Source: an uncultured virus (IMG/VR IMGVR_UViG_3300047550_002736) (Duplodnaviria; Heunggongvirae; Uroviricota; Caudoviricetes). Taken from it: 64,000 nucleotides of DNA. How positions within the stretch are numbered: position 1 is the first letter of the stretch; each line of letters begins with the position of its first letter. Shown here one piece after another: positions 1 through 64,000 of the stretch. The notes under the pieces are model-generated. The model was not told where the DNA came from. It saw nothing but the letters and a program-made list of their open reading frames with translations, and did not search any database. The stretch lies in the IMG/VR virus record IMGVR_UViG_3300047550_002736. One strand, 5' to 3'. The translations under genes and the position numbers were made by a program.

Positions 1-541
1 CAATTTCAGCTTTACTAAAGTATAACTCTGGTAAAACATTGTCCAACTCATTATCCTTAAATTGCCAAAATTTTAATAACTGTTTTATGAGCGGTTGAGT
101 AGCTTTTGTTCTTGGGTCAATATTAGTATGATCATATATTCTATAATGATCGTGATATACTTCGCCTGAAAAACTATCAACAAATCCATCGACATAAGGG
201 TTATTGTCAAATATCTCCTTACACATTCTAAATGGTCTGTTTGTAATTTCGTTAGGGTTAATCATGTCAGCAAACAGATTGTATTGTAATTTTTCCGAAG
301 GTAGATATATCTTACAATCTGGATATTTTTCTTTCAACTTTCTTGGCATTGCCGATATGATACCACAATCACCAATTGCAAAACATGTTCTAAACAACAA
401 GAAATTTTTTGAATTTAAATATTCGTCTGGAATATAACGTGGATCTTGAGCAGAAAATCCCAAGTGATCACATTCGTATATACCAAAACGTTTATTATCA
501 CACAGTCTCCAAAATACTTTTTTTGAAATAGGCCTATTCAT
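1..541 (-). CDS. GT9/heptosyltransferase-like glycosyltransferase, partial (runs off window start)
   Basis: Not in the ORF track. Manual translation from ATG 541 (ATGA overlap with the upstream stop) gives MNRPISKK...FRTCFAIGDCGIISAMPRKLKEKYPDCKIY...NNPYVD, resembling the GT9 N-terminal 'IGD...LK..YP...I' and 'NP.VD' motifs. Confidence 0.55.
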   Translation of the reverse strand, partial: MNRPISKKVFWRLCDNKRFGIYECDHLGFSAQDPRYIPDEYLNSKNFLLFRTCFAIGDCGIISAMPRKLKEKYPDCKIYLPSEKLQYNLFADMINPNEITNRPFRMCKEIFDNNPYVDGFVDSFSGEVYHDHYRIYDHTNIDPRTKATQPLIKQLLKFWQFKDNELDNVLPELYFSKAEI

Positions 542-1503
542 TTTAAGATATCTTCACACATTTCTTTCCATTTTTCCAACCAAACAGATTCTTTGTAATA
601 TTTGTCATAATTTGTTGTGGTTGTATTTACACACATATCATAAAAGTCTTTATCGTCACGCAGACGTATTGCTAGTGTATTAGCAGATTCAATATCCCCA
701 ACTTCCACACTCAAATCTGGATGAAGTATGTCTTGTGTATCCAATCCTTTATAACCAATACAAGGAATACCCCAATAAGAACAGTTCAATGCAAACGTTC
801 CTGCAACTCTGGGTCTCATCAAATGAATACCATAACTGAATCTAGACAATTGTTCCATCCAATCAACCCATTCTAAAAATGGCAAATGATTTAAGTTTGG
901 AATGAGTTCTTCATTTTCTATCTTTCGACCCATACTTGGAATCCATATTGGTTTGTTAAAATTTCTAGCCACAAAGTAACTATCCATTCCACTATACCAA
1001 CTACAAAAATTACCACCAATAATAGGTTCACCATTTCGTGCTGGAGTTACATTTCGTTCTTTTATACCATCATCTACAATTAATGTTTGAAGAGTATACG
1101 TTGGTTTTTTAAACATACCACGAAAATACGGAACGTCTGTTTTACTATGAGCAAACATTACATCCATAGATCCCAAGAAATTCAAATAACGAATTTGATC
1201 GACATAATTGTAGTCTTGATAATACCAATGACTACCTTCTTGCATTACACCTATTTTTCTACACAACTTTTTAGCATTTATTAAAAGTGTATCAAGGTTA
1301 AGGTCTTTGAGATTTTTAGGAAGTATTATTACTCCCAAATCATATTCTTGTTTTAAACTATCAACGGGCGCGGAAGCAACAGAATAAATCGGCAATATAT
1401 CTGATTCAGAGGAAGTAGGCCAAGATACAACCACACTCATGTTTTTGAATGTTCTTGGAACTTTACCTACAATATTAATTGGGCTAATAAAACAAGTTTT
1501 CAT
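538..1503 (-). CDS. GT-B fold glycosyltransferase-like protein
   Basis: C-terminal AGTFALNCSYWGIPCIG resembles the GT-B donor-binding motif; coupled to neighbours by ATGA overlaps. Confidence 0.55.
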   Translation of the reverse strand: MKTCFISPINIVGKVPRTFKNMSVVVSWPTSSESDILPIYSVASAPVDSLKQEYDLGVIILPKNLKDLNLDTLLINAKKLCRKIGVMQEGSHWYYQDYNYVDQIRYLNFLGSMDVMFAHSKTDVPYFRGMFKKPTYTLQTLIVDDGIKERNVTPARNGEPIIGGNFCSWYSGMDSYFVARNFNKPIWIPSMGRKIENEELIPNLNHLPFLEWVDWMEQLSRFSYGIHLMRPRVAGTFALNCSYWGIPCIGYKGLDTQDILHPDLSVEVGDIESANTLAIRLRDDKDFYDMCVNTTTTNYDKYYKESVWLEKWKEMCEDILK

Positions 1504-2369
1504 ATCATAACTAATTTGTTTATATCATCTAATGTGAGTATTGATTTTCCTAAATCTCTGACAGTGAACAATTCTCGTATTTGTGATAATTCACCACAAT
1601 CACGTTTATCGAACACTAATAGACCTCGTAATAGATATTGAGTTAGAGGTTTGTTTTTACTGAATTTTTCATATAAAGCTTTAAGTAATATGTAAGTATC
1701 TTCCAATCCATATGTGTCTCCTAGTTCGATTGGCAATTTATATTGTTCTAGAAAAGATTTGGAATAACAAGTAAAAAATCCACCTCCAAATTTAAATGTA
1801 GGCAATTTTACCAATTGAACATCATTTTTATGATACAATGGAATACTAAATAATGATAAATTTTTCTTCCAATAATCATATTGTTTTGAAGACATCATAC
1901 TAATAATATCCCAAGATTCATCCCAATAACATGGTAGTGATGGGGTTATAATATGAGGATTTTTATCAGTAGACGATATCAGTTTACATGAGTCGTGTAT
2001 TTTTTTTAATAATCTGTAGTCAAATTGAATGTCACTATCAAACGTGCAACAATAATCATAATCATATTTTTCGAACTCTACTCTTCTATGACCAACAACT
2101 CCTTTTATATCGTTGTTTACTTCATAGTCAACTTCAAAAAATTTTTTTAATAATTTACAAGCATTTGCGAATATAACTTCGGTGCATTCTTTGGTCATTT
2201 TTGATTCGGACCAATTTATTTGATTTTCTATATTACTATACGTAATTTTAAATTTAATATTTTTAATATCATTTTTATCCAAATGATTACCAGAAATTAA
2301 TAAATTGTTTACTAGTGAAGAAAATTGTGTAACTTCCCATGGCAAAACTAAACATGTAAATTTTATCAT
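1500..2369 (-). CDS. GT-A fold glycosyltransferase-like protein
   Basis: DxD motif (TFDSDIQF), KFGGGFF and YGLED motifs; sits in a GT operon. Confidence 0.5.
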   Translation of the reverse strand: MIKFTCLVLPWEVTQFSSLVNNLLISGNHLDKNDIKNIKFKITYSNIENQINWSESKMTKECTEVIFANACKLLKKFFEVDYEVNNDIKGVVGHRRVEFEKYDYDYCCTFDSDIQFDYRLLKKIHDSCKLISSTDKNPHIITPSLPCYWDESWDIISMMSSKQYDYWKKNLSLFSIPLYHKNDVQLVKLPTFKFGGGFFTCYSKSFLEQYKLPIELGDTYGLEDTYILLKALYEKFSKNKPLTQYLLRGLLVFDKRDCGELSQIRELFTVRDLGKSILTLDDINKLVMI

Positions 2370-3004
2370 ATGCCCATATTTTCTTCCACAGTAAAGTGTT
2401 TGTTATATCTTTCATTTGACTCACGTTGTTTTTCAATTGTTTTTTCATGAATTATAGCATAATCTTTTTGTGGAGGAATCAATGTATAACTTTCATAACC
2501 ATCAACACGTTCATGCAATCTCTTTTTGTAACGTATTGTAGGTTTGTTACGAAATAATCGTGCTTGATAATCTGGAAAATTTACCATATTATCCTTATAT
2601 TGCCAGCCCCACTTATCAATATCAACTTGAGTTACACCAGAAAAATAATTACACCGTGGCAACCAAATAAGATCATTACTATTATTTTGTTCAATTATTA
2701 ATGACAAATGTTGCAACAATAAATCAGTTGGATATTCGTCAGCATCTATTTGAAATATCCATTCACCTCTACAATTTTCTACACCATAATTTTTTTGAGC
2801 ACCATAGTTGTTGTCCAACTTATGTCGATGAAGAATAATTGAATTCTTATATTTTTCAAAGATTTCAAGAGTGATTGGGTTAGTAGAATGATCATCTACA
2901 ATTACAATCTCTTGATTTGGTTTCAAGACATTACATAATTTAGACAATAATTTATCTAAACAATCTGTTTCATTGTGTGTTGTAACCAAAAATGATAAAA
3001 ACAT
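2366..3004 (-). CDS. glycosyltransferase family 2
   Basis: EIVIVDDHS, QKNYG...GEWIFQIDADE, PDYQARLF, LHERV. Confidence 0.85.
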   Translation of the reverse strand: MFLSFLVTTHNETDCLDKLLSKLCNVLKPNQEIVIVDDHSTNPITLEIFEKYKNSIILHRHKLDNNYGAQKNYGVENCRGEWIFQIDADEYPTDLLLQHLSLIIEQNNSNDLIWLPRCNYFSGVTQVDIDKWGWQYKDNMVNFPDYQARLFRNKPTIRYKKRLHERVDGYESYTLIPPQKDYAIIHEKTIEKQRESNERYNKHFTVEENMGI

Positions 3005-3007
3005 AAA

Positions 3008-4324
3008 TTAGATTTTCAACGTTGGTAAATCAATTACTGATGATGGAGCTTTGTTTAACTTTGGCAGAACAAATTGATTTTCTGTGGCAAATTTTGGAAC
3101 ATACTGATCCAATATTGACCATAGTCTTTTATCCATAGCAGACATACTAAACTTTTCAGAGTTTTCTATTCTAAGAAGTTCTGCGTTTTCCACAATCTTT
3201 TTAGGTTTTTGATAGAAAAATTCTTTGAGTTTATTTTGAGCTAATCCATACGAGACCTTAAACCATTTACTTTCTTTGAGTAACCACTCGTTGACCGAAT
3301 TTTTATCAATGTCTACTAATTGTCCTGGCAAAAGATTTGCGTATTTTGGATTTAAGAAATCAAGATGACCACTCCAATTTGATACAAATAATGGTTTGCC
3401 ACTTAATGATTGCAACAATAATGGATGACCATATCCTTCACCATGAGTGAAACTAACGTGTGCTTTAATCTTTGGGTGATTAAATAACGCGTTCATTTCT
3501 ATCTCGGATAGTTCTCCGTGTAACAAATATATGTTTGGAACGGATCCTTTAAATTTTGAGGTAATCTCATTGATATTTTTAAGTGTATCAAATCTATCCA
3601 TTGTTGAAAATCCTACACCCGACGTTTTAAGAATTAAACATGGTTTTGTAGGAGAATTGTTGTTAAATGCTTCACAGAATGAATCAATAAGATTACAGAT
3701 ATCTTTTCTGTCTGCAAATAATTTACCATGCGTCCATTGACCAACAAATAGATAAGCAAAGTCTTCCGGAATTTTTTCTAACATTTCATCTACGGTAGAT
3801 ACACGGTCTTCTGTTTTTTTAAAAATATTTGTATCCGCGCCCCAGAAACATACTTCAATTGGTTTTTTAACAGAAATATCTTCTTTAGTTCCGTTTGGTA
3901 ATTGCTTTATCATTTTAGTATTCATTAGAATATCTTTGGCATGCTTTGATAAAGCAATTGTTAAATCAACTCTATTAACACCTTCGATAAACTGTCCGGA
4001 TGCAACTGTCGTTTCAATACCGGCAGTCATACCAATATTATATTTTCCAATTTTTTGAAATTCATTGGGAATTGACAACTGAATGCAAAGATCAGGTTGT
4101 TTTGTAAGGGGAGCGTTTATAAACTTACTCAATAAATTTATGTCCTCTGGATCGGTGATTTCTTCTGAAAATCTTTTACTTTGACAATTACCCCACTTCT
4201 GTGGTGCAATTTTAACATCAAATTTGTCATAACGAATTATACTTTTGGCAACAGCAGTTGACCAATCTCCATATCCGCTACGATTAAATACTGGACCCGA
4301 AATTACGCATAATGGTTTACTCAT
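3008..4324 (-). CDS. glycosyltransferase family 4-like
   Basis: SGYG N-terminus, DRKDI, GEGYGHPLL, SNWSGHLDFL. Confidence 0.8.
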   Translation of the reverse strand: MSKPLCVISGPVFNRSGYGDWSTAVAKSIIRYDKFDVKIAPQKWGNCQSKRFSEEITDPEDINLLSKFINAPLTKQPDLCIQLSIPNEFQKIGKYNIGMTAGIETTVASGQFIEGVNRVDLTIALSKHAKDILMNTKMIKQLPNGTKEDISVKKPIEVCFWGADTNIFKKTEDRVSTVDEMLEKIPEDFAYLFVGQWTHGKLFADRKDICNLIDSFCEAFNNNSPTKPCLILKTSGVGFSTMDRFDTLKNINEITSKFKGSVPNIYLLHGELSEIEMNALFNHPKIKAHVSFTHGEGYGHPLLLQSLSGKPLFVSNWSGHLDFLNPKYANLLPGQLVDIDKNSVNEWLLKESKWFKVSYGLAQNKLKEFFYQKPKKIVENAELLRIENSEKFSMSAMDKRLWSILDQYVPKFATENQFVLPKLNKAPSSVIDLPTLKI

Positions 4325-4327
4325 AAA

Positions 4328-4894
4328 TTATCCTAATTGTTGTTCTCTTTCTTTAATTAAATCAACATAACGTCTTGATGGGGGTTGGGGAGCATTACCT
4401 AAATTATTATATAGTTCTTCTATACTTTTCATTTGTTTTTTAGCTAAATCAATTGTCTCATTTTTTTGGTCTGTGCTTCCAAATCCACTACTACCACGTT
4501 GAGTCACAGTCAAATCGTCAACTTCATTGAACCTATAATTTGTATATGTTTCAAAAATGATTTGTGCTATAGCAGTTTCTTTACCTTCTTTAATAATAGG
4601 TAATTGGACTGGCGTATCACCCAGGTTGATAAGAGCAACTAGTATTTCACCAGTATAATCACTATCAATTACGCCTGCCAACACATCAATACCATGTTTT
4701 ACAGCAAGACCACTTCTTGGTGCGATTCTACCATAAACACCCTCTGGTATTGCTATTTTAATATCGGTTTTGAATGTTTTACGTTCGCCCGGTTTTAACT
4801 CATATGATTCGGTGGTGTATAAATCATAACCAGCCGCACCTTTACTACCTTTAGACGGTATTTGAGCTTTATTAGACATTTTTACAATATTCAT
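4328..4894 (-). CDS. dut: trimeric dUTPase
   Basis: AAGYDL, RIAPRSGLA, GVIDSDYTGE, IAQII, RGSSGFGST. Confidence 0.95.
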   Translation of the reverse strand: MNIVKMSNKAQIPSKGSKGAAGYDLYTTESYELKPGERKTFKTDIKIAIPEGVYGRIAPRSGLAVKHGIDVLAGVIDSDYTGEILVALINLGDTPVQLPIIKEGKETAIAQIIFETYTNYRFNEVDDLTVTQRGSSGFGSTDQKNETIDLAKKQMKSIEELYNNLGNAPQPPSRRYVDLIKEREQQLG

Positions 4895-5859
4895 GGTATT
4901 TCTTGTTTAATTTTTTCTATATCAATTTTATGTGTTTCAAATCCAACTTTTCCTTGAGGCAAATTTTTGGTATTGTAATTTTCACTGTATTGAAATATAT
5001 CAAACTTCTTTGGTGGTGTAAAGTTTTCAAGTGTAAAATCCATTCCTTTAATAAATTGATCACACATGTTTTTACTGTTAATTCCCCCTTCACCACACGC
5101 CCATTCACGACCTTCTTGTCCATATTGTTCACGTTTTTGAGGACCAGCAAGATACCAATACATGATTGCATCAGCAATATCCTTGTAATCTACAAAATCA
5201 TCCATGATATATGGGGTTGGAGGACTTCCTTGTAGTGTTTGAATTTTAGTCCAAAGTGGTTTTGCCCAGTTACCATGTTTCTTATATTTACCAGTAACAT
5301 TAGTTCCAAATTCCAAATCAAATGTATATGACTTGCCATCGTTGTCAACCAAACCAAGTTGATCTTGTAAACCACCCGTGACAGTTGCAATTACAGGAGT
5401 TCCACACATGATTGATTCTGCGATGCTAAGACCAAATCCTTCATTAGAACTTACGTTTGCCACTACATCCGTGATGTTATAGAAAGCAACCATTTCATCA
5501 GGAGTTCTTCGGAGATCATCAATGACTACTGTATAATCTGGACATATAGCTTTAATTACGGCAAGAAGATCAGTTCCTTGGTCACAAATTTTATCTGTAT
5601 GCAACAATAAAGCGCATTTAGAAGCTTCTTCTTTTGATAAATGATCGCAGAATGTTTTAAAAGCTAGAATTAAATTAGATGGATGTTTTCTGTGAGAGTT
5701 TCTACTGTTAAACCCTACAATAAATTCATATTTATTTTCACCAAATAATTCTTTCTTTAATTTTCTGACATTGCTGTTGTCTTTAGGCAATTGACAAAAA
5801 AGTTTCTGGTCTATTCCATGAGGAACATAGTGAAGTAGATGTTTTCCTTTTACTGGCAT
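4891..5859 (-). CDS. GT4 glycosyltransferase, C-terminal half (split gene)
   Basis: Begins at YVPHGID; RN..RK, NEGFGLSIAESIMCGTPVIATVTGGLQDQ. Confidence 0.8.
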   Translation of the reverse strand: MPVKGKHLLHYVPHGIDQKLFCQLPKDNSNVRKLKKELFGENKYEFIVGFNSRNSHRKHPSNLILAFKTFCDHLSKEEASKCALLLHTDKICDQGTDLLAVIKAICPDYTVVIDDLRRTPDEMVAFYNITDVVANVSSNEGFGLSIAESIMCGTPVIATVTGGLQDQLGLVDNDGKSYTFDLEFGTNVTGKYKKHGNWAKPLWTKIQTLQGSPPTPYIMDDFVDYKDIADAIMYWYLAGPQKREQYGQEGREWACGEGGINSKNMCDQFIKGMDFTLENFTPPKKFDIFQYSENYNTKNLPQGKVGFETHKIDIEKIKQEIP

Positions 5860-6398
5860 ATAATTTTTCCTTCCTTATCAAAATCTCCGTGAATACTAGT
5901 GCAGTTTTCTGGGCCCAAGACCCACTTATTAATATTATCAGTTTGTTTACTAATCGCAAATAGAGCATCACAACTCTTGTAGAATGGTTTGTTCCACATT
6001 GGATATGGTAGATCATCCCAAATATCAAGGTATGTTAATGGAATTTTGCTTCTTAATTGATGTTCGATCAAGTATAACCATGTCCAAAATCTTGGATCTG
6101 TAAAATGTAAAATAGCGTCCGGTTTTTCAACGGCCATTACATTAAATAATATTTCTTCGTTACCATAACCATCAACTGGATATAGTTTTAAATAACAATC
6201 TTTTAAACCTGTCAATCGATTTGAAGCATCACACATGTCTACCACTTTTCCTTGCTCAGGATGTTTAATTGCTCCAGCCATTTGAACCCAATCATAATGA
6301 TGAAGGGTGCCTGTAACTAATTCTCGACTCATAGTAGCTACACCACTATGCATTCGCAAATCGTCACTTAACAAAAGTATTTTCTTTTTCTTATTCAT
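5850..6398 (-). CDS. GT4 glycosyltransferase, N-terminal half (split gene)
   Basis: KILLLSDDLRMHSGVATMSRE, KPDAILHFTDP, IWDD, AISKQT; no C-terminal Rossmann domain. Confidence 0.75.
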   Translation of the reverse strand: MNKKKKILLLSDDLRMHSGVATMSRELVTGTLHHYDWVQMAGAIKHPEQGKVVDMCDASNRLTGLKDCYLKLYPVDGYGNEEILFNVMAVEKPDAILHFTDPRFWTWLYLIEHQLRSKIPLTYLDIWDDLPYPMWNKPFYKSCDALFAISKQTDNINKWVLGPENCTSIHGDFDKEGKIICQ

Positions 6399-6616
6399 TT
6401 TTTGTCTTTTGGATTTGAAAATTGAAACGGTTGATTATAACTTAATTGTTGTGTAACACTTTCACTGATTTCATTTCTAAAACTATCATCTTCAATATAC
6501 TTTTGAAGACATTTATTTACAAAGTCTTGAAACGAAATACGTGCTCGCACATTGATTTCCTTGAATTGAGTATATAACTCATTATCAAGTTTTACTGTAG
6601 TAACAAATTGGTCCAT
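6395..6616 (-). CDS. small ribbon-helix-helix-like DNA-binding protein
   Basis: ATG 6616; TTVKLDNELYTQFK...ISFQDFVNKCLQKYI fits a beta-helix-helix pattern. Confidence 0.5.
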   Translation of the reverse strand: MDQFVTTVKLDNELYTQFKEINVRARISFQDFVNKCLQKYIEDDSFRNEISESVTQQLSYNQPFQFSNPKDKK

Positions 6617-6665
6617 AACATATTCACATATATACGTATGTAAATATGCCAACAAATGTTATATT

Positions 6666-7556
6666 TTATTTTGTAGCTTTACCATCGCAAATTTTCTTGT
6701 AGTGGATACAATATTTGCAGTTCTTTTTTCCATTGCCTGGAATCTTTGGATACTGATTGGTTTCGTTATATGACCCATCTGGGTTGAACCCATGATCCAA
6801 GAATTCAATAAAGTTATTGATGGATTCTTTGATATCATTCGATCCATGTGGTGGAACAAACACTTGAATTCTGCTTTGAGGAAAGCTAACGTTTTCTAAC
6901 AACTTACGTTTAACAATAAAAAATTCGACATCAATTGCATCCAAAGGCACATTGAACTTCTTACTGTATACACTCTTGTAGAGATGCAACTGAGCATATT
7001 TAGCTTCGTCAGCCTTTTGATACTTGTTCCAACCTTGACTTGAGGTCTTGAAATCAATGATTCTGTATCGTTCTTTATTGACTTCTTTTAAGACAATATC
7101 AATAAATCCAACAAACTCCACATTATTTTTGATAGAAATTTCTAGAGGAATTTCAATACCAATTAGTTCATATTCTTTTGCTGGAAAATGTTTAAGTCTA
7201 TTGGCGGTCTTACAAAATGTAGAAATAATATCTTCACCATCATAACAAAATTCGGTGAATTCTTCTTCTGTATATGATCCTCCTACAGTTGCGATCTTTT
7301 TCACTTCTTCACTAAATTTGTCGATGAACATTTGACGAAGATTTAATGAGTCTGCTTCGGTCACACTCTTTTTATACAGTGTATCTAGATACGTCTGAAA
7401 TACATGATGAATGGCAGTTCCAAACGTGGTATTGATATTATCATCACGAACACGTAGATTCTTAACATAATCAAGATACCACTTGTGAGGACACTTTAAA
7501 AACGTGGAATATTGACTAAAACTTACTCTATTCTTTTTTATTTCTTGATCAGACAT
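6666..7556 (-). CDS. PD-(D/E)XK (Cas4/AddB-like) nuclease
   Basis: SFSQ...CP, FGTAIH, GFIDIV, IIDFKTS, QLHLY, C-terminal CKYC...C; start ATG 7556 chosen from promoter position. Confidence 0.85.
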   Translation of the reverse strand: MSDQEIKKNRVSFSQYSTFLKCPHKWYLDYVKNLRVRDDNINTTFGTAIHHVFQTYLDTLYKKSVTEADSLNLRQMFIDKFSEEVKKIATVGGSYTEEEFTEFCYDGEDIISTFCKTANRLKHFPAKEYELIGIEIPLEISIKNNVEFVGFIDIVLKEVNKERYRIIDFKTSSQGWNKYQKADEAKYAQLHLYKSVYSKKFNVPLDAIDVEFFIVKRKLLENVSFPQSRIQVFVPPHGSNDIKESINNFIEFLDHGFNPDGSYNETNQYPKIPGNGKKNCKYCIHYKKICDGKATK

Positions 7557-7562
7557 AACAAC

Positions 7563-7590
7563 ATGATACACTATAATTACCGTGTGTCAA
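7563..7590 (-). promoter_or_regulatory. sigma70-like promoter, leaderless geometry
   Basis: TTGACA-16nt-TATCAT, then 6 nt, then ATG 7556. Confidence 0.6.
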
Positions 7591-7600
7591 TCATAACAAC

Positions 7601-7607
7601 TATTTAT
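7601..7607 (+). promoter_or_regulatory. TATTTAT putative late promoter motif
   Basis: 6 nt upstream of ATG 7614; same spacing at 16372 and 46615. Confidence 0.5.
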
Positions 7608-7613
7608 TAACAT

Positions 7614-8360
7614 ATGAACAAATTAACATCAATAATTTTCTCCGTATTATTATCAATAAATGCATTTGGTAATGACCTATTTTTGTATGAATCTACATTG
7701 GGTGTAACTATCTCTGAAGTAGTAGCAAACAAGTTAAAGGACTATGATATTACTGTTGGAAAAACTTATACTTTGACCAATAGTTTGTCGGTCACCACTT
7801 CAACAAATGGAACATCCGTATATGTGTTGCCATATAGAGTAGCAGTGTATCAAAAGGAAAACTCTGCGACGTATTTTAATCAAACCCAAACTGAATACAT
7901 TAACAATTTTAAATTGCCTGAGGTAGTAAAAGTCAAAGATCATTTATTTAATTTTTCATCAAATGGTGAATTGTATGTAATAAGTGAAGCTGACAAACAA
8001 CTTACAATTGGCACAAGCATGGGATTGATTGTTTTTGATAAAGCAAAATTGTTTGTTAAATCCGGCGAAAAGTTTACACAAGTTTATGTGGTAGAAGGCA
8101 AAGCAACAGTGTTGGATACAAAATCTTCAAAGAAAAAGAAAGAAATCAAAGAGGGAGATTTTCTTGTAATTACTCCGCAAGCAGCACTTAGTCCAAGAGA
8201 AGCAAAAGTAACAGTGCTTGGAAACAGCTTTAGCATAAAAGAAGTAGAAGATGTAGAAAAAGAATCTCATGCCGCCGAAATTAAGACTTTGCAAACAAAA
8301 TTAGACAACACATTGTTTGTAAATTATGATTCTAATATATTTGGTTTTAAGCTTAAATGA
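7614..8360 (+). CDS. secreted protein, possible FecR-like beta domain
   Basis: Signal-peptide-like MNKLTSIIFSVLLSINAFG; TQVYVVEGKATV resembles the FecR 'T.V.V.EG.V.V' motif. Confidence 0.45.
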   Translation: MNKLTSIIFSVLLSINAFGNDLFLYESTLGVTISEVVANKLKDYDITVGKTYTLTNSLSVTTSTNGTSVYVLPYRVAVYQKENSATYFNQTQTEYINNFKLPEVVKVKDHLFNFSSNGELYVISEADKQLTIGTSMGLIVFDKAKLFVKSGEKFTQVYVVEGKATVLDTKSSKKKKEIKEGDFLVITPQAALSPREAKVTVLGNSFSIKEVEDVEKESHAAEIKTLQTKLDNTLFVNYDSNIFGFKLK

Positions 8361-8587
8361 CATTACAACAGTTACGTAGTTTAAACGAAGACGAATTATC
8401 AATATTATGGTATTGCGTAAATAAGGTTCCGCCGCAAGTATTAGCTGGCGTAGAACTTGAACCTAGTTTATTCACAAGTATTAACCATAGAAAATTGATG
8501 AATAAATTAACTAATTGTAGAATATTGATAAAAGAAGAACATCGCCAAGTTTTTGATGGACTTATGGACAAGTTGCGGTTACCATAA
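8357..8587 (+). CDS. hypothetical protein
   Basis: 76 aa ORF with ATGA overlap, directly upstream of polB. Confidence 0.6.
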   Translation: MTLQQLRSLNEDELSILWYCVNKVPPQVLAGVELEPSLFTSINHRKLMNKLTNCRILIKEEHRQVFDGLMDKLRLP

Positions 8588-8598
8588 GAACATAGAGT

Positions 8599-11256
8599 AT
8601 GTATCAGAACATTTATTTCGATAAGAAAACAAACACATGTCATCTTTGGGACGATAAAAAGGGTTATACCAGTTTTGTATTTCGTCCTTATGCCTATCGC
8701 AAGCGACCCAACGGTAAATACAAGAGTATCTTTGGTGATGACTTGGAAAAGGTTTATAGTTTCAATCCCCGTGATCCATCATTGTTTGAGTCAGACGTTC
8801 CTATTGAGACACGTATTCTTATTGATGCGTATGAAGATAGTGACGATGTATCTGATGGTCATCGTGTGTTGTATCTTGATATTGAGGTCAGCACTGAAGG
8901 TGGGTTTCCAAATGTTGATGAAGCAGACAAGGAAATCACCGCTATTGCAATTTATGACAGTCTTACGTCAAAGTATACCGCTTTCATTTTGGACAGAAAT
9001 GGTTTGATGGAAGACACCGATAGTGATAATCGTGAAATTCGTTGTTTCACTGATGAAGATAGTTTGTTGACTCACTTTATTACCAAGTGGGAAGAAATTC
9101 AACCTACAATTGTGACTGGATGGAACAGTGAACAATTCGATATGCCATATCTGTATCGAAGAATGAAGAATGTAATTGGACCATCTCAAGCAAAACGAAT
9201 GAGTCCAATTGGAACTGTTTATATAAACGATTGGAGTAAAAAGTTGGTTGTTGCCGGTGTAACTCACTTGGATTACATGAAGTTGTATGAAAAGTTGAAC
9301 ATCAAGAAAGAGCCAAGTTACGCATTGGGTGCGATTGGTAAAAAGATCGTCAACATGGAAAAGATTACCTACAAGGGTAGTTTGGATGATTTGTATAAAG
9401 CCGACATCAACAAATATGTCGAGTATAACTTGAATGACGTGCAGATCATTGTGGCACTGGAGAAGAAACTACAGTTTATTGAGTTAGCTAGAGCTATTTG
9501 TCATAAAGGTCATGTGCCTTATGATTGTTATCAAATGAGTTCACGATTCATTGAGGGTGCGATTCTTATGTATCTTCGCCGTAAGGGTCAAGTTGCCAAG
9601 AACAAACCTTTGGAAGGTCGTGAGGAGTATGAACAGAGACTTGATGAAAATGAAGAAGGATTTGAAGGTGCGTATGTTAAGGCTCCTAAGCCTGGTCGTT
9701 ATGAGTGGGTATTTGATTTGGACCTTACATCAATGTATCCGAATATCATCATCAGTCTTAACATATCACCTGAGACCAAGATAGCTGTGATTGAACGTAT
9801 TGAATATGATGATCAATATGTTGCAGATCGCAGAGCTGAGTTGACTGAAGATTATAACAATCTGAGTGATTCAACACAAAAAGAAACTCCGTTGGAAGAA
9901 TATATTCAACAGAAGTTGTATATCTATAATGCGAAGATGTTTACACAAAACAGAGTGTCTTCGTATCATATTGGTGGTAATGTATATTCACAAGAACAAT
10001 TCAAAAAGTTAATATCCGAATCCAATTTGAGTGTTGCAAGTAACGGTGTATTGTATAACAAAGATATACCAGGTGTTATTCCCGAGATTCTTGTGAAGTG
10101 GTTCGATGAACGTAAAGAAATGCGTAAGTTGGCAAAGGATTATCATAAGAAAGGTGATGAGGGAATGTATGAGTTTTATGAACAACGTCAGAAGGTGCAA
10201 AAGGTTCTTCTCAATTCCATTTATGGTGTATTGGGTCTACCGATTTTTAGATTCTATGACAAGGATAATGCGAGCGCTGTCACTATAACTGGTCAAGATA
10301 TCATCAAGACGACGGGTAAAGCGATCAATGAATATTTCAAGAAGACATTGAATGAAACTGATGGTGATTGGGTGATTTATACAGATACGGACTCTTGTTT
10401 CGCAAGTGCGCTTCCAATCATTCAGAAAAACATGCCTGATATTGATACGAACGATGAAAAGGCGATGACTGAGGCTATTCTCAAAGTCACTGGTGAGGTT
10501 CAATCATTCGTGAATAAGTTTTATGATATGATGTCTCTTCGATTCTTCAATATTGAAAAACATCGGTTTGACGCAAAACAAGAAGTTATTGCCAAGACGG
10601 GATTTTGGTTGGCAAAGAAACGTTATGCCCAGTTCATCATCAACAATGGTGGGTTGGTTGTTAATGAAATGGAAGTGAAAGGTATTGACGTAGTTAGAAC
10701 GTCATTTCCAATTCAGTTCAGAAAGTTCATGCAACAGTTTTTGAATGATATTCTTCGCAAGACTGATAAACAAGTGATTGATCAAAATATCTTGACGTTT
10801 CTTGATAAAAATTTGGTTGATTCTCCAGTTATTGAAATTGCCAAGAACACTAGTGTAAAATTCAAGAGTGGTGGTGAATCAAAGACTGACTATAATCCTA
10901 AGACTCGTAGTAAGTTCAAGTATATCAAAGGAACAACTGCACAGGCAAAGGCAGCTTTGTTTTACAATGACTTATTGCAACATTGGGGTCTTGACAAGAT
11001 GGTTCCTCCAATCTTTCATGGACAAAAGATTAAGTGGGTATATCTCAAATCAAATGAATATGGATCAGAGTGTATTGCATTGAAAGCGGATGGAACAGAT
11101 CCAGACCAAATCATCGACTTCATTAACAAATATGTGGATAGAACCGCCATGTATGAACAAGAGTTGAAGGGTAAACTCATGGATTTTTATAATATTTTGA
11201 ATTGGGATTATCCTAATCAAACCGACAAAACTTTGGGTGAATTCTTTAGTTTCTGA
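8599..11256 (+). CDS. family B DNA polymerase (gp43-like)
   Basis: Exo motifs YLDIE, TGWNSEQFD, YNLND; polymerase motifs DLTSMYP, KVLLNSIYG, YTDTDS, KKRY. Confidence 0.97.
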   Translation: MYQNIYFDKKTNTCHLWDDKKGYTSFVFRPYAYRKRPNGKYKSIFGDDLEKVYSFNPRDPSLFESDVPIETRILIDAYEDSDDVSDGHRVLYLDIEVSTEGGFPNVDEADKEITAIAIYDSLTSKYTAFILDRNGLMEDTDSDNREIRCFTDEDSLLTHFITKWEEIQPTIVTGWNSEQFDMPYLYRRMKNVIGPSQAKRMSPIGTVYINDWSKKLVVAGVTHLDYMKLYEKLNIKKEPSYALGAIGKKIVNMEKITYKGSLDDLYKADINKYVEYNLNDVQIIVALEKKLQFIELARAICHKGHVPYDCYQMSSRFIEGAILMYLRRKGQVAKNKPLEGREEYEQRLDENEEGFEGAYVKAPKPGRYEWVFDLDLTSMYPNIIISLNISPETKIAVIERIEYDDQYVADRRAELTEDYNNLSDSTQKETPLEEYIQQKLYIYNAKMFTQNRVSSYHIGGNVYSQEQFKKLISESNLSVASNGVLYNKDIPGVIPEILVKWFDERKEMRKLAKDYHKKGDEGMYEFYEQRQKVQKVLLNSIYGVLGLPIFRFYDKDNASAVTITGQDIIKTTGKAINEYFKKTLNETDGDWVIYTDTDSCFASALPIIQKNMPDIDTNDEKAMTEAILKVTGEVQSFVNKFYDMMSLRFFNIEKHRFDAKQEVIAKTGFWLAKKRYAQFIINNGGLVVNEMEVKGIDVVRTSFPIQFRKFMQQFLNDILRKTDKQVIDQNILTFLDKNLVDSPVIEIAKNTSVKFKSGGESKTDYNPKTRSKFKYIKGTTAQAKAALFYNDLLQHWGLDKMVPPIFHGQKIKWVYLKSNEYGSECIALKADGTDPDQIIDFINKYVDRTAMYEQELKGKLMDFYNILNWDYPNQTDKTLGEFFSF

Positions 11257-11281
11257 CTATATATGATTGATTATATTGTTT

Positions 11282-12484
11282 ATGACAAAATCAAACATAG
11301 AAAGTCTTATCTATAAAAATAGGTCCGAAGTTAAAGATGGTAATTTTGTTACCTACATTGTAAAAAGTAAAACGACATTGCATGAAGCTGCTAAAGCAAT
11401 TGCAATTGGCCAAAGCATTGGCAATCCCAATAAACGGTCTGAGTTTGAAACAGACAAACTAATAGAAAAATTTTGTTGTAAAATCATATCTGTAGAAGAA
11501 ACAAATAAAAGTGAGGGTAAGGTAGTAATATTTTACCCGGACACTAATTTTAATTATAAAGAGGATGGTATCTCACATTTTCTTACTACATTGATGGGCG
11601 GACAACTTGATATTGATATAATTGAAAAATGTAGATTGGAAGACATTGAATTTTCACTACATTTCAGATCATTCTTTTCTGGTCCAAATTTAGGATTGAA
11701 TGAAATACGTAAGTTAACTAATACTTACAATAAACCATTGTTTGGTGGAATTATCAAACCAAAGATTGGATTGAATGCGGAAGATTACTTTGAGGTGTTT
11801 AAAATTTATGCAGACAATGGTTGTAACTTTATTAAAGAAGATGAAATATTGTCTAACCAGTCATTTTGTTCAATTAGAAAAAGACTAGAACGTGTAGCAA
11901 ATTATATACGCACAAACAATATTAAGTTGGTATATTGTCCATCCATTACATGCGACCATAAATACTTAGAAAGTCGTGTGGAGAAAATAGAAAAGATGGG
12001 TATCAATGGTGTCCACATCAATATTCATAGTGGATATGGTGCTTATAAGTTGGTAAAAGATTCATTCAGAAATATGTATCTTCACTATCAAAAGAGTGGA
12101 GATAGACTTTGGACAAATCCACAACATAATTTTTCTATAAATGAAACGGTATTATTTGAAATTGCTAGTAGATGTGGATGTTCTACGCTTCATGTAGGTA
12201 TGATTGGTGGATATCTCAACAGCGATTCCGAAAGTTTGAAACGATCAATCAAAAAACTAGTAGAGTTGAATTCAGTATCAGCTTTGAGTTGTGGCCTACA
12301 TCCTGGTTTGATTGATTATATAACCAATGAACTTGGTCATGTTGACTGGATGGGAAATGTTGGAGGATCTATTTCATCACATCCTATGGGAGCCAAGGCT
12401 GGGGTTAAAGCTATGGTTCAGGCAATAAATAAGGTGTATGGCGAGGAATATAACAAAGCTATAGAAGTGTGGGGCAAAAAATGA
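11282..12484 (+). CDS. RuBisCO-like protein (form IV, RLP)
   Basis: GP.LG...IR, PLFGGIIKPKIGL, FIKEDE, LHVG, SCGLHPG, VGGSISSHPMG..AG..A; several carboxylase residues are substituted. Confidence 0.9.
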   Translation: MTKSNIESLIYKNRSEVKDGNFVTYIVKSKTTLHEAAKAIAIGQSIGNPNKRSEFETDKLIEKFCCKIISVEETNKSEGKVVIFYPDTNFNYKEDGISHFLTTLMGGQLDIDIIEKCRLEDIEFSLHFRSFFSGPNLGLNEIRKLTNTYNKPLFGGIIKPKIGLNAEDYFEVFKIYADNGCNFIKEDEILSNQSFCSIRKRLERVANYIRTNNIKLVYCPSITCDHKYLESRVEKIEKMGINGVHINIHSGYGAYKLVKDSFRNMYLHYQKSGDRLWTNPQHNFSINETVLFEIASRCGCSTLHVGMIGGYLNSDSESLKRSIKKLVELNSVSALSCGLHPGLIDYITNELGHVDWMGNVGGSISSHPMGAKAGVKAMVQAINKVYGEEYNKAIEVWGKK

Positions 12485-13218
12485 ATCATTTAAACATTGT
12501 TATTCCAGCAGCTGGGTTGGGTAAAAGATTCAATACAAACAAACCCAAGCCTCTGTTGGATGTCAATGGAAAACCTATGCTTGCAAGAGTGTTGGAAAAC
12601 TTTAATCAACATTTAAATGTATCATTTACAGTTTGTATCTTAAAAGAACATGAGTCCAAATACAATATTATAGATACCATCTACGAATATATTAAAGAAC
12701 AAGACATAGATGTTACATATTTTATTGTTAACGAACTACAAGCTGGACCGGCAAAAACATGTTATCTTACAAAAGAAGTGTTAGATGAAGAAGAACAGTT
12801 AATTATAGTCAATTGTGACCAGATAATTTTTGATCTTGATTTGTCTAAATTTATTAATTTTGCAAATAAAAATGGTGTTGATGGTGTGGTCGGCACATTT
12901 TATTCAAACAGTCCTAAAAATAGTTATATCAAATTAGACGACGAAGGAAATATAACTCAAATTAAGGAAAAGATAGTATTAAGCAATTATGCAACGAATG
13001 GTTTACACTATTGGTCTAAAGCAAAACATTTTTACAATTCGTGTGATAAAATGTTTGCCAATAATGACACAGTAAACAATGAATTTTACATCGCACCTAG
13101 TTACAATTATATGATTGATGATGGAATGAAAGTAATTCAATATTTCTTCAATGAACATTATCCAATAGGTATACCACAAGATTTAGAGAAATTTAAAAAG
13201 TTATATGCAAATTTTTGA
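12481..13218 (+). CDS. sugar nucleotidyltransferase (NTP_transferase family)
   Basis: IVIPAAGLGKRF, PKPLLDVNGKPM, NCDQ, IKEK, NNEFYIAP, IGIPQDL. Confidence 0.88.
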   Translation: MNHLNIVIPAAGLGKRFNTNKPKPLLDVNGKPMLARVLENFNQHLNVSFTVCILKEHESKYNIIDTIYEYIKEQDIDVTYFIVNELQAGPAKTCYLTKEVLDEEEQLIIVNCDQIIFDLDLSKFINFANKNGVDGVVGTFYSNSPKNSYIKLDDEGNITQIKEKIVLSNYATNGLHYWSKAKHFYNSCDKMFANNDTVNNEFYIAPSYNYMIDDGMKVIQYFFNEHYPIGIPQDLEKFKKLYANF

Positions 13219-13531
13219 TTCTACCCCATACATGAAACAAGGAGGTTGGTTTGTTGGAAACTTTGAACCAACAGTATTTAAGACTGACCAATTTGAAGTG
13301 AGTTATAAACTTCATTACAAAGGTGAAGAATGGCCAAAACATCATCATAAGTTAAGCACCGAGATTAATTTTTTGATTCGTGGCAAAATGTTAATCAATG
13401 ACGTTTTGATTGATGCTGGTAAAATATTTGTTGTTGATAAAAATGAATCGGTCAAACCAATATTTCTTGAAGACTGTGAATTTATAGTGATCAAAACACC
13501 ATCAGTAGCAAATGACAAATATAACGATTGA
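13205..13531 (+). CDS. cupin-domain protein
   Basis: GGWFVGNF, HHHKLSTEINFLIRG, VIKTPS. Confidence 0.75.
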   Translation: MQIFDSTPYMKQGGWFVGNFEPTVFKTDQFEVSYKLHYKGEEWPKHHHKLSTEINFLIRGKMLINDVLIDAGKIFVVDKNESVKPIFLEDCEFIVIKTPSVANDKYND

Positions 13532-13534
13532 AAT

Positions 13535-14173
13535 ATGAAAGAGTGTTATAAAGATCAAATAGTCAAATACAAAACTGATATATTTGGATTACTACAAATT
13601 CCAAGTTTTGTCAACCCGGATTTAAATAATTACGATGATATGGGATATGCTTATGAAGAAATTAGACCATATCTAGAAATAACTGATTGTAATTTGAGTT
13701 CTTTGGAGACAATTTTAGATAAAATTTTAGTAAAAAATATAGTAGAGATTGGTGTGGCACGTAATGGAAATAGGTCATTTACTCATACATTAATAAAACG
13801 AAAAACTAAAGATGGAATTTATTGTGGAATCGATTTAGACGATAAATCTTTTCTAAACGATAACGAAAACAAAGTATATACAATCAGATCCAACTCTCAT
13901 GATCAAGATATTATTCGAAATTATCTTAAAGAAATTGGTATGAACAAAATAGATGTATTGTTCATAGATGGATGGCACTCAATCAATACTGTTATTAATG
14001 ACTGGAAGTATTCAGATTTGTTATCAGACAAAGGTGTTGTAATATTTCACGATACCAATTATCATCCAGGACCAAATATATTTTTGGATTTCATTGACAG
14101 AAACATTTACACCGTGATAGAGTATTGCACTAATCTAGACGACTATGGATTAGCAGCTGCTTTCAAAAAGTAA
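13535..14173 (+). CDS. class I SAM-dependent methyltransferase
   Basis: IVEIGV, IDVLFIDGWHS, GVVIFHD. Confidence 0.85.
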   Translation: MKECYKDQIVKYKTDIFGLLQIPSFVNPDLNNYDDMGYAYEEIRPYLEITDCNLSSLETILDKILVKNIVEIGVARNGNRSFTHTLIKRKTKDGIYCGIDLDDKSFLNDNENKVYTIRSNSHDQDIIRNYLKEIGMNKIDVLFIDGWHSINTVINDWKYSDLLSDKGVVIFHDTNYHPGPNIFLDFIDRNIYTVIEYCTNLDDYGLAAAFKK

Positions 14174-14186
14174 ATAATGTTATTGA

Positions 14187-14600
14187 ATGAAAAAATACGA
14201 AGACCTGTTACAGTTACCAATAGACGGTGCTAAAATAAAGATATATACCTCTGTAGATGATGAAATTGCTACTCAATATCAACGTGTAGTAATTGGTCAA
14301 CGTGGACCATATGTGGAATTTACTAGTAGTCAAATATATTGTGATAAACTATACATTCCTAAGAGTCAATTGTATAGATTAAGTGATCCAAAAGTATATT
14401 ATATAGAATTTAGAACAAACAACACAAACGTCAAGGTATATTATCAGATGCGTAGTGTTGCGTATGCAGATTATAAAATTGGTAACTTCTACATATCCCC
14501 CGAACATTTGTTTTATCTCAAAGATAATCAATTAGAGAAATGTATCAAGAATAAAGAAAATATTTCGGTGATTCCAGAAGAATTTTTTGAAACAGTTTGA
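14187..14600 (+). CDS. hypothetical protein
   Basis: 137 aa ORF; YQRVVIGQRGPYVEF...VAYADYK. Confidence 0.6.
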   Translation: MKKYEDLLQLPIDGAKIKIYTSVDDEIATQYQRVVIGQRGPYVEFTSSQIYCDKLYIPKSQLYRLSDPKVYYIEFRTNNTNVKVYYQMRSVAYADYKIGNFYISPEHLFYLKDNQLEKCIKNKENISVIPEEFFETV

Positions 14601-14625
14601 CACAAACAAGCAAGTATAGTAGCAT
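14597..14625 (+). promoter_or_regulatory. sigma70-like promoter for clamp and clamp loader
   Basis: TTGACA-17nt-TAGCAT, 9 nt before ATG 14635. Confidence 0.55.
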
Positions 14626-14634
14626 AGTAAAGTT

Positions 14635-15372
14635 ATGAAGAAAAATACACTAAACACATTTATAGACAAGTATTCACTCAACGGAACCATTGAATCTGTT
14701 AAGTGGGTAGTTAACTCAAAGGAAAAGACCATCAAGACATCCGCAATCAGTGATGATAAGAATGTTTTGGCATTTGTAACCATCAAGGATAACGATGGTC
14801 TTGAAGACTTGGAAATTGGTGTTAATGACACTGCCAAGTTGAAGAAGATGTTGACGGTTCTTGGTGATGATGTAACCATCTCTCCAGTCAAGACCAACGA
14901 CAAGGTAACGTCACTTATGATCAACAGTGTCGATACCGACATTCAGTATGTTACCGCAGATCTAAGTGTTATTCCTAAGACTGCTGAACTCAAGAAGTTG
15001 CCTCCATTCAATTTGGAGATTCCGTTGACCAAGGAGTTTGTTTCTACATTTGTTAAGGCAAAAGGTGCATTGAGTGATATTGATATTTTTACACTTAACG
15101 CCGATAAGAAGGGTAAGATCAAGATGACTTTGGGGTATAGTAATACCAACAGTAATAGAATCAATATTGATATCAAAGCATCTGAGGGTAAGGATAAGAT
15201 TAGTAAGACCCTTCATTTCAGTGCTAAGTATCTAAAGGAGATCTTGACTTCAAACACTGATTGTGATAATGCTGTATTGAAGATCAGTGACGCAGGTATT
15301 GCGAACGTTGAGTTCAACAATGATTTGTTCAACAGCAATTATTTTCTGATCGAATTCAAGAATATTGACTAA
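14635..15372 (+). CDS. DNA polymerase sliding clamp (gp45/PCNA-like)
   Basis: 245 aa, beta-rich, FSAKYLKEIL motif, directly upstream of the clamp loader. Confidence 0.7.
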   Translation: MKKNTLNTFIDKYSLNGTIESVKWVVNSKEKTIKTSAISDDKNVLAFVTIKDNDGLEDLEIGVNDTAKLKKMLTVLGDDVTISPVKTNDKVTSLMINSVDTDIQYVTADLSVIPKTAELKKLPPFNLEIPLTKEFVSTFVKAKGALSDIDIFTLNADKKGKIKMTLGYSNTNSNRINIDIKASEGKDKISKTLHFSAKYLKEILTSNTDCDNAVLKISDAGIANVEFNNDLFNSNYFLIEFKNID

Positions 15373-15380
15373 TATAAATT

Positions 15381-16340
15381 ATGAGTTTCTTTACTGAAAC
15401 AGAACAACCTCAAGTTTCTGATCATGGCGTTTGGGCTGAAAAGTATCGTCCAGACACATTGGAAGATTATATCTGTGATGAACGTGTCAGATCCATCATC
15501 TCAGACTTTATTACCAAGAAAGATGTGCCTGGACATTTGTTGTTTCATGGTAATGCAGGAACTGGTAAGACTACACTTGCGAAGATTATCACCAAGAATA
15601 TTCCATGTGATGTAATGTATGTCAACGCATCAGATAATACTGGTGTTGATTTTGTTCGTGATAAGATCAAGCCATTTGCTTCAACGATGGGTTTCAATGA
15701 TCTTAAGATTGTAATTCTTGATGAGTCTGATTATATGTCTACAAACTCACAGGCATCACTTCGTAATCTGATGGAGACCTACAGTAAGACAACCAGATTT
15801 ATTCTTACTTGTAACTACATTGATAAGATTATTGAACCGTTGTTCAGTAGAACTCAAGTGTTCAAGTTGGAACCTCCTACGATGAAGGATGTAGCAATGT
15901 ATATTGTTAAGATCCTTACAAAGGAGAATATTACATATGATATGCCAACTGTTGCGACTGTGGTTAAAGAGTATTATCCAGATATTCGTAAAATCGTCAA
16001 TGTTGTTCAACAGAGTTCAACCAGTGGTAACTTGGAACTGGTCAAACTTCAGACCGCAAACGCGGATGTTAAGAACAAATTGGTTTCAATTCTAAAGACC
16101 GTCAAGACCAACAAGAAGGCATTTACTGAGATTAGACAGTTGGTAAATGATGCAGGAATCAAACACTTTGATGAGTTGTATTCTGAGTTGTATAATAAAT
16201 CGCCAGAATATGACAATGGACATAGTATTAGTGTGATTGTAGACATATCTGAAAGTTTGTATCAAAATGCGTTAGTGATTGACAAAGAAATTACTTTCAT
16301 GGCATGTATAGCAAAGATCATAAAGGGAATATCTAAGTAA
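15381..16340 (+). CDS. clamp loader ATPase (gp44/RFC small subunit-like)
   Basis: WAEKYRP, GNAGTGKTT, NASD, ILDESD, RFILTCNY. Confidence 0.93.
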   Translation: MSFFTETEQPQVSDHGVWAEKYRPDTLEDYICDERVRSIISDFITKKDVPGHLLFHGNAGTGKTTLAKIITKNIPCDVMYVNASDNTGVDFVRDKIKPFASTMGFNDLKIVILDESDYMSTNSQASLRNLMETYSKTTRFILTCNYIDKIIEPLFSRTQVFKLEPPTMKDVAMYIVKILTKENITYDMPTVATVVKEYYPDIRKIVNVVQQSSTSGNLELVKLQTANADVKNKLVSILKTVKTNKKAFTEIRQLVNDAGIKHFDELYSELYNKSPEYDNGHSISVIVDISESLYQNALVIDKEITFMACIAKIIKGISK

Positions 16341-16371
16341 TTGTAAAAAGTAAGATTATATCCACTCACAC

Positions 16372-16378
16372 TATTTAT
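16372..16378 (+). promoter_or_regulatory. TATTTAT putative late promoter motif
   Basis: 6 nt upstream of ATG 16385. Confidence 0.5.
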
Positions 16379-16384
16379 TTCCAA

Positions 16385-19033
16385 ATGGATTCTAAGAAAA
16401 AAGTTATTTATTTTGGAGCAGATGGTGTGAGTGGATATGCGAATGCGATAAAAGGATATATTTATGATTTAATAAAAAATGATAATGAAGTATATTTTTA
16501 CCCTTTAACTATACCTTATAAAAATGATGGAACTGAATATTACAACTTTTATAAAAATAATGTAAAAAAGTTACCGTTATTTAATCGTATTAAAAAGTTA
16601 GAAGGTGCTGAAGTAGTTATACACTCATCTCCCGATACATGGAATAGATTGATTGAAGAAAATAAAGATCTATTATTTGATAAAAAAATAATAGGTAGAA
16701 CTGTGTGGGATTTTGATCCTTTGCCAGAAGATTGGGTCAATCATATAAATAAAAGTATTGTCAACATTGTGAGTGTGCCATCTACATGGTGCAGAGAAAT
16801 TTTTATTAATTCTGGTGTCAAAAAAGACATAATTGTTGAACCACACACAATTCCAGATATTTCATATAAAAAATATCAATTAGTTGATTTAATTAATCAT
16901 GCGAAGGTGTATAGTTCAGTTCCAATAAATTTTGAGAGAATTATTGACCGTGTAAAGTTTTTGAATGTTTCTTCATTAGCATTGAGAAAAAATATTAATT
17001 TCATAGTTGAGTCTTATTTGGATACATTTAGTTATGAAGATGAAACTGTTTTAATATTAAAATTAACTGATCTTAAAGAGAATTTAAAACAATCTGACGA
17101 TAATATCAAAAAAATTATTGTCAATAAAATAAAAAATAAAAATAAAAATTTTGCATATGCTCCTATTATAATAATTGATGATTTCATGACATTTGATCAA
17201 ATGCAAAGTTTATATGATAATGTCGATATATACATCAACGCTTCTAATGGTGAAGGATTTAATTTGCCATGTTTTAATTCCAAAATAAAAAATAAATATA
17301 TAGTTACTCCTTTACATGGTGGACTCACAGATTATTTGCATGATTACAAAAATTTATATGAAGTTAATTATAACACGATAAATATATCAAGTAGAGATAA
17401 GTCTTCACGAAATCAATCATTATGGATAAGTTTGAATACAAAAGGAATATCTCCATCTTATGATGATTTTGTAAATCAACTTAAAGAATCGTATTATGTT
17501 AATATTAACAAATCAATTTATTTTGAAAGTATTGAATTATACAAACCATATACCACAGACACAGAAAATTCATCACTGTTTCCAATATGGTTAAAAGATG
17601 GATGGCATAAAGAAAATATAATTAATGGAGTATGGAGCAAAAAAGAAGCTGAAATTGTTGTAGGTGACAGTGTATTAAAATTCGAAGCAGTATTAGAAAT
17701 TACAAAAAACACATCGTTTAGATTGAATGTAGATGGTATAGAAAAAACTTACGATTTAAAACGTGGTCAGTATTCATTTAAAATCATTTCAAAAGATAAA
17801 AAACATATTAAGTTTTATATAGAAACTACATCTAATGGAACTAATATAGGCCATGAACAAAACAAAGAATATGGAATTAAATTGGTAGATATTTATGTTA
17901 ACGGTATAAAAAACAATACCAGTAGATTGCAATTACGTGAAGAAAATTTCGATGAATCTATATTCAAAAATGCACTAAAAGTTATTAATAAATCTGTTAT
18001 AGTTGATAAAGGACAATATGGAGATATTATTATTAAATTTAAAAATATTGTTGACTCAAACAAATTTAATAAAAAAATTAGTTTAGAAAAACAACTTTCT
18101 TTCTATTCACATAGATCTGGATGGAATTACGTTTTACATGGGTTAAGTGCATTAAATTCAAACAACGGAGTATATTGCGATGGGTTTATTGAAAATAACT
18201 TTGCGATGAGAAAACATGAATGTGTTTTAAAAAATACAATACCATACAGTAAGTCCTGGATTGGTTTCATACACAACCCTCCAAATATGCCGCCATGGTT
18301 TTCTGATATAAATGTATTTAATAATTTAATATTTAAAGATCCATATTTTATAGAAAGTTTGAGAAAATGTAAAGGAATATATACATTGTCAGAATATCAT
18401 GCTAAAATTGTGAGAAAATATATTCCGCATGTGCCAGTTGAAAGTTTATTTCATCCCACTGAAATACCAGAGTTACAATTTGATTTTGATGAATTTGTAA
18501 AAAATGAAGATAAAAAATTAGTAACTATTGGATGGTGGTTACGAAAACTAAATGCTTTATATACAGTAAAAACAAACGATTACAAAAAAATAAGATTGTT
18601 ATCCAACAACAACTCTAAAGATAAGATCTTTGAGTTAGAGAAAATCGAGGAAATCACCAGTAATCAACATATTACAGATGAACAAAGAAAGTCTGTAAAA
18701 ACATTAGACTTTTTATCAAATGATGAATATGATAAAATTTTGTCAGAAAATTTAGTATATTTAGATTTGTATGATTGTAGTGCTAATAACGTAATAATTG
18801 AGTGTATTGCACGTGGAACACCATTATTTATAAATAGACTACCAGCAGTTGTTGAATATTTAGGAGAATCATATCCATTATATATTGACAGTATATATGA
18901 TCTGGAAGACAAGTTAAAAGATTATGATCTTATTCGCAGAGCACATTTATATTTAAAAACAATACGCTACAAAGTGGAGATTGGTCATTTCTTAGAAACA
19001 ATGGTAAATTCAAACATATACAAAAATTTGTAA
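16385..19033 (+). CDS. multidomain glycosyltransferase (GT4 domain, accessory beta domain, C-terminal GT-B-like domain)
   Basis: SGYA, RKNI, GEGFNLP; C-terminal HRSGW, GWWLRK, SANNVIIECIARGTP. Confidence 0.75.
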   Translation: MDSKKKVIYFGADGVSGYANAIKGYIYDLIKNDNEVYFYPLTIPYKNDGTEYYNFYKNNVKKLPLFNRIKKLEGAEVVIHSSPDTWNRLIEENKDLLFDKKIIGRTVWDFDPLPEDWVNHINKSIVNIVSVPSTWCREIFINSGVKKDIIVEPHTIPDISYKKYQLVDLINHAKVYSSVPINFERIIDRVKFLNVSSLALRKNINFIVESYLDTFSYEDETVLILKLTDLKENLKQSDDNIKKIIVNKIKNKNKNFAYAPIIIIDDFMTFDQMQSLYDNVDIYINASNGEGFNLPCFNSKIKNKYIVTPLHGGLTDYLHDYKNLYEVNYNTINISSRDKSSRNQSLWISLNTKGISPSYDDFVNQLKESYYVNINKSIYFESIELYKPYTTDTENSSLFPIWLKDGWHKENIINGVWSKKEAEIVVGDSVLKFEAVLEITKNTSFRLNVDGIEKTYDLKRGQYSFKIISKDKKHIKFYIETTSNGTNIGHEQNKEYGIKLVDIYVNGIKNNTSRLQLREENFDESIFKNALKVINKSVIVDKGQYGDIIIKFKNIVDSNKFNKKISLEKQLSFYSHRSGWNYVLHGLSALNSNNGVYCDGFIENNFAMRKHECVLKNTIPYSKSWIGFIHNPPNMPPWFSDINVFNNLIFKDPYFIESLRKCKGIYTLSEYHAKIVRKYIPHVPVESLFHPTEIPELQFDFDEFVKNEDKKLVTIGWWLRKLNALYTVKTNDYKKIRLLSNNNSKDKIFELEKIEEITSNQHITDEQRKSVKTLDFLSNDEYDKILSENLVYLDLYDCSANNVIIECIARGTPLFINRLPAVVEYLGESYPLYIDSIYDLEDKLKDYDLIRRAHLYLKTIRYKVEIGHFLETMVNSNIYKNL

Positions 19034-19040
19034 CAATTTT

Positions 19041-20408
19041 ATGATTAAATTGATCATTTTTGATTTGGATGGTGTATTGGTAGAGACTAAAAAACTTCAT
19101 TATGATGCTTTAAATAAAGCATTACGTGATGCTGATTCAAAATATGAAATTTCATATCAAGAACATCTTTCTAAGTATGATGGATTAAGCACATATAAAA
19201 AATTGGAAATTCTTGGTAGAGAAAAAGGACTGAGTGGGATGGAGTTTGAAAGTATATGGATGCGTAAACAACTTTATACTTCTCAGATGTTAAGAGAGTT
19301 GCAACCCGATGTTAGACTAATAGAAGTTCTTAAGAAACTCAAACAAAAGTGTCAAATTGCGGTAGCTAGTAACAGTATTCGTGATAGTGTTAAGATCACA
19401 CTTTTGAAATTGGGACTTTTAGAATATATTGATTTTTATCTGTCAAATGAAGATGTTAAACATTCAAAACCACATCCTGAAATTTATTTGAAATCGATGA
19501 TTCAATCTGGTGTTACACCAAAAGAAACTCTTATTGTTGAGGACAGTGTTATTGGACGTAATGCTGCAAATAATAGCGGTGCTTATTTACTTGGTGTGAA
19601 TAATCCACACGATATTACGTATGAAAATATTATAGAACATATAGATTGTATCAATAAAAATATCAAAAGACCCAAATGGCAAGGGGGGAAAATGAACGTA
19701 ATTATTCCAATGGCCGGAGCGGGAAGTCGATTTGAAAAAGCTGGATATACTTTTCCTAAACCACTGATTGACGTTCGTGGTAAGCCAATGATTCAATGGG
19801 TTGTTGATAATTTGAATGTGGATGCCAAGTATATTTTTATTGTTCAAAAAGGTCATTATGAACAGTATAATCTCAAAGACACAATAAATAATTTTTGTCC
19901 AAACAACAAAATTATTCAGATAGAGGGAGTGACCGAAGGAGCTGCTATCACCACATTATTAGCAAAGGAATATATTAATAACAATGATCCTCTTATAATT
20001 GCTAATAGTGATCAGTTTGTAGAATGGGATAGTGACGACTTTATGTATCATTGTGGTGCAAGTGATTTGGATGCTAATATTCTTACATTTAAATCAACAC
20101 ATCCAAAATGGAGTTTTGCGAAGTTAAATGAATTTGGATATGTTACTGAGGTTGCTGAAAAGAAGCCAATCAGTGATGTTGCCACTGTGGGAGTTTATTA
20201 TTGGCGTCGTGGCTCTGATTATGTCAAGTATGCTGAACAGATGATCAATAAGAACATCAGAGTCAACAACGAGTTTTATGTGTGCCCTGTATTTAATGAG
20301 GCCATTCAAGATGGAAAGAAAGTTAGAACCTACAACATTGAAAAAATGTGGGGGTTGGGAACACCTGAAGATTTAGAATATTTTCTTAAAAATTACAAAC
20401 ATGAATAA
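19041..20408 (+). CDS. HAD phosphatase-nucleotidyltransferase fusion
   Basis: FDLDGVL, SKPHPEIY, IVEDS; then IPMAGAGSRF, PKPLI, NSDQ, NNEFYVCP, LGTPEDL. Confidence 0.92.
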   Translation: MIKLIIFDLDGVLVETKKLHYDALNKALRDADSKYEISYQEHLSKYDGLSTYKKLEILGREKGLSGMEFESIWMRKQLYTSQMLRELQPDVRLIEVLKKLKQKCQIAVASNSIRDSVKITLLKLGLLEYIDFYLSNEDVKHSKPHPEIYLKSMIQSGVTPKETLIVEDSVIGRNAANNSGAYLLGVNNPHDITYENIIEHIDCINKNIKRPKWQGGKMNVIIPMAGAGSRFEKAGYTFPKPLIDVRGKPMIQWVVDNLNVDAKYIFIVQKGHYEQYNLKDTINNFCPNNKIIQIEGVTEGAAITTLLAKEYINNNDPLIIANSDQFVEWDSDDFMYHCGASDLDANILTFKSTHPKWSFAKLNEFGYVTEVAEKKPISDVATVGVYYWRRGSDYVKYAEQMINKNIRVNNEFYVCPVFNEAIQDGKKVRTYNIEKMWGLGTPEDLEYFLKNYKHE

Positions 20409-21225
20409 ATCTTGTTTTTTAGCACCAATTCATGACGCTAAGTTTAGATACGGTTATGATTTTGTTAAAAGTTATAATGATATATTTGATGATGATAATA
20501 TCTTCTTGGTATTTTCCAGTGAAAAAGAACATGAAGATTTTAATAAACAGTATGATGTAAAGTATAAATCGATCATATACACCGATTCATATGATCCAGA
20601 ATTAAAAGGCATAATTACAACAAAAAAGTGGTTCGGGCTAAATCACATATACAGTAATACAGATTATGTGAATATAGCAGTGATGGATGTTGATTCTTTG
20701 TTTGTAAAAAAGGTTGACTACAATACAATGTTTGATCAATTTGTCAATCAACAAAAAATACATGCAAACTTCATTCATGATAATCCACACATAAAAAGTC
20801 TACAAAGTCAAATAGTGACAAACTGTGTAAAGTTTTTCAAATCAGAAGATCAAAAGTTATTGGAAATATTGACACACAATTTTAAGACATTGTTTTGGTT
20901 TAATGACATACCCATATACCACAAATCTTATTACCAAGAATTTCTACATTATATTGATTATGAAAAAATCAAACATGAAATATGTTGGTTAGATTTTGAT
21001 TATATTGTGTATGCTTATTATTTGATGGTCACAAATAGACTGACCATGAAACTCCTTGATCTCGACATGGCTTTAGAACACAATCTACTGGACGATTATT
21101 CAAAAATACCCAAAGACAAGTTTATAAAGGCATTTACTGGTTATAATCCTATGTGGATTAAGACTGAAATAGAAGAACAATACATGAAGAACGTATTCAT
21201 GAAAGTTCACGTTGATCGAAAATAG
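20401..21225 (+). CDS. hypothetical protein, possible GT-A fold
   Basis: AVMDVDS DxD motif; island context. Confidence 0.45.
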   Translation: MNKSCFLAPIHDAKFRYGYDFVKSYNDIFDDDNIFLVFSSEKEHEDFNKQYDVKYKSIIYTDSYDPELKGIITTKKWFGLNHIYSNTDYVNIAVMDVDSLFVKKVDYNTMFDQFVNQQKIHANFIHDNPHIKSLQSQIVTNCVKFFKSEDQKLLEILTHNFKTLFWFNDIPIYHKSYYQEFLHYIDYEKIKHEICWLDFDYIVYAYYLMVTNRLTMKLLDLDMALEHNLLDDYSKIPKDKFIKAFTGYNPMWIKTEIEEQYMKNVFMKVHVDRK

Positions 21226-22031
21226 TCTTTCCAAAACTTATATACTTCTACCACAGACTTTTCATTTACATTATTGTTTTCAATTATATATTTCCATGAT
21301 TTATAACACTCAACGTCTGTAGGAATACCTAGACACGCGTATTTGTTTGCTACGTAGTGAGTTATTTTTAGACCGTCGTTAATCATTAAATTGTATGGCA
21401 CAGTAACATAATATTCACCATTTACACAAACCTTTTCATCCATCAATCGTTTGAAGTATTTTTTGAGTAAAGCACCTGATTTAAAATAATAAATACCATT
21501 TGATGCGGGCTCGTTTGGTTTTACTTGATCAATTGGCTTCTTTTCGTGAACATAAGAAACTGTGTTATCTTGTTCATTGACCGTCAAAAATGCAAATGAT
21601 TTGTTGTATAATTTATGAGGAACAAATCCGACATGTGTTACCAAACATCCATCTGAATTTGATTCTCTACAAAATTTTATAAATTCTTCAAAGTTCCACT
21701 TTTGTGTAAAGTCACAGTATGAGACTACAATTTCTTCATCATCGGGTATACTATCAAACGCATTTGAAATGGAATATACTGGTCCAAGATTATTTTTGTC
21801 TATTGCAAAAATCTTAGATACTTTGGATTGAAGTATTGCTCTATCAATTCCATGTGTAGACAAATCTTCACGTCTTACAATAAACAAAAAATCTTTGTCG
21901 TCTACATTTGGAAACATGTCTAAAACATAGTCTATGATTCGTTTATCCTCAATCTTTATTAGAGACTTGATTGGATATCCCTTAGACGTGAATCTTTCAC
22001 TATTTCCTGATAGAGTTATAACAATTTTCAT
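21207..22031 (-). CDS. sugar nucleotidyltransferase paralog
   Basis: ATG 22031; ITLSGNSERF...YPIKSLI, SYCD, HEKK, NGEYYV, LGIPTD. Confidence 0.85.
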   Translation of the reverse strand: MKIVITLSGNSERFTSKGYPIKSLIKIEDKRIIDYVLDMFPNVDDKDFLFIVRREDLSTHGIDRAILQSKVSKIFAIDKNNLGPVYSISNAFDSIPDDEEIVVSYCDFTQKWNFEEFIKFCRESNSDGCLVTHVGFVPHKLYNKSFAFLTVNEQDNTVSYVHEKKPIDQVKPNEPASNGIYYFKSGALLKKYFKRLMDEKVCVNGEYYVTVPYNLMINDGLKITHYVANKYACLGIPTDVECYKSWKYIIENNNVNEKSVVEVYKFWKDYFRST

Positions 22032-22470
22032 AAAATTTAATGTTGTCGCTGACAATACCATCAAATTCAAGTATTTCATTGATGGTATAGTGCGACATCT
22101 CTGGCATTATAAGTATGCCTTTTCTTAGTGTAGTAACAGTATGTGGATGAATTAATATAACATTTTTGCTTGATAATGTGAATGGATCATCAGCATGAGT
22201 AAAAAGTTCCAATATAGGAATGGTGTTTAATCTAAATAATGCTTCATCGTTTTTACAATGAATTAATAATTGTTGATAATTGTTTTTAAAAAATTGATCT
22301 GAAATTTCCCATTCAGGCTCATCGTGACCCAAGAAAAATTTATTGTTTTTATACCAGACATCAATTTCAACACCATAACCAATGGATATAACATTTTGAA
22401 TGGTGGACGGACAATTTTCATAAATCTTGTGTCTACCGACTGTATTTCCTCTGTGACTAATAAACTTCAT
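22000..22470 (-). CDS. GDPD/PLC-like phosphodiesterase-family protein
   Basis: ISHRGN, EN, VEIDVW, LGHD, IHCKN, GIVSD. Confidence 0.75.
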   Translation of the reverse strand: MKFISHRGNTVGRHKIYENCPSTIQNVISIGYGVEIDVWYKNNKFFLGHDEPEWEISDQFFKNNYQQLLIHCKNDEALFRLNTIPILELFTHADDPFTLSSKNVILIHPHTVTTLRKGILIMPEMSHYTINEILEFDGIVSDNIKFYENCYNSIRK

Positions 22471-22535
22471 TCAACTATATATATTCAACAGTTATGACAT
22501 TGTAACACAAGATTAAAATATAATAAATTGTCATA

Positions 22536-22563
22536 TTGACATCATATCTAGTTATGGTATGTT
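22536..22563 (+). promoter_or_regulatory. possible sigma70-like promoter
   Basis: TTGACA-16nt-TATGTT in the divergent intergenic gap. Confidence 0.35.
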
Positions 22564-22580
22564 ATAAACCTATGTAATAT

Positions 22581-23021
22581 ATGAGCATCAAAACAATCAA
22601 ATTAAATCAGCCATTTTATTCAAAATATATGTCTTTGATAAAAACATTTGCAAAGAAAATATCGGGACTAAAAGTGGAGAAAAAAATTCAACGAGATAAT
22701 GATCTTTGGTATGGATTAGAACAGGCAAATGATAAACCTTTTAGATGGTCTCATCCATTGACAAAAGTCAAAATTCAAAATGTAGATAAAACCGTATTTG
22801 TTCTTTCTGATCCAATTGGAAGAGAAATTTCTTTCAAGTCAAAAGATATTGATGAGACCATTGTTTTATCGCCGGAACATCAATACAAAATAATTGTATC
22901 TACCTATGGTGCGGATGAAATTACTATTAGGGTGGATCCATTTAATCCAGAAAGTGACACACGTTCTTTGGGTGTTCAATATTATTCAATTACTTCAGAA
23001 GACACTATTGTTTTGAACTGA
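22581..23021 (+). CDS. small beta-domain protein (FRWSHP...DTRSLG family)
   Basis: Paralog of 24449..24874. Confidence 0.6.
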   Translation: MSIKTIKLNQPFYSKYMSLIKTFAKKISGLKVEKKIQRDNDLWYGLEQANDKPFRWSHPLTKVKIQNVDKTVFVLSDPIGREISFKSKDIDETIVLSPEHQYKIIVSTYGADEITIRVDPFNPESDTRSLGVQYYSITSEDTIVLN

Positions 23022-23022
23022 C

Positions 23023-24441
23023 ATGGAAAAATATAATCAAAATAAAATTGATTTTTTAAAAGAAAAAGCCAGTTCTCTTGTATTGATATCAAAAGATAAA
23101 AATCTTCTTGATACATTATCGTCAGAAAATGACATTGAAATTTATTTGATTGATGATTTGGAGTCTCTGAATGGCGTTGGTATTTATAGCGAATTAATTA
23201 AAAAAATTAACAAAGTTTTCGTATTTGTCAACAGCAGTTTTGAAGAAAATAAATTTTTACAATTTCTTGTAAATAGAACACTAAATGTATTTGAAAAAGA
23301 AAAAATATTTTGTGACATTATCGTGTATCCAAAATATGATTTTCCTAAAAAAGAATCATTGAAAAAAATATCAATGATTAAGTTGTTTAATAGATCTAAT
23401 ATTGAATTAGATGTTGTAGATTCTGTATATTACGTTGGTCAGTATGGAACATCTGGTTATGCGAGTGCTGCAAAAGGTTATGTGGCAGAGTATGTTACTA
23501 ATGGTATACCGGTTTGTTGGCATACGTTAAAATTTGACAGTAGTAAATTGGACACTACAAATTATGTCAATGCTCTGGCAGAAAGCGCAATAAATAGAAC
23601 ATTAAGTGGAAAAGATCAAATTACATTACATTCAACTCCCGATTTGTGGCCTGAGTTCATAAGAAAATACGAATGTTCTAAATACAAACGTGTTGTAGGA
23701 TATTGTGCTTGGGAAAGTAGTAAACTTCCTTCTAAATGGGTTGATTGTATCAATATGTTGCCAGAAGTATGGGTGCCATCACACTATAACAAAACTGTAT
23801 ATGAAAATTGTGGAGTTAAATCTAAAATAGAAGTGGTTCCACATGTTTGGTTTGACCAAAAATTGTTGAGTAAAAATAAAATAAATATTACGGATTGTTT
23901 TGGAACTGAATTAAGTAAATCGAAATATACATTTTACTGTATTGGAGAGCTTACAGCTCGAAAAAGTATCGAAGAATTGGTAAAAGTGTTTGATAAATTA
24001 AACGATAAATATCAAGATACTCAACTTCTTTTAAAAGTTCACTATAAAGACTATACTCTAACAAACATCAATTATATTGTAAACAAATTGTCGTTATTGA
24101 CAAATAAGTTGGGAAAGAGTATTCATTTGTTGTTGATGAATTTGAATGAACGTGAGATGTTAAGTCTTCATAGTTTCGGCGACTGTTATGTAAGTCTGAC
24201 TAAATCAGAAGGATTTGGTTTGACTATATTCGAAGCATTTCATCTCAAAAAAGATGTCATTGCAACTGGATATAGTGGTCATATTGATTTTTTGGGTGAA
24301 AACCACCCTGGACTAGTAAATTATAAAATTGGAAGTATTCAAGGTATGGAAACGTTTAGTGTTAACTATACTAGCGACCAAGAATGGGCTTATCCCGACT
24401 TGGATCATACCTATGCTTTAATGGAATCAAAAGTAAAATAG
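23023..24441 (+). CDS. glycosyltransferase family 4-like
   Basis: SGYA, WES, ARKS, SEGFGLTIFEA, TGYSGHIDFL. Confidence 0.85.
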   Translation: MEKYNQNKIDFLKEKASSLVLISKDKNLLDTLSSENDIEIYLIDDLESLNGVGIYSELIKKINKVFVFVNSSFEENKFLQFLVNRTLNVFEKEKIFCDIIVYPKYDFPKKESLKKISMIKLFNRSNIELDVVDSVYYVGQYGTSGYASAAKGYVAEYVTNGIPVCWHTLKFDSSKLDTTNYVNALAESAINRTLSGKDQITLHSTPDLWPEFIRKYECSKYKRVVGYCAWESSKLPSKWVDCINMLPEVWVPSHYNKTVYENCGVKSKIEVVPHVWFDQKLLSKNKINITDCFGTELSKSKYTFYCIGELTARKSIEELVKVFDKLNDKYQDTQLLLKVHYKDYTLTNINYIVNKLSLLTNKLGKSIHLLLMNLNEREMLSLHSFGDCYVSLTKSEGFGLTIFEAFHLKKDVIATGYSGHIDFLGENHPGLVNYKIGSIQGMETFSVNYTSDQEWAYPDLDHTYALMESKVK

Positions 24442-24448
24442 TAAAGTT

Positions 24449-24874
24449 ATGGACGATGCAATAATAATCAATCAATCATTTTTGGATAGACTAAAGAACA
24501 CGTTTAGTGTAAGATCTTTCAATAGTGCTAGCACGTTAACATTGAGTGGAACTGACTGGCATGAAGTTGAAAAAGATTTGGACGGTAACAAGTTTCGATG
24601 GTCCCATCCAAAGACAACTATTAATTATGAAAATATATCGGCATTGAGAATTAAAATTCATTGTCCAATTGGTAGAGAAGTTAAAATCTATAATAATAAG
24701 ATTAACGTAACTTATAAATTGACACCTAATAAACCGTATACATTTGTAATTAATTGTGTTGGAACTAGTTATTTAACTGTCGAAACTGATACGTATATGC
24801 CAGAGAATGATACTAGGTCGCTCGGTCTTTGTTTTTCTCAAGTGTGTGAACACCCAAGTCTATCTTGTCTATAA
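24449..24874 (+). CDS. small beta-domain protein (FRWSHP...DTRSLG family)
   Basis: WHEVE...FRWSHP...PIGRE...PENDTRSLG. Confidence 0.6.
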   Translation: MDDAIIINQSFLDRLKNTFSVRSFNSASTLTLSGTDWHEVEKDLDGNKFRWSHPKTTINYENISALRIKIHCPIGREVKIYNNKINVTYKLTPNKPYTFVINCVGTSYLTVETDTYMPENDTRSLGLCFSQVCEHPSLSCL

Positions 24875-24879
24875 TTAAA

Positions 24880-25917
24880 ATGAAAAAAATATTATATTTA
24901 TGTTGTCATTGTGTTTTGGAGTATGACGAATTGCGTCTATTGCATGAATTGGGTCATGATGTATTTACTAATGATGCATATCATCGTCCAAAAACACCTG
25001 TTGTTGATAGAAGACCACCATTGAACATTGATGATAAAGAAGTGTATCTTCAAAAGTTTTATGACATGTGTCACGTAAATTCAAGTAATCCCGAAGTAAA
25101 GCCAGAACAGTATAACAATCTATTGACAGATGCAATGATTGAAGCATTTGATGTTATTATGATAATGCATCTTCCCAGATTTATTGAACAGAATTGGGAT
25201 CGAATCAAACACAAAACTGTCATTTGGAGAACAATAGGTCAATCTACAGGTGACGTTGAAGCAAAAATGAAAAAATATCGTGATGAAGGACTTAAGATTA
25301 TAAGATACAGTCCTTTGGAACGTGAATTGGAAAATTATTGTGGTGAAGATGCTTTGATTCGTTTTGCAAAATATGAATCTGATTATTTACCATACATTGG
25401 TGATCAAAATTATGTAATGACGTTTGGTCAAAATGTAATTGGTAGAGGTGATCACTGTAGATATGATCTCATACGAAATGTGGCTAAAGATTTTAACTTC
25501 AAGTTGTTTGGACCTGGTAACCAAGCTGCTCCTATGAATAGTGGTGAGTTATCTTATCAAGACCAAATACACGAACTATCAAAGAATAAAGTTTATTTGT
25601 ATAGTGGAACATGGCCTGCTTCATATACGTTAAATTTTATTGAGGCGTGGATGAGTGGTATACCAATTGTCGCTTTGGGAACTGAATTGGCAAGCAAAGT
25701 TGGTAAGTTTCCTTATGAAGTAAGTCAATTGATAAATCATGGCGAAAATGGTTTTTGTAGCAATAGCATTGCTGATTTAAAACAATGTATTCGTGAAGTT
25801 ATGACAAACTCTGATTTAAGAAGAAAAATCAGTGAAAATGGAAGAAAATCTGCTATTCAACATTTTGGAGCAGAAAATATTAAACATCAATGGAAACAAT
25901 TTTTTGACAAATTATGA
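24880..25917 (+). CDS. GT-B glycosyltransferase
   Basis: NFIEAWMSGIPIV, INHGENGF, SENGRKSA. Confidence 0.8.
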   Translation: MKKILYLCCHCVLEYDELRLLHELGHDVFTNDAYHRPKTPVVDRRPPLNIDDKEVYLQKFYDMCHVNSSNPEVKPEQYNNLLTDAMIEAFDVIMIMHLPRFIEQNWDRIKHKTVIWRTIGQSTGDVEAKMKKYRDEGLKIIRYSPLERELENYCGEDALIRFAKYESDYLPYIGDQNYVMTFGQNVIGRGDHCRYDLIRNVAKDFNFKLFGPGNQAAPMNSGELSYQDQIHELSKNKVYLYSGTWPASYTLNFIEAWMSGIPIVALGTELASKVGKFPYEVSQLINHGENGFCSNSIADLKQCIREVMTNSDLRRKISENGRKSAIQHFGAENIKHQWKQFFDKL

Positions 25918-27071
25918 AAGTATTTTGTGATTTTCATCATAGAGATTTGGTAAATTCAATGTGTCACCTATTTGAAAAAAGAATGGGTGCTGAATTATAT
26001 GTTCCGTATGGAATGGAATTTTATAAACAAGGTTATTGGAGAATTGTTGATTCTAATATTGAGAGTGTAGCACAACAATTTTTGATCAACCAGTTTGGAA
26101 ACGACGGGCTTCAGACATTTACAGATAATGAAGACGGAACCGTAACTGTCAATTCAAATGATGGTAAATTGCCTTATAAAGGAATTGATTTTGAAAAATT
26201 CTGTCAGACAAAATTTGACATTATTATTGCTACTGTTCCAGCACATATTCCTGTTTATATGAAGTTGCTTAAAGATCACCAACCACAAGCAAAATTTATA
26301 TTTGAAGCAGGCAATAATTGGGGAAATGTTAATATTAATGTTCCAAACTTTTTAAATTCAACAACATATACATTTGTGTCGGGTGAAGATATTCATGGTT
26401 GGACAATGCAAGCTTTATACAAAAAGTTTCAAAAGAAAGAATTGTATAAGGGTATGCACAAAATATTTCAAAACAGACGAAATGGTAAAAAGTGTAATAT
26501 GGTATACTTTCACCCAGAGTTTGATTTGAATATATTTAAAAATGACAATACTATTAAAGATGTTAAGAGTATAAGCAATATACGTCATAATTGTAATACA
26601 CTTGGCGGACTGTATGAATTAGAACGACGTTTGCCTGATTGGACAATTAATGCTTATGGCGTAGGCAATCGTGATGGTGAATTAAAGACAGACTATGATA
26701 TAGCTAGAGTGATGAATGAATCTGGTTTTGTTTATCATGTTAAACCAGTTGGTGATGGATATGGATATAACATACATCAAGCTTACGCAATTGGAAGTGT
26801 GTTGATAACCGATAGTAGTCACATGTGCAGTGGAGGTAATCCAGACGAATGGTTTACATCACAATTATTATTAGACACAGAAAACTATGGAACCAAACCT
26901 ACATTTGTTGATTGGGGTAAATATAACTATGATAGCGTGGTTAATAGATTAAAGTGGTGTGCTGACAATTATTCAGACATTCAACAAAATGCGATGAATA
27001 AATTTAAAGAAGTTGTTGATTTTGATGAAGAATACCAAAAGATTCGTGTATTTATTGAAAGACTAATATGA
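25914..27071 (+). CDS. GT-B glycosyltransferase-like
   Basis: DFHH, YG..NRDG, DGYGYNIHQAYAIG; paralog of the next gene. Confidence 0.6.
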   Translation: MKVFCDFHHRDLVNSMCHLFEKRMGAELYVPYGMEFYKQGYWRIVDSNIESVAQQFLINQFGNDGLQTFTDNEDGTVTVNSNDGKLPYKGIDFEKFCQTKFDIIIATVPAHIPVYMKLLKDHQPQAKFIFEAGNNWGNVNINVPNFLNSTTYTFVSGEDIHGWTMQALYKKFQKKELYKGMHKIFQNRRNGKKCNMVYFHPEFDLNIFKNDNTIKDVKSISNIRHNCNTLGGLYELERRLPDWTINAYGVGNRDGELKTDYDIARVMNESGFVYHVKPVGDGYGYNIHQAYAIGSVLITDSSHMCSGGNPDEWFTSQLLLDTENYGTKPTFVDWGKYNYDSVVNRLKWCADNYSDIQQNAMNKFKEVVDFDEEYQKIRVFIERLI

Positions 27072-28063
27072 AAGTTTTAGCTGATTACCACCACATATCC
27101 CTACTTAGATCCATTTATATCCTTTTTAAGGAACGACTAAACTATGAATTAGACATTCCTTCTGGCTGGGACTGGTATTTTGATGGGTCTGTATATAGTA
27201 ATTATTCTCAAGAAGTGGGTAGATATACAATCACGCCTGAACTTGATAACACTTATTTTAAAAAATACTTACCTCATATAGGTCTTGCCTCTTATGAAAA
27301 GTTTAAAGACAATTACTATGATGTTGTAGTATGCACGTTGCTTGAGAATTATCATAGTTGGCAAACATTGATAAAACAATACGATTTACGTTGCAAATTA
27401 ATTTTTCAAATTGGTAACAACATTCCATTATGGGCACAACCAACTAAGTTTGAAAATATATTATCAAGCTCTTGGCCTTGTTATGTTCAATATCCATGTC
27501 AAAACAAAGTATTTTATCATCAAGAATTTGACACTACTAAGTTTAGACAAGAATTAAATTGCAATAGAAAATCAATTGCTAATCTTCAACATTTTATGCA
27601 AATGCCGGAATTGTTCTATGGACTTGAAAAGGACATGCCGGACTACACATTCAAAGCCCATGGTGCTGGTAACCGAGATGGATATATTTACAATGGTGAA
27701 GATGAAATGGCACAGTTTATAAGAAACCTTGGATTCTTATTTCATTGTAAGATTGTGGATGAAGGATATGGTCATAATGTTCACAATGCGTTTGCATGTG
27801 GTAAACCAGTAATTACCGATAGCACGCACATGGGTGTTGATTGGAATGGATGGATAGGAAATACAGCATCATTGATGTTTGAAGATGGTAAGACTATTAT
27901 TGATGTCAATGGTAAATCACAAAAAGAAATTGAATTTAAAATCAGAGAAATGACTGAAAATTATGAAGAAGTTAGCAACTACATAATCAAAAAATTCAAT
28001 ACAGTTTCTAATTTCGATGAAGAATTTATCGCAATTAAGTCATTTATGGCAAATCTTGTATGA
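27068..28063 (+). CDS. GT-B glycosyltransferase-like
   Basis: DYHH, HG..NRDG, EGYGHNVHNAFACGKPVI. Confidence 0.65.
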   Translation: MKVLADYHHISLLRSIYILFKERLNYELDIPSGWDWYFDGSVYSNYSQEVGRYTITPELDNTYFKKYLPHIGLASYEKFKDNYYDVVVCTLLENYHSWQTLIKQYDLRCKLIFQIGNNIPLWAQPTKFENILSSSWPCYVQYPCQNKVFYHQEFDTTKFRQELNCNRKSIANLQHFMQMPELFYGLEKDMPDYTFKAHGAGNRDGYIYNGEDEMAQFIRNLGFLFHCKIVDEGYGHNVHNAFACGKPVITDSTHMGVDWNGWIGNTASLMFEDGKTIIDVNGKSQKEIEFKIREMTENYEEVSNYIIKKFNTVSNFDEEFIAIKSFMANLV

Positions 28064-29241
28064 GTAACGAACGAAAAATATCACTATTATTACCTGCGAC
28101 TGGTGAACCACTTATCATGTATTGTTGGTTAACCAACTTACAAAAGTATGCACATATTTTTGAAAACATGTTCATATCAGTCGATTGTATGGGTAAATTG
28201 AATCCTATGGATTTTATTTTCATACAGAACTATCTCACCAGATTGTATAGAAAATTTCCAAATATACGTGACAACTTTGAATATTTGGTTGCACAACATG
28301 GACTCAATATAGATTTGATGTTGAACAAATATGAACCAGATATACAAGAAAACGTTTTATTGATGGAAGAGGATGATTTTATTATAAATCCTCACTTGTT
28401 GATGGAACATATTGACGACTATTTTACAAATGAATATGATGTGTTAGGTGTTACAAGGGGTTCCGCAACACCATATTTTCTGGATTCGTTGAGACCTTTG
28501 GTTCGCAATAGATCCGGATTACAAATTGATACAAAATTACCACCGGACGACTCGGCTCTTAGTTTCTGGCCTACATTATTTTTGTCAAAGAAAAAATTTT
28601 TAATTAAATCATCAAGAGAGTTTTATTCAAAAAATTGGCCATCTGGAAGCGTTATAAAAATTGGTGACGAACAAGTTGTATTGGATAGAGAGTGTAATGG
28701 AGATACATTTGTTGCGTATTCATACGAACTATATAATAATCCAGAATTGAAAAAAATAAAGTTGTTATCAAATACACCTGAAAATATTAATCATCAACAT
28801 GTATATAGAACATATCATTCAAGTTTACATGATAATCAGTTAATTGATAGTATCAAAACCACATCTGTTGATTTTCATGTGGGATCTTTGTCTACATTTT
28901 TATCAAATAGGTTTTGGAAACCATTTAAGGGTGAATATGGTGAACATGCCTATATTCCATCAATGTATAAACAAAAGCGTTTAGAACCAACAAACTGTAA
29001 TAATTTGGAAATTGTTGAACCATATCGTAGATGTTTATTGATGCGTGAACTATTACATTCTATAGAAAATCCCAATGACTTTGAATTTTATAGTATATAC
29101 GAAGAAAATTTAAATAGAACCATTGGAATATATGAAAAAGAAAATGATATGGTTTCAATTTTGAATGCCTATAATATTCATGGCATGAAAGATAAATTTA
29201 ATACCGACCAATATAAAACGATCAGCGAAATGATTTTATGA
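28060..29241 (+). CDS. divergent GT-A-like protein
   Basis: QHGLNID, LLMEEDDF, GDTF, FHVGSLS. Confidence 0.5.
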   Translation: MSNERKISLLLPATGEPLIMYCWLTNLQKYAHIFENMFISVDCMGKLNPMDFIFIQNYLTRLYRKFPNIRDNFEYLVAQHGLNIDLMLNKYEPDIQENVLLMEEDDFIINPHLLMEHIDDYFTNEYDVLGVTRGSATPYFLDSLRPLVRNRSGLQIDTKLPPDDSALSFWPTLFLSKKKFLIKSSREFYSKNWPSGSVIKIGDEQVVLDRECNGDTFVAYSYELYNNPELKKIKLLSNTPENINHQHVYRTYHSSLHDNQLIDSIKTTSVDFHVGSLSTFLSNRFWKPFKGEYGEHAYIPSMYKQKRLEPTNCNNLEIVEPYRRCLLMRELLHSIENPNDFEFYSIYEENLNRTIGIYEKENDMVSILNAYNIHGMKDKFNTDQYKTISEMIL

Positions 29242-30140
29242 ACAAGATTGATGCGTTTGTTATACTTCCTCCAAATTTTGATAGTCCGATTGTTAGAGAT
29301 TTTATTCATAGATACCATACTAAATTCAATAAAATTTATTATCTATTTTCTCATTCATATGCATTTTTTGATGAAAAGTGGAAACCATATATAAATTTTA
29401 TACAACAAGATTTGGATGGTAAATGTGAATTTATACATCATCAATCGTCGGGAAAATTAGATACTGATTGGAGAGATGAATGCGTTCAAGAAGTATTAAA
29501 AAAATCCACCGGCGATTATATTTTGTCATTGGAGCCAGATTTTAGTGCTGATTGGGATAGTGTTTTAGAGTTGATGTTGAACAATGATTACGAACTATGT
29601 TCAACTTTGGAATCAAATTTTACAGGTATAAGACTGTGGCCATGTTTTTGGTCTTGTAAAAAATCAACACTTGCTAAATTAAAATATCAAAAATTTGCGG
29701 CTCCAGTCGATGAACGTGTCAAAAATTTGTATAAAATTGACTATAACAAATACATTAAATTTGAAAATATCACAAAAGAAAATACTATTTTTGTAAATAA
29801 TAAAATAGAGTTTTATAACTCAAACAAAGTGGTTAGTGTAGAATCTGAAAAGCCTATATATTACGATCATTTTGATTTGGTATCGACCCAGTTATTTGAT
29901 TTCATACAAGATGATGGAAAACAGTTTCTTATGTTGAATAGATATGAAAATATTAAATTTCATCATTATACAGGTATAACACACGATTATTTGATGATGT
30001 ATGAACATGGAAGAAAAGCTAGAAATCCTCCACCACACGATCCAATGGTATACGATTTATTTTATAAAGAATGTTTAACAAAAAATTTAAACTTCTTTCC
30101 AGAATGGATTGAAATTTCCAAAAAAATAATAACACGATGA
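29238..30140 (+). CDS. divergent GT-A-like protein
   Basis: GDYILSLEPD, LWPCFW, YDHF. Confidence 0.45.
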   Translation: MNKIDAFVILPPNFDSPIVRDFIHRYHTKFNKIYYLFSHSYAFFDEKWKPYINFIQQDLDGKCEFIHHQSSGKLDTDWRDECVQEVLKKSTGDYILSLEPDFSADWDSVLELMLNNDYELCSTLESNFTGIRLWPCFWSCKKSTLAKLKYQKFAAPVDERVKNLYKIDYNKYIKFENITKENTIFVNNKIEFYNSNKVVSVESEKPIYYDHFDLVSTQLFDFIQDDGKQFLMLNRYENIKFHHYTGITHDYLMMYEHGRKARNPPPHDPMVYDLFYKECLTKNLNFFPEWIEISKKIITR

Positions 30141-31144
30141 ATACAATTATTATCCCATTTGTTAACTACAATTCGACTGATAAAAAAATCGGAGAAATAT
30201 TGCACAATTATATTTTGTCAAGAATACACAAGTTTCCAGTAGATAATTTTATTTTTATTGGCACCAGAATGGATTTTGAAAATGAAACCCGAGTATTCAA
30301 TGGAAAAACGATAAAATATATTGGAGATAAAAACAGAGGTTCGTCACATCAACAAAACATCGAAGATGCTATAAATACTTTAAACGATGATGATAAATTT
30401 ATTGTTACTGATAGTGATTTAATGATTTATGATTATTCTGTATTTACACAAATTTTTAATGATCTGGATGAATATGATATCGTGAGTAATTTGGATACAG
30501 GCACACGTATATTACCCACTTATACTTGTAAAGAACATGAAGATATTGCTGAAAAAGACGACTTTAGAAATTTTATGTATAGTCTTTCTATTATGCGTCC
30601 AAATCAAATTCGTAGAGGAAAAACTAGATTCGCCGCAACTTTATTTGGTTGTTCAAAATCGTTTTTTAATAAAAATATTGACGACAATTTAGATCCACAT
30701 TTGGAATCCATGGAAGCATTTTCTAGAAACGTGGCAAAAAATTTTCCTAATGTCAAAGTAAAAGAATTGCTTGACCCAAGGTTTAATCTTATAATAGAAG
30801 ATAATAAATATTTAAAAAAATTTGCAAATCATGATGACGACCGATGTGACGAAAATACGACCAAAACACATCCATACTATCACGTAAGAAATTTTGGTGA
30901 GTCAATAAGCACAATTCAAAAATATCAAAACAATCAAATACATATTGATCCAAATCCATGGGAAAGTCAACGATTACTCGCGTGGTTTACAATTGTTTTA
31001 GAAAAATTAATTAAAATTGATTTAACATATTTACACTATACTAGTTATGTGGAACGAATTAGAGAAGATAGTGGAGTTTCAAAGGAATTATTTGATAACT
31101 ACATGATACAATTCAAAGAGTTTTACAGAACCGATTTACTATGA
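30137..31144 (+). CDS. divergent GT-A-like protein
   Basis: IIIPF start, IVTDSDLMI, YYHVRN. Confidence 0.5.
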   Translation: MNTIIIPFVNYNSTDKKIGEILHNYILSRIHKFPVDNFIFIGTRMDFENETRVFNGKTIKYIGDKNRGSSHQQNIEDAINTLNDDDKFIVTDSDLMIYDYSVFTQIFNDLDEYDIVSNLDTGTRILPTYTCKEHEDIAEKDDFRNFMYSLSIMRPNQIRRGKTRFAATLFGCSKSFFNKNIDDNLDPHLESMEAFSRNVAKNFPNVKVKELLDPRFNLIIEDNKYLKKFANHDDDRCDENTTKTHPYYHVRNFGESISTIQKYQNNQIHIDPNPWESQRLLAWFTIVLEKLIKIDLTYLHYTSYVERIREDSGVSKELFDNYMIQFKEFYRTDLL

Positions 31145-32268
31145 GTGAAGTTACAAAAACAGATACAAGGGCGGTAGGATTAGTTTCAATAGGTAATCCA
31201 ATTACTCTTATAGCATCATTTGAAAAATTTAAACAAATATGTCGTAATTATAAAATATATGTAATGTTGAATATTTCTAGGGATCATAGTAATCCTAATA
31301 CAGTCAAAAGACTTACAGATAATGCTTATAAGATTTTTTCACATTACGAAAAATACTTCTCTGAAATTGTTATAATTGAAAATACCACAAAAAATTGGAT
31401 GACTCACGGATTGTGTATAGATACTATATTTGCCATTTCTACAGAAGATAAAATGGCTATATTTGAAGAAGACGCTTATCTGTTTAGTGATACGCAATTT
31501 AAAGAATGGTTTGATAAATTGGATGAAAATCATCTTCATTGTGTTGTTGCTCCTCAAAATCCAAACAATTTTAGTCAATTATTTTCAAAGTTAACAATAT
31601 TCAAAGATGTTGTTAATATGCCTGGAAAAGAAAGTATATTCTTTATACGTAGAGATATACTCAAACATTATGATTGGCCAGGATTTGACTATGTTCAGTG
31701 GAAGAATGACGTAGTATATAAACCAAATGAAAAATTACAATTGTCTTTTAAAGAAGATATTCATTTTGATACATTCGAATTTTTCTCATTGAATTGTTGG
31801 ATGAATGACCAAATCAAAAAGAGTGTATATCACGAACACAATTATGACTATTGGGTAAGTGAAGGAAGAAATGATTTGGACGCATTTTATAGACATCATA
31901 CTGGGAGACCAACGTATATTCATTATTTTAATGGATCGTTGTTTCAATATTTAGATTATCATGATGAGAAAAATGTGGCATTTTATAAAGATATGGTATA
32001 CAATGCTCCTCATTTTGGTCAATTTTTATATCACACATCTACCTATTTAATTCACAGTTCTATTATACTGGCTATTAGAAGACGATATATTGAGATTCTT
32101 GGTGTCAAAGAATATCAATCTCAAAAGAAATCTCTTAAGAACTCTTTAATGTTGTTGTTTAATTATTTTGGATATTGGCAAATTGTTAATAAATTTCAAC
32201 TTAAACGTTATTTTAAATTTACATGTAGACACTCCAGAATGGTTCATACATTATCTGAGATCGCTTAA
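31141..32268 (+). CDS. divergent GT-A-like protein
   Basis: THGLCID, IFEEDAY, FDTFEFFS; paralog of 33416..34546. Confidence 0.5.
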   Translation: MSEVTKTDTRAVGLVSIGNPITLIASFEKFKQICRNYKIYVMLNISRDHSNPNTVKRLTDNAYKIFSHYEKYFSEIVIIENTTKNWMTHGLCIDTIFAISTEDKMAIFEEDAYLFSDTQFKEWFDKLDENHLHCVVAPQNPNNFSQLFSKLTIFKDVVNMPGKESIFFIRRDILKHYDWPGFDYVQWKNDVVYKPNEKLQLSFKEDIHFDTFEFFSLNCWMNDQIKKSVYHEHNYDYWVSEGRNDLDAFYRHHTGRPTYIHYFNGSLFQYLDYHDEKNVAFYKDMVYNAPHFGQFLYHTSTYLIHSSIILAIRRRYIEILGVKEYQSQKKSLKNSLMLLFNYFGYWQIVNKFQLKRYFKFTCRHSRMVHTLSEIA

Positions 32269-32272
32269 TTTT

Positions 32273-32965
32273 ATGGAAGCACAATACATTCTCAATTTAA
32301 TTTTTGATTATAAGGAATACGCTGTAAGCGCGGGAGCAGCGGGTTTCGCAACAATGTTTTTGACATTTATTAAATCGTTAAAATCATCATATATTAAACA
32401 TAACTATTGGGTCAAATTTTATCAGATGGTATTGGATAGAAAACCTGATCTTATTGTTGAAATGGGTATTTTAGAAGGATATTCATTATTTAGTTTTGCA
32501 CGAGGTTGTCTTGAAAATAAAAAAGGTAAAATTATAGCAATTGATTTATTTGAAGACTATCAATATAATCATGCAAGATATGATGACATAAAGTTAAAAC
32601 TAGAAAGATTTGGTATGGAAAAACATGTATATCTTCACAAGGGGGACGCTATGAACCTTGATTTAAAATTTGAAGATAATTCAATTGACATATTACATAT
32701 TGACATATCAAATACTGGAGATAAAATAGAAAAGTTACTCAAAGAGTATTATCCAAAAATGAAAGATAATGGTGTCATATTGTTTGAAGGTGGTAGTAAA
32801 TCAAGAGACAACATTCCATGGATGATTAACTATAACTGTGTTCCTATTGCGCCAATATTGGAAAAGTCAGAGTTGACACGATTATACAACTTTTTTGTAA
32901 TTGAAAATTATCCATCATTAACAATTTGTTATAAAAAACATGAACAGTCCAAGACTATTTTTTGA
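32273..32965 (+). CDS. class I SAM-dependent methyltransferase
   Basis: IVEMGILEGYS, IAIDLF, IDILHIDISN, GVILFEGG; start placed at ATG 32273 after the upstream stop. Confidence 0.8.
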   Translation: MEAQYILNLIFDYKEYAVSAGAAGFATMFLTFIKSLKSSYIKHNYWVKFYQMVLDRKPDLIVEMGILEGYSLFSFARGCLENKKGKIIAIDLFEDYQYNHARYDDIKLKLERFGMEKHVYLHKGDAMNLDLKFEDNSIDILHIDISNTGDKIEKLLKEYYPKMKDNGVILFEGGSKSRDNIPWMINYNCVPIAPILEKSELTRLYNFFVIENYPSLTICYKKHEQSKTIF

Positions 32966-33419
32966 CATATACAAGAACAATGTTAACCAAAAAGATGTTA
33001 ATAATCTTGTGGTATTAGAGATCAACACAACTGGAAAACTATCTTCACAGATGTGGAAACAGTTATTTAACACAATACATGTTGAAAGTGATATCACCAA
33101 GGTAAAAGACTACGAATTTGATATTTGTTTTCTTAACATAGAAGATTGGTCATTGAGTGAACAAATATTACAGTCTTTAAATTACTCACCAAGATCAAGG
33201 GGATTTCATGAAATTATAATAGCCAACAAAGTTAAGTTTTGGCCATATTATATACCAAACATTTTCGATCATTCTAAAAATTGGGGTGGTGAACAAGATA
33301 CAAGACATCTTCAAATTGTTGGTGATATGGGGTTGTTTCCATACAAGTTGAAAAAGCCAGATCAAACAGTTATATTTGAATCTACAGAAAATGAGGCTAC
33401 TGTATTGCACTATAAATGA
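32940..33419 (+). CDS. hypothetical protein
   Basis: 159 aa ORF coupled within the operon. Confidence 0.5.
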   Translation: MNSPRLFFDIYKNNVNQKDVNNLVVLEINTTGKLSSQMWKQLFNTIHVESDITKVKDYEFDICFLNIEDWSLSEQILQSLNYSPRSRGFHEIIIANKVKFWPYYIPNIFDHSKNWGGEQDTRHLQIVGDMGLFPYKLKKPDQTVIFESTENEATVLHYK

Positions 33420-34546
33420 ACAAACACGACAGAGCTGTAGGGTTGACATCATTAGGAAATCCAATAACTTTGATAGCATCTTTGGACAGACTTAGCAAAC
33501 TATGTCCACAATATAAACTGTATGTATGTTTGAATCCCCAACGAGAATACATATCGGCTGAACAATTTCAATATTTGTTGGATTCTTCTTATAAGATAAT
33601 ACAATCATATGCGCATTTGTTTAAAGAAGTGATTGTAATTGAAGCACATTATAAAGCTTGGTGGGGAACAAATTTGTGGGCTCACCACGGTTTTTGTATA
33701 GATGCAATACTTCAAATTTCATCTGAACAAAAACTTGTTGTGTTTGAAGAAGATGCTTATATCTTTGACAAACAGTTATTCAATACATGGTTTGATAAAC
33801 TAGATACATTACATGTTTTTTGTGTAATGAATAGCGTTACACCAAACAATTGTGATGTGTTTGAAAAATTACAATTGTTTTCTATTTCACCTAATGTTGC
33901 TGGTCCAGCCAAAGAAAGTATATTTTTCATTAATAAATCAATAAAACAACATTGGGACTGGATATCTACGGATTATTTGAAGATTGAAAACGGAACATTA
34001 TTTAAACCACCATTTGACAGTCCACCGTTTAACTTTAAAAGAGAAGTCAACTTTGATACATTTGAGTTTTTTTCAATGATGTGTTTTCTTAATAAAAATA
34101 TAAAAATGGATTTTTATGAAGAAAATTCATATGATTATTGGTTGTTACAACACTATGGCAGATCAGACGAATTTTATTCAAAACACGGTAAATTCGATCA
34201 ATATATACATTATTTTAATAGCGCGCTGTTTCAGTATTTGGAACATAATGATAAATTAAATCAAAAAATTTATAAAGATAAACTTTTTAAATCGCCAGAC
34301 TGGGGACCATTTGTTCATCATTTATCTAGCTATATAATAGGACTTTCGTTGTTAAATTTTTATAAGAAAAAATATTTAGAATTATTGGGTGTTGATCAAT
34401 ATAGAAAACACAAAACATCTTTAAAAAACTATGTATATCTATTAATGCAATATTATGGTTTTAGTCGCATGAATCTTGAATTTAACATATATAAACTTAT
34501 AAAATTTACGTATAGATACGTTAAAAAACATCATGGTTGCAATTGA
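33416..34546 (+). CDS. divergent GT-A-like protein
   Basis: RAVGL.S.GNPITLIAS, HHGFCID, FEEDAY, FDTFEFFS shared with 31141. Confidence 0.5.
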   Translation: MNKHDRAVGLTSLGNPITLIASLDRLSKLCPQYKLYVCLNPQREYISAEQFQYLLDSSYKIIQSYAHLFKEVIVIEAHYKAWWGTNLWAHHGFCIDAILQISSEQKLVVFEEDAYIFDKQLFNTWFDKLDTLHVFCVMNSVTPNNCDVFEKLQLFSISPNVAGPAKESIFFINKSIKQHWDWISTDYLKIENGTLFKPPFDSPPFNFKREVNFDTFEFFSMMCFLNKNIKMDFYEENSYDYWLLQHYGRSDEFYSKHGKFDQYIHYFNSALFQYLEHNDKLNQKIYKDKLFKSPDWGPFVHHLSSYIIGLSLLNFYKKKYLELLGVDQYRKHKTSLKNYVYLLMQYYGFSRMNLEFNIYKLIKFTYRYVKKHHGCN

Positions 34547-34548
34547 TT

Positions 34549-35442
34549 ATGAATCCAATTTTTTCATTTAACGAATTACACGTTGAATTATTAAAACAGT
34601 TCAATGGAACCAATAATTATTTTAATTGTTCACATTTGAATGGCAAAACTATCTTCAGAAAAGAACACAAGTTAAGTAAACATTTTCACGCATGTGATAT
34701 TGTAGATCAAGATGATAATATAATATTGCAGAATTATGCTGATGACGAATATCACTATAGTTTTGAAGACGCAAGGTGGATTGATGATAAAAACATTAGT
34801 GTATGTGTTGCTCAATTTGATGTCGATGATTTAGCAAAAATAATTGGTGTTTACTATAAAAAATATAATATTGAAACTAAACAATTTTATCATTTTATTA
34901 CACATAAAACCCATTTTGAAAAACATTGGCAATTTTATAAAAGTAATATAATTTACCATGTTAATCCGTATATTATTTTTGACCAATCTGAAAAAGAAAT
35001 ATATAGTAAAAACATAAACTGGAAACCGTGGATTGAAAAGTATGGTAATCCAGGTTTAAGCACAAATGTATTTGAAATATACGGTGAGAAATTTTTATTG
35101 TATCACAGTTACGTTCATTTGGGTCCACTGAATATGAAGTATTTTGTTGGACTTATGAAATTAAATTCAGATTTAACTCCCATTGGATATGCTATAAATC
35201 CATTTCTTATTGCTGATAGACAACATTCAAGTGAATATGTTTTGAATAGTCTGTGGAAATGGAGAAACACTACTCATAGACATGCAGTAAAATATGAAGT
35301 TATATTTCCTATGAATGTTGAAGTTGAAAGCAGTGTAATCAACATATATGGTGGATTAAATGACTGTTCCGCTGTAAAAATGAGTATTGATAAAAATGTA
35401 TTTGTTGAACGAGTAAAACAACAACCATTTATTATATATTAA
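34549..35442 (+). CDS. possible beta-propeller glycosidase-like protein
   Basis: FEDAR, EKHW, VIFP, IYGGLNDC resemble GH43/GH130-like propeller motifs. Confidence 0.4.
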   Translation: MNPIFSFNELHVELLKQFNGTNNYFNCSHLNGKTIFRKEHKLSKHFHACDIVDQDDNIILQNYADDEYHYSFEDARWIDDKNISVCVAQFDVDDLAKIIGVYYKKYNIETKQFYHFITHKTHFEKHWQFYKSNIIYHVNPYIIFDQSEKEIYSKNINWKPWIEKYGNPGLSTNVFEIYGEKFLLYHSYVHLGPLNMKYFVGLMKLNSDLTPIGYAINPFLIADRQHSSEYVLNSLWKWRNTTHRHAVKYEVIFPMNVEVESSVINIYGGLNDCSAVKMSIDKNVFVERVKQQPFIIY

Positions 35443-35443
35443 T

Positions 35444-36013
35444 ATGAAAAAACTAATAGTGGCTCGTTATAGAGAAAACATAGAATGGGTCAACAAAATT
35501 AACTTTGAATATATTATATACAATAAAGGTAAAGATGATATTGAACAAAAATATATTAAGCTAAGAAATGTCGGGCATGAGACTGACACTTACTTAAACT
35601 ATATCATTTCAAATTACAATAATTTACCCGAAATATCTGTATTTTGTCAAGGCAATCCATTCGATCACTGTCACGATTTTATAGAAATAGTTAACAATAT
35701 AAATGATGTTGACAACGTAGTATGGTTAGGAACAAATTGGGGTCCGATTACAAAAGATTACATGGGTGGACCAGGAGAACGTCCACTTCCAATGTTAGAA
35801 ATGTGTAAATATTTGTTTGATGAAGAATATGATACCAACAAAACGTTTACATTCTCCGCCGGGGCTCAATATATGGTTCCAAAAAAATATATTTTGAATA
35901 AATCTTTATCATGGTGGAAAGAAGCACATACTATTTTTGATGCAAACATAGAAACTGCTGGTTGGGTATTTGAACGATTATGGCCGATGGTTTGGAAATT
36001 TGAAGCGGTGTAA
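35444..36013 (+). CDS. DUF3431-like protein
   Basis: VARYRE.I.W, IYNKG, NVGHE..TYL.YII.NY, QGNPFDH, FERLW. Confidence 0.75.
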   Translation: MKKLIVARYRENIEWVNKINFEYIIYNKGKDDIEQKYIKLRNVGHETDTYLNYIISNYNNLPEISVFCQGNPFDHCHDFIEIVNNINDVDNVVWLGTNWGPITKDYMGGPGERPLPMLEMCKYLFDEEYDTNKTFTFSAGAQYMVPKKYILNKSLSWWKEAHTIFDANIETAGWVFERLWPMVWKFEAV

Positions 36014-36314
36014 TGAGAACAGTTGTTATAACTCGGTATAATGAATCTTTATCTTGGATAAATTCTATCAAAGATAACGTTGTTATTTACAATAAAGGAC
36101 ATGACGAGTTATCATTTGATTATATATCAAGACCAAACATAGGTAGAGAAGCAGAGTCAATGTTATATTTTATTATCGAAAATTATAACTTATTAACAAA
36201 AGAGACTGTGTTTTTGCAAGGAAATCCATTTGATCATTGCTCTGATTTATTTTATCAATTAGAAGAGAACAAAAATGTTAATGATATAGTATGGTTAGGA
36301 ACAAATTGGGGTCC
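35718..36314 (+). repeat. 28-bp identical segment shared by the tandem DUF3431 paralogs
   Basis: tagtatggttaggaacaaattggggtcc at 35718-35745 and 36287-36314. Confidence 0.85.
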
Positions 36315-36591
36315 TGTGTTTAAAAATTATGATGGTGGTCCAGGCCACTGGTGTTACTTACCACTCTTAGAAATTTCAAATTTATTGTTTGATAACTGTA
36401 AATTTGATACTAATTCTAGATTTGTATTTTCTGCTGGTGCTCAATATATTGTTCCGATGTATAAAATCAAATCAAAAAGTTTAAACTGGTGGAAAAATTG
36501 TTATTCGGTGTTTAATCAATATATTGAAACATCTCCATGGGCATTTGAAAGACTTTGGCCATTGATTTGGAATTATTCGACAAACCACTGA
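36013..36591 (+). CDS. DUF3431-like protein, tandem paralog
   Basis: NIGRE, QGNPFDH, FSAGAQY, FERLW. Confidence 0.75.
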   Translation: MRTVVITRYNESLSWINSIKDNVVIYNKGHDELSFDYISRPNIGREAESMLYFIIENYNLLTKETVFLQGNPFDHCSDLFYQLEENKNVNDIVWLGTNWGPVFKNYDGGPGHWCYLPLLEISNLLFDNCKFDTNSRFVFSAGAQYIVPMYKIKSKSLNWWKNCYSVFNQYIETSPWAFERLWPLIWNYSTNH

Positions 36592-37394
36592 CCACATTGT
36601 TTTATAAAATCAATTTTATCGTCACTTACAAACGTGGGATGAAAAGTGTGACATTTTAATTTTTTAACTTCATTTGGCGTATAGATATTACCACAATCAC
36701 TAAGTGTGTTAATACTATCTGGAATGCAACATAGATTTAAATCAGCTGTTCCATTTGCAAAATATTTTGTTAAAATGTGTTCATCAATATTTCCTGTGTG
36801 TTTGCCAAAATGTGGCGTAAATAATTGAGTGTAATTTTCGATTATTTTAAAAGTATTATCGGATTGATACACACACATAAACCCAGTATTTATCATTGAA
36901 TATTTACCAATCCATTCATATTTTGCGCCGGAATCCATGTCAACACAGATATTAATATTTAAATAGTATTTGAGTGCAAATAAACTGACATCAGTAAATC
37001 CAAATTTTTTACATTTTAATAAATCCTTCAAATCATCTACAAAGTTTGAAAACACCAACATATCAGCATCAATTAAACACACATATTCATGATGTTGTAA
37101 TAGTTGATACAAACAATCGTGCTTTATCATTTGAAACGTGGCATATGAATTATTTCCCGTAGCACATGTTGTATATTCGTCAGACCAAATCTTTTGATCA
37201 AAACTGTGAGTGAATAATACTGGATGATATTTTTTAATGTCACACTCAATATTTAATTTTTGCAAATTATTAATAGCATCGTCACTGGGTGTGTATATAA
37301 TCAAAGATTCGTGTAAACCTAATCTCTTCAACTGAAGATATAAGTTGTATACAATGTTTACGTAAGCTGAGTTTATAAATGTTACAAGTTTCAT
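36573..37394 (-). CDS. nucleotide-diphospho-sugar transferase (GT77-like)
   Basis: CLIDADM, INTGF, DEHI, KIDFIKQCGQW. Confidence 0.6.
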   Translation of the reverse strand: MKLVTFINSAYVNIVYNLYLQLKRLGLHESLIIYTPSDDAINNLQKLNIECDIKKYHPVLFTHSFDQKIWSDEYTTCATGNNSYATFQMIKHDCLYQLLQHHEYVCLIDADMLVFSNFVDDLKDLLKCKKFGFTDVSLFALKYYLNINICVDMDSGAKYEWIGKYSMINTGFMCVYQSDNTFKIIENYTQLFTPHFGKHTGNIDEHILTKYFANGTADLNLCCIPDSINTLSDCGNIYTPNEVKKLKCHTFHPTFVSDDKIDFIKQCGQWFVE

Positions 37395-38239
37395 ACAAAC
37401 CACTGACCGCATTGTTTTATAAAATTAATTTTGTCGCCACAATGTGTCGGATGAAACGTTTTACAATTCAAATTTAACACTTGTTCGGGTGTATATATTT
37501 CTCCAATATTATTCAAGCTATTGATTTGATCGGATATACTACATAATCTTGGTATACCCCACCCAACTTTATCTGAGTGAAACAATCGTGTTGCAAAATA
37601 GTTTGTAATTATAATTTCATCTATATTATGATGTGTTTTTCCTATATGTGGTTTGTATAACTCACAATATTCTTCTACACACTTTAATGTTTCGTCATAA
37701 TTTTGTGCAACTTGAAAACCACAATTGACAATCTGACTTTGGCCACACCACCCGTATAAGTAACTTGCAGACATGTTCATGTTTATATTTAAACCACTAT
37801 AATACTTTAAAGCAAATAAAACATATTCGTCTTGGCCATGATGATGAATAAACTTTCTTTGATTTAACATTAAGTTTTTGAGATCATCAATAAAATTATC
37901 AAACACAATCATGTCAGCATCTATAAGACAAACAAATTCATTGTTTAACAACGATTGATAAAAACAATCTTGTTTAACAAACTGACATGTGGTATAATCA
38001 ATTGTTCCTGTCCATGGATCATTCTTGTCAAGAGAATCACTAATTTTTTGGTTAGCAAATAATAACGGTTTATATAGTTTAACTTCACAGTCAAGATTAT
38101 ATTTTTGAACATGATTTAATGTATCAATATTTAGACAAAAAATAACCAGATTTTCGTGGATATTTAATTTTTTTAATTGAAGATACAAATTATACGCCAA
38201 TTCTGAATATGCAAGATTTATAAATGTAACTAACTTCAT
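37391..38239 (-). CDS. nucleotide-diphospho-sugar transferase (GT77-like), tandem paralog
   Basis: MKLVTFIN, CLIDADM, VNCGF, KINFIKQCGQW. Confidence 0.6.
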   Translation of the reverse strand: MKLVTFINLAYSELAYNLYLQLKKLNIHENLVIFCLNIDTLNHVQKYNLDCEVKLYKPLLFANQKISDSLDKNDPWTGTIDYTTCQFVKQDCFYQSLLNNEFVCLIDADMIVFDNFIDDLKNLMLNQRKFIHHHGQDEYVLFALKYYSGLNINMNMSASYLYGWCGQSQIVNCGFQVAQNYDETLKCVEEYCELYKPHIGKTHHNIDEIIITNYFATRLFHSDKVGWGIPRLCSISDQINSLNNIGEIYTPEQVLNLNCKTFHPTHCGDKINFIKQCGQWFV

Positions 38240-38259
38240 AATCAACAATATATATCTGT

Positions 38260-39006
38260 ATGAATACTATCACTATAGCAACTCCTGTTTATTTAGGTAA
38301 ACCACATAGAGTAAGATATTTTGAAACGTTTTTAAAATCTTGCTTGTCACAAACCGATTTTCAAAAGATAAATTTTGTATTTCTTGTTGAACCCGATGTT
38401 CTTGATAGTGAATCTATAAATCGTCTACGTAAATATGAGAATATAAAAATATTGATAAATCCATTTAGATATGGTCTTTTATTGAATCAGTATATGACTC
38501 TACATTATTGTTTTGAAATATTGGATTTGGAAAATGTAATTTATACTGAGGACGATTGTATTATGTCCAACGATATGTATGACATCACTAATTTTTATAT
38601 AAATTCGAAGTATTATGATAACAATACAATCTTGACATACTTAAACAAAGATAATTTGATTGACCCGCCACAAAGTGATGATGGTAGAGAAATAATAGAA
38701 GTAAAACAAAACTTTCATCCGGTTTATACAAAAATGGTATACTTTGCGACATGGGGATATCTTTGCACAAAACGAATGTGGAATGATTGTATGAAAAAGT
38801 GGCCACATCAATGGTGTTTCTCAGAACACTTATTACCACATTATTTGGATAGTATTAAAACCGTCACACCAAAGTTATCAAGATTAAATCATATTGGTGT
38901 AGTAGGTAATTCATACACAAAAGAACAATACGAAGAACACGCATTTAGTAGATATATGCCAAAAAGCTTTACAGAAAGGTTACAGTATCAATTCAATGAA
39001 ATATGA
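38260..39006 (+). CDS. GT-A glycosyltransferase-like
   Basis: VIYTEDDC, FATWG, PKLSRLNHIG. Confidence 0.55.
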   Translation: MNTITIATPVYLGKPHRVRYFETFLKSCLSQTDFQKINFVFLVEPDVLDSESINRLRKYENIKILINPFRYGLLLNQYMTLHYCFEILDLENVIYTEDDCIMSNDMYDITNFYINSKYYDNNTILTYLNKDNLIDPPQSDDGREIIEVKQNFHPVYTKMVYFATWGYLCTKRMWNDCMKKWPHQWCFSEHLLPHYLDSIKTVTPKLSRLNHIGVVGNSYTKEQYEEHAFSRYMPKSFTERLQYQFNEI

Positions 39007-40105
39007 TTATCTAATTGTCGGATCTGGTTTATTTGGTGCCACATTCGCAAATTTAGCAAAAGAAGCTGGAAAAACTTGTCTTGTTTTAGAAAAAAGAAAA
39101 CATATAGCAGGCAATTGTTATACCGACAAGATTCGTGACATTAATGTTCACGTTTATGGTCCACATATATTTCATACATCCAATAGAGAAATCTGGGATT
39201 ATGTAAATAAATTTGCGATATTTAATAGTTTCATAAACAGTCCAAAGGTAAGATATAAAGATAACATATATTCTTTTCCAATTAATTTGTTTACGCTTTA
39301 TCAACTGTGGGGGTGCAAGACTCCAACAGAAGCAGAATTAAAACTAAAAGATGTCAAATTAAATATTCCAAATCCAGCTAATTTAGAAGAGTGGGTATTG
39401 AGTCAAGTTGGAGAAGAAATCTATGAGAAGTTTATTAAGGGATATACTACTAAACAATGGGGTAGAGATCCAAAAGAATTACCGACATTTATCATAAAAC
39501 GTCTTCCAATTCGATTGACCTACAATGATAACTACTATAATGATCTATATCAAGGTATTCCAATTGGTGGATATACTCAAATGATTAAAAATATGTTTCA
39601 AGATACACCAATAGAAACAGGTGTTGATTTTTTACAAGATATTGAATATTGGTTAAATAAAGCAAATAAAGTGGTATATACAGGAGCACTTGATGAATTG
39701 TTTAATTATGATCGTGGCGAATTAGAATATAGAAGTCTTAAATTTGATATATCTGAAGTTTTTACATCTGATTATCAAGGTAACGCTATTGTAAACTACA
39801 CAGAACAAAATATACCATTTACACGAATCATTGAACATAAACACTTTGAACAAACAAAATCAGACACTACAATTATAACCAGAGAATATCCTCAAGACTG
39901 GAATAGGTCATTAGAAAAATACTATCCAGTCAACAATGTCACAAACACGAATTTACATAAACACTATAAATCCGAATGTGAAAAGACATTTCCTAATATG
40001 ATACTGGGTGGTAGGTTAGCGTGTTATCAATATTTCGACATGCATCAAGTAATTGGACAGGCTATGCACATTTGGAAACAAGTATCGAATCAACATAACT
40101 CATAA
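38996..40105 (+). CDS. glf: UDP-galactopyranose mutase
   Basis: IVGSGLFG, HIAGNCY, YGPHIFHT, YTTKQWG, LEYRSL, TRIIEHKHF, GRLACYQYFDMHQ. Confidence 0.96.
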   Translation: MKYDYLIVGSGLFGATFANLAKEAGKTCLVLEKRKHIAGNCYTDKIRDINVHVYGPHIFHTSNREIWDYVNKFAIFNSFINSPKVRYKDNIYSFPINLFTLYQLWGCKTPTEAELKLKDVKLNIPNPANLEEWVLSQVGEEIYEKFIKGYTTKQWGRDPKELPTFIIKRLPIRLTYNDNYYNDLYQGIPIGGYTQMIKNMFQDTPIETGVDFLQDIEYWLNKANKVVYTGALDELFNYDRGELEYRSLKFDISEVFTSDYQGNAIVNYTEQNIPFTRIIEHKHFEQTKSDTTIITREYPQDWNRSLEKYYPVNNVTNTNLHKHYKSECEKTFPNMILGGRLACYQYFDMHQVIGQAMHIWKQVSNQHNS

Positions 40106-40736
40106 ATTCCAGTTTTTGTTGTTTGGTTGTGGCACAATTTGCATGATATAATACTACGTTTTTTATTTCATTATTTAGTCTGTTTGTTCCCACAGATGAT
40201 GAAAAGAAAGTAGGAGGAAACAACATCCATTTCAGATCATAATTATTGTCGGCATACAAATTTTTATTGATCAACAATTGTTCCCAAAGACCAGTTTCAT
40301 TTACTTGTTTTAGTATATCAGAAAAAAACTTATGAGTTTTATCTGATGAACGTATCATATTGAATCCAAAGTTAATATTTCCAAATTGAGGTTCGTGAAT
40401 GCCTTCATACAATTCTCTCAGAAACAGAATATCGTGGTTATCATATACTTCATTTAATGCGGGTAACAACGGTCTATAAAACACAATATCAACATCTGAA
40501 AATATAAAAGGTTCTCCTTCTTTGGTATTCTCTATAATCTGCAGTATATAGATTAGTCTACTTTTCCATATATCAAACCCTCCTCCAAACTTTAAATGTA
40601 ATGGACAATCATCAGCAAAGATTGGTGTATCAATGTTAATATCAATCAATTCAAAACTATCTTTATCCAAAAAACTATCTAGACATTTGTTCTTCAACTC
40701 TTCAAATGTGGAATCATACATGTAATAAAATTTCAT
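40062..40736 (-). CDS. nucleotide-diphospho-sugar transferase (GT77-like)
   Basis: FIFSDVDIVF, INFGF, WEQ, YHANC. Confidence 0.6.
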   Translation of the reverse strand: MKFYYMYDSTFEELKNKCLDSFLDKDSFELIDINIDTPIFADDCPLHLKFGGGFDIWKSRLIYILQIIENTKEGEPFIFSDVDIVFYRPLLPALNEVYDNHDILFLRELYEGIHEPQFGNINFGFNMIRSSDKTHKFFSDILKQVNETGLWEQLLINKNLYADNNYDLKWMLFPPTFFSSSVGTNRLNNEIKNVVLYHANCATTKQQKLEFMSYVDSILVSKCA

Positions 40737-41644
40737 ATATTTTTTAAAAATTCAATTAACTTTTTACTATTTTTTAACATGATATCGTGATACATATCCC
40801 GTCTCTGTTGCTCTTTACCTATAGGTTCAAAATTTTCCAATGTCTCTTTAAATTTTATTTCATCCAAAAAGAATGCTTTTCGCACACAAAAAGTTTCATA
40901 CGCATGATCTTCACAATAATGATATGATGTATCAACTTTTTCAATCGTTGGTATAAAGTGAACTAATGATCTATCTAAATGTTCTGAAAATGCGGGGATG
41001 TCACTACATATAATTTCGGCGCCAGTAGATAATCCTTCAAACAAATAATGTCCCCAACTTTCATAAAGACTTGGACATATATGAACACTATGTTGATTTA
41101 ATAATTTTTTTATGTCACGTTTCACCAGATATTGGTTGATGTAGTCTATATTTGACTGTGGCACAAATCTATTAGTTAAATCTACAACGGTAATAGGAAC
41201 AGATTGTTTCATTACCACCTCTGTATTTTTTTGTATTGCTCTACCGTTAAAATGAATGAATTTTTTTGATCTTGGAATACTTGAATCGTAGAAATTATAA
41301 GATATCAGAGGTAGACAAATAACGTCTGGTTTTATTGGTTGTAATAATTTTTTAGCATACTCTGATTTTACAACAACATAATCAAATAAATTCATTCTTG
41401 ATAAATCCGATCCGGCAGCCCATTCTTCGTTTATAAACCATATATTTTTTCTAAAATTTTGAAGTAGATCAAACCGTGGATTTTGTATCCATATACCTAC
41501 GTCACCAATTGTGGTATGATCGACATTATCAATAAACATAATATCTGGCTCGTCATGTAGATTTTTGTAAATTATATCATACAACAACATCGCGTCAGCA
41601 ACGATACCAGCCCTATTATTATAAGTAAGAATCTTAAATTTCAT
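40733..41644 (-). CDS. GT4-like glycosyltransferase
   Basis: HICPSLYESWGHYLFEGLSTGAEIICSDIP. Confidence 0.75.
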   Translation of the reverse strand: MKFKILTYNNRAGIVADAMLLYDIIYKNLHDEPDIMFIDNVDHTTIGDVGIWIQNPRFDLLQNFRKNIWFINEEWAAGSDLSRMNLFDYVVVKSEYAKKLLQPIKPDVICLPLISYNFYDSSIPRSKKFIHFNGRAIQKNTEVVMKQSVPITVVDLTNRFVPQSNIDYINQYLVKRDIKKLLNQHSVHICPSLYESWGHYLFEGLSTGAEIICSDIPAFSEHLDRSLVHFIPTIEKVDTSYHYCEDHAYETFCVRKAFFLDEIKFKETLENFEPIGKEQQRRDMYHDIMLKNSKKLIEFLKNI

Positions 41645-41698
41645 GACAAGTTTTCGAGTATATATATTTATCCGAGTAATGGATGGATTACTATATTT

Positions 41699-42358
41699 AT
41701 GTTACACAGATTAGTAGATAAAGTTTTTTTGATAACTACAATTCAATCAAAAAGATTTGAGTATATTAGTTCTCATCTCAAAGAAAAAGAAATAGATTAC
41801 CAAATAATAATTGCACCAAATTATGAGATAATATCAGATACTATAAAAGTATTGCATAGTGGAAAAGATAGTAGGTCTTCCATAAGTCTTTTATCTACAT
41901 ATCAATCTATAGTAGAAACTGCCAAATTGAGTAATTATAAAAAAATATCAATAATTGAAGACGACTGTTATTTTGTAAAAGATTGGAAATCTATGTTCAT
42001 GCGTTTTTATGACGGTCTACCAAATGACTGGGATTTAATTAATCTCGGTTATCACCCAATACACGATACCGATTCAATTAAAGAATCATTTAACAAATAC
42101 TCTTATATACCAAAAAATTGGCATCATACCACACATTGTATGATGATCAATCATACTGTATTTGATGAATTTTTAAATTTGTATTCAAAGTGGAAATATA
42201 CAATTCCTATTGATTATACTTTTAATGAAATATATAAAAATTCCAACTATAAATCTTTTTGTCCAATTGAAAAAATTGTTTATCAATTATCTGTAAGAGA
42301 TATAGTCTATCCAATAGAAGATGTTGATTTAAGGTTTGAAAGCGCAATTAATTTATGA
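41699..42358 (+). CDS. glycosyltransferase family 25-like
   Basis: DKVFLI, IIEDDC, PNDWDLINLG, TTHCMMI, PID. Confidence 0.7.
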   Translation: MLHRLVDKVFLITTIQSKRFEYISSHLKEKEIDYQIIIAPNYEIISDTIKVLHSGKDSRSSISLLSTYQSIVETAKLSNYKKISIIEDDCYFVKDWKSMFMRFYDGLPNDWDLINLGYHPIHDTDSIKESFNKYSYIPKNWHHTTHCMMINHTVFDEFLNLYSKWKYTIPIDYTFNEIYKNSNYKSFCPIEKIVYQLSVRDIVYPIEDVDLRFESAINL

Positions 42359-43029
42359 AAATAGCTATATGCACTATATCGACCGATAGATATTGGCAAA
42401 AATATAAGGTATTGAGGCAATCAATTGACAAGTATTTTCTTAAAAATTACAATGTTAAAAATTTTGTATACACAGATCAAATGACTGATAATGATGAAGT
42501 GTTTCATATATCACATTTACCCTCTCCCCTTATAACATTAATGAAGTTTAATTTTTTGTTACAAAAACAAGAAATTTTAAAAAACTACGATTTATTATAT
42601 TTTATTGATGGTGATTGTAAAATTGTAGATAATATTGACGATGAAATATTTCCAACAGATGAACTCCCTATAGTGGTGACAAAACATCCATGGCAAGGAT
42701 TTAATAGTAATCAATATGATGATAATCCCATATCAAGTGCGTATGTAGAAGATAGTGGAACAAATCATTATATACAAGCTTGTTTTTTTGGAGGATATAC
42801 CAATAGTGTTTTAGATATGGCCAATCAAATACATGAAATGATACAACAAGATCTCAAGATGAGATATATAGCAAAATGGTTTGACGAATCATATTTAAAT
42901 AAATTTTTATTGAATAAACCGGTAAAATTGTTACATCCTAGATATGCTTATCCAGAAGTGACTGTATGGAATCACATTTTAAATGATACTCCAAAAATAA
43001 TACATGAAAACAGTTTTTCAGTAAAGTAA
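42355..43029 (+). CDS. glycosyltransferase family 6
   Basis: HLP.P.ITLMKF, YFIDGD, Y.QACFFGG, AKWFDESYLNK. Confidence 0.85.
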   Translation: MKIAICTISTDRYWQKYKVLRQSIDKYFLKNYNVKNFVYTDQMTDNDEVFHISHLPSPLITLMKFNFLLQKQEILKNYDLLYFIDGDCKIVDNIDDEIFPTDELPIVVTKHPWQGFNSNQYDDNPISSAYVEDSGTNHYIQACFFGGYTNSVLDMANQIHEMIQQDLKMRYIAKWFDESYLNKFLLNKPVKLLHPRYAYPEVTVWNHILNDTPKIIHENSFSVK

Positions 43030-43734
43030 TCCATATGAAGATTCTGCGGTGTGATATTTTTTGTGATGAAGTATTTTGTGATGTGATGTTTGCCAATTCT
43101 CTGTAAAAAACGGTTCTGTGTATTCTTTATTTTCTCCAGATTCATATCCTGAGAGTCTAAACAATATTGATAAAATTGCGTCTGAATATTTTGCTTTTTG
43201 ATCCAATGTTCTTAAAGTTTCATAATGATTGTTTAACAAGTATACAAACTCTCCATTTGCAATAATTTTTCTATTCATTATAGAACCACCACATCCAACA
43301 TAAAATGTTATGGGAATATTTCGTTTATCAAAATTATGTATATAATCTTGAATGTCTTGGCCAAAAATATTGTGTATATTTTTTGGTGGGCCCATAATTT
43401 CATACTGAATTGGTATGGTATTGATATCACCCCTAAGTTCAATATCATCTTCTAATAGAATTATATAATCAGATGTCAATTGTCTGCATGCTTCTGTATA
43501 CCATACTAACCAATATAATATGTCTGCTTTGGATTTGAACCCAAATACACCTGACCAACTCTTTTCATCATTTCTTTTATAAATTACTCGGTCTGGATAA
43601 CGTTCCCAAAGATATCCAAAATCCTCACCTTGGTCTGAACATAGATAAACTTTGTCGCCACCATTCTTAAAGAAATTGTCAAGAACAAATTCTACCTTAT
43701 CATTATCTTTATAACATTGATATATAGCATCCAT
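43018..43734 (-). CDS. GT-A glycosyltransferase-like
   Basis: DYIILLEDD, GCGGS, ILHHKK. Confidence 0.55.
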   Translation of the reverse strand: MDAIYQCYKDNDKVEFVLDNFFKNGGDKVYLCSDQGEDFGYLWERYPDRVIYKRNDEKSWSGVFGFKSKADILYWLVWYTEACRQLTSDYIILLEDDIELRGDINTIPIQYEIMGPPKNIHNIFGQDIQDYIHNFDKRNIPITFYVGCGGSIMNRKIIANGEFVYLLNNHYETLRTLDQKAKYSDAILSILFRLSGYESGENKEYTEPFFTENWQTSHHKILHHKKYHTAESSYGLLY

Positions 43735-43780
43735 ACGTTAGATATATATTATTAGCAAAGAAATTTGTGATCTTAAATAT

Positions 43781-45151
43781 ATGATACCTTTAGTAAATCT
43801 ACCAGCACCATTCTTGACCGATGAAAAAGCACTTATGCCTCTTGGTCTGTTGTATCTCGGTGCTTCAATTGAACACGCGGGTAGAGACTGTAAGATACTG
43901 GATCTTGCGGGTGATAAAGATTATATAACAAAAGCACTGGATCAGTTGTCTGAATTGAATACCGACGTTGTTGGTATTGGTCTTACAAGTAGTCAAGTTC
44001 CATTGGGTCGCAGATTAGTTCATGCAATCAAAAAAGAATATCCCAAGATACGAATTATTGGCGGAGGACCACACGTGACCCACGCATTTCAAGCATCAAG
44101 AAGACAATCAGTTAGATGTGAAAAACTTATACGTGACTTGAACGATACATACGATGTGTTGGTCATGGGTGATGCTGAAAAAGCAATACTTAAAGCAGCT
44201 GAACCAGACAGTCCAAAGTTGATTGATGCTACTCATAAACTATCGCCATATTATGTTGAAGATGACTATTTGGACACCATTCCATTTCCCGCACGACATT
44301 TGATCGATGTAGACAGTTATTCATATAATTTGGGTATGGTTACGATCAAAGAGAATAATGCAATCAACATCATGTCTCAACGTGGATGTCCATATTCATG
44401 TAGATTCTGTGCTAGTCGTATGGACAAATATGGAAGAACTCTACGTAGAACCTCCAACTTCAAGATCGTAGAAGAAATCAAACATCTACACAAAACATAT
44501 GGTTATACTTATTTTACTTTTTATGACGACGAACTAAACGTTGATCCAAACTTAAATACATTGTTGGATCAACTCAAAGACGTTCAAATGGAGTTGGGTG
44601 TAGCCTTTAAATTCAGAGCATTTGTAAAAGCAAACTTATGCACAAGAGAACAAATGAAAGCAATGGCTGATACTGGATTCAAAGTGATTGCTACTGGTGC
44701 TGAATCTGGTTCTGAACGAATATTGAAGAACATGAATAAAAAGGCAACCAAAGAAATTAACACCAAGGTTGTTGAATGGGTGCATGAGTTTGGTATGTAT
44801 TCTAAGTCAATCATGTCTTTGGGTCATCCCGGTGAAACACCAGAAACATTGGCAGAAACAGAGGCATGGTTGGATCAAGTAAAATTGAGCGACGTAAACT
44901 TTACAATAATTGAATGTTTGCCATCATCAGTATATTTTGATAATGCAATTCAGAACGACAAAGGAGTGTGGGTGTATACAGTTCCAGAGAACGGTGACAA
45001 GTTGTATGACATAGGTATTGATTGGACTGAAGAAGTTCATTTTCACAATGCTGCCCCAGGTCAACACTACAATCCTACAGTTTATACTGATGCTTTGTCT
45101 CAAGATGATTTGATGAAATGGCACACATATTTTAGTAAAAAATTCAAGTGA
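43781..45151 (+). CDS. B12-binding radical SAM protein
   Basis: PLGLLYLG, IGGGPH, PFPARH, RGCPYSCRFC, FYDDELN, GAESGS, GHPGET. Confidence 0.9.
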   Translation: MIPLVNLPAPFLTDEKALMPLGLLYLGASIEHAGRDCKILDLAGDKDYITKALDQLSELNTDVVGIGLTSSQVPLGRRLVHAIKKEYPKIRIIGGGPHVTHAFQASRRQSVRCEKLIRDLNDTYDVLVMGDAEKAILKAAEPDSPKLIDATHKLSPYYVEDDYLDTIPFPARHLIDVDSYSYNLGMVTIKENNAINIMSQRGCPYSCRFCASRMDKYGRTLRRTSNFKIVEEIKHLHKTYGYTYFTFYDDELNVDPNLNTLLDQLKDVQMELGVAFKFRAFVKANLCTREQMKAMADTGFKVIATGAESGSERILKNMNKKATKEINTKVVEWVHEFGMYSKSIMSLGHPGETPETLAETEAWLDQVKLSDVNFTIIECLPSSVYFDNAIQNDKGVWVYTVPENGDKLYDIGIDWTEEVHFHNAAPGQHYNPTVYTDALSQDDLMKWHTYFSKKFK

Positions 45152-46578
45152 AAATAACATTAATAATTCCTCCATCACCATTTTTGTTGGATGAAAAGGT
45201 TTTTATGTCATTGGGCATCCTTAAGGTTGCTGCCGCTTTGGAACCATATCATGATGTAAATGTCATGGACTTGTCGGGAGACCGAGGATATCTACACACA
45301 ATAAAACAATATCTAGGCACCAATCAAGTTGATCTGGTGGGTATTACCGCTACGACACCTCAATTGCCAAATGTAGTGTTGATCAATCAGATAATAAAAG
45401 AATTTAACATACCTGTGATTCTTGGTGGTCCACATGTTACACTGATAAATTCTGCTTACAAAAAAGAACAGTCAAAGAACTTTGTTGGTCGTGCTACAAA
45501 AGCAATGAACAACATAATGAAAGAGTTTAACCGAGTAGTTTGTGGTGACGGTGAATTGGCTGTGTTCAAAGCTATAGAAGGTGAAAAATACGTTGATGCA
45601 GATAATGTGACTTCGGATTTGTTTTTGACCGATAAAAAGTTTGATGAACTTCCATTACCAGCTCGACATCTCATCGACGTTAATAGTTACAAGTTTACCA
45701 TCAACGGAAAAAGGGGATTGAGTTTGATAGGTCAACTTGGTTGTCCTTTTAACTGTGGATTTTGTAGTGGACGAAACAGTCCCACATTCAGAAAGATTAG
45801 AAACAGAACCGTAGACAATATCATCAACGAAATCGATCAACTATATAAAACATATGATGTCCGAGCATTTATGTTTTATGATGATGAATTGAACGTTGGA
45901 ACGTCTGTGTATGAGTTGTTGAAGAAATTAATTGAGTATCAACAACAAAACAACGTGGAGTTTTTGTTTAGAGGATGTGTCAAAGCTGAATTGTTCAATG
46001 AAGTTCAAGCAGAATTGATGTCTAAAGCTGGATTTAAAAAGTTGTTGGTAGGATTTGAATCTGGTTCCGATAGAATTCTTAAAAATATTAATAAGAAAGC
46101 TACCAAAGCCGAAAATACAAGGTGTGTAGAGTTGGCCAGAAAATACAATATTGGAGTAAAAGCATTGATGAGTATTGGTCACCCAGGCGAAAGTGAACAA
46201 ACAATAAAAGAAACCTACGACTGGTTGTTATCAGTTAAACCCGATGAGTTTGACGTAACAATAATTACTGTTATACCTGGTAGCAAATACTACGATGATT
46301 CGATATTAACCGATAATAACATATGGAAATATACTATTAATAATGATAATTTATATTCGGTTGAGGTTGATAACTTTAAAGAGTATGAATATTACAAAGG
46401 GGTGCCTGGACAATATAACTCCTTCGTATATACAGATTATTTAAGTAGAGAACAATTGGTTTATTATAGAGATTGGTTAGAAACTACTGTATTGACTGAC
46501 TTAAAGATAAAGAAAGAATTGAATACAAACAGTTTATTATATGAACATAGTATGGGTCAATCTCCAAACTTCTTCTGA
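45148..46578 (+). CDS. B12-binding radical SAM protein, tandem paralog
   Basis: SLGILKVAA, LGGPH, GDGE, GCPFNCGFC, FYDDELN, GFESGS, GHPGES. Confidence 0.9.
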   Translation: MKITLIIPPSPFLLDEKVFMSLGILKVAAALEPYHDVNVMDLSGDRGYLHTIKQYLGTNQVDLVGITATTPQLPNVVLINQIIKEFNIPVILGGPHVTLINSAYKKEQSKNFVGRATKAMNNIMKEFNRVVCGDGELAVFKAIEGEKYVDADNVTSDLFLTDKKFDELPLPARHLIDVNSYKFTINGKRGLSLIGQLGCPFNCGFCSGRNSPTFRKIRNRTVDNIINEIDQLYKTYDVRAFMFYDDELNVGTSVYELLKKLIEYQQQNNVEFLFRGCVKAELFNEVQAELMSKAGFKKLLVGFESGSDRILKNINKKATKAENTRCVELARKYNIGVKALMSIGHPGESEQTIKETYDWLLSVKPDEFDVTIITVIPGSKYYDDSILTDNNIWKYTINNDNLYSVEVDNFKEYEYYKGVPGQYNSFVYTDYLSREQLVYYRDWLETTVLTDLKIKKELNTNSLLYEHSMGQSPNFF

Positions 46579-46614
46579 TCGTCTTTTTTTATGGTGAGTT
46601 TGTGTAATTTTTCA

Positions 46615-46621
46615 TATTTAT
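46615..46621 (+). promoter_or_regulatory. TATTTAT putative late promoter motif
   Basis: 6 nt upstream of ATG 46628, at the head of a block of virion-type genes. Confidence 0.5.
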
Positions 46622-46627
46622 ATACAT

Positions 46628-47137
46628 ATGTCAAAAATTAACGAATTGGGTGATACCGGCGATAGAATGATGCAAGGTCTACCTTATGGTCAAGGAGGGG
46701 CTATCACTGGTGCATCTAATTGGAATACATTTAGTAGTCCAGATGTAACACAAGATCCTAGTAAGTTTGGAACACTAGACGATAAAAGCAAATTAACTGC
46801 TAGTTCAAAAGATTCTATAAAGAAGATTTCACCATTTGGTCTATACACAGGTCAAGACCCTTGGGACTATGTGAAAGACGTAGAACAAATCAAATATAAA
46901 GTAACACCTGATGAGGTTATTACTGGTATTGATTATGAAATGAAAAAGATGGTATTAAAAGATCGTCAAGTTGCAAAAGCAAATGTAGTAAAGAACCTAA
47001 AGAAAGACCCAAAATACTACAGCAAACTTCATATGTTGGGCGTATATCCTGATGAAAAAGATGAGGCATTGATGGAAATTATGACCATTTTGAAAGCTCG
47101 TAAGTATGCTTTAAAAAGAGGAGAATATTATGAGTAA
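46628..47137 (+). CDS. phage protein with DUF5661-like module
   Basis: GIDYEM...KNLKKDPKYYSKL. Confidence 0.55.
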   Translation: MSKINELGDTGDRMMQGLPYGQGGAITGASNWNTFSSPDVTQDPSKFGTLDDKSKLTASSKDSIKKISPFGLYTGQDPWDYVKDVEQIKYKVTPDEVITGIDYEMKKMVLKDRQVAKANVVKNLKKDPKYYSKLHMLGVYPDEKDEALMEIMTILKARKYALKRGEYYE

Positions 47138-47336
47138 TAATTTTGTTAACTCACAAAAACCTCAATATAGAACTCCAACAAAACTGTCAGGTGATTGGGA
47201 TTATGTGGGCCAACAAGGAAAGTTAAATGATCCTATTATTGGTCATCCAGCTATGCATGGTCGTCGTTGGATGATTGATTATGGATATGGTAGTGGTAAG
47301 AGTTTTGAAAAGTTTCAACAAGGATTAAAGAAATGA
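47130..47336 (+). CDS. hypothetical protein
   Basis: 68 aa ORF with AGGAG upstream, overlapping both neighbours. Confidence 0.55.
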   Translation: MSNNFVNSQKPQYRTPTKLSGDWDYVGQQGKLNDPIIGHPAMHGRRWMIDYGYGSGKSFEKFQQGLKK

Positions 47337-48646
47337 AGATTGTAACATTAGGTGGTGGAAAAGGTGACCTCACAAGACCAGACCAAGTTGATCCAACACA
47401 ACTATCAATTGGTATTCAAGTTGAAATGGAACATACTAACGATCCTAAAATTGCTCAAGAAATTGCTTTGGATCATTTAACGGAAGATCCAGAATATTAT
47501 ACTAAACTTATTAAAGCTGGTTTAGCTGATGAATTTGGCGGGTCTGCTAGCTCTGGTTTGGGTGACCCCGATCAAAGTTTCAATGATCCAGCTAGAGTTG
47601 GTGAAGATGGTATTTTGCCTGGGAATGTCAAAGGAAGCATAGGTGGAACATCTGATGGTCAAGTTGATGGTAGAGCAAGCGAACCATTGATCAACAAATC
47701 AAACAATCCGTTTTTCAACAAACAAAACAAAACTATGGATATAGAATTAGACGAAAAGAAAAAAGGTGGTAAGAAACGACCAAAACCAACAAACCCCGCT
47801 TTATGGGCAAGAGCAAAAGCTGCCGCGAGATCAAAGTTTGACGTATATCCATCAGCATATGCGAATGGATGGGCAGCTAAATGGTATAAAAGCAAAGGTG
47901 GTGGATGGAGAATGAGCGAAGAAACAACATCAAATGAAGGTGTTGTAGCACAAGTTTTCGATGGTCCAAGTCCAACTGAAACATCGCCTGACGGTTTAGG
48001 CACATATGGAAGTGGATACGATTATGTAGGATATGCAGAAAACAAACAATACTCTATGAAAGAAAAACAACTAAAAGAATCAATAAAGAAAATCATTCGT
48101 AAGCACCTTCGTGAACAAGAGGGTGGTGACGAACCAGTAGAAGTTGGTGCTGATCAAGAATCAGTGACTATCACACTTGACAAAGATCTAGCACAAAAGT
48201 TGCACGATCTTTTGATGACTCAACTTGCTCCAGAAGGAAGTGATTTGCCACCAAGTGATGAACCACAATCATCTGCTCCAACACAAGATAATGATCAATT
48301 GCCACCATCTGACAGTGAAGTAGAAACTGGTGGAGACGAAACTGAAGAAACTCCATCAACACAAATGTCAACCGATACAGGTGATGAAGGTGCGGATGAA
48401 GATGCTTTGGGTGAAATTACATTTGAACAATCCAGAGAAATTGAAGAAACTAAGAAAAAGTGGATTCAAAATGCAATCAAACCAAGCAAAAAGGGTGCTC
48501 TTCATAAACAATTAGATGTTCCCCAAGGTGAGAAGATTCCAGCCGGCAAGTTGGCTGCTGCTGCTAAAAAAGGTGGCAAACTAGGTCAACGTGCTCGTTT
48601 GGCAATCACACTAGGTAAGCTCAAGAAGGGTAAGAAGAAGAAATAA
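47333..48646 (+). CDS. modular phage (probably head/internal) protein with DUF5661-like domain
   Basis: GIQVEMEHT...EIALDHL.EDP.YYTKL; PSAYANGW module; KKWIQ...GALH basic module; acidic linker. Confidence 0.65.
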   Translation: MKIVTLGGGKGDLTRPDQVDPTQLSIGIQVEMEHTNDPKIAQEIALDHLTEDPEYYTKLIKAGLADEFGGSASSGLGDPDQSFNDPARVGEDGILPGNVKGSIGGTSDGQVDGRASEPLINKSNNPFFNKQNKTMDIELDEKKKGGKKRPKPTNPALWARAKAAARSKFDVYPSAYANGWAAKWYKSKGGGWRMSEETTSNEGVVAQVFDGPSPTETSPDGLGTYGSGYDYVGYAENKQYSMKEKQLKESIKKIIRKHLREQEGGDEPVEVGADQESVTITLDKDLAQKLHDLLMTQLAPEGSDLPPSDEPQSSAPTQDNDQLPPSDSEVETGGDETEETPSTQMSTDTGDEGADEDALGEITFEQSREIEETKKKWIQNAIKPSKKGALHKQLDVPQGEKIPAGKLAAAAKKGGKLGQRARLAITLGKLKKGKKKK

Positions 48647-48656
48647 TAGAAGTAAT

Positions 48657-50912
48657 ATGGACAAAGCATATCCGATCAAAATAGGAAACTCCGAGTATAT
48701 GGTGAGTGGCCCCGGCGATAGGCTTGGGACACCACCATCTGCTCGTGGTTTTAACCTTAAGGCATTTTCTTTAGGTTTGAAGAAGTTTGAGACTGTTTAT
48801 CGAGCATCTGAAGAAAATGGTTATGCTTTTATCATTTATGCAGACGGTGATAAAAAATTGATCTTAAAAGGTGGTCAAGGATCGGATCATAAAGAAACTG
48901 TTATGGCTGGTAGTAAAGAATTACAAGACATCAGAAAACAAAAATATGCAGATCAAGATGATATGGTATTTTTGAGAAAAACATGTTTGAGTGGTCGTGC
49001 TTGGCTTGTAAATCTTCAGAACAAGAACTACTATTTTGTGGGTATTTGGAATACATCCATTACACAAAACCAATATGACGCACTCAAAGAGTATCTTACC
49101 AAGTTTCCATCCAGTGCAACATATATTCAAATGGGTATGGCCGGAACTGGTCCATCAAGCGAATTTCAGTTGGTAAGTGGATTTAGCCCAAAGATATCCT
49201 CTGAAAAACCAAAGTTATCAAAGAAAGAAAAAGAGTTCGTAAAAACAGCACACATGAGAACATCAGAGTTGCCTGCTGGTTACGCAAAAGCATTACAAAA
49301 ACTTAGAAATATGACTGAATCAAACGACGTAGCTATGACCAACTATCAATCATATCAAGCTTATAAAAATTATGCTTTGAAGTTGATATTCAAGTTGGAG
49401 AAGATTAAACTTCTAGGTAAAGCCAAAACCTCAGCAAAAGATATAGTGACTCAAAGTTCTGTGGATACAGTGTTGATTGGTTTGGGCGAACAATTTCCAG
49501 AATTGACCAAGAGGTTGAAAGACTTACACAAGTATTCGTTTCATTATTCAGATTTGACTAAATTACACCAAAAGGGAAAACTTGATGTCAAGAACTGGAC
49601 AGATTCTTCGTTGAATGAATTGACTAAAAAACAATGGATGAACTCTATGTCTACTGGAGTCGGTAATCCAGACCATCCTATTAACTCTGACGTTAAAGAT
49701 CATGTTGGCAAGTTAAAAGCAGAAAATGCTGAAATGGCTCAAAGTGACGTTACGAAACTAATTGATTACAGTGAAAAACTACAATCAATGTTTAACGTCA
49801 GTGATAATTTAGAAGACTGGGTAAAGGCTAAGTTGAATCATGCTTGTGACTATGTAGCCACAGTTAGAGATTATTTGAAATTTTATCAGGACGAAAAAGA
49901 GGCGGGAACTCCAATTGATCAAATCAACGAAAAGTGGTCTATGAAGTATAAGAAAAGCATAGATTGTAACAATCCAAAGGGGTTTGGTCAAAAGGCTCAT
50001 TGTAGAGCTAGAAAATTAAGACAAGCTGGTAAACACACAAAAAGTAAACCAGTAAGAGAAATTTATAAAGAAGTAACGAATCAATTGTTGAAAGAGTTCA
50101 ATAGTAGTATGGCTATGGGTGCGTTGAAACAAATCAACAATGACGCTAAAGAGTTAGAATCAATGTTGCAACCAAATTCTGAGTTGGAAGATTGGGTAAA
50201 AGCTAAGTTGAACTTGGCCGGTGAATACTTGGACGATGTGTATCACCACCTAGATCACTTTGGTCCAGAAGGTAGAAAGCTGGACGAAGTGGAAGTAGAA
50301 GAAGGTTTAAAAGATTTAGGTCTTGCAGCATTACTTGGATTCGGCGCTTTAAAAGGTGTTGATGCACAAGCCGCCGCTGCAAAAGTTGCTGGTGCTAAAC
50401 CAGCTATTACACAAACTGCACAAAAGTCTTCATTTGTGTTGAATCAATCATTTATTGACTACATTAAACGTGTAGAAAACGCTGGTAAAACTGGATTTAA
50501 TAAAAAGAAAAACTTATGGTTTCCTCACAAAAGTTTTGAGGGCGGCAGCGATACGATTGGATACGGACATAAGATTCAACCAGGTGAAGATTTCAGCAAA
50601 GGTATTACAGATGCTCAAGCCGAAGCATTGTTGAGAAAAGATCTGCAAAAGGCACAAGCTCAAGTCAACAAAGAATTGGGTGGTAGACCATTAAATCAAA
50701 AACAAATGGAAATGTTTGTTGATTTTGTGTTTAACATGGGAACTCTCAAGAAGTTTCCAAAGTTTACTCAAGCAGCATTGAAAAACGATTTGACAGGTAT
50801 GAAGGCTCAATACAAGCGCAATGCTGGTGGCAGAGAACTCACAGGTCGCAATACAGCATTCCTACAAAGATTTTTGACCGAATACTTTGGATTTAATTAC
50901 GCAATTGGTTGA
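48657..50912 (+). CDS. modular protein with C-terminal phage lysozyme (GH24-like) domain
   Basis: IKRVEN...EGGSDTIGYGH, ITDAQAEALLRKD, VDFVFNMG; two LEDWVKAKL repeats. Confidence 0.8.
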   Translation: MDKAYPIKIGNSEYMVSGPGDRLGTPPSARGFNLKAFSLGLKKFETVYRASEENGYAFIIYADGDKKLILKGGQGSDHKETVMAGSKELQDIRKQKYADQDDMVFLRKTCLSGRAWLVNLQNKNYYFVGIWNTSITQNQYDALKEYLTKFPSSATYIQMGMAGTGPSSEFQLVSGFSPKISSEKPKLSKKEKEFVKTAHMRTSELPAGYAKALQKLRNMTESNDVAMTNYQSYQAYKNYALKLIFKLEKIKLLGKAKTSAKDIVTQSSVDTVLIGLGEQFPELTKRLKDLHKYSFHYSDLTKLHQKGKLDVKNWTDSSLNELTKKQWMNSMSTGVGNPDHPINSDVKDHVGKLKAENAEMAQSDVTKLIDYSEKLQSMFNVSDNLEDWVKAKLNHACDYVATVRDYLKFYQDEKEAGTPIDQINEKWSMKYKKSIDCNNPKGFGQKAHCRARKLRQAGKHTKSKPVREIYKEVTNQLLKEFNSSMAMGALKQINNDAKELESMLQPNSELEDWVKAKLNLAGEYLDDVYHHLDHFGPEGRKLDEVEVEEGLKDLGLAALLGFGALKGVDAQAAAAKVAGAKPAITQTAQKSSFVLNQSFIDYIKRVENAGKTGFNKKKNLWFPHKSFEGGSDTIGYGHKIQPGEDFSKGITDAQAEALLRKDLQKAQAQVNKELGGRPLNQKQMEMFVDFVFNMGTLKKFPKFTQAALKNDLTGMKAQYKRNAGGRELTGRNTAFLQRFLTEYFGFNYAIG

Positions 50913-50915
50913 TAT

Positions 50916-51266
50916 ATGGATGACTGGCCATCAATCAACTCTAATATGTTTGTTAGTATGGCAAATATGGGTGCTATGCAAACCCGAGTAATGGCTAAAT
51001 CCAATGATTCTGGGTTCGACCCCTATCAAACCATGTTGAATAGGAAAAAACGTCAGGAAGACCCCATTATGGACCAGAAACCAGTGGTTAAACAACATAA
51101 TGATGGTGACATCAAAGCGTTGGAAGAATTTTGTCAACAATATGGTATTCTTGGATTTAATTGTGGAAATATGAGTCCAAAGGCCGCTTTGACATTTTTA
51201 AAAGCAAAAATGGGTGTTAGAGAGACAGAAACACCTAGTTATAGTAAGAAAGTGTTATATGGATAA
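50916..51266 (+). CDS. hypothetical protein
   Basis: 116 aa ORF. Confidence 0.55.
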   Translation: MDDWPSINSNMFVSMANMGAMQTRVMAKSNDSGFDPYQTMLNRKKRQEDPIMDQKPVVKQHNDGDIKALEEFCQQYGILGFNCGNMSPKAALTFLKAKMGVRETETPSYSKKVLYG

Positions 51267-51933
51267 AACAGATTGCCCACTAGATAAAGTAGCAGAAGGT
51301 AGTAACTTTGCAACAGACAAATCAAAATACGGTCACAACTATAATAAAATTTATAGTAAATATTTTGAAGAGTTTCGTGACGATTCAATCAAGATATTAG
51401 AAATTGGAGTTGCTTCTGGTGAATCAGCACAAATGTGGGCAAAGTATTTCACCAATGGTAAGTTTGTTTGTATGGATCATGACATAAAACATTATGCATA
51501 TCCACCAAATGATCGCATAACCATTGTAAAGGGAGATCAACGTGACACACAGTTGCTACAAGAACTCAATTCAAAATATGGTCCATTTGATATCATTATT
51601 GATGATGGTTCACATATTGATGAATATACCAAGATTAGTTTTGATATATTGTTTCCATTATTAAAATCTGGAGGTTTGTATATTGTAGAGGATTTACACA
51701 CATCATATCACGATGTTGTTCATGGTATAGAAAACAAACCAGTGTTTATAAATTACTGTAAGGAGTTGGTTGATTATGTTAATGCACATGGTTATTGTAT
51801 GTCTGGTAATTTATTGAAATGTTCTGAGAATGTGGACTATCAATATTGTGAACATCGCAAAATAACAGAAATGGATAAACTCATAGAATTTATCCATTTT
51901 TACAAAAGTTTAGTTTTTATTAAAAAGTATTAA
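51259..51933 (+). CDS. class I SAM methyltransferase (sugar O-methyltransferase-like)
   Basis: TDK...HNY, ILEIGV, GDQ, FDIIIDDGSH, GGLYIVEDL. Confidence 0.85.
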   Translation: MDKTDCPLDKVAEGSNFATDKSKYGHNYNKIYSKYFEEFRDDSIKILEIGVASGESAQMWAKYFTNGKFVCMDHDIKHYAYPPNDRITIVKGDQRDTQLLQELNSKYGPFDIIIDDGSHIDEYTKISFDILFPLLKSGGLYIVEDLHTSYHDVVHGIENKPVFINYCKELVDYVNAHGYCMSGNLLKCSENVDYQYCEHRKITEMDKLIEFIHFYKSLVFIKKY

Positions 51934-52205
51934 CAACTTGCGGAGTCAAGAAATTGAATCTTTTGACTCTTTAATTCACTTGGTAATAATTCTTGCAGAG
52001 GTTCCAGACAGTTTACACAGTATGGAATTGTAATTGGAACCAACGCATCTTTATCTGTTCCAGCCAAAATCTTGCTTACCTTACGAAAGATAACACCATT
52101 TTGGAAAACAGTATTTTTGCATTCAGCACATTCTACAGCTGTTGTATCTTTGATACCAAAGTTTTGTTTTGGTTGTGGTAGATTTAATCCTTCTATTTTA
52201 TTCAT
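51930..52205 (-). CDS. small zinc-ribbon protein
   Basis: CAEC...CVNC. Confidence 0.6.
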   Translation of the reverse strand: MNKIEGLNLPQPKQNFGIKDTTAVECAECKNTVFQNGVIFRKVSKILAGTDKDALVPITIPYCVNCLEPLQELLPSELKSQKIQFLDSASC

Positions 52206-52208
52206 AAC

Positions 52209-52610
52209 TTAGTTTATTCCTTTTTTTCTTTTGTAATCTTCTAGAGCTGCATTGAGTGCTTCACTTGCCAATACACTACAATGAATTTTGACTGGGGGGA
52301 GACCTCCAAGTGCATCTACAATTTGGTCATTATCGAAATTCTTTTCCAAATCTTCGATGGTTCTGCCTTTTATAAGTTCCGTAGCCATAGAAGAAGCAGC
52401 AATTGCACTTCCACAACCAAACGTCTTAAATCTGGCATCTGTTATTGTATTAGTCTTTTCATCTATTTTAAGACTAATTTTCATAATATCACCACAAGCA
52501 GCGGCCCCAACTTCACCAACAGCATCAGCATCTTTTATATCACCCATATTTCTTGGGTTCATAAAATGGTCCATTACTGTATTATTGTATAATGTATAGG
52601 TTTCGCTCAT
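52209..52610 (-). CDS. iscU: Fe-S cluster scaffold IscU/NifU
   Basis: DHFMNPRNMG, ACGD, FKTFGCGSAIA, LPPVKIHCS. Confidence 0.95.
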   Translation of the reverse strand: MSETYTLYNNTVMDHFMNPRNMGDIKDADAVGEVGAAACGDIMKISLKIDEKTNTITDARFKTFGCGSAIAASSMATELIKGRTIEDLEKNFDNDQIVDALGGLPPVKIHCSVLASEALNAALEDYKRKKGIN

Positions 52611-52627
52611 ATAACCTATAAGTATAA

Positions 52628-53764
52628 TCAAGAAGCACTACGAGTCAAGTCATTCTTTACCATTTTTTCTACTAAATGTTCAAATGATGTCTTTGGATTC
52701 CATTTTAATTCAGTTCTTGCCAAATTACTATTACCTAACAACAGATCCACTTCAGCAGGTCTATAGAACTTTGGATTGATCTTTACCAAGACACTTGATA
52801 CAGCGTTCTTTTTTTCAACTTCGTCTTTAAGCATACTGAATTCTTCAGAAATACCATTGCCATGCCAAGCACCTTTAATATCAGCATGTTTGAATGCCAA
52901 TTCAACGAATTCTTTGATTGTGTGAGTTTCGTTGCTACTAAGAACATATTCTTTGATATCAGTTGGAGTATCTTTGAGTTCGGGTCTATACTTTTCTTGA
53001 TTTAACATTCTCCAGATACCGTCAACAAAGTCTTCCGCATCACTCCAGTCACGTTTTGCATATACATTACCAAGTTCAATTGGTTGAAATACTTCTTCAT
53101 TTTGAATTGCTTTTTTGATTCGTGCAACACCCTTAGTAATCTTGCGAGTAACAAACTCTTCACCTCTGCGGGTTCCCTCATGATTGAACAAAAGGCCTTG
53201 AACAGCATATAGGTTATAAGATTCTCTGTAGACCTTGACCAATTGTCGAGCTGCGCTTTTACTTGCCCCATATGGACTACGTGGACGAGCTGGATGATTT
53301 TCGTCTTGTGGTGTATAGGCTACGTTACCATACTCTTCTGATGAACCAGCATTATAAAATCTACATGTTGGTCTTTTTTGACGAATGGCTTCTAAAATAT
53401 GAATTACACCTGTAGTATTACATTCCCAAGTTTGTGCCGGAAAGTCCCAACTACTACCAACAAATGTTTGTGCGGCCAGATTAATAAAATAATCTGGTTG
53501 AATTTGTTCGATTGTCTTTGAGATACTGTGTGCGTCACTCAAATCAAAGTTGATCAATTGAAAACGTGGTTCATTTTCAAGATGTTTGATGTTTTCATGA
53601 TTTTTTATACTAAGTCTACGTGCTCCACCAAAAATAGTGTAATCCGTATTTTTTAATAGATAGTCAACCATGTGGCTACCATCTTGACCAGTAACTCCGG
53701 TCACAAAAACAGTTTTTTTGCCATTCATAAATTTTTTAGCATCTGATATGTTGTATATTTCCAT
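52628..53764 (-). CDS. gmd: GDP-mannose 4,6-dehydratase
   Basis: TGVTGQDGS, NLAAQ.FV, PRSPYGASK, LFNHE, FVTRKIT, RDW, RPAEVD.L.G. Confidence 0.95.
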   Translation of the reverse strand: MEIYNISDAKKFMNGKKTVFVTGVTGQDGSHMVDYLLKNTDYTIFGGARRLSIKNHENIKHLENEPRFQLINFDLSDAHSISKTIEQIQPDYFINLAAQTFVGSSWDFPAQTWECNTTGVIHILEAIRQKRPTCRFYNAGSSEEYGNVAYTPQDENHPARPRSPYGASKSAARQLVKVYRESYNLYAVQGLLFNHEGTRRGEEFVTRKITKGVARIKKAIQNEEVFQPIELGNVYAKRDWSDAEDFVDGIWRMLNQEKYRPELKDTPTDIKEYVLSSNETHTIKEFVELAFKHADIKGAWHGNGISEEFSMLKDEVEKKNAVSSVLVKINPKFYRPAEVDLLLGNSNLARTELKWNPKTSFEHLVEKMVKNDLTRSAS

Positions 53765-53775
53765 AAAACAGTTAG

Positions 53776-54258
53776 TTAGAGTTTATCGTCGTCGGTTTCG
53801 TCGTCGTCCTCTTCATCTAAATAGTTAGAATCATCGTCTGACCTAAATTTATATTTTTTATTAAAGTCAATGATGTCTTGATTGTTTATTTTATTGTTCA
53901 TCATCACAAGCTGTATGATAATTAATATTAGTTCAGTATTAAATTTTTCTTGTGATAAAATGTTGTTGAACATCATTGATATAGTGACCAACTTTTGTTT
54001 AAGTTTCTCTGGTATATGATCGAATGGTTCATTTGAATTTTTATTTATTATTAACCCAGGTATTTTTTCATTATTGATAGTATTTTTCATTTGAAGCACT
54101 ATCATCTGCTCTAATTTTTTATTCATTTCTTCTGGCGAATCACATGTTTTTTCCAATTTAGATTTTAATGTTTCTATATCAGCAGGATTTACTTTTTTAG
54201 CTACATTAAATGCTACCAATATTCCATGTTTTGCCAAAAGATGTGTAAATTTGTTCAT
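53776..54258 (-). CDS. hypothetical protein
   Basis: 160 aa ORF with acidic tail. Confidence 0.55.
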   Translation of the reverse strand: MNKFTHLLAKHGILVAFNVAKKVNPADIETLKSKLEKTCDSPEEMNKKLEQMIVLQMKNTINNEKIPGLIINKNSNEPFDHIPEKLKQKLVTISMMFNNILSQEKFNTELILIIIQLVMMNNKINNQDIIDFNKKYKFRSDDDSNYLDEEDDDETDDDKL

Positions 54259-54260
54259 TA

Positions 54261-55025
54261 TTAGAATCTTTGTTTCAATATCTTTTTACTATCTTGCAAT
54301 ATATCTGGATCAAAAAATTTTGGCCCTCTATTTATATATCCTTTACCAGATGTAAATGTGCAGTTATAACAAAGTAATCTCATGTTTTCCATTTTATGGT
54401 TTTTGTTGTTACCATCTTCAAAGTTTAATAATAAAGGTAATTTTCCATCCGTAAGTCTTCTTTCTCCAAACCCACATTGTTCACACTCAGGTTTTTTAAG
54501 GCCAGATCGTATTAATTTATCTTTGAGTCTATGAACTGGAAATTCAGGATACATACCCTGCACAATATCTGTTACTGGATACTTTCCCTTGTATGGATCT
54601 ATTGGACCTCTATATTTTCTTGTGGGATCATTTGGATCTTTTTTCTGTATTGGCCAGCCTGGGGTTTTATGAATACCATATAATCGAGCATATTTTTTAA
54701 ATGTGGGATAACTTACACCTAATCTGCGTGCTGCTTTACGAGCAGACGTGGATTTTTGTAATGCTTCTTCTACCTCACTTTGCATCAGAGGTTTTGTTTT
54801 GGGCCCAGACGATCCTCTTTTTGGATACAATTGATCGCCGAGTTCTTTGTCTAAATGAGCAATTTCTACACCTTTTTCTTTTAAAATTCTATATTGGTCT
54901 ACTTCTTTTCTAACATCATCACCAATATTATTAAGTGTATATAACTCTTCAACCTTAGCTTTTAGAGACTCTAATTCAGCCAATTTTTTATTAATTTCAC
55001 TTATGTCAAAATTTTCCATAATCAA
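54261..55025 (-). CDS. HTH plus degenerate HNH zinc-finger protein
   Basis: SARKAARRLGVSYPTFKKY; CEQCG...DGNNKN...ENMRLLCYNC. Confidence 0.65.
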   Translation of the reverse strand: MIMENFDISEINKKLAELESLKAKVEELYTLNNIGDDVRKEVDQYRILKEKGVEIAHLDKELGDQLYPKRGSSGPKTKPLMQSEVEEALQKSTSARKAARRLGVSYPTFKKYARLYGIHKTPGWPIQKKDPNDPTRKYRGPIDPYKGKYPVTDIVQGMYPEFPVHRLKDKLIRSGLKKPECEQCGFGERRLTDGKLPLLLNFEDGNNKNHKMENMRLLCYNCTFTSGKGYINRGPKFFDPDILQDSKKILKQRF

Positions 55026-55378
55026 GGTTTTAATGATGCTGATAGTGGTTCGTGAGCTAAATCTACCTGAACATTTTTCATGAAAATAGACCTAAGTGTT
55101 TCTGCTCTTTTGGGCATACTCGCATTTAGTAATACTTTGTATGTGTTAATATAACGTTCTTTTTCTTGTTCATTTGTTAGGTTATGACAAACCATAATAG
55201 GATTAACAAGCAAGTTTCCATCTGTTTCTTTCATGCTTTCAATCTTCATCTCCATGGCTCTAGTGCAGGCCTCAACATAACCATCATCAAATATACTACC
55301 ATCGACTTCAACAATTGATGACCAATCGGCAGTTAAAACTTTAAATTTTTTAATATTATTATTCTTTTTCTTTGACAT
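55022..55378 (-). CDS. hypothetical protein
   Basis: 118 aa ORF in operon. Confidence 0.55.
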   Translation of the reverse strand: MSKKKNNNIKKFKVLTADWSSIVEVDGSIFDDGYVEACTRAMEMKIESMKETDGNLLVNPIMVCHNLTNEQEKERYINTYKVLLNASMPKRAETLRSIFMKNVQVDLAHEPLSASLKP

Positions 55379-56981
55379 AAGTTAAATCTCCATCATTCAA
55401 TAAATCTAAATTTTCTAGTTTTTGATTAACGACTTTACATACTTCCTCTTCAACTGTATTTGCTACGAATACAATCTTTTGTATGCTTTTACTTTTGGCA
55501 CTGTCACGCCATACTCTACCAGTTGATTGTCTCATCAATACCGCAGAATAAGACGGACATATAAGTGACATTCTTGGATACTTTCCGTTCAAATCATGTA
55601 AACTTAAACCAGCACCACCAGCTGCAATATTTACCAAAATAACACGTTCTTTATCTGATTGAAAATCATCAACTGCTTGTTGACGTTTCTTATCACTAAC
55701 TACACCATTAACAATACACTTGGTGTTAAGGCGATCACTGAGTGCAGATATGGTCTCAGTAAAGTTACAAAATATTACTACACTCATACCATTTTCGAGT
55801 GCTTCCTCTGTCATTTCAATAATCAGCGGAACTTTAAACATCTCAACTTTCTGTCTGGCTCTAAGAATTGCAGTCATCTTGGTTTGACCTTTGTCTTTCT
55901 TGAGAAGTTTTTCTATCTTGAGAAGTTCCAAACGCATTTCATCATAAACCGTATTAATTCGATCAACATCTTCTTTATCCATTTCATAAGTTTCAGCGGA
56001 TATTTGACTCTCTGGGAAATTGGGAATTGTATCACGGGTAAGTCTGACTCCACGATTCACAAAAATATCTTCATGTAGTTTCATTAAAGATTTTTTGTCA
56101 CCAGTAAATTCTAATCCAAATCTACCTTTGACTACACCATGTTCATATACCCAGTTATAATATTGTTGATTGTTTTTAAATAACTGTATACCTTGACCAA
56201 CAGTTCGCAACTCAAGAGGATTGGTTGCCATAGTAGCCGAACAAAATAACATTTTATATCCAGCTTTTAATGCGGCCAAACATGTTTCACTATTTTTGGT
56301 CTTGGCATTTTTTAATTTTTGTGCTTCATCCCAAACAATCAAAGTTGACTTGGGTATCTTCCATACAAATTCTTTACGACGTGTATCTCTGCGTTTTACA
56401 TAGGACGCAATCATACTATCCGTCTTACCTATACGTAATGATTCATAATTAACAATACCAACACATCTACTCCACATCTTAAAATGGTTTTTGATGACAC
56501 GTTTCCAACTTTCTTTGACTGCTTTTGGACATACCACTAAAATATCCATATCTAACTCTCTCGCAACACCACAAGCAGTATAAGTTTTGCCAACGCCCAC
56601 ATCGCTACCATCAACTCCAGCACCCCATTTGGTTATGGATGACACCAATTTACTTACTGCATTAACTTGCCATGGTCGTAATCCATCTTGTTGTTTTACG
56701 TCATAATTTGGAAGTGGTTCTACCTTTTTGGATTTGACATCCGATTTTGATTTCTTTTCGGTAAATTCTTCAAGAGTATCTTTGGCTTCAATCAATACCC
56801 AATTTTCATCACGTTTTAATACACCAAAACCTTTATCTTTCATGGAAAATTTATTGACTTTCCACCAAGAAAAAAAATGAGGTCTATATTGTATCGGAAT
56901 TATCCATTCACGAACATAATATGATTTATCGTCTGCTTCTATTTTTATTGGATCAGACCACTTGATATCCAAATTGATCAT
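55359..56981 (-). CDS. superfamily 2 (SNF2-like) helicase
   Basis: LRPWQ, GVGKT, VNYE, DEAQ, SAT, AGGAGLSL, QSTGRVWR. Confidence 0.9.
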   Translation of the reverse strand: MINLDIKWSDPIKIEADDKSYYVREWIIPIQYRPHFFSWWKVNKFSMKDKGFGVLKRDENWVLIEAKDTLEEFTEKKSKSDVKSKKVEPLPNYDVKQQDGLRPWQVNAVSKLVSSITKWGAGVDGSDVGVGKTYTACGVARELDMDILVVCPKAVKESWKRVIKNHFKMWSRCVGIVNYESLRIGKTDSMIASYVKRRDTRRKEFVWKIPKSTLIVWDEAQKLKNAKTKNSETCLAALKAGYKMLFCSATMATNPLELRTVGQGIQLFKNNQQYYNWVYEHGVVKGRFGLEFTGDKKSLMKLHEDIFVNRGVRLTRDTIPNFPESQISAETYEMDKEDVDRINTVYDEMRLELLKIEKLLKKDKGQTKMTAILRARQKVEMFKVPLIIEMTEEALENGMSVVIFCNFTETISALSDRLNTKCIVNGVVSDKKRQQAVDDFQSDKERVILVNIAAGGAGLSLHDLNGKYPRMSLICPSYSAVLMRQSTGRVWRDSAKSKSIQKIVFVANTVEEEVCKVVNQKLENLDLLNDGDLTYVKEKE

Positions 56982-56983
56982 AC

Positions 56984-57286
56984 TTAATCACCCATTTCGT
57001 TTTTGTAACGTGAATTACGTTCATGTTCATGTATATTACAACGCTTTAAACGACCTCCCTTAGTTACAATACCAACATCAACTGTCTTCGACATCAATTC
57101 AGTAAAATACGCACCGTTGTCATCATCATAACCATGTCCCAAACTAACCATTTCAATCATAAATTCTTTTCTTGAAACTTTGTTTATTTGTTGACACATA
57201 TTTTCCAGATAATTGACAATTTCTGGAACGGAGTTTTTGAATATCATCTTTTTTGCGATATCATCTTTTATATAATAGTTGTTCAT
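56984..57286 (-). CDS. hypothetical protein
   Basis: 100 aa ORF. Confidence 0.55.
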   Translation of the reverse strand: MNNYYIKDDIAKKMIFKNSVPEIVNYLENMCQQINKVSRKEFMIEMVSLGHGYDDDNGAYFTELMSKTVDVGIVTKGGRLKRCNIHEHERNSRYKNEMGD

Positions 57287-57355
57287 ATAGAATCTTGTTT
57301 ACCATATAAATAGGCAAATATCAAGAACTATTAATATTATAATTTACGGATGTTA

Positions 57356-57952
57356 TCAATCTTTACTGATAGTGACGGGGGAATACATGTCACGATCAGT
57401 TTGTCCACGTAGTGTTTCAAAATACTTGACAAGTTTATTAACCATATCATCTGCGATTGGTTCTATCCAATCAGATGGATTAAATTCAGTTGTGCTTATA
57501 CCAATGTGTGATTGTTGCAAATTGCCTTTTTGAAATTCATCGTATAGAAATTTAGCTAAATCTTTTTTAAGATCTTCGGCATGATGTATAGTAAATATTT
57601 CACTCAATGCCTCTTTATAACTAACTCTTACAGGCGACTGTCCTTTGCCTCCACTGCCTTTTTCACCTCTACCCGCTGATCTTTGAGCTGCTTTCTTTCT
57701 TCTCACCCAATTAGCAATAGCTTTTTTACCACCTTTTGCTCTTAGTCTAGCAGCATATTTTTTACCCAAACAAGCACTATAACTAGCTCCCTTTTTTGCA
57801 TCTCCACATTTACCAGCCTTTTTACCACTACTATCATATCTATCCCAACCACCACCAGTTGAACTACCTACCGATCCTTTACCAAACCACGCACGTAAAC
57901 CACCACGGTAGGTTTCATTGATTTGTTTTTCGTATTTGGAATAAACATCCAT
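57356..57952 (-). CDS. basic phage protein (DUF5872-like module)
   Basis: GGLRAWF...W...CG......C...RRKK. Confidence 0.5.
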   Translation of the reverse strand: MDVYSKYEKQINETYRGGLRAWFGKGSVGSSTGGGWDRYDSSGKKAGKCGDAKKGASYSACLGKKYAARLRAKGGKKAIANWVRRKKAAQRSAGRGEKGSGGKGQSPVRVSYKEALSEIFTIHHAEDLKKDLAKFLYDEFQKGNLQQSHIGISTTEFNPSDWIEPIADDMVNKLVKYFETLRGQTDRDMYSPVTISKD

Positions 57953-58046
57953 ATTCTATTATAAATATGAAATGTCAAACAAATCTATTGGTTTATTTTT
58001 GATGGATATTCAACGCAATTACATATTTATATTTATAATTTGAAGT

Positions 58047-58457
58047 ATGCCAAACAAATATGACATAGTATTTCAACAAAGAGATCCGTTAAATACAAAA
58101 TTTATAGAACGTGTAGTCTCTGGATCTAGTTTAATTATCCAAACAAATGCTCAAGGCGTATTGGTTGGTAGTGATAATCTTCCACCATTTAATATTTCTG
58201 GAAGTGTAATATCCGCATCAGGTCTATTTGTTGACGGGCCATCCAATTTGGGAGGTGGCGGCGGATCAACAGTAATTGTCAATCTTATATCGCCAACCGG
58301 ATCTTTTGATAACCTATATTTAAATCCAAATAATTCTGTTCCAGCTCCACTTAGTAGCAGTGATTCTGGAACTGAAGGTGAATTGAGAACAGATAATAAT
58401 TTCTTATATTTATATTTGAATGGTGCATGGAGACGTTCGCCTTTTACTTTGTTCTAA
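58047..58457 (+). CDS. putative virion structural protein
   Basis: SGS-rich; APLSSSDSGTEGELRTDNNFLY...WRR resembles tail-fibre C-terminal modules; tandem TATTTAT upstream. Confidence 0.5.
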   Translation: MPNKYDIVFQQRDPLNTKFIERVVSGSSLIIQTNAQGVLVGSDNLPPFNISGSVISASGLFVDGPSNLGGGGGSTVIVNLISPTGSFDNLYLNPNNSVPAPLSSSDSGTEGELRTDNNFLYLYLNGAWRRSPFTLF

Positions 58458-58467
58458 GAACTTTTCA

Positions 58468-58483
58468 AAAGACGAACGTCTTT
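58468..58483. terminator. short hairpin between convergent genes
   Basis: aaagac-gaac-gtcttt. Confidence 0.4.
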
Positions 58484-58484
58484 G

Positions 58485-59129
58485 TTATGTTTTAATCAAG
58501 AAATGATGCCAATCAATGTGTTTCGCATCTTTAATTAGAGCATATACTGGAACAGGTTGAGGAGCTATTGGTTGTTTGAGCAACTTCAAACCTACCTCAC
58601 TATTCATACGATTACCCTTCTTAGAATTGATATCTTTTGAACACAACACAAGATTGGTCCAAGTATCAGCACCACCCTTACTACGAGGAACAATGTGGTC
58701 AATAGTAGCAGAATTACGATCAATCTTTTTACCAGAATATTGACACACACCACCGTCACGGGTATAGATTGCATCTTTACTAGGCTTGCCTCTAAAGTGT
58801 TTTACAGGCATTTTATTAAAGTTGGTAGCTATGATAACAGTGGGAACACGAATTATCATAGTAGGAGTGTTGATACTCAAATCCCAACTACGAACTGGTA
58901 GCTTCATCCACTCAGTCCATGACACGGGATTCATGCTCTTAGGATCGTCTAAGATAGGATCACCATTGTTATCAATATCATAGTCGATATCTAATGCTAA
59001 TGAAGAGGGCTTTCCATTGGCATCACAACCACAAAGATCCACAATAGCATCCTTGACGGTCTTGAAACCAACTGGCTGCCAGTTAGCATTAAGATTCAAA
59101 CAGATTAACTTGTTTACAACACTATTCAT
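58485..59129 (-). CDS. HNH endonuclease
   Basis: LNANWQP, RVP.VI, IYTRDGGVCQYSG, TIDHIVPRSKGG..TWTNLVLC...N.KKG. Confidence 0.92.
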   Translation of the reverse strand: MNSVVNKLICLNLNANWQPVGFKTVKDAIVDLCGCDANGKPSSLALDIDYDIDNNGDPILDDPKSMNPVSWTEWMKLPVRSWDLSINTPTMIIRVPTVIIATNFNKMPVKHFRGKPSKDAIYTRDGGVCQYSGKKIDRNSATIDHIVPRSKGGADTWTNLVLCSKDINSKKGNRMNSEVGLKLLKQPIAPQPVPVYALIKDAKHIDWHHFLIKT

Positions 59130-59138
59130 AACTTCTCC

Positions 59139-59166
59139 ATAATACTCTACTTTTTATAAATGTCAA
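59139..59166 (-). promoter_or_regulatory. sigma70-like promoter
   Basis: TTGACA-16nt-TATTAT, 9 nt before ATG 59129. Confidence 0.55.
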
Positions 59167-59476
59167 TAGGAAATTTTTCATATGGATCTAAAGTTTCATC
59201 TAACCTCGATTTTGCTATATTTAAATCAACTTTAAACCATTCATTTCGCATTTCCAACGCAAAATGTTTCATCATATCTTTAATCTTTTGTTCTGCCACA
59301 TAACAATCTGGATGTTTTATGTAATATTCTATACGATAATTACGATGTGGAGATGATGTTTGATATGAACGCAGACGATTATTTATATCATTTGTTACCC
59401 CAATCTTGTAAAAATTGGGGAAAGCAGTATTGCTTATAATATAAATAAACCCTTCTTTTGACCGTTGTTTACCCAT
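59147..59476 (-). CDS. GIY-YIG (T5orf172-like) nuclease
   Basis: GFIYII, YKIGVT, RLRSYQTSSP, NEWF. Confidence 0.85.
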   Translation of the reverse strand: MGKQRSKEGFIYIISNTAFPNFYKIGVTNDINNRLRSYQTSSPHRNYRIEYYIKHPDCYVAEQKIKDMMKHFALEMRNEWFKVDLNIAKSRLDETLDPYEKFPIDIYKK

Positions 59477-59509
59477 ACTAATAAGTAGTCAACGGAACAG
59501 AAGAAGGGT
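59449..59509 (-). promoter_or_regulatory. RNA hairpin enclosing the GIY-YIG start codon
   Basis: acccttctt (59449-57) pairs with aagaagggt (59501-09); ccgttg (59462-67) pairs with caacgg (59490-95); ATG in the loop; TACTTAT at 59487-59481. Confidence 0.7.
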
Positions 59510-59529
59510 CTGGGTGAGTCAATTATCTA

Positions 59530-60618
59530 TTACATGGTTACTTTTCTCAAAACATAGGCAATCAAGAATGTAGCTGGAATTGTCAATACCCAAGCAAACA
59601 ATATTCTACCCGCTGTTCCAAAACAAAGTGACTTGCCTTCTTTCTTTGCCAAACCTACACCCATAATACTGGTTGTAATTGCATGTGTGGTTGACACTGG
59701 CATACCCAACTTAGCTGCCAACAACAAAATAGAAGCACCAGTTGTTTCAGCTGCAAAACCGTGAGCTGGTTTCAAATCGACCAACTTGTTTCCAAGTGTA
59801 TCAATAATCTTCCATCCACCAGCAGCAGTTCCAGCAGCCATGACCAAAGCACATGTAATCTTAATCCAAAGTGCAATAGTTTGTGTTCCATCAGCAGCAG
59901 TCACCATTGGGTGTTTCAAGAACTCCAACCAAGATGGAGCATTTTGAAGATCGCCCGCCTTTGTAGCAGCCAACAGTGACAATGCAATGATCCCCATGAT
60001 CTTTTGAGCGTCATTACTACCATGAGCAAATCCCATATAAGCTGAACTGATCAATTGTAACTTACCAAAGGTCTTTTGAACGATTTCTAACTCATACACC
60101 TTCTTCAACATAAAGTATAAAAATGCCATGAACAAAAATCCACAAATTAATCCCAATACTGGTGAACTGATCATTGGGATGAATACCTTGTAGAACACAC
60201 CATCGTTCTTGAACCAAACTCCACCCTTGTCTTTCATCCAAATGATTGAATTCCAATTGTCATGTGCAGATGCTACAGTAGCACCCAATAGTCCACCAAT
60301 CATTGCGTGACTTGAACTACTTGGAAGTCCATACCACCAAGTAACAAGATTCCACACAATACCACCCAATAGTGCGCAAATGATTGTGGTTGAAGTTACA
60401 AAGGTTGCATCAACCAATCCACTAGTTATGGTCTTGGCAACTGCGGTTCCTACCAATGCACCAATCAAGTTTGTTACTGTTGCTAGAATAATGGCATTTC
60501 TTGGACTTAGTGCTTTTGTTGCAACTGTTGTAGCAATTGAATTGGCGGTGTCATGAAAGCCGTTGATATATTCAAATATCAAGGCAACGATTATTACGGT
60601 TAATGCGAGTGTTAACAT
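59530..60618 (-). CDS. pit: inorganic phosphate transporter, PiT family
   Basis: NGFHDTANSIAT, GLPSSSSHA, AHGSNDAQK, GMPVSTTH; many TM segments. Confidence 0.95.
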   Translation of the reverse strand: MLTLALTVIIVALIFEYINGFHDTANSIATTVATKALSPRNAIILATVTNLIGALVGTAVAKTITSGLVDATFVTSTTIICALLGGIVWNLVTWWYGLPSSSSHAMIGGLLGATVASAHDNWNSIIWMKDKGGVWFKNDGVFYKVFIPMISSPVLGLICGFLFMAFLYFMLKKVYELEIVQKTFGKLQLISSAYMGFAHGSNDAQKIMGIIALSLLAATKAGDLQNAPSWLEFLKHPMVTAADGTQTIALWIKITCALVMAAGTAAGGWKIIDTLGNKLVDLKPAHGFAAETTGASILLLAAKLGMPVSTTHAITTSIMGVGLAKKEGKSLCFGTAGRILFAWVLTIPATFLIAYVLRKVTM

Positions 60619-60624
60619 ATGTTT

Positions 60625-61233
60625 TTAGAATTTGTATCTTATAATTAGTGCTGCAATGTCCGCATCTACCCAACGCGAACCAGATAGTTTTGTTTCATGA
60701 AAATAATATATGTCACCATAAATGTGTTTGGTTATGGTATATCCTATACCGCCACCAACACGGTTTCTATTAAACTCAAAACCACTATCCAAATCAAAGA
60801 AAATTTCGTCATACACAAACGGAGTTATTTTGAATCTAGTCCAACTATATGGCAAGTCATATTTGAATCGTTCACGAACTCTGTAATCATTAGCCGTGTT
60901 AAGGTCTCCCAATTCATGACCTGGTATAAATTCAAATCGTGTTCTTAATGCTAATTTACCCCATTCTCCTTTTTCAGTATAATGAGTTCCCAACATAAAA
61001 CGACTAGCAAATCTATAACCAGTTTTGCCACCCTTGTCTTCGTAAATAAAACGATAAGCAGCAAACGGAGTCCACTTCTTGGTTAAGTTGTAACTATATG
61101 ATATATCAGTGTGTTCATAGTATGGTTCGCCATCTTTTGTTCTACCTTCTTGTTCTAATATAAAGTAAGATTTTTCGTCAGCTTTAACCAAAGATGATAA
61201 ACACAGTAAAAGTAATAGTATATATTTAGTCAT
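60625..61233 (-). CDS. outer-membrane beta-barrel protein (DUF2490-like)
   Basis: Signal peptide; alternating beta pattern; R.R.E...R.R.R, P..YDEIFF, NRNRVGGG; terminal Phe. Confidence 0.7.
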   Translation of the reverse strand: MTKYILLLLLCLSSLVKADEKSYFILEQEGRTKDGEPYYEHTDISYSYNLTKKWTPFAAYRFIYEDKGGKTGYRFASRFMLGTHYTEKGEWGKLALRTRFEFIPGHELGDLNTANDYRVRERFKYDLPYSWTRFKITPFVYDEIFFDLDSGFEFNRNRVGGGIGYTITKHIYGDIYYFHETKLSGSRWVDADIAALIIRYKF

Positions 61234-61255
61234 AGTCGTGTGAGAGACTATAACT

Positions 61256-61304
61256 ATGACGTATTCGTGACTGTTCTAAGACTTTATAGTGACAATCCTG
61301 TTAC
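61256..61304 (-). promoter_or_regulatory. pho-box-like array (five half-sites, 11-bp period)
   Basis: Minus strand GTAAC-6-GTCAC-6-GTCTT-6-GTCAC-6-GTCAT directly upstream of the porin-pit operon. Confidence 0.7.
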
Positions 61305-61323
61305 AGTGACAATCCTGTTACAG
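61288..61323. repeat. 17-bp tandem direct repeat
   Basis: agtgacaatcctgttac at 61288-61304 and 61305-61321, followed by ag. Confidence 0.9.
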
Positions 61324-61929
61324 GATTTCATCTACCAGACCATACTTGACACACTCTTCAGCACTCAAATAAATGTCATGCTTTAGAATTTCATCAAGAT
61401 CAGCCTTGGTAAACTTTGTATGTTCCAGATAAATTTTGATGATCTTTTCTGATAACATCTCAAGGTTTTTTGCTTCATCCTTGAAATTTTCGTGAGTGCC
61501 ACCGCACCAACTACGTAGTTGATGAACCAACATGACTGCATTTTTACCAATAAATCTACGTTTGCCACATACACTGATCAACGTTGCAGCACTAGCAGCA
61601 ATACCTTCAACGTAAGTATGAATAGGAACCTTACAACTATTAATACGATCAATTGTTGTCAAAGCACTAAATATTTCGCCACCATCGCTGTTGATGAATA
61701 ATTTGACATGTCCAGGCTTTGGCATACCCAATTGAATTTGGGTGATCAACATTTGTTTTTCAAGATCTGAGATAGCTTTGTTCAAAGAAAAAATACTTCC
61801 AAGTGAGACATCACTGTAGAAGTATATTTCGTTACCGTGAACTTGACTTTGACCTCTGGATGGTTTTGTTATAATAATTTCTTCATCGTCGAAGTCTGCA
61901 CTTGGTCTTTGATTTTTGTATTTATACAT
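61318..61929 (-). CDS. ClpP-like protease (S14 family)
   Basis: LFINSDGG, GIAASAAT, LVHQ, DIYLSAEECVKYGLVD. Confidence 0.88.
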   Translation of the reverse strand: MYKYKNQRPSADFDDEEIIITKPSRGQSQVHGNEIYFYSDVSLGSIFSLNKAISDLEKQMLITQIQLGMPKPGHVKLFINSDGGEIFSALTTIDRINSCKVPIHTYVEGIAASAATLISVCGKRRFIGKNAVMLVHQLRSWCGGTHENFKDEAKNLEMLSEKIIKIYLEHTKFTKADLDEILKHDIYLSAEECVKYGLVDEIL

Positions 61930-61936
61930 AACTTAT

Positions 61937-61966
61937 ACAATACATATCAATTATTTTTCGAGTCAA
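61937..61966 (-). promoter_or_regulatory. sigma70-like promoter, near-leaderless
   Basis: TTGACT-18nt-TATTGT, 7 nt before ATG 61929. Confidence 0.4.
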
Positions 61967-62444
61967 ACTTAAATTCTTCTTGACGATTTAAAATTTTACG
62001 AAGTTCTTCATCATCAATATATTTGAAGTCTGTTCCTTTTGCTAAACTTACATGATGAGTTTTTATCCAACCTTTTCTATTATAACCAATATCTTCAACT
62101 TTACCAGATGATTCACAAATAAATCCACTGATATATTCAGCAAATTGGATTGAAGCTCTCGTTTGTTCATCGCCGCCATCTGTATAAAACCTAAGAGTTC
62201 CAAATTTCTCTTTGCACTGAACTACTTTTATTTGTTCAACCTTTTGATATGTGTCTGGAAATTTCTCAGCCATGCTATTTTGTTGATCAATATACTGTTG
62301 AAGATATCGACTCAACCACAAAATAAGTCTAAACCATCCATCATCACATTCAAATTGATACAATGCAAATGGACGATTTGAATCTACTTCAGTATATAAT
62401 TTAGGAAACTTTTTGATCAAATACGATTGTAACTGTGGACTCAT
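61947..62444 (-). CDS. conserved phage hypothetical protein
   Basis: ECDDGW, QCKEKFGTLRFY, ICESSG, GWIKT. Confidence 0.65.
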   Translation of the reverse strand: MSPQLQSYLIKKFPKLYTEVDSNRPFALYQFECDDGWFRLILWLSRYLQQYIDQQNSMAEKFPDTYQKVEQIKVVQCKEKFGTLRFYTDGGDEQTRASIQFAEYISGFICESSGKVEDIGYNRKGWIKTHHVSLAKGTDFKYIDDEELRKILNRQEEFKFDSKNN

Positions 62445-62637
62445 TATTACCTCCGAAATTATAGGTGGGAATTGCTGTAGGGAAAACTTGGGTATAACTA
62501 ATAAAAGTAATTTCGTTTATGTCTTTGACAAACTGTATAACATCAATCGGATATTCCGGTCTCAGATTATGCTTTTGAAAAACTTTTTGTAGTGATTGTG
62601 AATCAACGTGATATTCTCTATTTGTAAATGTAGTCAT
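62401..62637 (-). CDS. hypothetical protein
   Basis: 78 aa ORF with a promoter directly upstream. Confidence 0.5.
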   Translation of the reverse strand: MTTFTNREYHVDSQSLQKVFQKHNLRPEYPIDVIQFVKDINEITFISYTQVFPTAIPTYNFGGNNESTVTIVFDQKVS

Positions 62638-62643
62638 ATTAAT

Positions 62644-62672
62644 AGACTACAACACTTAATCTTGATTGTCAA
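62644..62672 (-). promoter_or_regulatory. sigma70-like promoter, leaderless geometry
   Basis: TTGACA-17nt-TAGTCT, then 6 nt, then ATG 62637. Confidence 0.6.
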
Positions 62673-63042
62673 CTCCAAAAGTATTAGCATATATTGCTAG
62701 TTCTGGATTGGCATATCCAAATTTTTTGACTAGTTGACCAGCAACAGCGTTTGCTTCATCTTCTATCTTTCCACCAACGTCTGGATGTTGAACATCTAGT
62801 TCTTGACGTTGATTTTGTAGATGATGAACCAATTCATGAGCTATACTTCTCAAAACATCAGCAACACCTCTATTTTTACAATACACTTTTATCAACCCAC
62901 TGGATTTGTCGTAATAAGCATATGTTCGTAAATCATCATCACGTTGTGTAGCTAGTTTGACTTTAAATGGACGATTAATATTAAGTTCGTCATTTACAAA
63001 CTTTAAAAATTTAGCAACCAATAATTTTTTATTGCCTATCAT
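62656..63042 (-). CDS. HExxH metallopeptidase-like phage protein
   Basis: DVLRSIAHELVHHLQ...EDEANAVAG; start ATG 63042 with TATTTAT 10 nt upstream. Confidence 0.7.
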   Translation of the reverse strand: MIGNKKLLVAKFLKFVNDELNINRPFKVKLATQRDDDLRTYAYYDKSSGLIKVYCKNRGVADVLRSIAHELVHHLQNQRQELDVQHPDVGGKIEDEANAVAGQLVKKFGYANPELAIYANTFGVDNQD

Positions 63043-63104
63043 ATCAATACTTATAAATATCCATACGTTATTGTTATGTATGGTTTTTAACCAAATAATT
63101 AAAT

Positions 63105-63194
63105 ATGACAACTACTCCTATTAAAACGACTTCAAATCCTCCAATTGGATCATCAAGTCCACAGCAAAAATACTATACGACTACAAAGAAGTAA
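63105..63194 (+). CDS. possible 29-aa peptide MTTTPIKTTSNPPIGSSSPQQKYYTTTKK
   Basis: Fills the intergenic gap and is followed by a U-tailed hairpin. Confidence 0.3.
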   Translation: MTTTPIKTTSNPPIGSSSPQQKYYTTTKK

Positions 63195-63204
63195 GTATTA
63201 ACAC

Positions 63205-63230
63205 AAAAGGCTCCTACCGGAGTCTTTTTT
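63205..63230. terminator. intrinsic terminator, probably bidirectional
   Basis: aaaa-ggctcc-tacc-ggagtc-tttttt. Confidence 0.6.
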
Positions 63231-63690
63231 ATTTTACACCAGCTTGTTCGTAAGTGAGTTTGACATCACCACGATCAATCAATATCTTACGGTTAGCTAA
63301 ATGTAAATCACGAACATTATCTTTGTTTTCTCCCATATACTTCACCGCAAAATTCTTACTCACCAACTCCTCGTTCAATATAGCTTTGGTATCGGGATTC
63401 ACAACTTCTCCTAATATACGACCAAACTTCTCCTTCTCTACATCACTAGCAATCTTGGTTCGTATAACCACATGTTTCTTACATGCATCAACAAATTTCT
63501 TACAGTAATCTTTGCTCGCTAATCCAAACACCTTCTCAACTTTATCGCTAGTTCTACTCTCAGGTGTATCAACTCCCAATAAACGAACTTTCTGATTTGC
63601 CAATACAACATCAAAACCCAAATCAATGTCTACTACAACTGTATCTCCGTCTACCACTTCAGTGACTGTCGCATGATATTCATAAGGCAT
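63229..63690 (-). CDS. thermonuclease (SNase family)
   Basis: VVDGDT, IDLGF, VRLLGVDTPE, KFGRILG. Confidence 0.9.
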   Translation of the reverse strand: MPYEYHATVTEVVDGDTVVVDIDLGFDVVLANQKVRLLGVDTPESRTSDKVEKVFGLASKDYCKKFVDACKKHVVIRTKIASDVEKEKFGRILGEVVNPDTKAILNEELVSKNFAVKYMGENKDNVRDLHLANRKILIDRGDVKLTYEQAGVK

Positions 63691-63691
63691 A

Positions 63692-64000
63692 TTATTCTAG
63701 TGTTAACAAATACTTTAGTTTATTTAACTGACCCAACATTTCATCACGGATATTCAATAGATCTGTATCTTTCTTTTGATCTAATTCTTTTGGAAGATCG
63801 TCAATCAAATATGATATGGAACTATCAACAAATTTCGAAACAGCTGATGCATCATAGTTACCCAACTCTATCGTGAATGGTCCTTGAACTCTACCATACT
63901 TACCCATAAAGACTTCCACAAATTCGTCAATCATATCAGTGAATTCATCATATGCCCCACCTAAAGCTTGATGTTGAGCATAACTACCTTTACCTTTGGT
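63692..64000 (-). CDS. Dps/ferritin-like phage protein (DUF5856-like), partial
   Basis: Frame open to the window end: SYAQHQALGGAYDEFTDMIDEFVE...GKYGR...LLNIRDEML...KLKYLLTL. Confidence 0.7.
   Translation of the reverse strand, partial: TKGKGSYAQHQALGGAYDEFTDMIDEFVEVFMGKYGRVQGPFTIELGNYDASAVSKFVDSSISYLIDDLPKELDQKKDTDLLNIRDEMLGQLNKLKYLLTLE

Follow-up and report, generated by a model that had tools for sequence, protein, structure and literature searches.

A RuBisCO-like protein as candidate input enzyme of a nucleotide-activation cassette found in large phages, bacteria and archaea

What a RuBisCO-like protein (RLP) might do in the midst of the replication genes of a freshwater, T4-like phage is the question raised by the DNA analysed here (a stretch of 64,000 nucleotides from an uncultured virus, IMG/VR record IMGVR_UViG_3300047550_002736, referred to below as the window). 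To our knowledge, every characterised RuBisCO-like protein serves in salvage or catabolism. The phage gene opens a block (positions 11282-14173) in which genes for the RLP, a nucleotidyltransferase (NTase), a cupin and a SAM-dependent methyltransferase follow one another head to tail on the + strand, between polB and the genes for the clamp and clamp loader. The genes of this region are as follows.

8599..11256, + strand: family B DNA polymerase (Pfam DNA_pol_B, 7e-33; exo domain, 4e-20), the upstream border of the block
11282..12484, + strand: RuBisCO-like protein, probably of the phage-type ('IV-like') clade (Pfam RuBisCO_large and N-terminal domain)
12481..13218, + strand: nucleotidyltransferase of the sugar-/alcohol-phosphate NTP-transferase fold (Pfam NTP_transferase; phrog_3980)
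13205..13531, + strand: small single-domain metal cupin, 108 aa (motif, AF2 model, phrog_24762)
13535..14173, + strand: class I SAM-dependent methyltransferase, an accessory part (Pfam Methyltransf_24)
14187..14600, + strand: 137 aa protein with no assigned family, closing the inserted block
14635..15372, + strand: putative sliding clamp, 245 aa (synteny and Mel-JY01 homology), the downstream border of the insertion
15381..16340, + strand: clamp-loader ATPase, gp44-like (Pfam AAA, 5e-16; DNA_pol3_delta2, 6e-11; Gp44_lid, 2.8e-5)

A preliminary description of this DNA had the RLP, NTase, cupin and methyltransferase genes overlapping or abutting between polB and the clamp and clamp-loader genes, and both the ORF map and Pfam agree. 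The RLP ORF (11267-12484, 405 aa) is open from a TTG at 11267 and its likely start is the ATG at 11282, giving a protein of 400 aa that is 100 % identical to P0001. The likely ATG of the NTase ORF (12469-13218) is at 12481 and overlaps the RLP stop codon as ATGA, the cupin ORF overlaps that of the NTase by 14 nt, and the methyltransferase gene begins after a gap of 3 nt. Because the polB-clamp-loader module runs without a break in Microcystis phage Mel-JY01, the nearest phage in culture, whose PolB is 44 % identical to that of the window, the RLP block is best viewed as an insertion. The 245 aa product at its downstream border matches nothing in Pfam and no PDB sequence, and is called a clamp only because of synteny and its homology (9e-29) to the Mel-JY01 gene lying between polB and the clamp loader. 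For the 137 aa protein there was no Pfam, NCBIfam or PHROG match, the Atlas returned only unnamed viral clusters, below 0.8, and a homolog was found in none of the 18 viral loci considered below.

The RLP matches Pfam RuBisCO_large (PF00016; 7.4e-31, 107.9 bits, gathering threshold 30.1) and RuBisCO_large_N (PF02788; 3.5e-7, 30.9 bits, threshold 20.7), as well as 99 RuBisCO or RLP sequences in the PDB at E<=0.01 (best 8dht, 2e-30), and it falls under every NCBIfam cut-off. Residues were called from the HMMER alignment to 8dht and a 125-sequence multiple alignment. The Mg/carbamate core is retained, namely K175 and K177 (KPK), K201, D203 and E204 (K164, K166, K190, D192 and E193 on the 405 aa ORF) plus H327, with KEDE where RuBisCO reads KDDE, and so are the C1-phosphate loop residues S379, G381 and G403/G404. 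The substitutions are E60 to G/Q, N123 to G, H294 to Q, R295 to K, H298 to D and K334 to Y, so that the active-site signature in the 125-sequence alignment is GQG-KKKEDE-HQKD-HY-SCG-GG. Conservation of KPK, KEDE, H327 and the S.G and GG loops, and change at E60, N123, H294 and K334, had already been seen by eye, and both alignments give the same picture. The Mg/carbamate and C1-phosphate residues are kept in all 34 clade sequences compared and the carboxylation residues are uniformly replaced; an N-terminal loop, GQSxGNPxxRSEFE, is near-invariant. To judge from these residues the RLP looks catalytically intact, and K295 and H327 could bind a second phosphate, making a bisphosphate substrate possible.

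In the PDB as in NCBIfam, form III and II/III enzymes match best, which, with the retained KPK, K201, D203 and E204, could be taken to indicate a working, CO2-fixing RuBisCO, either a form III-like enzyme of the nucleotide-salvage AMP pathway or an auxiliary gene for carbon fixation. We attach next to no weight to this idea, as the loss of E60, N123, H294, R295, H298 and K334 argues that the protein is not a carboxylase, the NCBIfam type III model gives 152 bits where its cut-off is 497, there is no AMP phosphorylase or R15P isomerase nearby, and IF-2B fusions are found on true form III sequences only. By its sequence, the RLP is a non-carboxylating relative of RuBisCO, and on this point the preliminary description stands. 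Like MtnW/YkrW, the form IV DK-MTP-1-P enolase, it combines the RuBisCO fold, the K175/K201/D203/E204 core and a single phosphate site with loss of the carboxylation residues. RLP-cupin partnerships occur in both salvage routes (MtnW with MtnD, and the R. rubrum RLP with a cupin methylsulfurylase), a cupin is fused to a distant, MtnW-like RLP in P0242, and the window encodes two B12-radical-SAM enzymes and several methyltransferases that use SAM, whose by-products an RLP and cupin acting as a methionine or 5'-deoxyadenosine salvage pair might recycle. This is, however, very improbable. The RLP lies outside the MtnW clade and scores far below the MtnW models (131 bits for NF007095, where the cut-off is 409, and 99 bits for TIGR03332, where it is 514); it keeps K177 where MtnW references have V, C or G, and polar residues line its distal pocket (K295, D298, H327), that of the MtnW references being hydrophobic (P, S, L). 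Its invariant partner is the NTase, not the cupin, and it is accompanied by glycan genes rather than mtn genes; no MtnA, MtnB, MtnK, MtnX-type or MtnD gene was found among the 72 window ORFs (Pfam) or in the scanned neighbourhoods of the other loci.

The OiaX/OiaC-type RLPs of D-apiose catabolism, reportedly described by Carter et al. in 2018, are said to use enediolate chemistry on keto-sugar-acid phosphates, and thus also place a RuBisCO fold in sugar chemistry unrelated to CO2 fixation. Unlike the role considered here theirs is catabolic, and OiaX-like proteins, which retain H294, R295 and K334, fall in another clade. Against NCBIfam NF042437, which served as the proxy for OiaX (3-oxo-isoapionate-4-phosphate decarboxylase), the RLP scores 91.4 bits with a cut-off of 700.

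In the phylogenetic tree, the RLP and its homologs form a monophyletic clade (SH-like support 1.0), apart from MtnW (support 0.989), OiaX-like and form II/III sequences, that roots outside the other RLPs. It includes homologs from 18 IMG/VR viral loci, from a Beckwithbacteria MAG (L032, 42 % identity) and from Patescibacteria/Saccharibacteria, and it is probably the phage 'IV-like' clade reported by Jaffe, Castelle, Dupont & Banfield (2019, Mol Biol Evol, PMC6389311), which comprises divergent RLPs from contigs of large, Myoviridae-type phages grouped with CPR/Beckwithbacteria. The two seem alike in their divergence, occurrence in phages (the window being T4-like), inclusion of a Beckwithbacteria homolog and rooting outside other RLPs, a likeness judged from the published description. 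The paper assigns no function to the clade, and its main text makes no mention of nucleotidyltransferase, cupin or glycosyl genes (PMC6389311). Hence, the system is not, as first proposed, wholly undescribed, the clade itself having been published; its function and neighbours are absent from that account. What is added here is the linkage to the NTase, the existence of fusions, and an occurrence that extends to SAR11, Legionella and DPANN.

Gene neighbourhoods were compared in 18 viral loci, 48 cellular loci and 6 loci of distant RuBisCO-family members as controls. An NTase gene lies within 4 kb of the RLP gene in 17 of the 18 viral loci, the sole exception (L006) ending 2 nt past the RLP, and within 0.8 kb in 44/48 cellular loci; the linkage was seen in none of the 6 controls. 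One well-flanked cellular locus (L031) includes an RLP with no NTase within 8 kb. Among the cellular pairs are those of Legionella isolates and of one complete Pelagibacter genome, as well as others from DPANN archaea and from CPR bacteria. The cupin is found in 17/18 viral and 14/48 cellular loci and, since it is missing from 34 of the latter, is not essential to the RLP-NTase core pair. A small GDPD-like phosphodiesterase (mini-PDE) is the fourth recurrent cassette gene (15/18 viral and 25/48 cellular loci). A natural fusion of RLP and NTP_transferase domains (P0125) belongs to a 90 % cluster of 128 members, with many copies of 667-671 aa from independent sources, and an NTase-cupin fusion occurs in L018. 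Gene order varies among loci, that in most divergent ones being NTase-cupin-RLP.

The surroundings hold glycan genes, in phage loci those for GT2, GT4, GT11 and GT17 glycosyltransferases, FkbM methyltransferases, GDP-mannose dehydratase and UDP-GlcNAc 2-epimerase, and in cellular genomes, where the RLP-NTase pair stands amid surface-glycan genes, those for GT9, GT17, GT61 and GT2. In all four Legionellaceae loci, which are without cupin and mini-PDE, a LicD gene (6e-44) adjoins the pair, and full-length GDPD is encoded in 10 DPANN and other loci. The recurrence of RLP and NTase, with or without the cupin, in glycan loci, together with the separation of the homologs from the MtnW clade, is in line with what the preliminary description had supposed, and so are the fusions.

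The NTase matches Pfam NTP_transferase (PF00483; 1.5e-13, 51.4 bits, threshold 21.2) and NTP_transf_3 (PF12804; 3e-10, 41 bits, threshold 27), has an IspD N-terminal motif (Pfam, 1.9e-8) and the N-terminal NTP-binding motif (G-x-G-x-R ... K, here IPAAGLGKRF...KPKPL), and also matches PDB 4evw (2e-8) and PHROG 3980 (1.7e-48). These best matches are generic, with neither the nucleotide nor the phosphate acceptor readable from them. Among the 120 NTase homologs listed, none is named after BcbE, the P. multocida protein of capsule fructose addition, to which PMC13552107 assigns no family. The cupin finds nothing in Pfam at E<=0.01 (Cupin_7 only, at 0.034, 14.4 bits with a cut-off of 27), and was identified because its ortholog in L008 is above the Cupin_7 cut-off (30.2 bits), the motif HxHx4Ex6G (H37, H46, H48, E53) is invariant in 14/14 orthologs, and its AF2 model, a beta-barrel (pLDDT 92.8), has 237 Foldseek matches in the PDB at E<=1e-3, those listed being nearly all cupins. 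The best characterised folds among them are Thermococcus phosphomannose isomerase (7zvm, TM 0.72) and KdgF, and the match to phrog_24762 is 4.6e-31. The methyltransferase (Pfam Methyltransf_24, 4e-7, 31.3 bits, cut-off 26.3; RMNT_CmcI, 0.002) has homologs near the RLP in 5/18 viral loci and L033, and is a semi-conserved accessory of the cassette. Further cassette parts, namely a HAD-NTase fusion, a third NTase paralog and the mini-PDE, were found in the window beyond 11282-14173, and a glycosyltransferase island is also encoded.

16385..19033, + strand: 882 aa protein with a glycosyltransferase-like N-terminal part (PHROG 2170 glycosyltransferase, 1.2e-13; no Pfam match)
19041..20408, + strand: HAD (beta-phosphoglucomutase-like)-NTase paralog fusion (Pfam HAD_2, 2e-30; NCBIfam bPGM family, rmlA_long)
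20401..21225, + strand: 274 aa protein after the HAD-NTase, no assigned family (no family match)
21207..22079, - strand: third NTase paralog, 290 aa (Pfam NTP_transferase, 5e-7; phrog_3980, 8e-48)
22000..22470, - strand: mini GDPD-like phosphodiesterase, 156 aa (HMM of 7 phage orthologs, 1.4e-37)

Homologs of the HAD-NTase fusion adjoin the RLP in L003 and L013 and are nearby in L004 and L005. The mini-PDE has no Pfam match even at E<=1, PF03009 included, and at 156 aa is about 60 % of the full (beta/alpha)8 barrel of a GDPD; its HRGN, ExD and GHD motifs are conserved, and the best PDB folds for its AF2 model (pLDDT 95.1) are all GDPDs, though weakly so (E 4e-4, TM 0.53-0.61).

The same NTase family (29-35 % identity) is present in four cultured Synechococcus phages that have no RLP. 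In SynMITS9220M01, an RpiB-NTase fusion is followed by a cupin ortholog, a DUF7796-like gene and a mini-PDE; in S-SKS1 the NTase is fused to the DHBP synthase RibB, in S-SM2 it is near a class II aldolase, and S-CAM9 has the same HAD-NTase fusion as the window. In S-CAM9 a DUF7796-like gene occupies the place of the 274 aa protein, a parallel that is positional only. These RLP-less cassettes resemble the window in their glycosyltransferase surroundings, DUF7796-like genes and, in 3/4 phages, a mini GDPD-like gene, and differ from it in that the place of the RLP is held by RpiB, RibB, HAD or class II aldolase. Partners of these types use pentose or pentulose 5-phosphates via enediolate chemistry, and the four RLP-less loci, from which alone the idea is drawn, suggest that the RLP substrate may likewise be a pentulose phosphate.

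A precedent for the remainder of such a pathway is found in systems of the LicC/LicD, TarI/TarJ and AbpA/AbpB type, which supply CDP-activated phospho-alcohol or pentulose/pentitol units for glycans. In LicC/LicD-type pathways, an IspD/LicC-like NTase activates a primary phosphate ester and a LicD-family enzyme, which draws phospho-alcohols from CDP-activated donors, transfers it to the glycan; the LicD gene next to RLP-NTase in the Legionellaceae loci is a point of likeness. We know of no RuBisCO-family enzyme in any of these pathways. Our preferred reading, to which we assign a probability of roughly 60 %, sees in the RLP the input enzyme of a cassette for nucleotide activation and glycan decoration, whose other members are the NTase, the cupin, the methyltransferase and a phosphodiester enzyme of GDPD-like or LicD type, with a chemistry deduced as follows. 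The RLP would bind a ketose monophosphate via G381, G403 and G404, ribulose-5-phosphate or a near pentulose phosphate being the likeliest, and its carbamyl-Lys/Mg2+ site (K201, D203 and E204, with K175, K177 and H327) would enolise and reprotonate it to an isomeric keto-sugar phosphate, without addition of CO2 because K334, H294, E60 and N123 are gone. The metal cupin could carry out a further isomerisation or epimerisation, and the NTase would couple the phosphate to an NMP to give an NDP- or CDP-linked unit. The methyltransferase and GDPD-like, LicD or DUF7796-like enzymes may then tailor this unit or pass it on to a glycan produced by the glycosyltransferase island around the cassette.

The order of these steps could be the reverse, such that the NTase first activates a common sugar phosphate, after which the nucleotide-linked keto-sugar, its nucleotide phosphate seated in the retained site, is isomerised or epimerised by the RLP, possibly helped by the cupin. 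Cupins such as RmlC and FdtA do work on NDP-keto-sugars, the conserved Arg of the GQSxGNPxxRSEFE loop could hold an extra phosphate, and most divergent loci do begin with the NTase. We nevertheless consider this unlikely, as gene order differs from locus to locus, the NTases of the RLP-less phages are fused to enzymes of free sugar phosphates (RpiB, RibB, HAD), and no RuBisCO-family enzyme with a nucleotide-linked substrate is known to us. Alternatively, the activated product could serve hypermodification of the phage DNA, i.e. glycosylated modified bases, instead of a surface or capsid glycan. T4-like phages glycosylate their DNA, and this would explain the place of the block between polB and the clamp, in a module that Mel-JY01 keeps contiguous; in other phages the cassette lies near RecA, DnaB and ThyX. 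Such a role is quite improbable given that the adjacency to polB is confined to the closest relatives (polB is inside the examined stretch in 7/18 viral loci), that none of the 72 window ORFs is recognised by Pfam as a hydroxymethylase or base-modifying enzyme, and that the pair is also cellular (Pelagibacter, Legionella with LicD, DPANN, CPR), amid surface-glycan genes.

If the RLP is indeed the input enzyme of a glycan-decorating cassette, a broader and more tentative proposal, which we think somewhat more likely to be wrong than right, is that an unrecognised anabolic branch of the RuBisCO fold exists. In it, the RLP would commit an intermediate of the pentose phosphate pathway to a new keto-sugar phosphate that is nucleotide-activated and put on the surface glycans of SAR11, Legionellaceae, CPR and DPANN, probably via a LicD/GDPD-like phosphodiester, and large phages would use it to remodel host or virion glycans. 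The enzymes concerned are three or four, small and soluble, the natural fusions fix which proteins act together, and the candidate substrates are few. The cassette is not the oddity of one phage, being present in many SAR11 genomes, Legionella isolates, DPANN/CPR lineages and dozens of large aquatic phages, and therefore an unfamiliar sugar unit may be common on the microbial surfaces on which phage adsorption and grazing depend. For the phage RLP clade, open since 2019, this provides a functional lead and, if true, a biosynthetic, glycan-building RLP would widen the known roles of the most studied enzyme fold on Earth.

The four genes of the preliminary description, encoding a RuBisCO-like protein (RLP), a nucleotidyltransferase (NTase), a cupin and a methyltransferase, were recovered where it had placed them when ORFs were called in the window. 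They are followed by a gene for a 137 aa protein, p137.

Genes of the inserted block
11282–12484, + strand: RLP; ORF from TTG 11267, likely start ATG 11282; the 400 aa form is identical to the public protein P0001
12481–13218, + strand: NTase (Pfam NTP_transferase); start at GTG 12469, or at ATG 12481 overlapping the RLP stop codon
13205–13531, + strand: cupin, 108 aa; 14 nt overlap with the NTase gene
13535–14173, + strand: methyltransferase (Pfam Methyltransf_24), 3 nt past the cupin gene
14187–14600, + strand: p137, the last gene of the block

The RLP matches the Pfam RuBisCO_large (107.9 bits) and RuBisCO N-terminal domains. Comparison of the methyltransferase with PDB sequences gave only chance-level matches, and no family was found for p137 in Pfam, NCBIfam or PHROG, its Atlas matches being unnamed and below 0.8. 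The block is not distinguished from its surroundings by its G+C content (0.31–0.34).

The window is assigned to a T4-like phage, and its gene content includes PolB, a gp44-like clamp loader, a 751 aa lysozyme-bearing protein, homing-endonuclease-like genes and a long glycosyltransferase island. The closest PolB is that of Microcystis phage Mel-JY01 (44 % identity), in which polB, a 250 aa gene and the clamp loader gene are contiguous. Because of this contiguity, and because the 250 aa gene is homologous to a 245 aa ORF of the window (9e-29), the 3.3 kb carrying the RLP, NTase, cupin, methyltransferase and p137 genes is an insertion, and the earlier placement of the RLP block inside the replication module is borne out. 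The name 'clamp' for the 245 aa protein rests on synteny, as it has no Pfam match and no PDB sequence match at E≤1. In a close relative (L001:400–2780), polB occupies two ORFs, 400–1467 and 1464–2780, which could reflect a frameshift or an assembly error as well as a genuine split.

Active-site residues of the RLP (RbcL standard numbering) were mapped in two ways, by aligning the protein with 8dht, a form III enzyme, in HMMER and in a 125-sequence MSA. The RLP keeps K175, K177, K201, D203, E204, H327, S379, G381, G403 and G404, and has the substitutions E60 to G/Q, N123 to G, D202 to E, H294 to Q, R295 to K, H298 to D, K334 to Y and G380 to C. In the MSA, a 20-position active-site signature is nearly unchanged across all 34 clade members compared, which argues for a conserved and working active site that would nonetheless be unable to carboxylate. 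The RLP scores far under every curated NCBIfam cut-off (Type III RuBisCO, 152 bits against a cut-off of 497; MtnW, 131 against 409; OiaX, 91 against 700). A tree of 122 sequences and 404 columns was built using FastTree (LG+gamma), with representatives of <340 aa left out and three truncated sequences dropped; reference RLPs in the tree and MSA were labelled via NCBIfam scores, among the matches listed. In this tree, 34 sequences including the window RLP form one clade (support 1.0), apart from the MtnW clade (0.989), the OiaX-like sequences and the form II/III enzymes, and the node joining it to its sister group has a support of only 0.44. The phylogeny proposed in the preliminary description thus puts the RLP outside the MtnW clade, with no methionine-salvage grouping. 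A phage/Beckwithbacteria 'IV-like' RLP group, its function left open, has been published (Jaffe et al. 2019, PMC6389311), and the 34-sequence clade fits this group as described in the main text, the comparison being with the published description. Among phages, the RLP appears so far to be confined to uncultured ones, since tblastn against 50,697 cultured-phage records gave no match and the RLP has no PHROG family.

Scanning of IMG/VR yielded 18 viral loci with RLPs that are 40–72 % identical, and a pattern scan in which each prokaryotic species was represented by one genome yielded 54 loci, 48 of them in the RLP clade. The remaining six, which encode distant RuBisCO forms (25–27 % identity), served as controls. 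The 48 clade loci include many Pelagibacter/SAR11 genomes (one complete), Legionella maceachernii, L. nautarum, L. drozanskii and a Tatlockia MAG, Azospirillum oleiclasticum and Turneriella, as well as Verrucomicrobia, Elusimicrobia, Bacteroidota, Saccharibacteria, Beckwithbacteria and other Patescibacteria, and Woese-, Pace-, Nano- and Micrarchaeota. Neighbours were counted using profile HMMs over six-frame translations of the loci.

Genes found near the RLP gene
NTase: viral 17/18 (13 within 400 nt); cellular 44/48 (all within 800 nt); controls 0/6
Cupin: viral 17/18; cellular 14/48; controls 0/6
Mini GDPD-like phosphodiesterase (mini-PDE, ~140 aa): viral 15/18; cellular 25/48; controls 0/6

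The gene-neighbourhood analysis that had been suggested therefore finds RLP and NTase recurring together in viral and cellular loci alike, with the cupin at the frequencies tabulated and glycan genes around them. The sole viral locus missing the NTase (L006) stops 2 nt past the RLP gene, and of the four cellular loci missing it, two are cut contigs and one is a short contig, which leaves a single real exception. This exception, L031 on a 66 kb MAG contig, is the only well-flanked clade member without NTase, cupin or phosphodiesterase in the 8 kb on each side. One control (L075) gave a weak single-sequence match (5e-10) to the query HAD-NTase, a HAD and NTase fusion encoded at 19041–20408 (+ strand) in the window, which was unconfirmed by the NTase profile. 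The gene order varies across loci (RLP-NTase-cupin, NTase-cupin-RLP, cupin-NTase-RLP and NTase-RLP-cupin), and this speaks for selection acting on the gene set rather than inheritance of one arrangement. Among the matches listed, NTase homologues carry generic names only. In P. multocida, both BcbE and BcbG are necessary for a fructose side chain, and the available part of that paper assigns BcbE no protein family (PMC13552107).

Fusions were also found. P0125, whose RLP part is 43 % identical, has a C-terminal NTP_transferase domain (Pfam), and 128 proteins make up its 90 % cluster, among them many copies of 667–671 aa from independent sources. An NTase-cupin fusion is present in L018, and P0242 joins a cupin to a distant MtnW-like RLP. 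A search aimed at longer NTase proteins with fused domains retrieved only three (one tandem NTase and two HAD-NTases) and lacks the sensitivity needed for a census of fusions. Outside the clade, P0201 (583 aa) has a TIR domain N-terminal to a full-length RLP (TIR_2 3e-13 and both RuBisCO domains, Pfam), which looks like a defence-system architecture. In P0153 and P0170 (726 and 742 aa), a RuBisCO whose catalytic signature is complete and whose scores are close to type III carries a fused IF-2B-family (ribose-1,5-bisphosphate isomerase-like) domain, placing two steps of the AMP pathway in one protein.

Cultured Synechococcus phages are without the RLP, yet they carry the same NTase family (29–35 % identity) and also the mini-PDE and sometimes the cupin.

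NTase contexts in cultured Synechococcus phages
SynMITS9220M01: NTase fused to RpiB, then cupin ortholog, DUF7796-like gene, mini-PDE and GHMP kinase
S-SKS1: NTase fused to DHBP synthase (RibB)
S-CAM9: NTase fused to a HAD domain
S-SM2: tandem NTase near a class II aldolase-family protein

RpiB, RibB and AraD/MtnB-type class II aldolases all have pentose or pentulose phosphates as substrates and work through enediolates, a chemistry shared by RuBisCO-family enzymes. As these three kinds of enzyme have this chemistry in common with RuBisCO, the RLP may, by analogy with these four loci, be one of several interchangeable input enzymes, delivering a reshaped (pent)ulose phosphate that would be received by a common activation and transfer core. 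The S-SKS1 protein SWZG_00042 (L019:6025–7452) is annotated as DHBP synthase only; Pfam identifies it as the NTase-RibB fusion, which points to a RibB-type product being nucleotide-activated in a cyanophage glycan locus. Gene 192 of SynMITS9220M01 (L077:2775–3932), the NTase-RpiB fusion, is annotated 'phosphatase', and the cupin ortholog just downstream (L077:3890–4246, E 1.6e-34) is largely unannotated, only a 141 nt CDS being recorded.

Though the 108 aa window protein itself has no significant Pfam match, it is identified as a cupin because all 14/14 orthologs have an unchanged cupin motif 1 (HxHx4Ex6G), one ortholog passes the Pfam Cupin_7 cut-off, and its AF2 model (pLDDT 92.8) resembles small cupins in a structure search. 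The best characterised structural matches are Thermococcus phosphomannose isomerase and KdgF.

In the phage loci, the cassette is surrounded by genes for GT2, GT4, GT11 and GT17 glycosyltransferases, FkbM and other methyltransferases, GDP-mannose dehydratase, UDP-GlcNAc 2-epimerase and a C-methyltransferase. Cellular loci include GT9, GT17, GT61 and GT2 genes, RmlD-like reductases, a carbamoyltransferase and a CMP-sugar synthetase-like gene. A LicD-family gene (6e-44) adjoins RLP-NTase in 4/4 Legionellaceae loci, which are without cupin and mini-PDE, and in ten loci, DPANN among them, a full-length GDPD is found instead. The mini-PDE of the window (22000–22470, − strand; 156 aa, 1.4e-37) adjoins a third NTase paralog and the HAD-NTase fusion. 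It has no Pfam match even at E≤1, and the best folds for its AF2 model (pLDDT 95.1) are all GDPDs, as weak matches.

DUF7796-like proteins, of which some bear the annotation 'capsular polysaccharide biosynthesis protein', lie beside the cassette or its RLP-less versions in L002 (7098–7874), L001, L006, L003–5, L008, L010, L011, L013, L017, L035, L044, L048, L019, L020 and L077; this protein is possibly the transferase of the system. In the closest relatives the gene lies between polB and RLP, a slot that is empty in the window. A phage PARP-like protein (WGR, PARP regulatory and PARP catalytic domains; L007:11570–12823, − strand) is encoded 2.3 kb from an RLP cassette. The glycan island of the window includes two adjacent B12-binding radical-SAM enzymes (43781–46578, + strand) and a NifU/IscU-like scaffold protein (52209–52631, − strand). 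Elsewhere in the window, three neighbouring genes (59530–61929, − strand) encode a PHO4 phosphate transporter (4.6e-92), a DUF2490 protein and a ClpP-like protease and look like auxiliary genes for phosphate uptake, and an HNH endonuclease gene beside a T5orf172/GIY-YIG-like gene (58485–59476, − strand) probably represents homing endonucleases.

Other roles for the cassette were considered. The order of steps could be reversed, with the RLP acting on a nucleotide-linked sugar, but we regard this as rather unlikely. The position of the block among replication genes would fit a product that is a donor for DNA modification, though the cellular distribution of RLP-NTase, the LicD link and the finding of no base-modifying genes among the window ORFs scanned make this very improbable. 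At least as doubtful is a role in methionine or deoxyadenosine salvage, given that the RLP is separate from MtnW in the tree and has a polar distal pocket, its invariant partner is an NTase, and no mtn genes were found among the window ORFs scanned. Carboxylation by the RLP is excluded by the residue pattern, and its likelihood is virtually nil.

The RLP clade is already in print, and the main text of Jaffe et al. 2019 (PMC6389311) contains neither the RLP-NTase partnership nor the fusions, the phosphodiester enzymes or the spread to SAR11, Legionella and DPANN. In the open full-text literature, we found no publication on any of these, nor one in which an RLP is connected with a nucleotidyltransferase or glycan locus. 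Sequencing runs with near-identical block DNA come from several further studies and for the most part carry freshwater or lake labels; with the possible source excluded, twelve runs from five studies each contain at least half of the block words sampled, and there is no RNA run among those listed with block DNA. The interpretation of the cassette as sugar-building has the support that genomic evidence can give, and its chemistry is what we infer. If it is correct, the RuBisCO superfamily would gain a biosynthetic role, and the cassette is a well-defined system, ready for testing.
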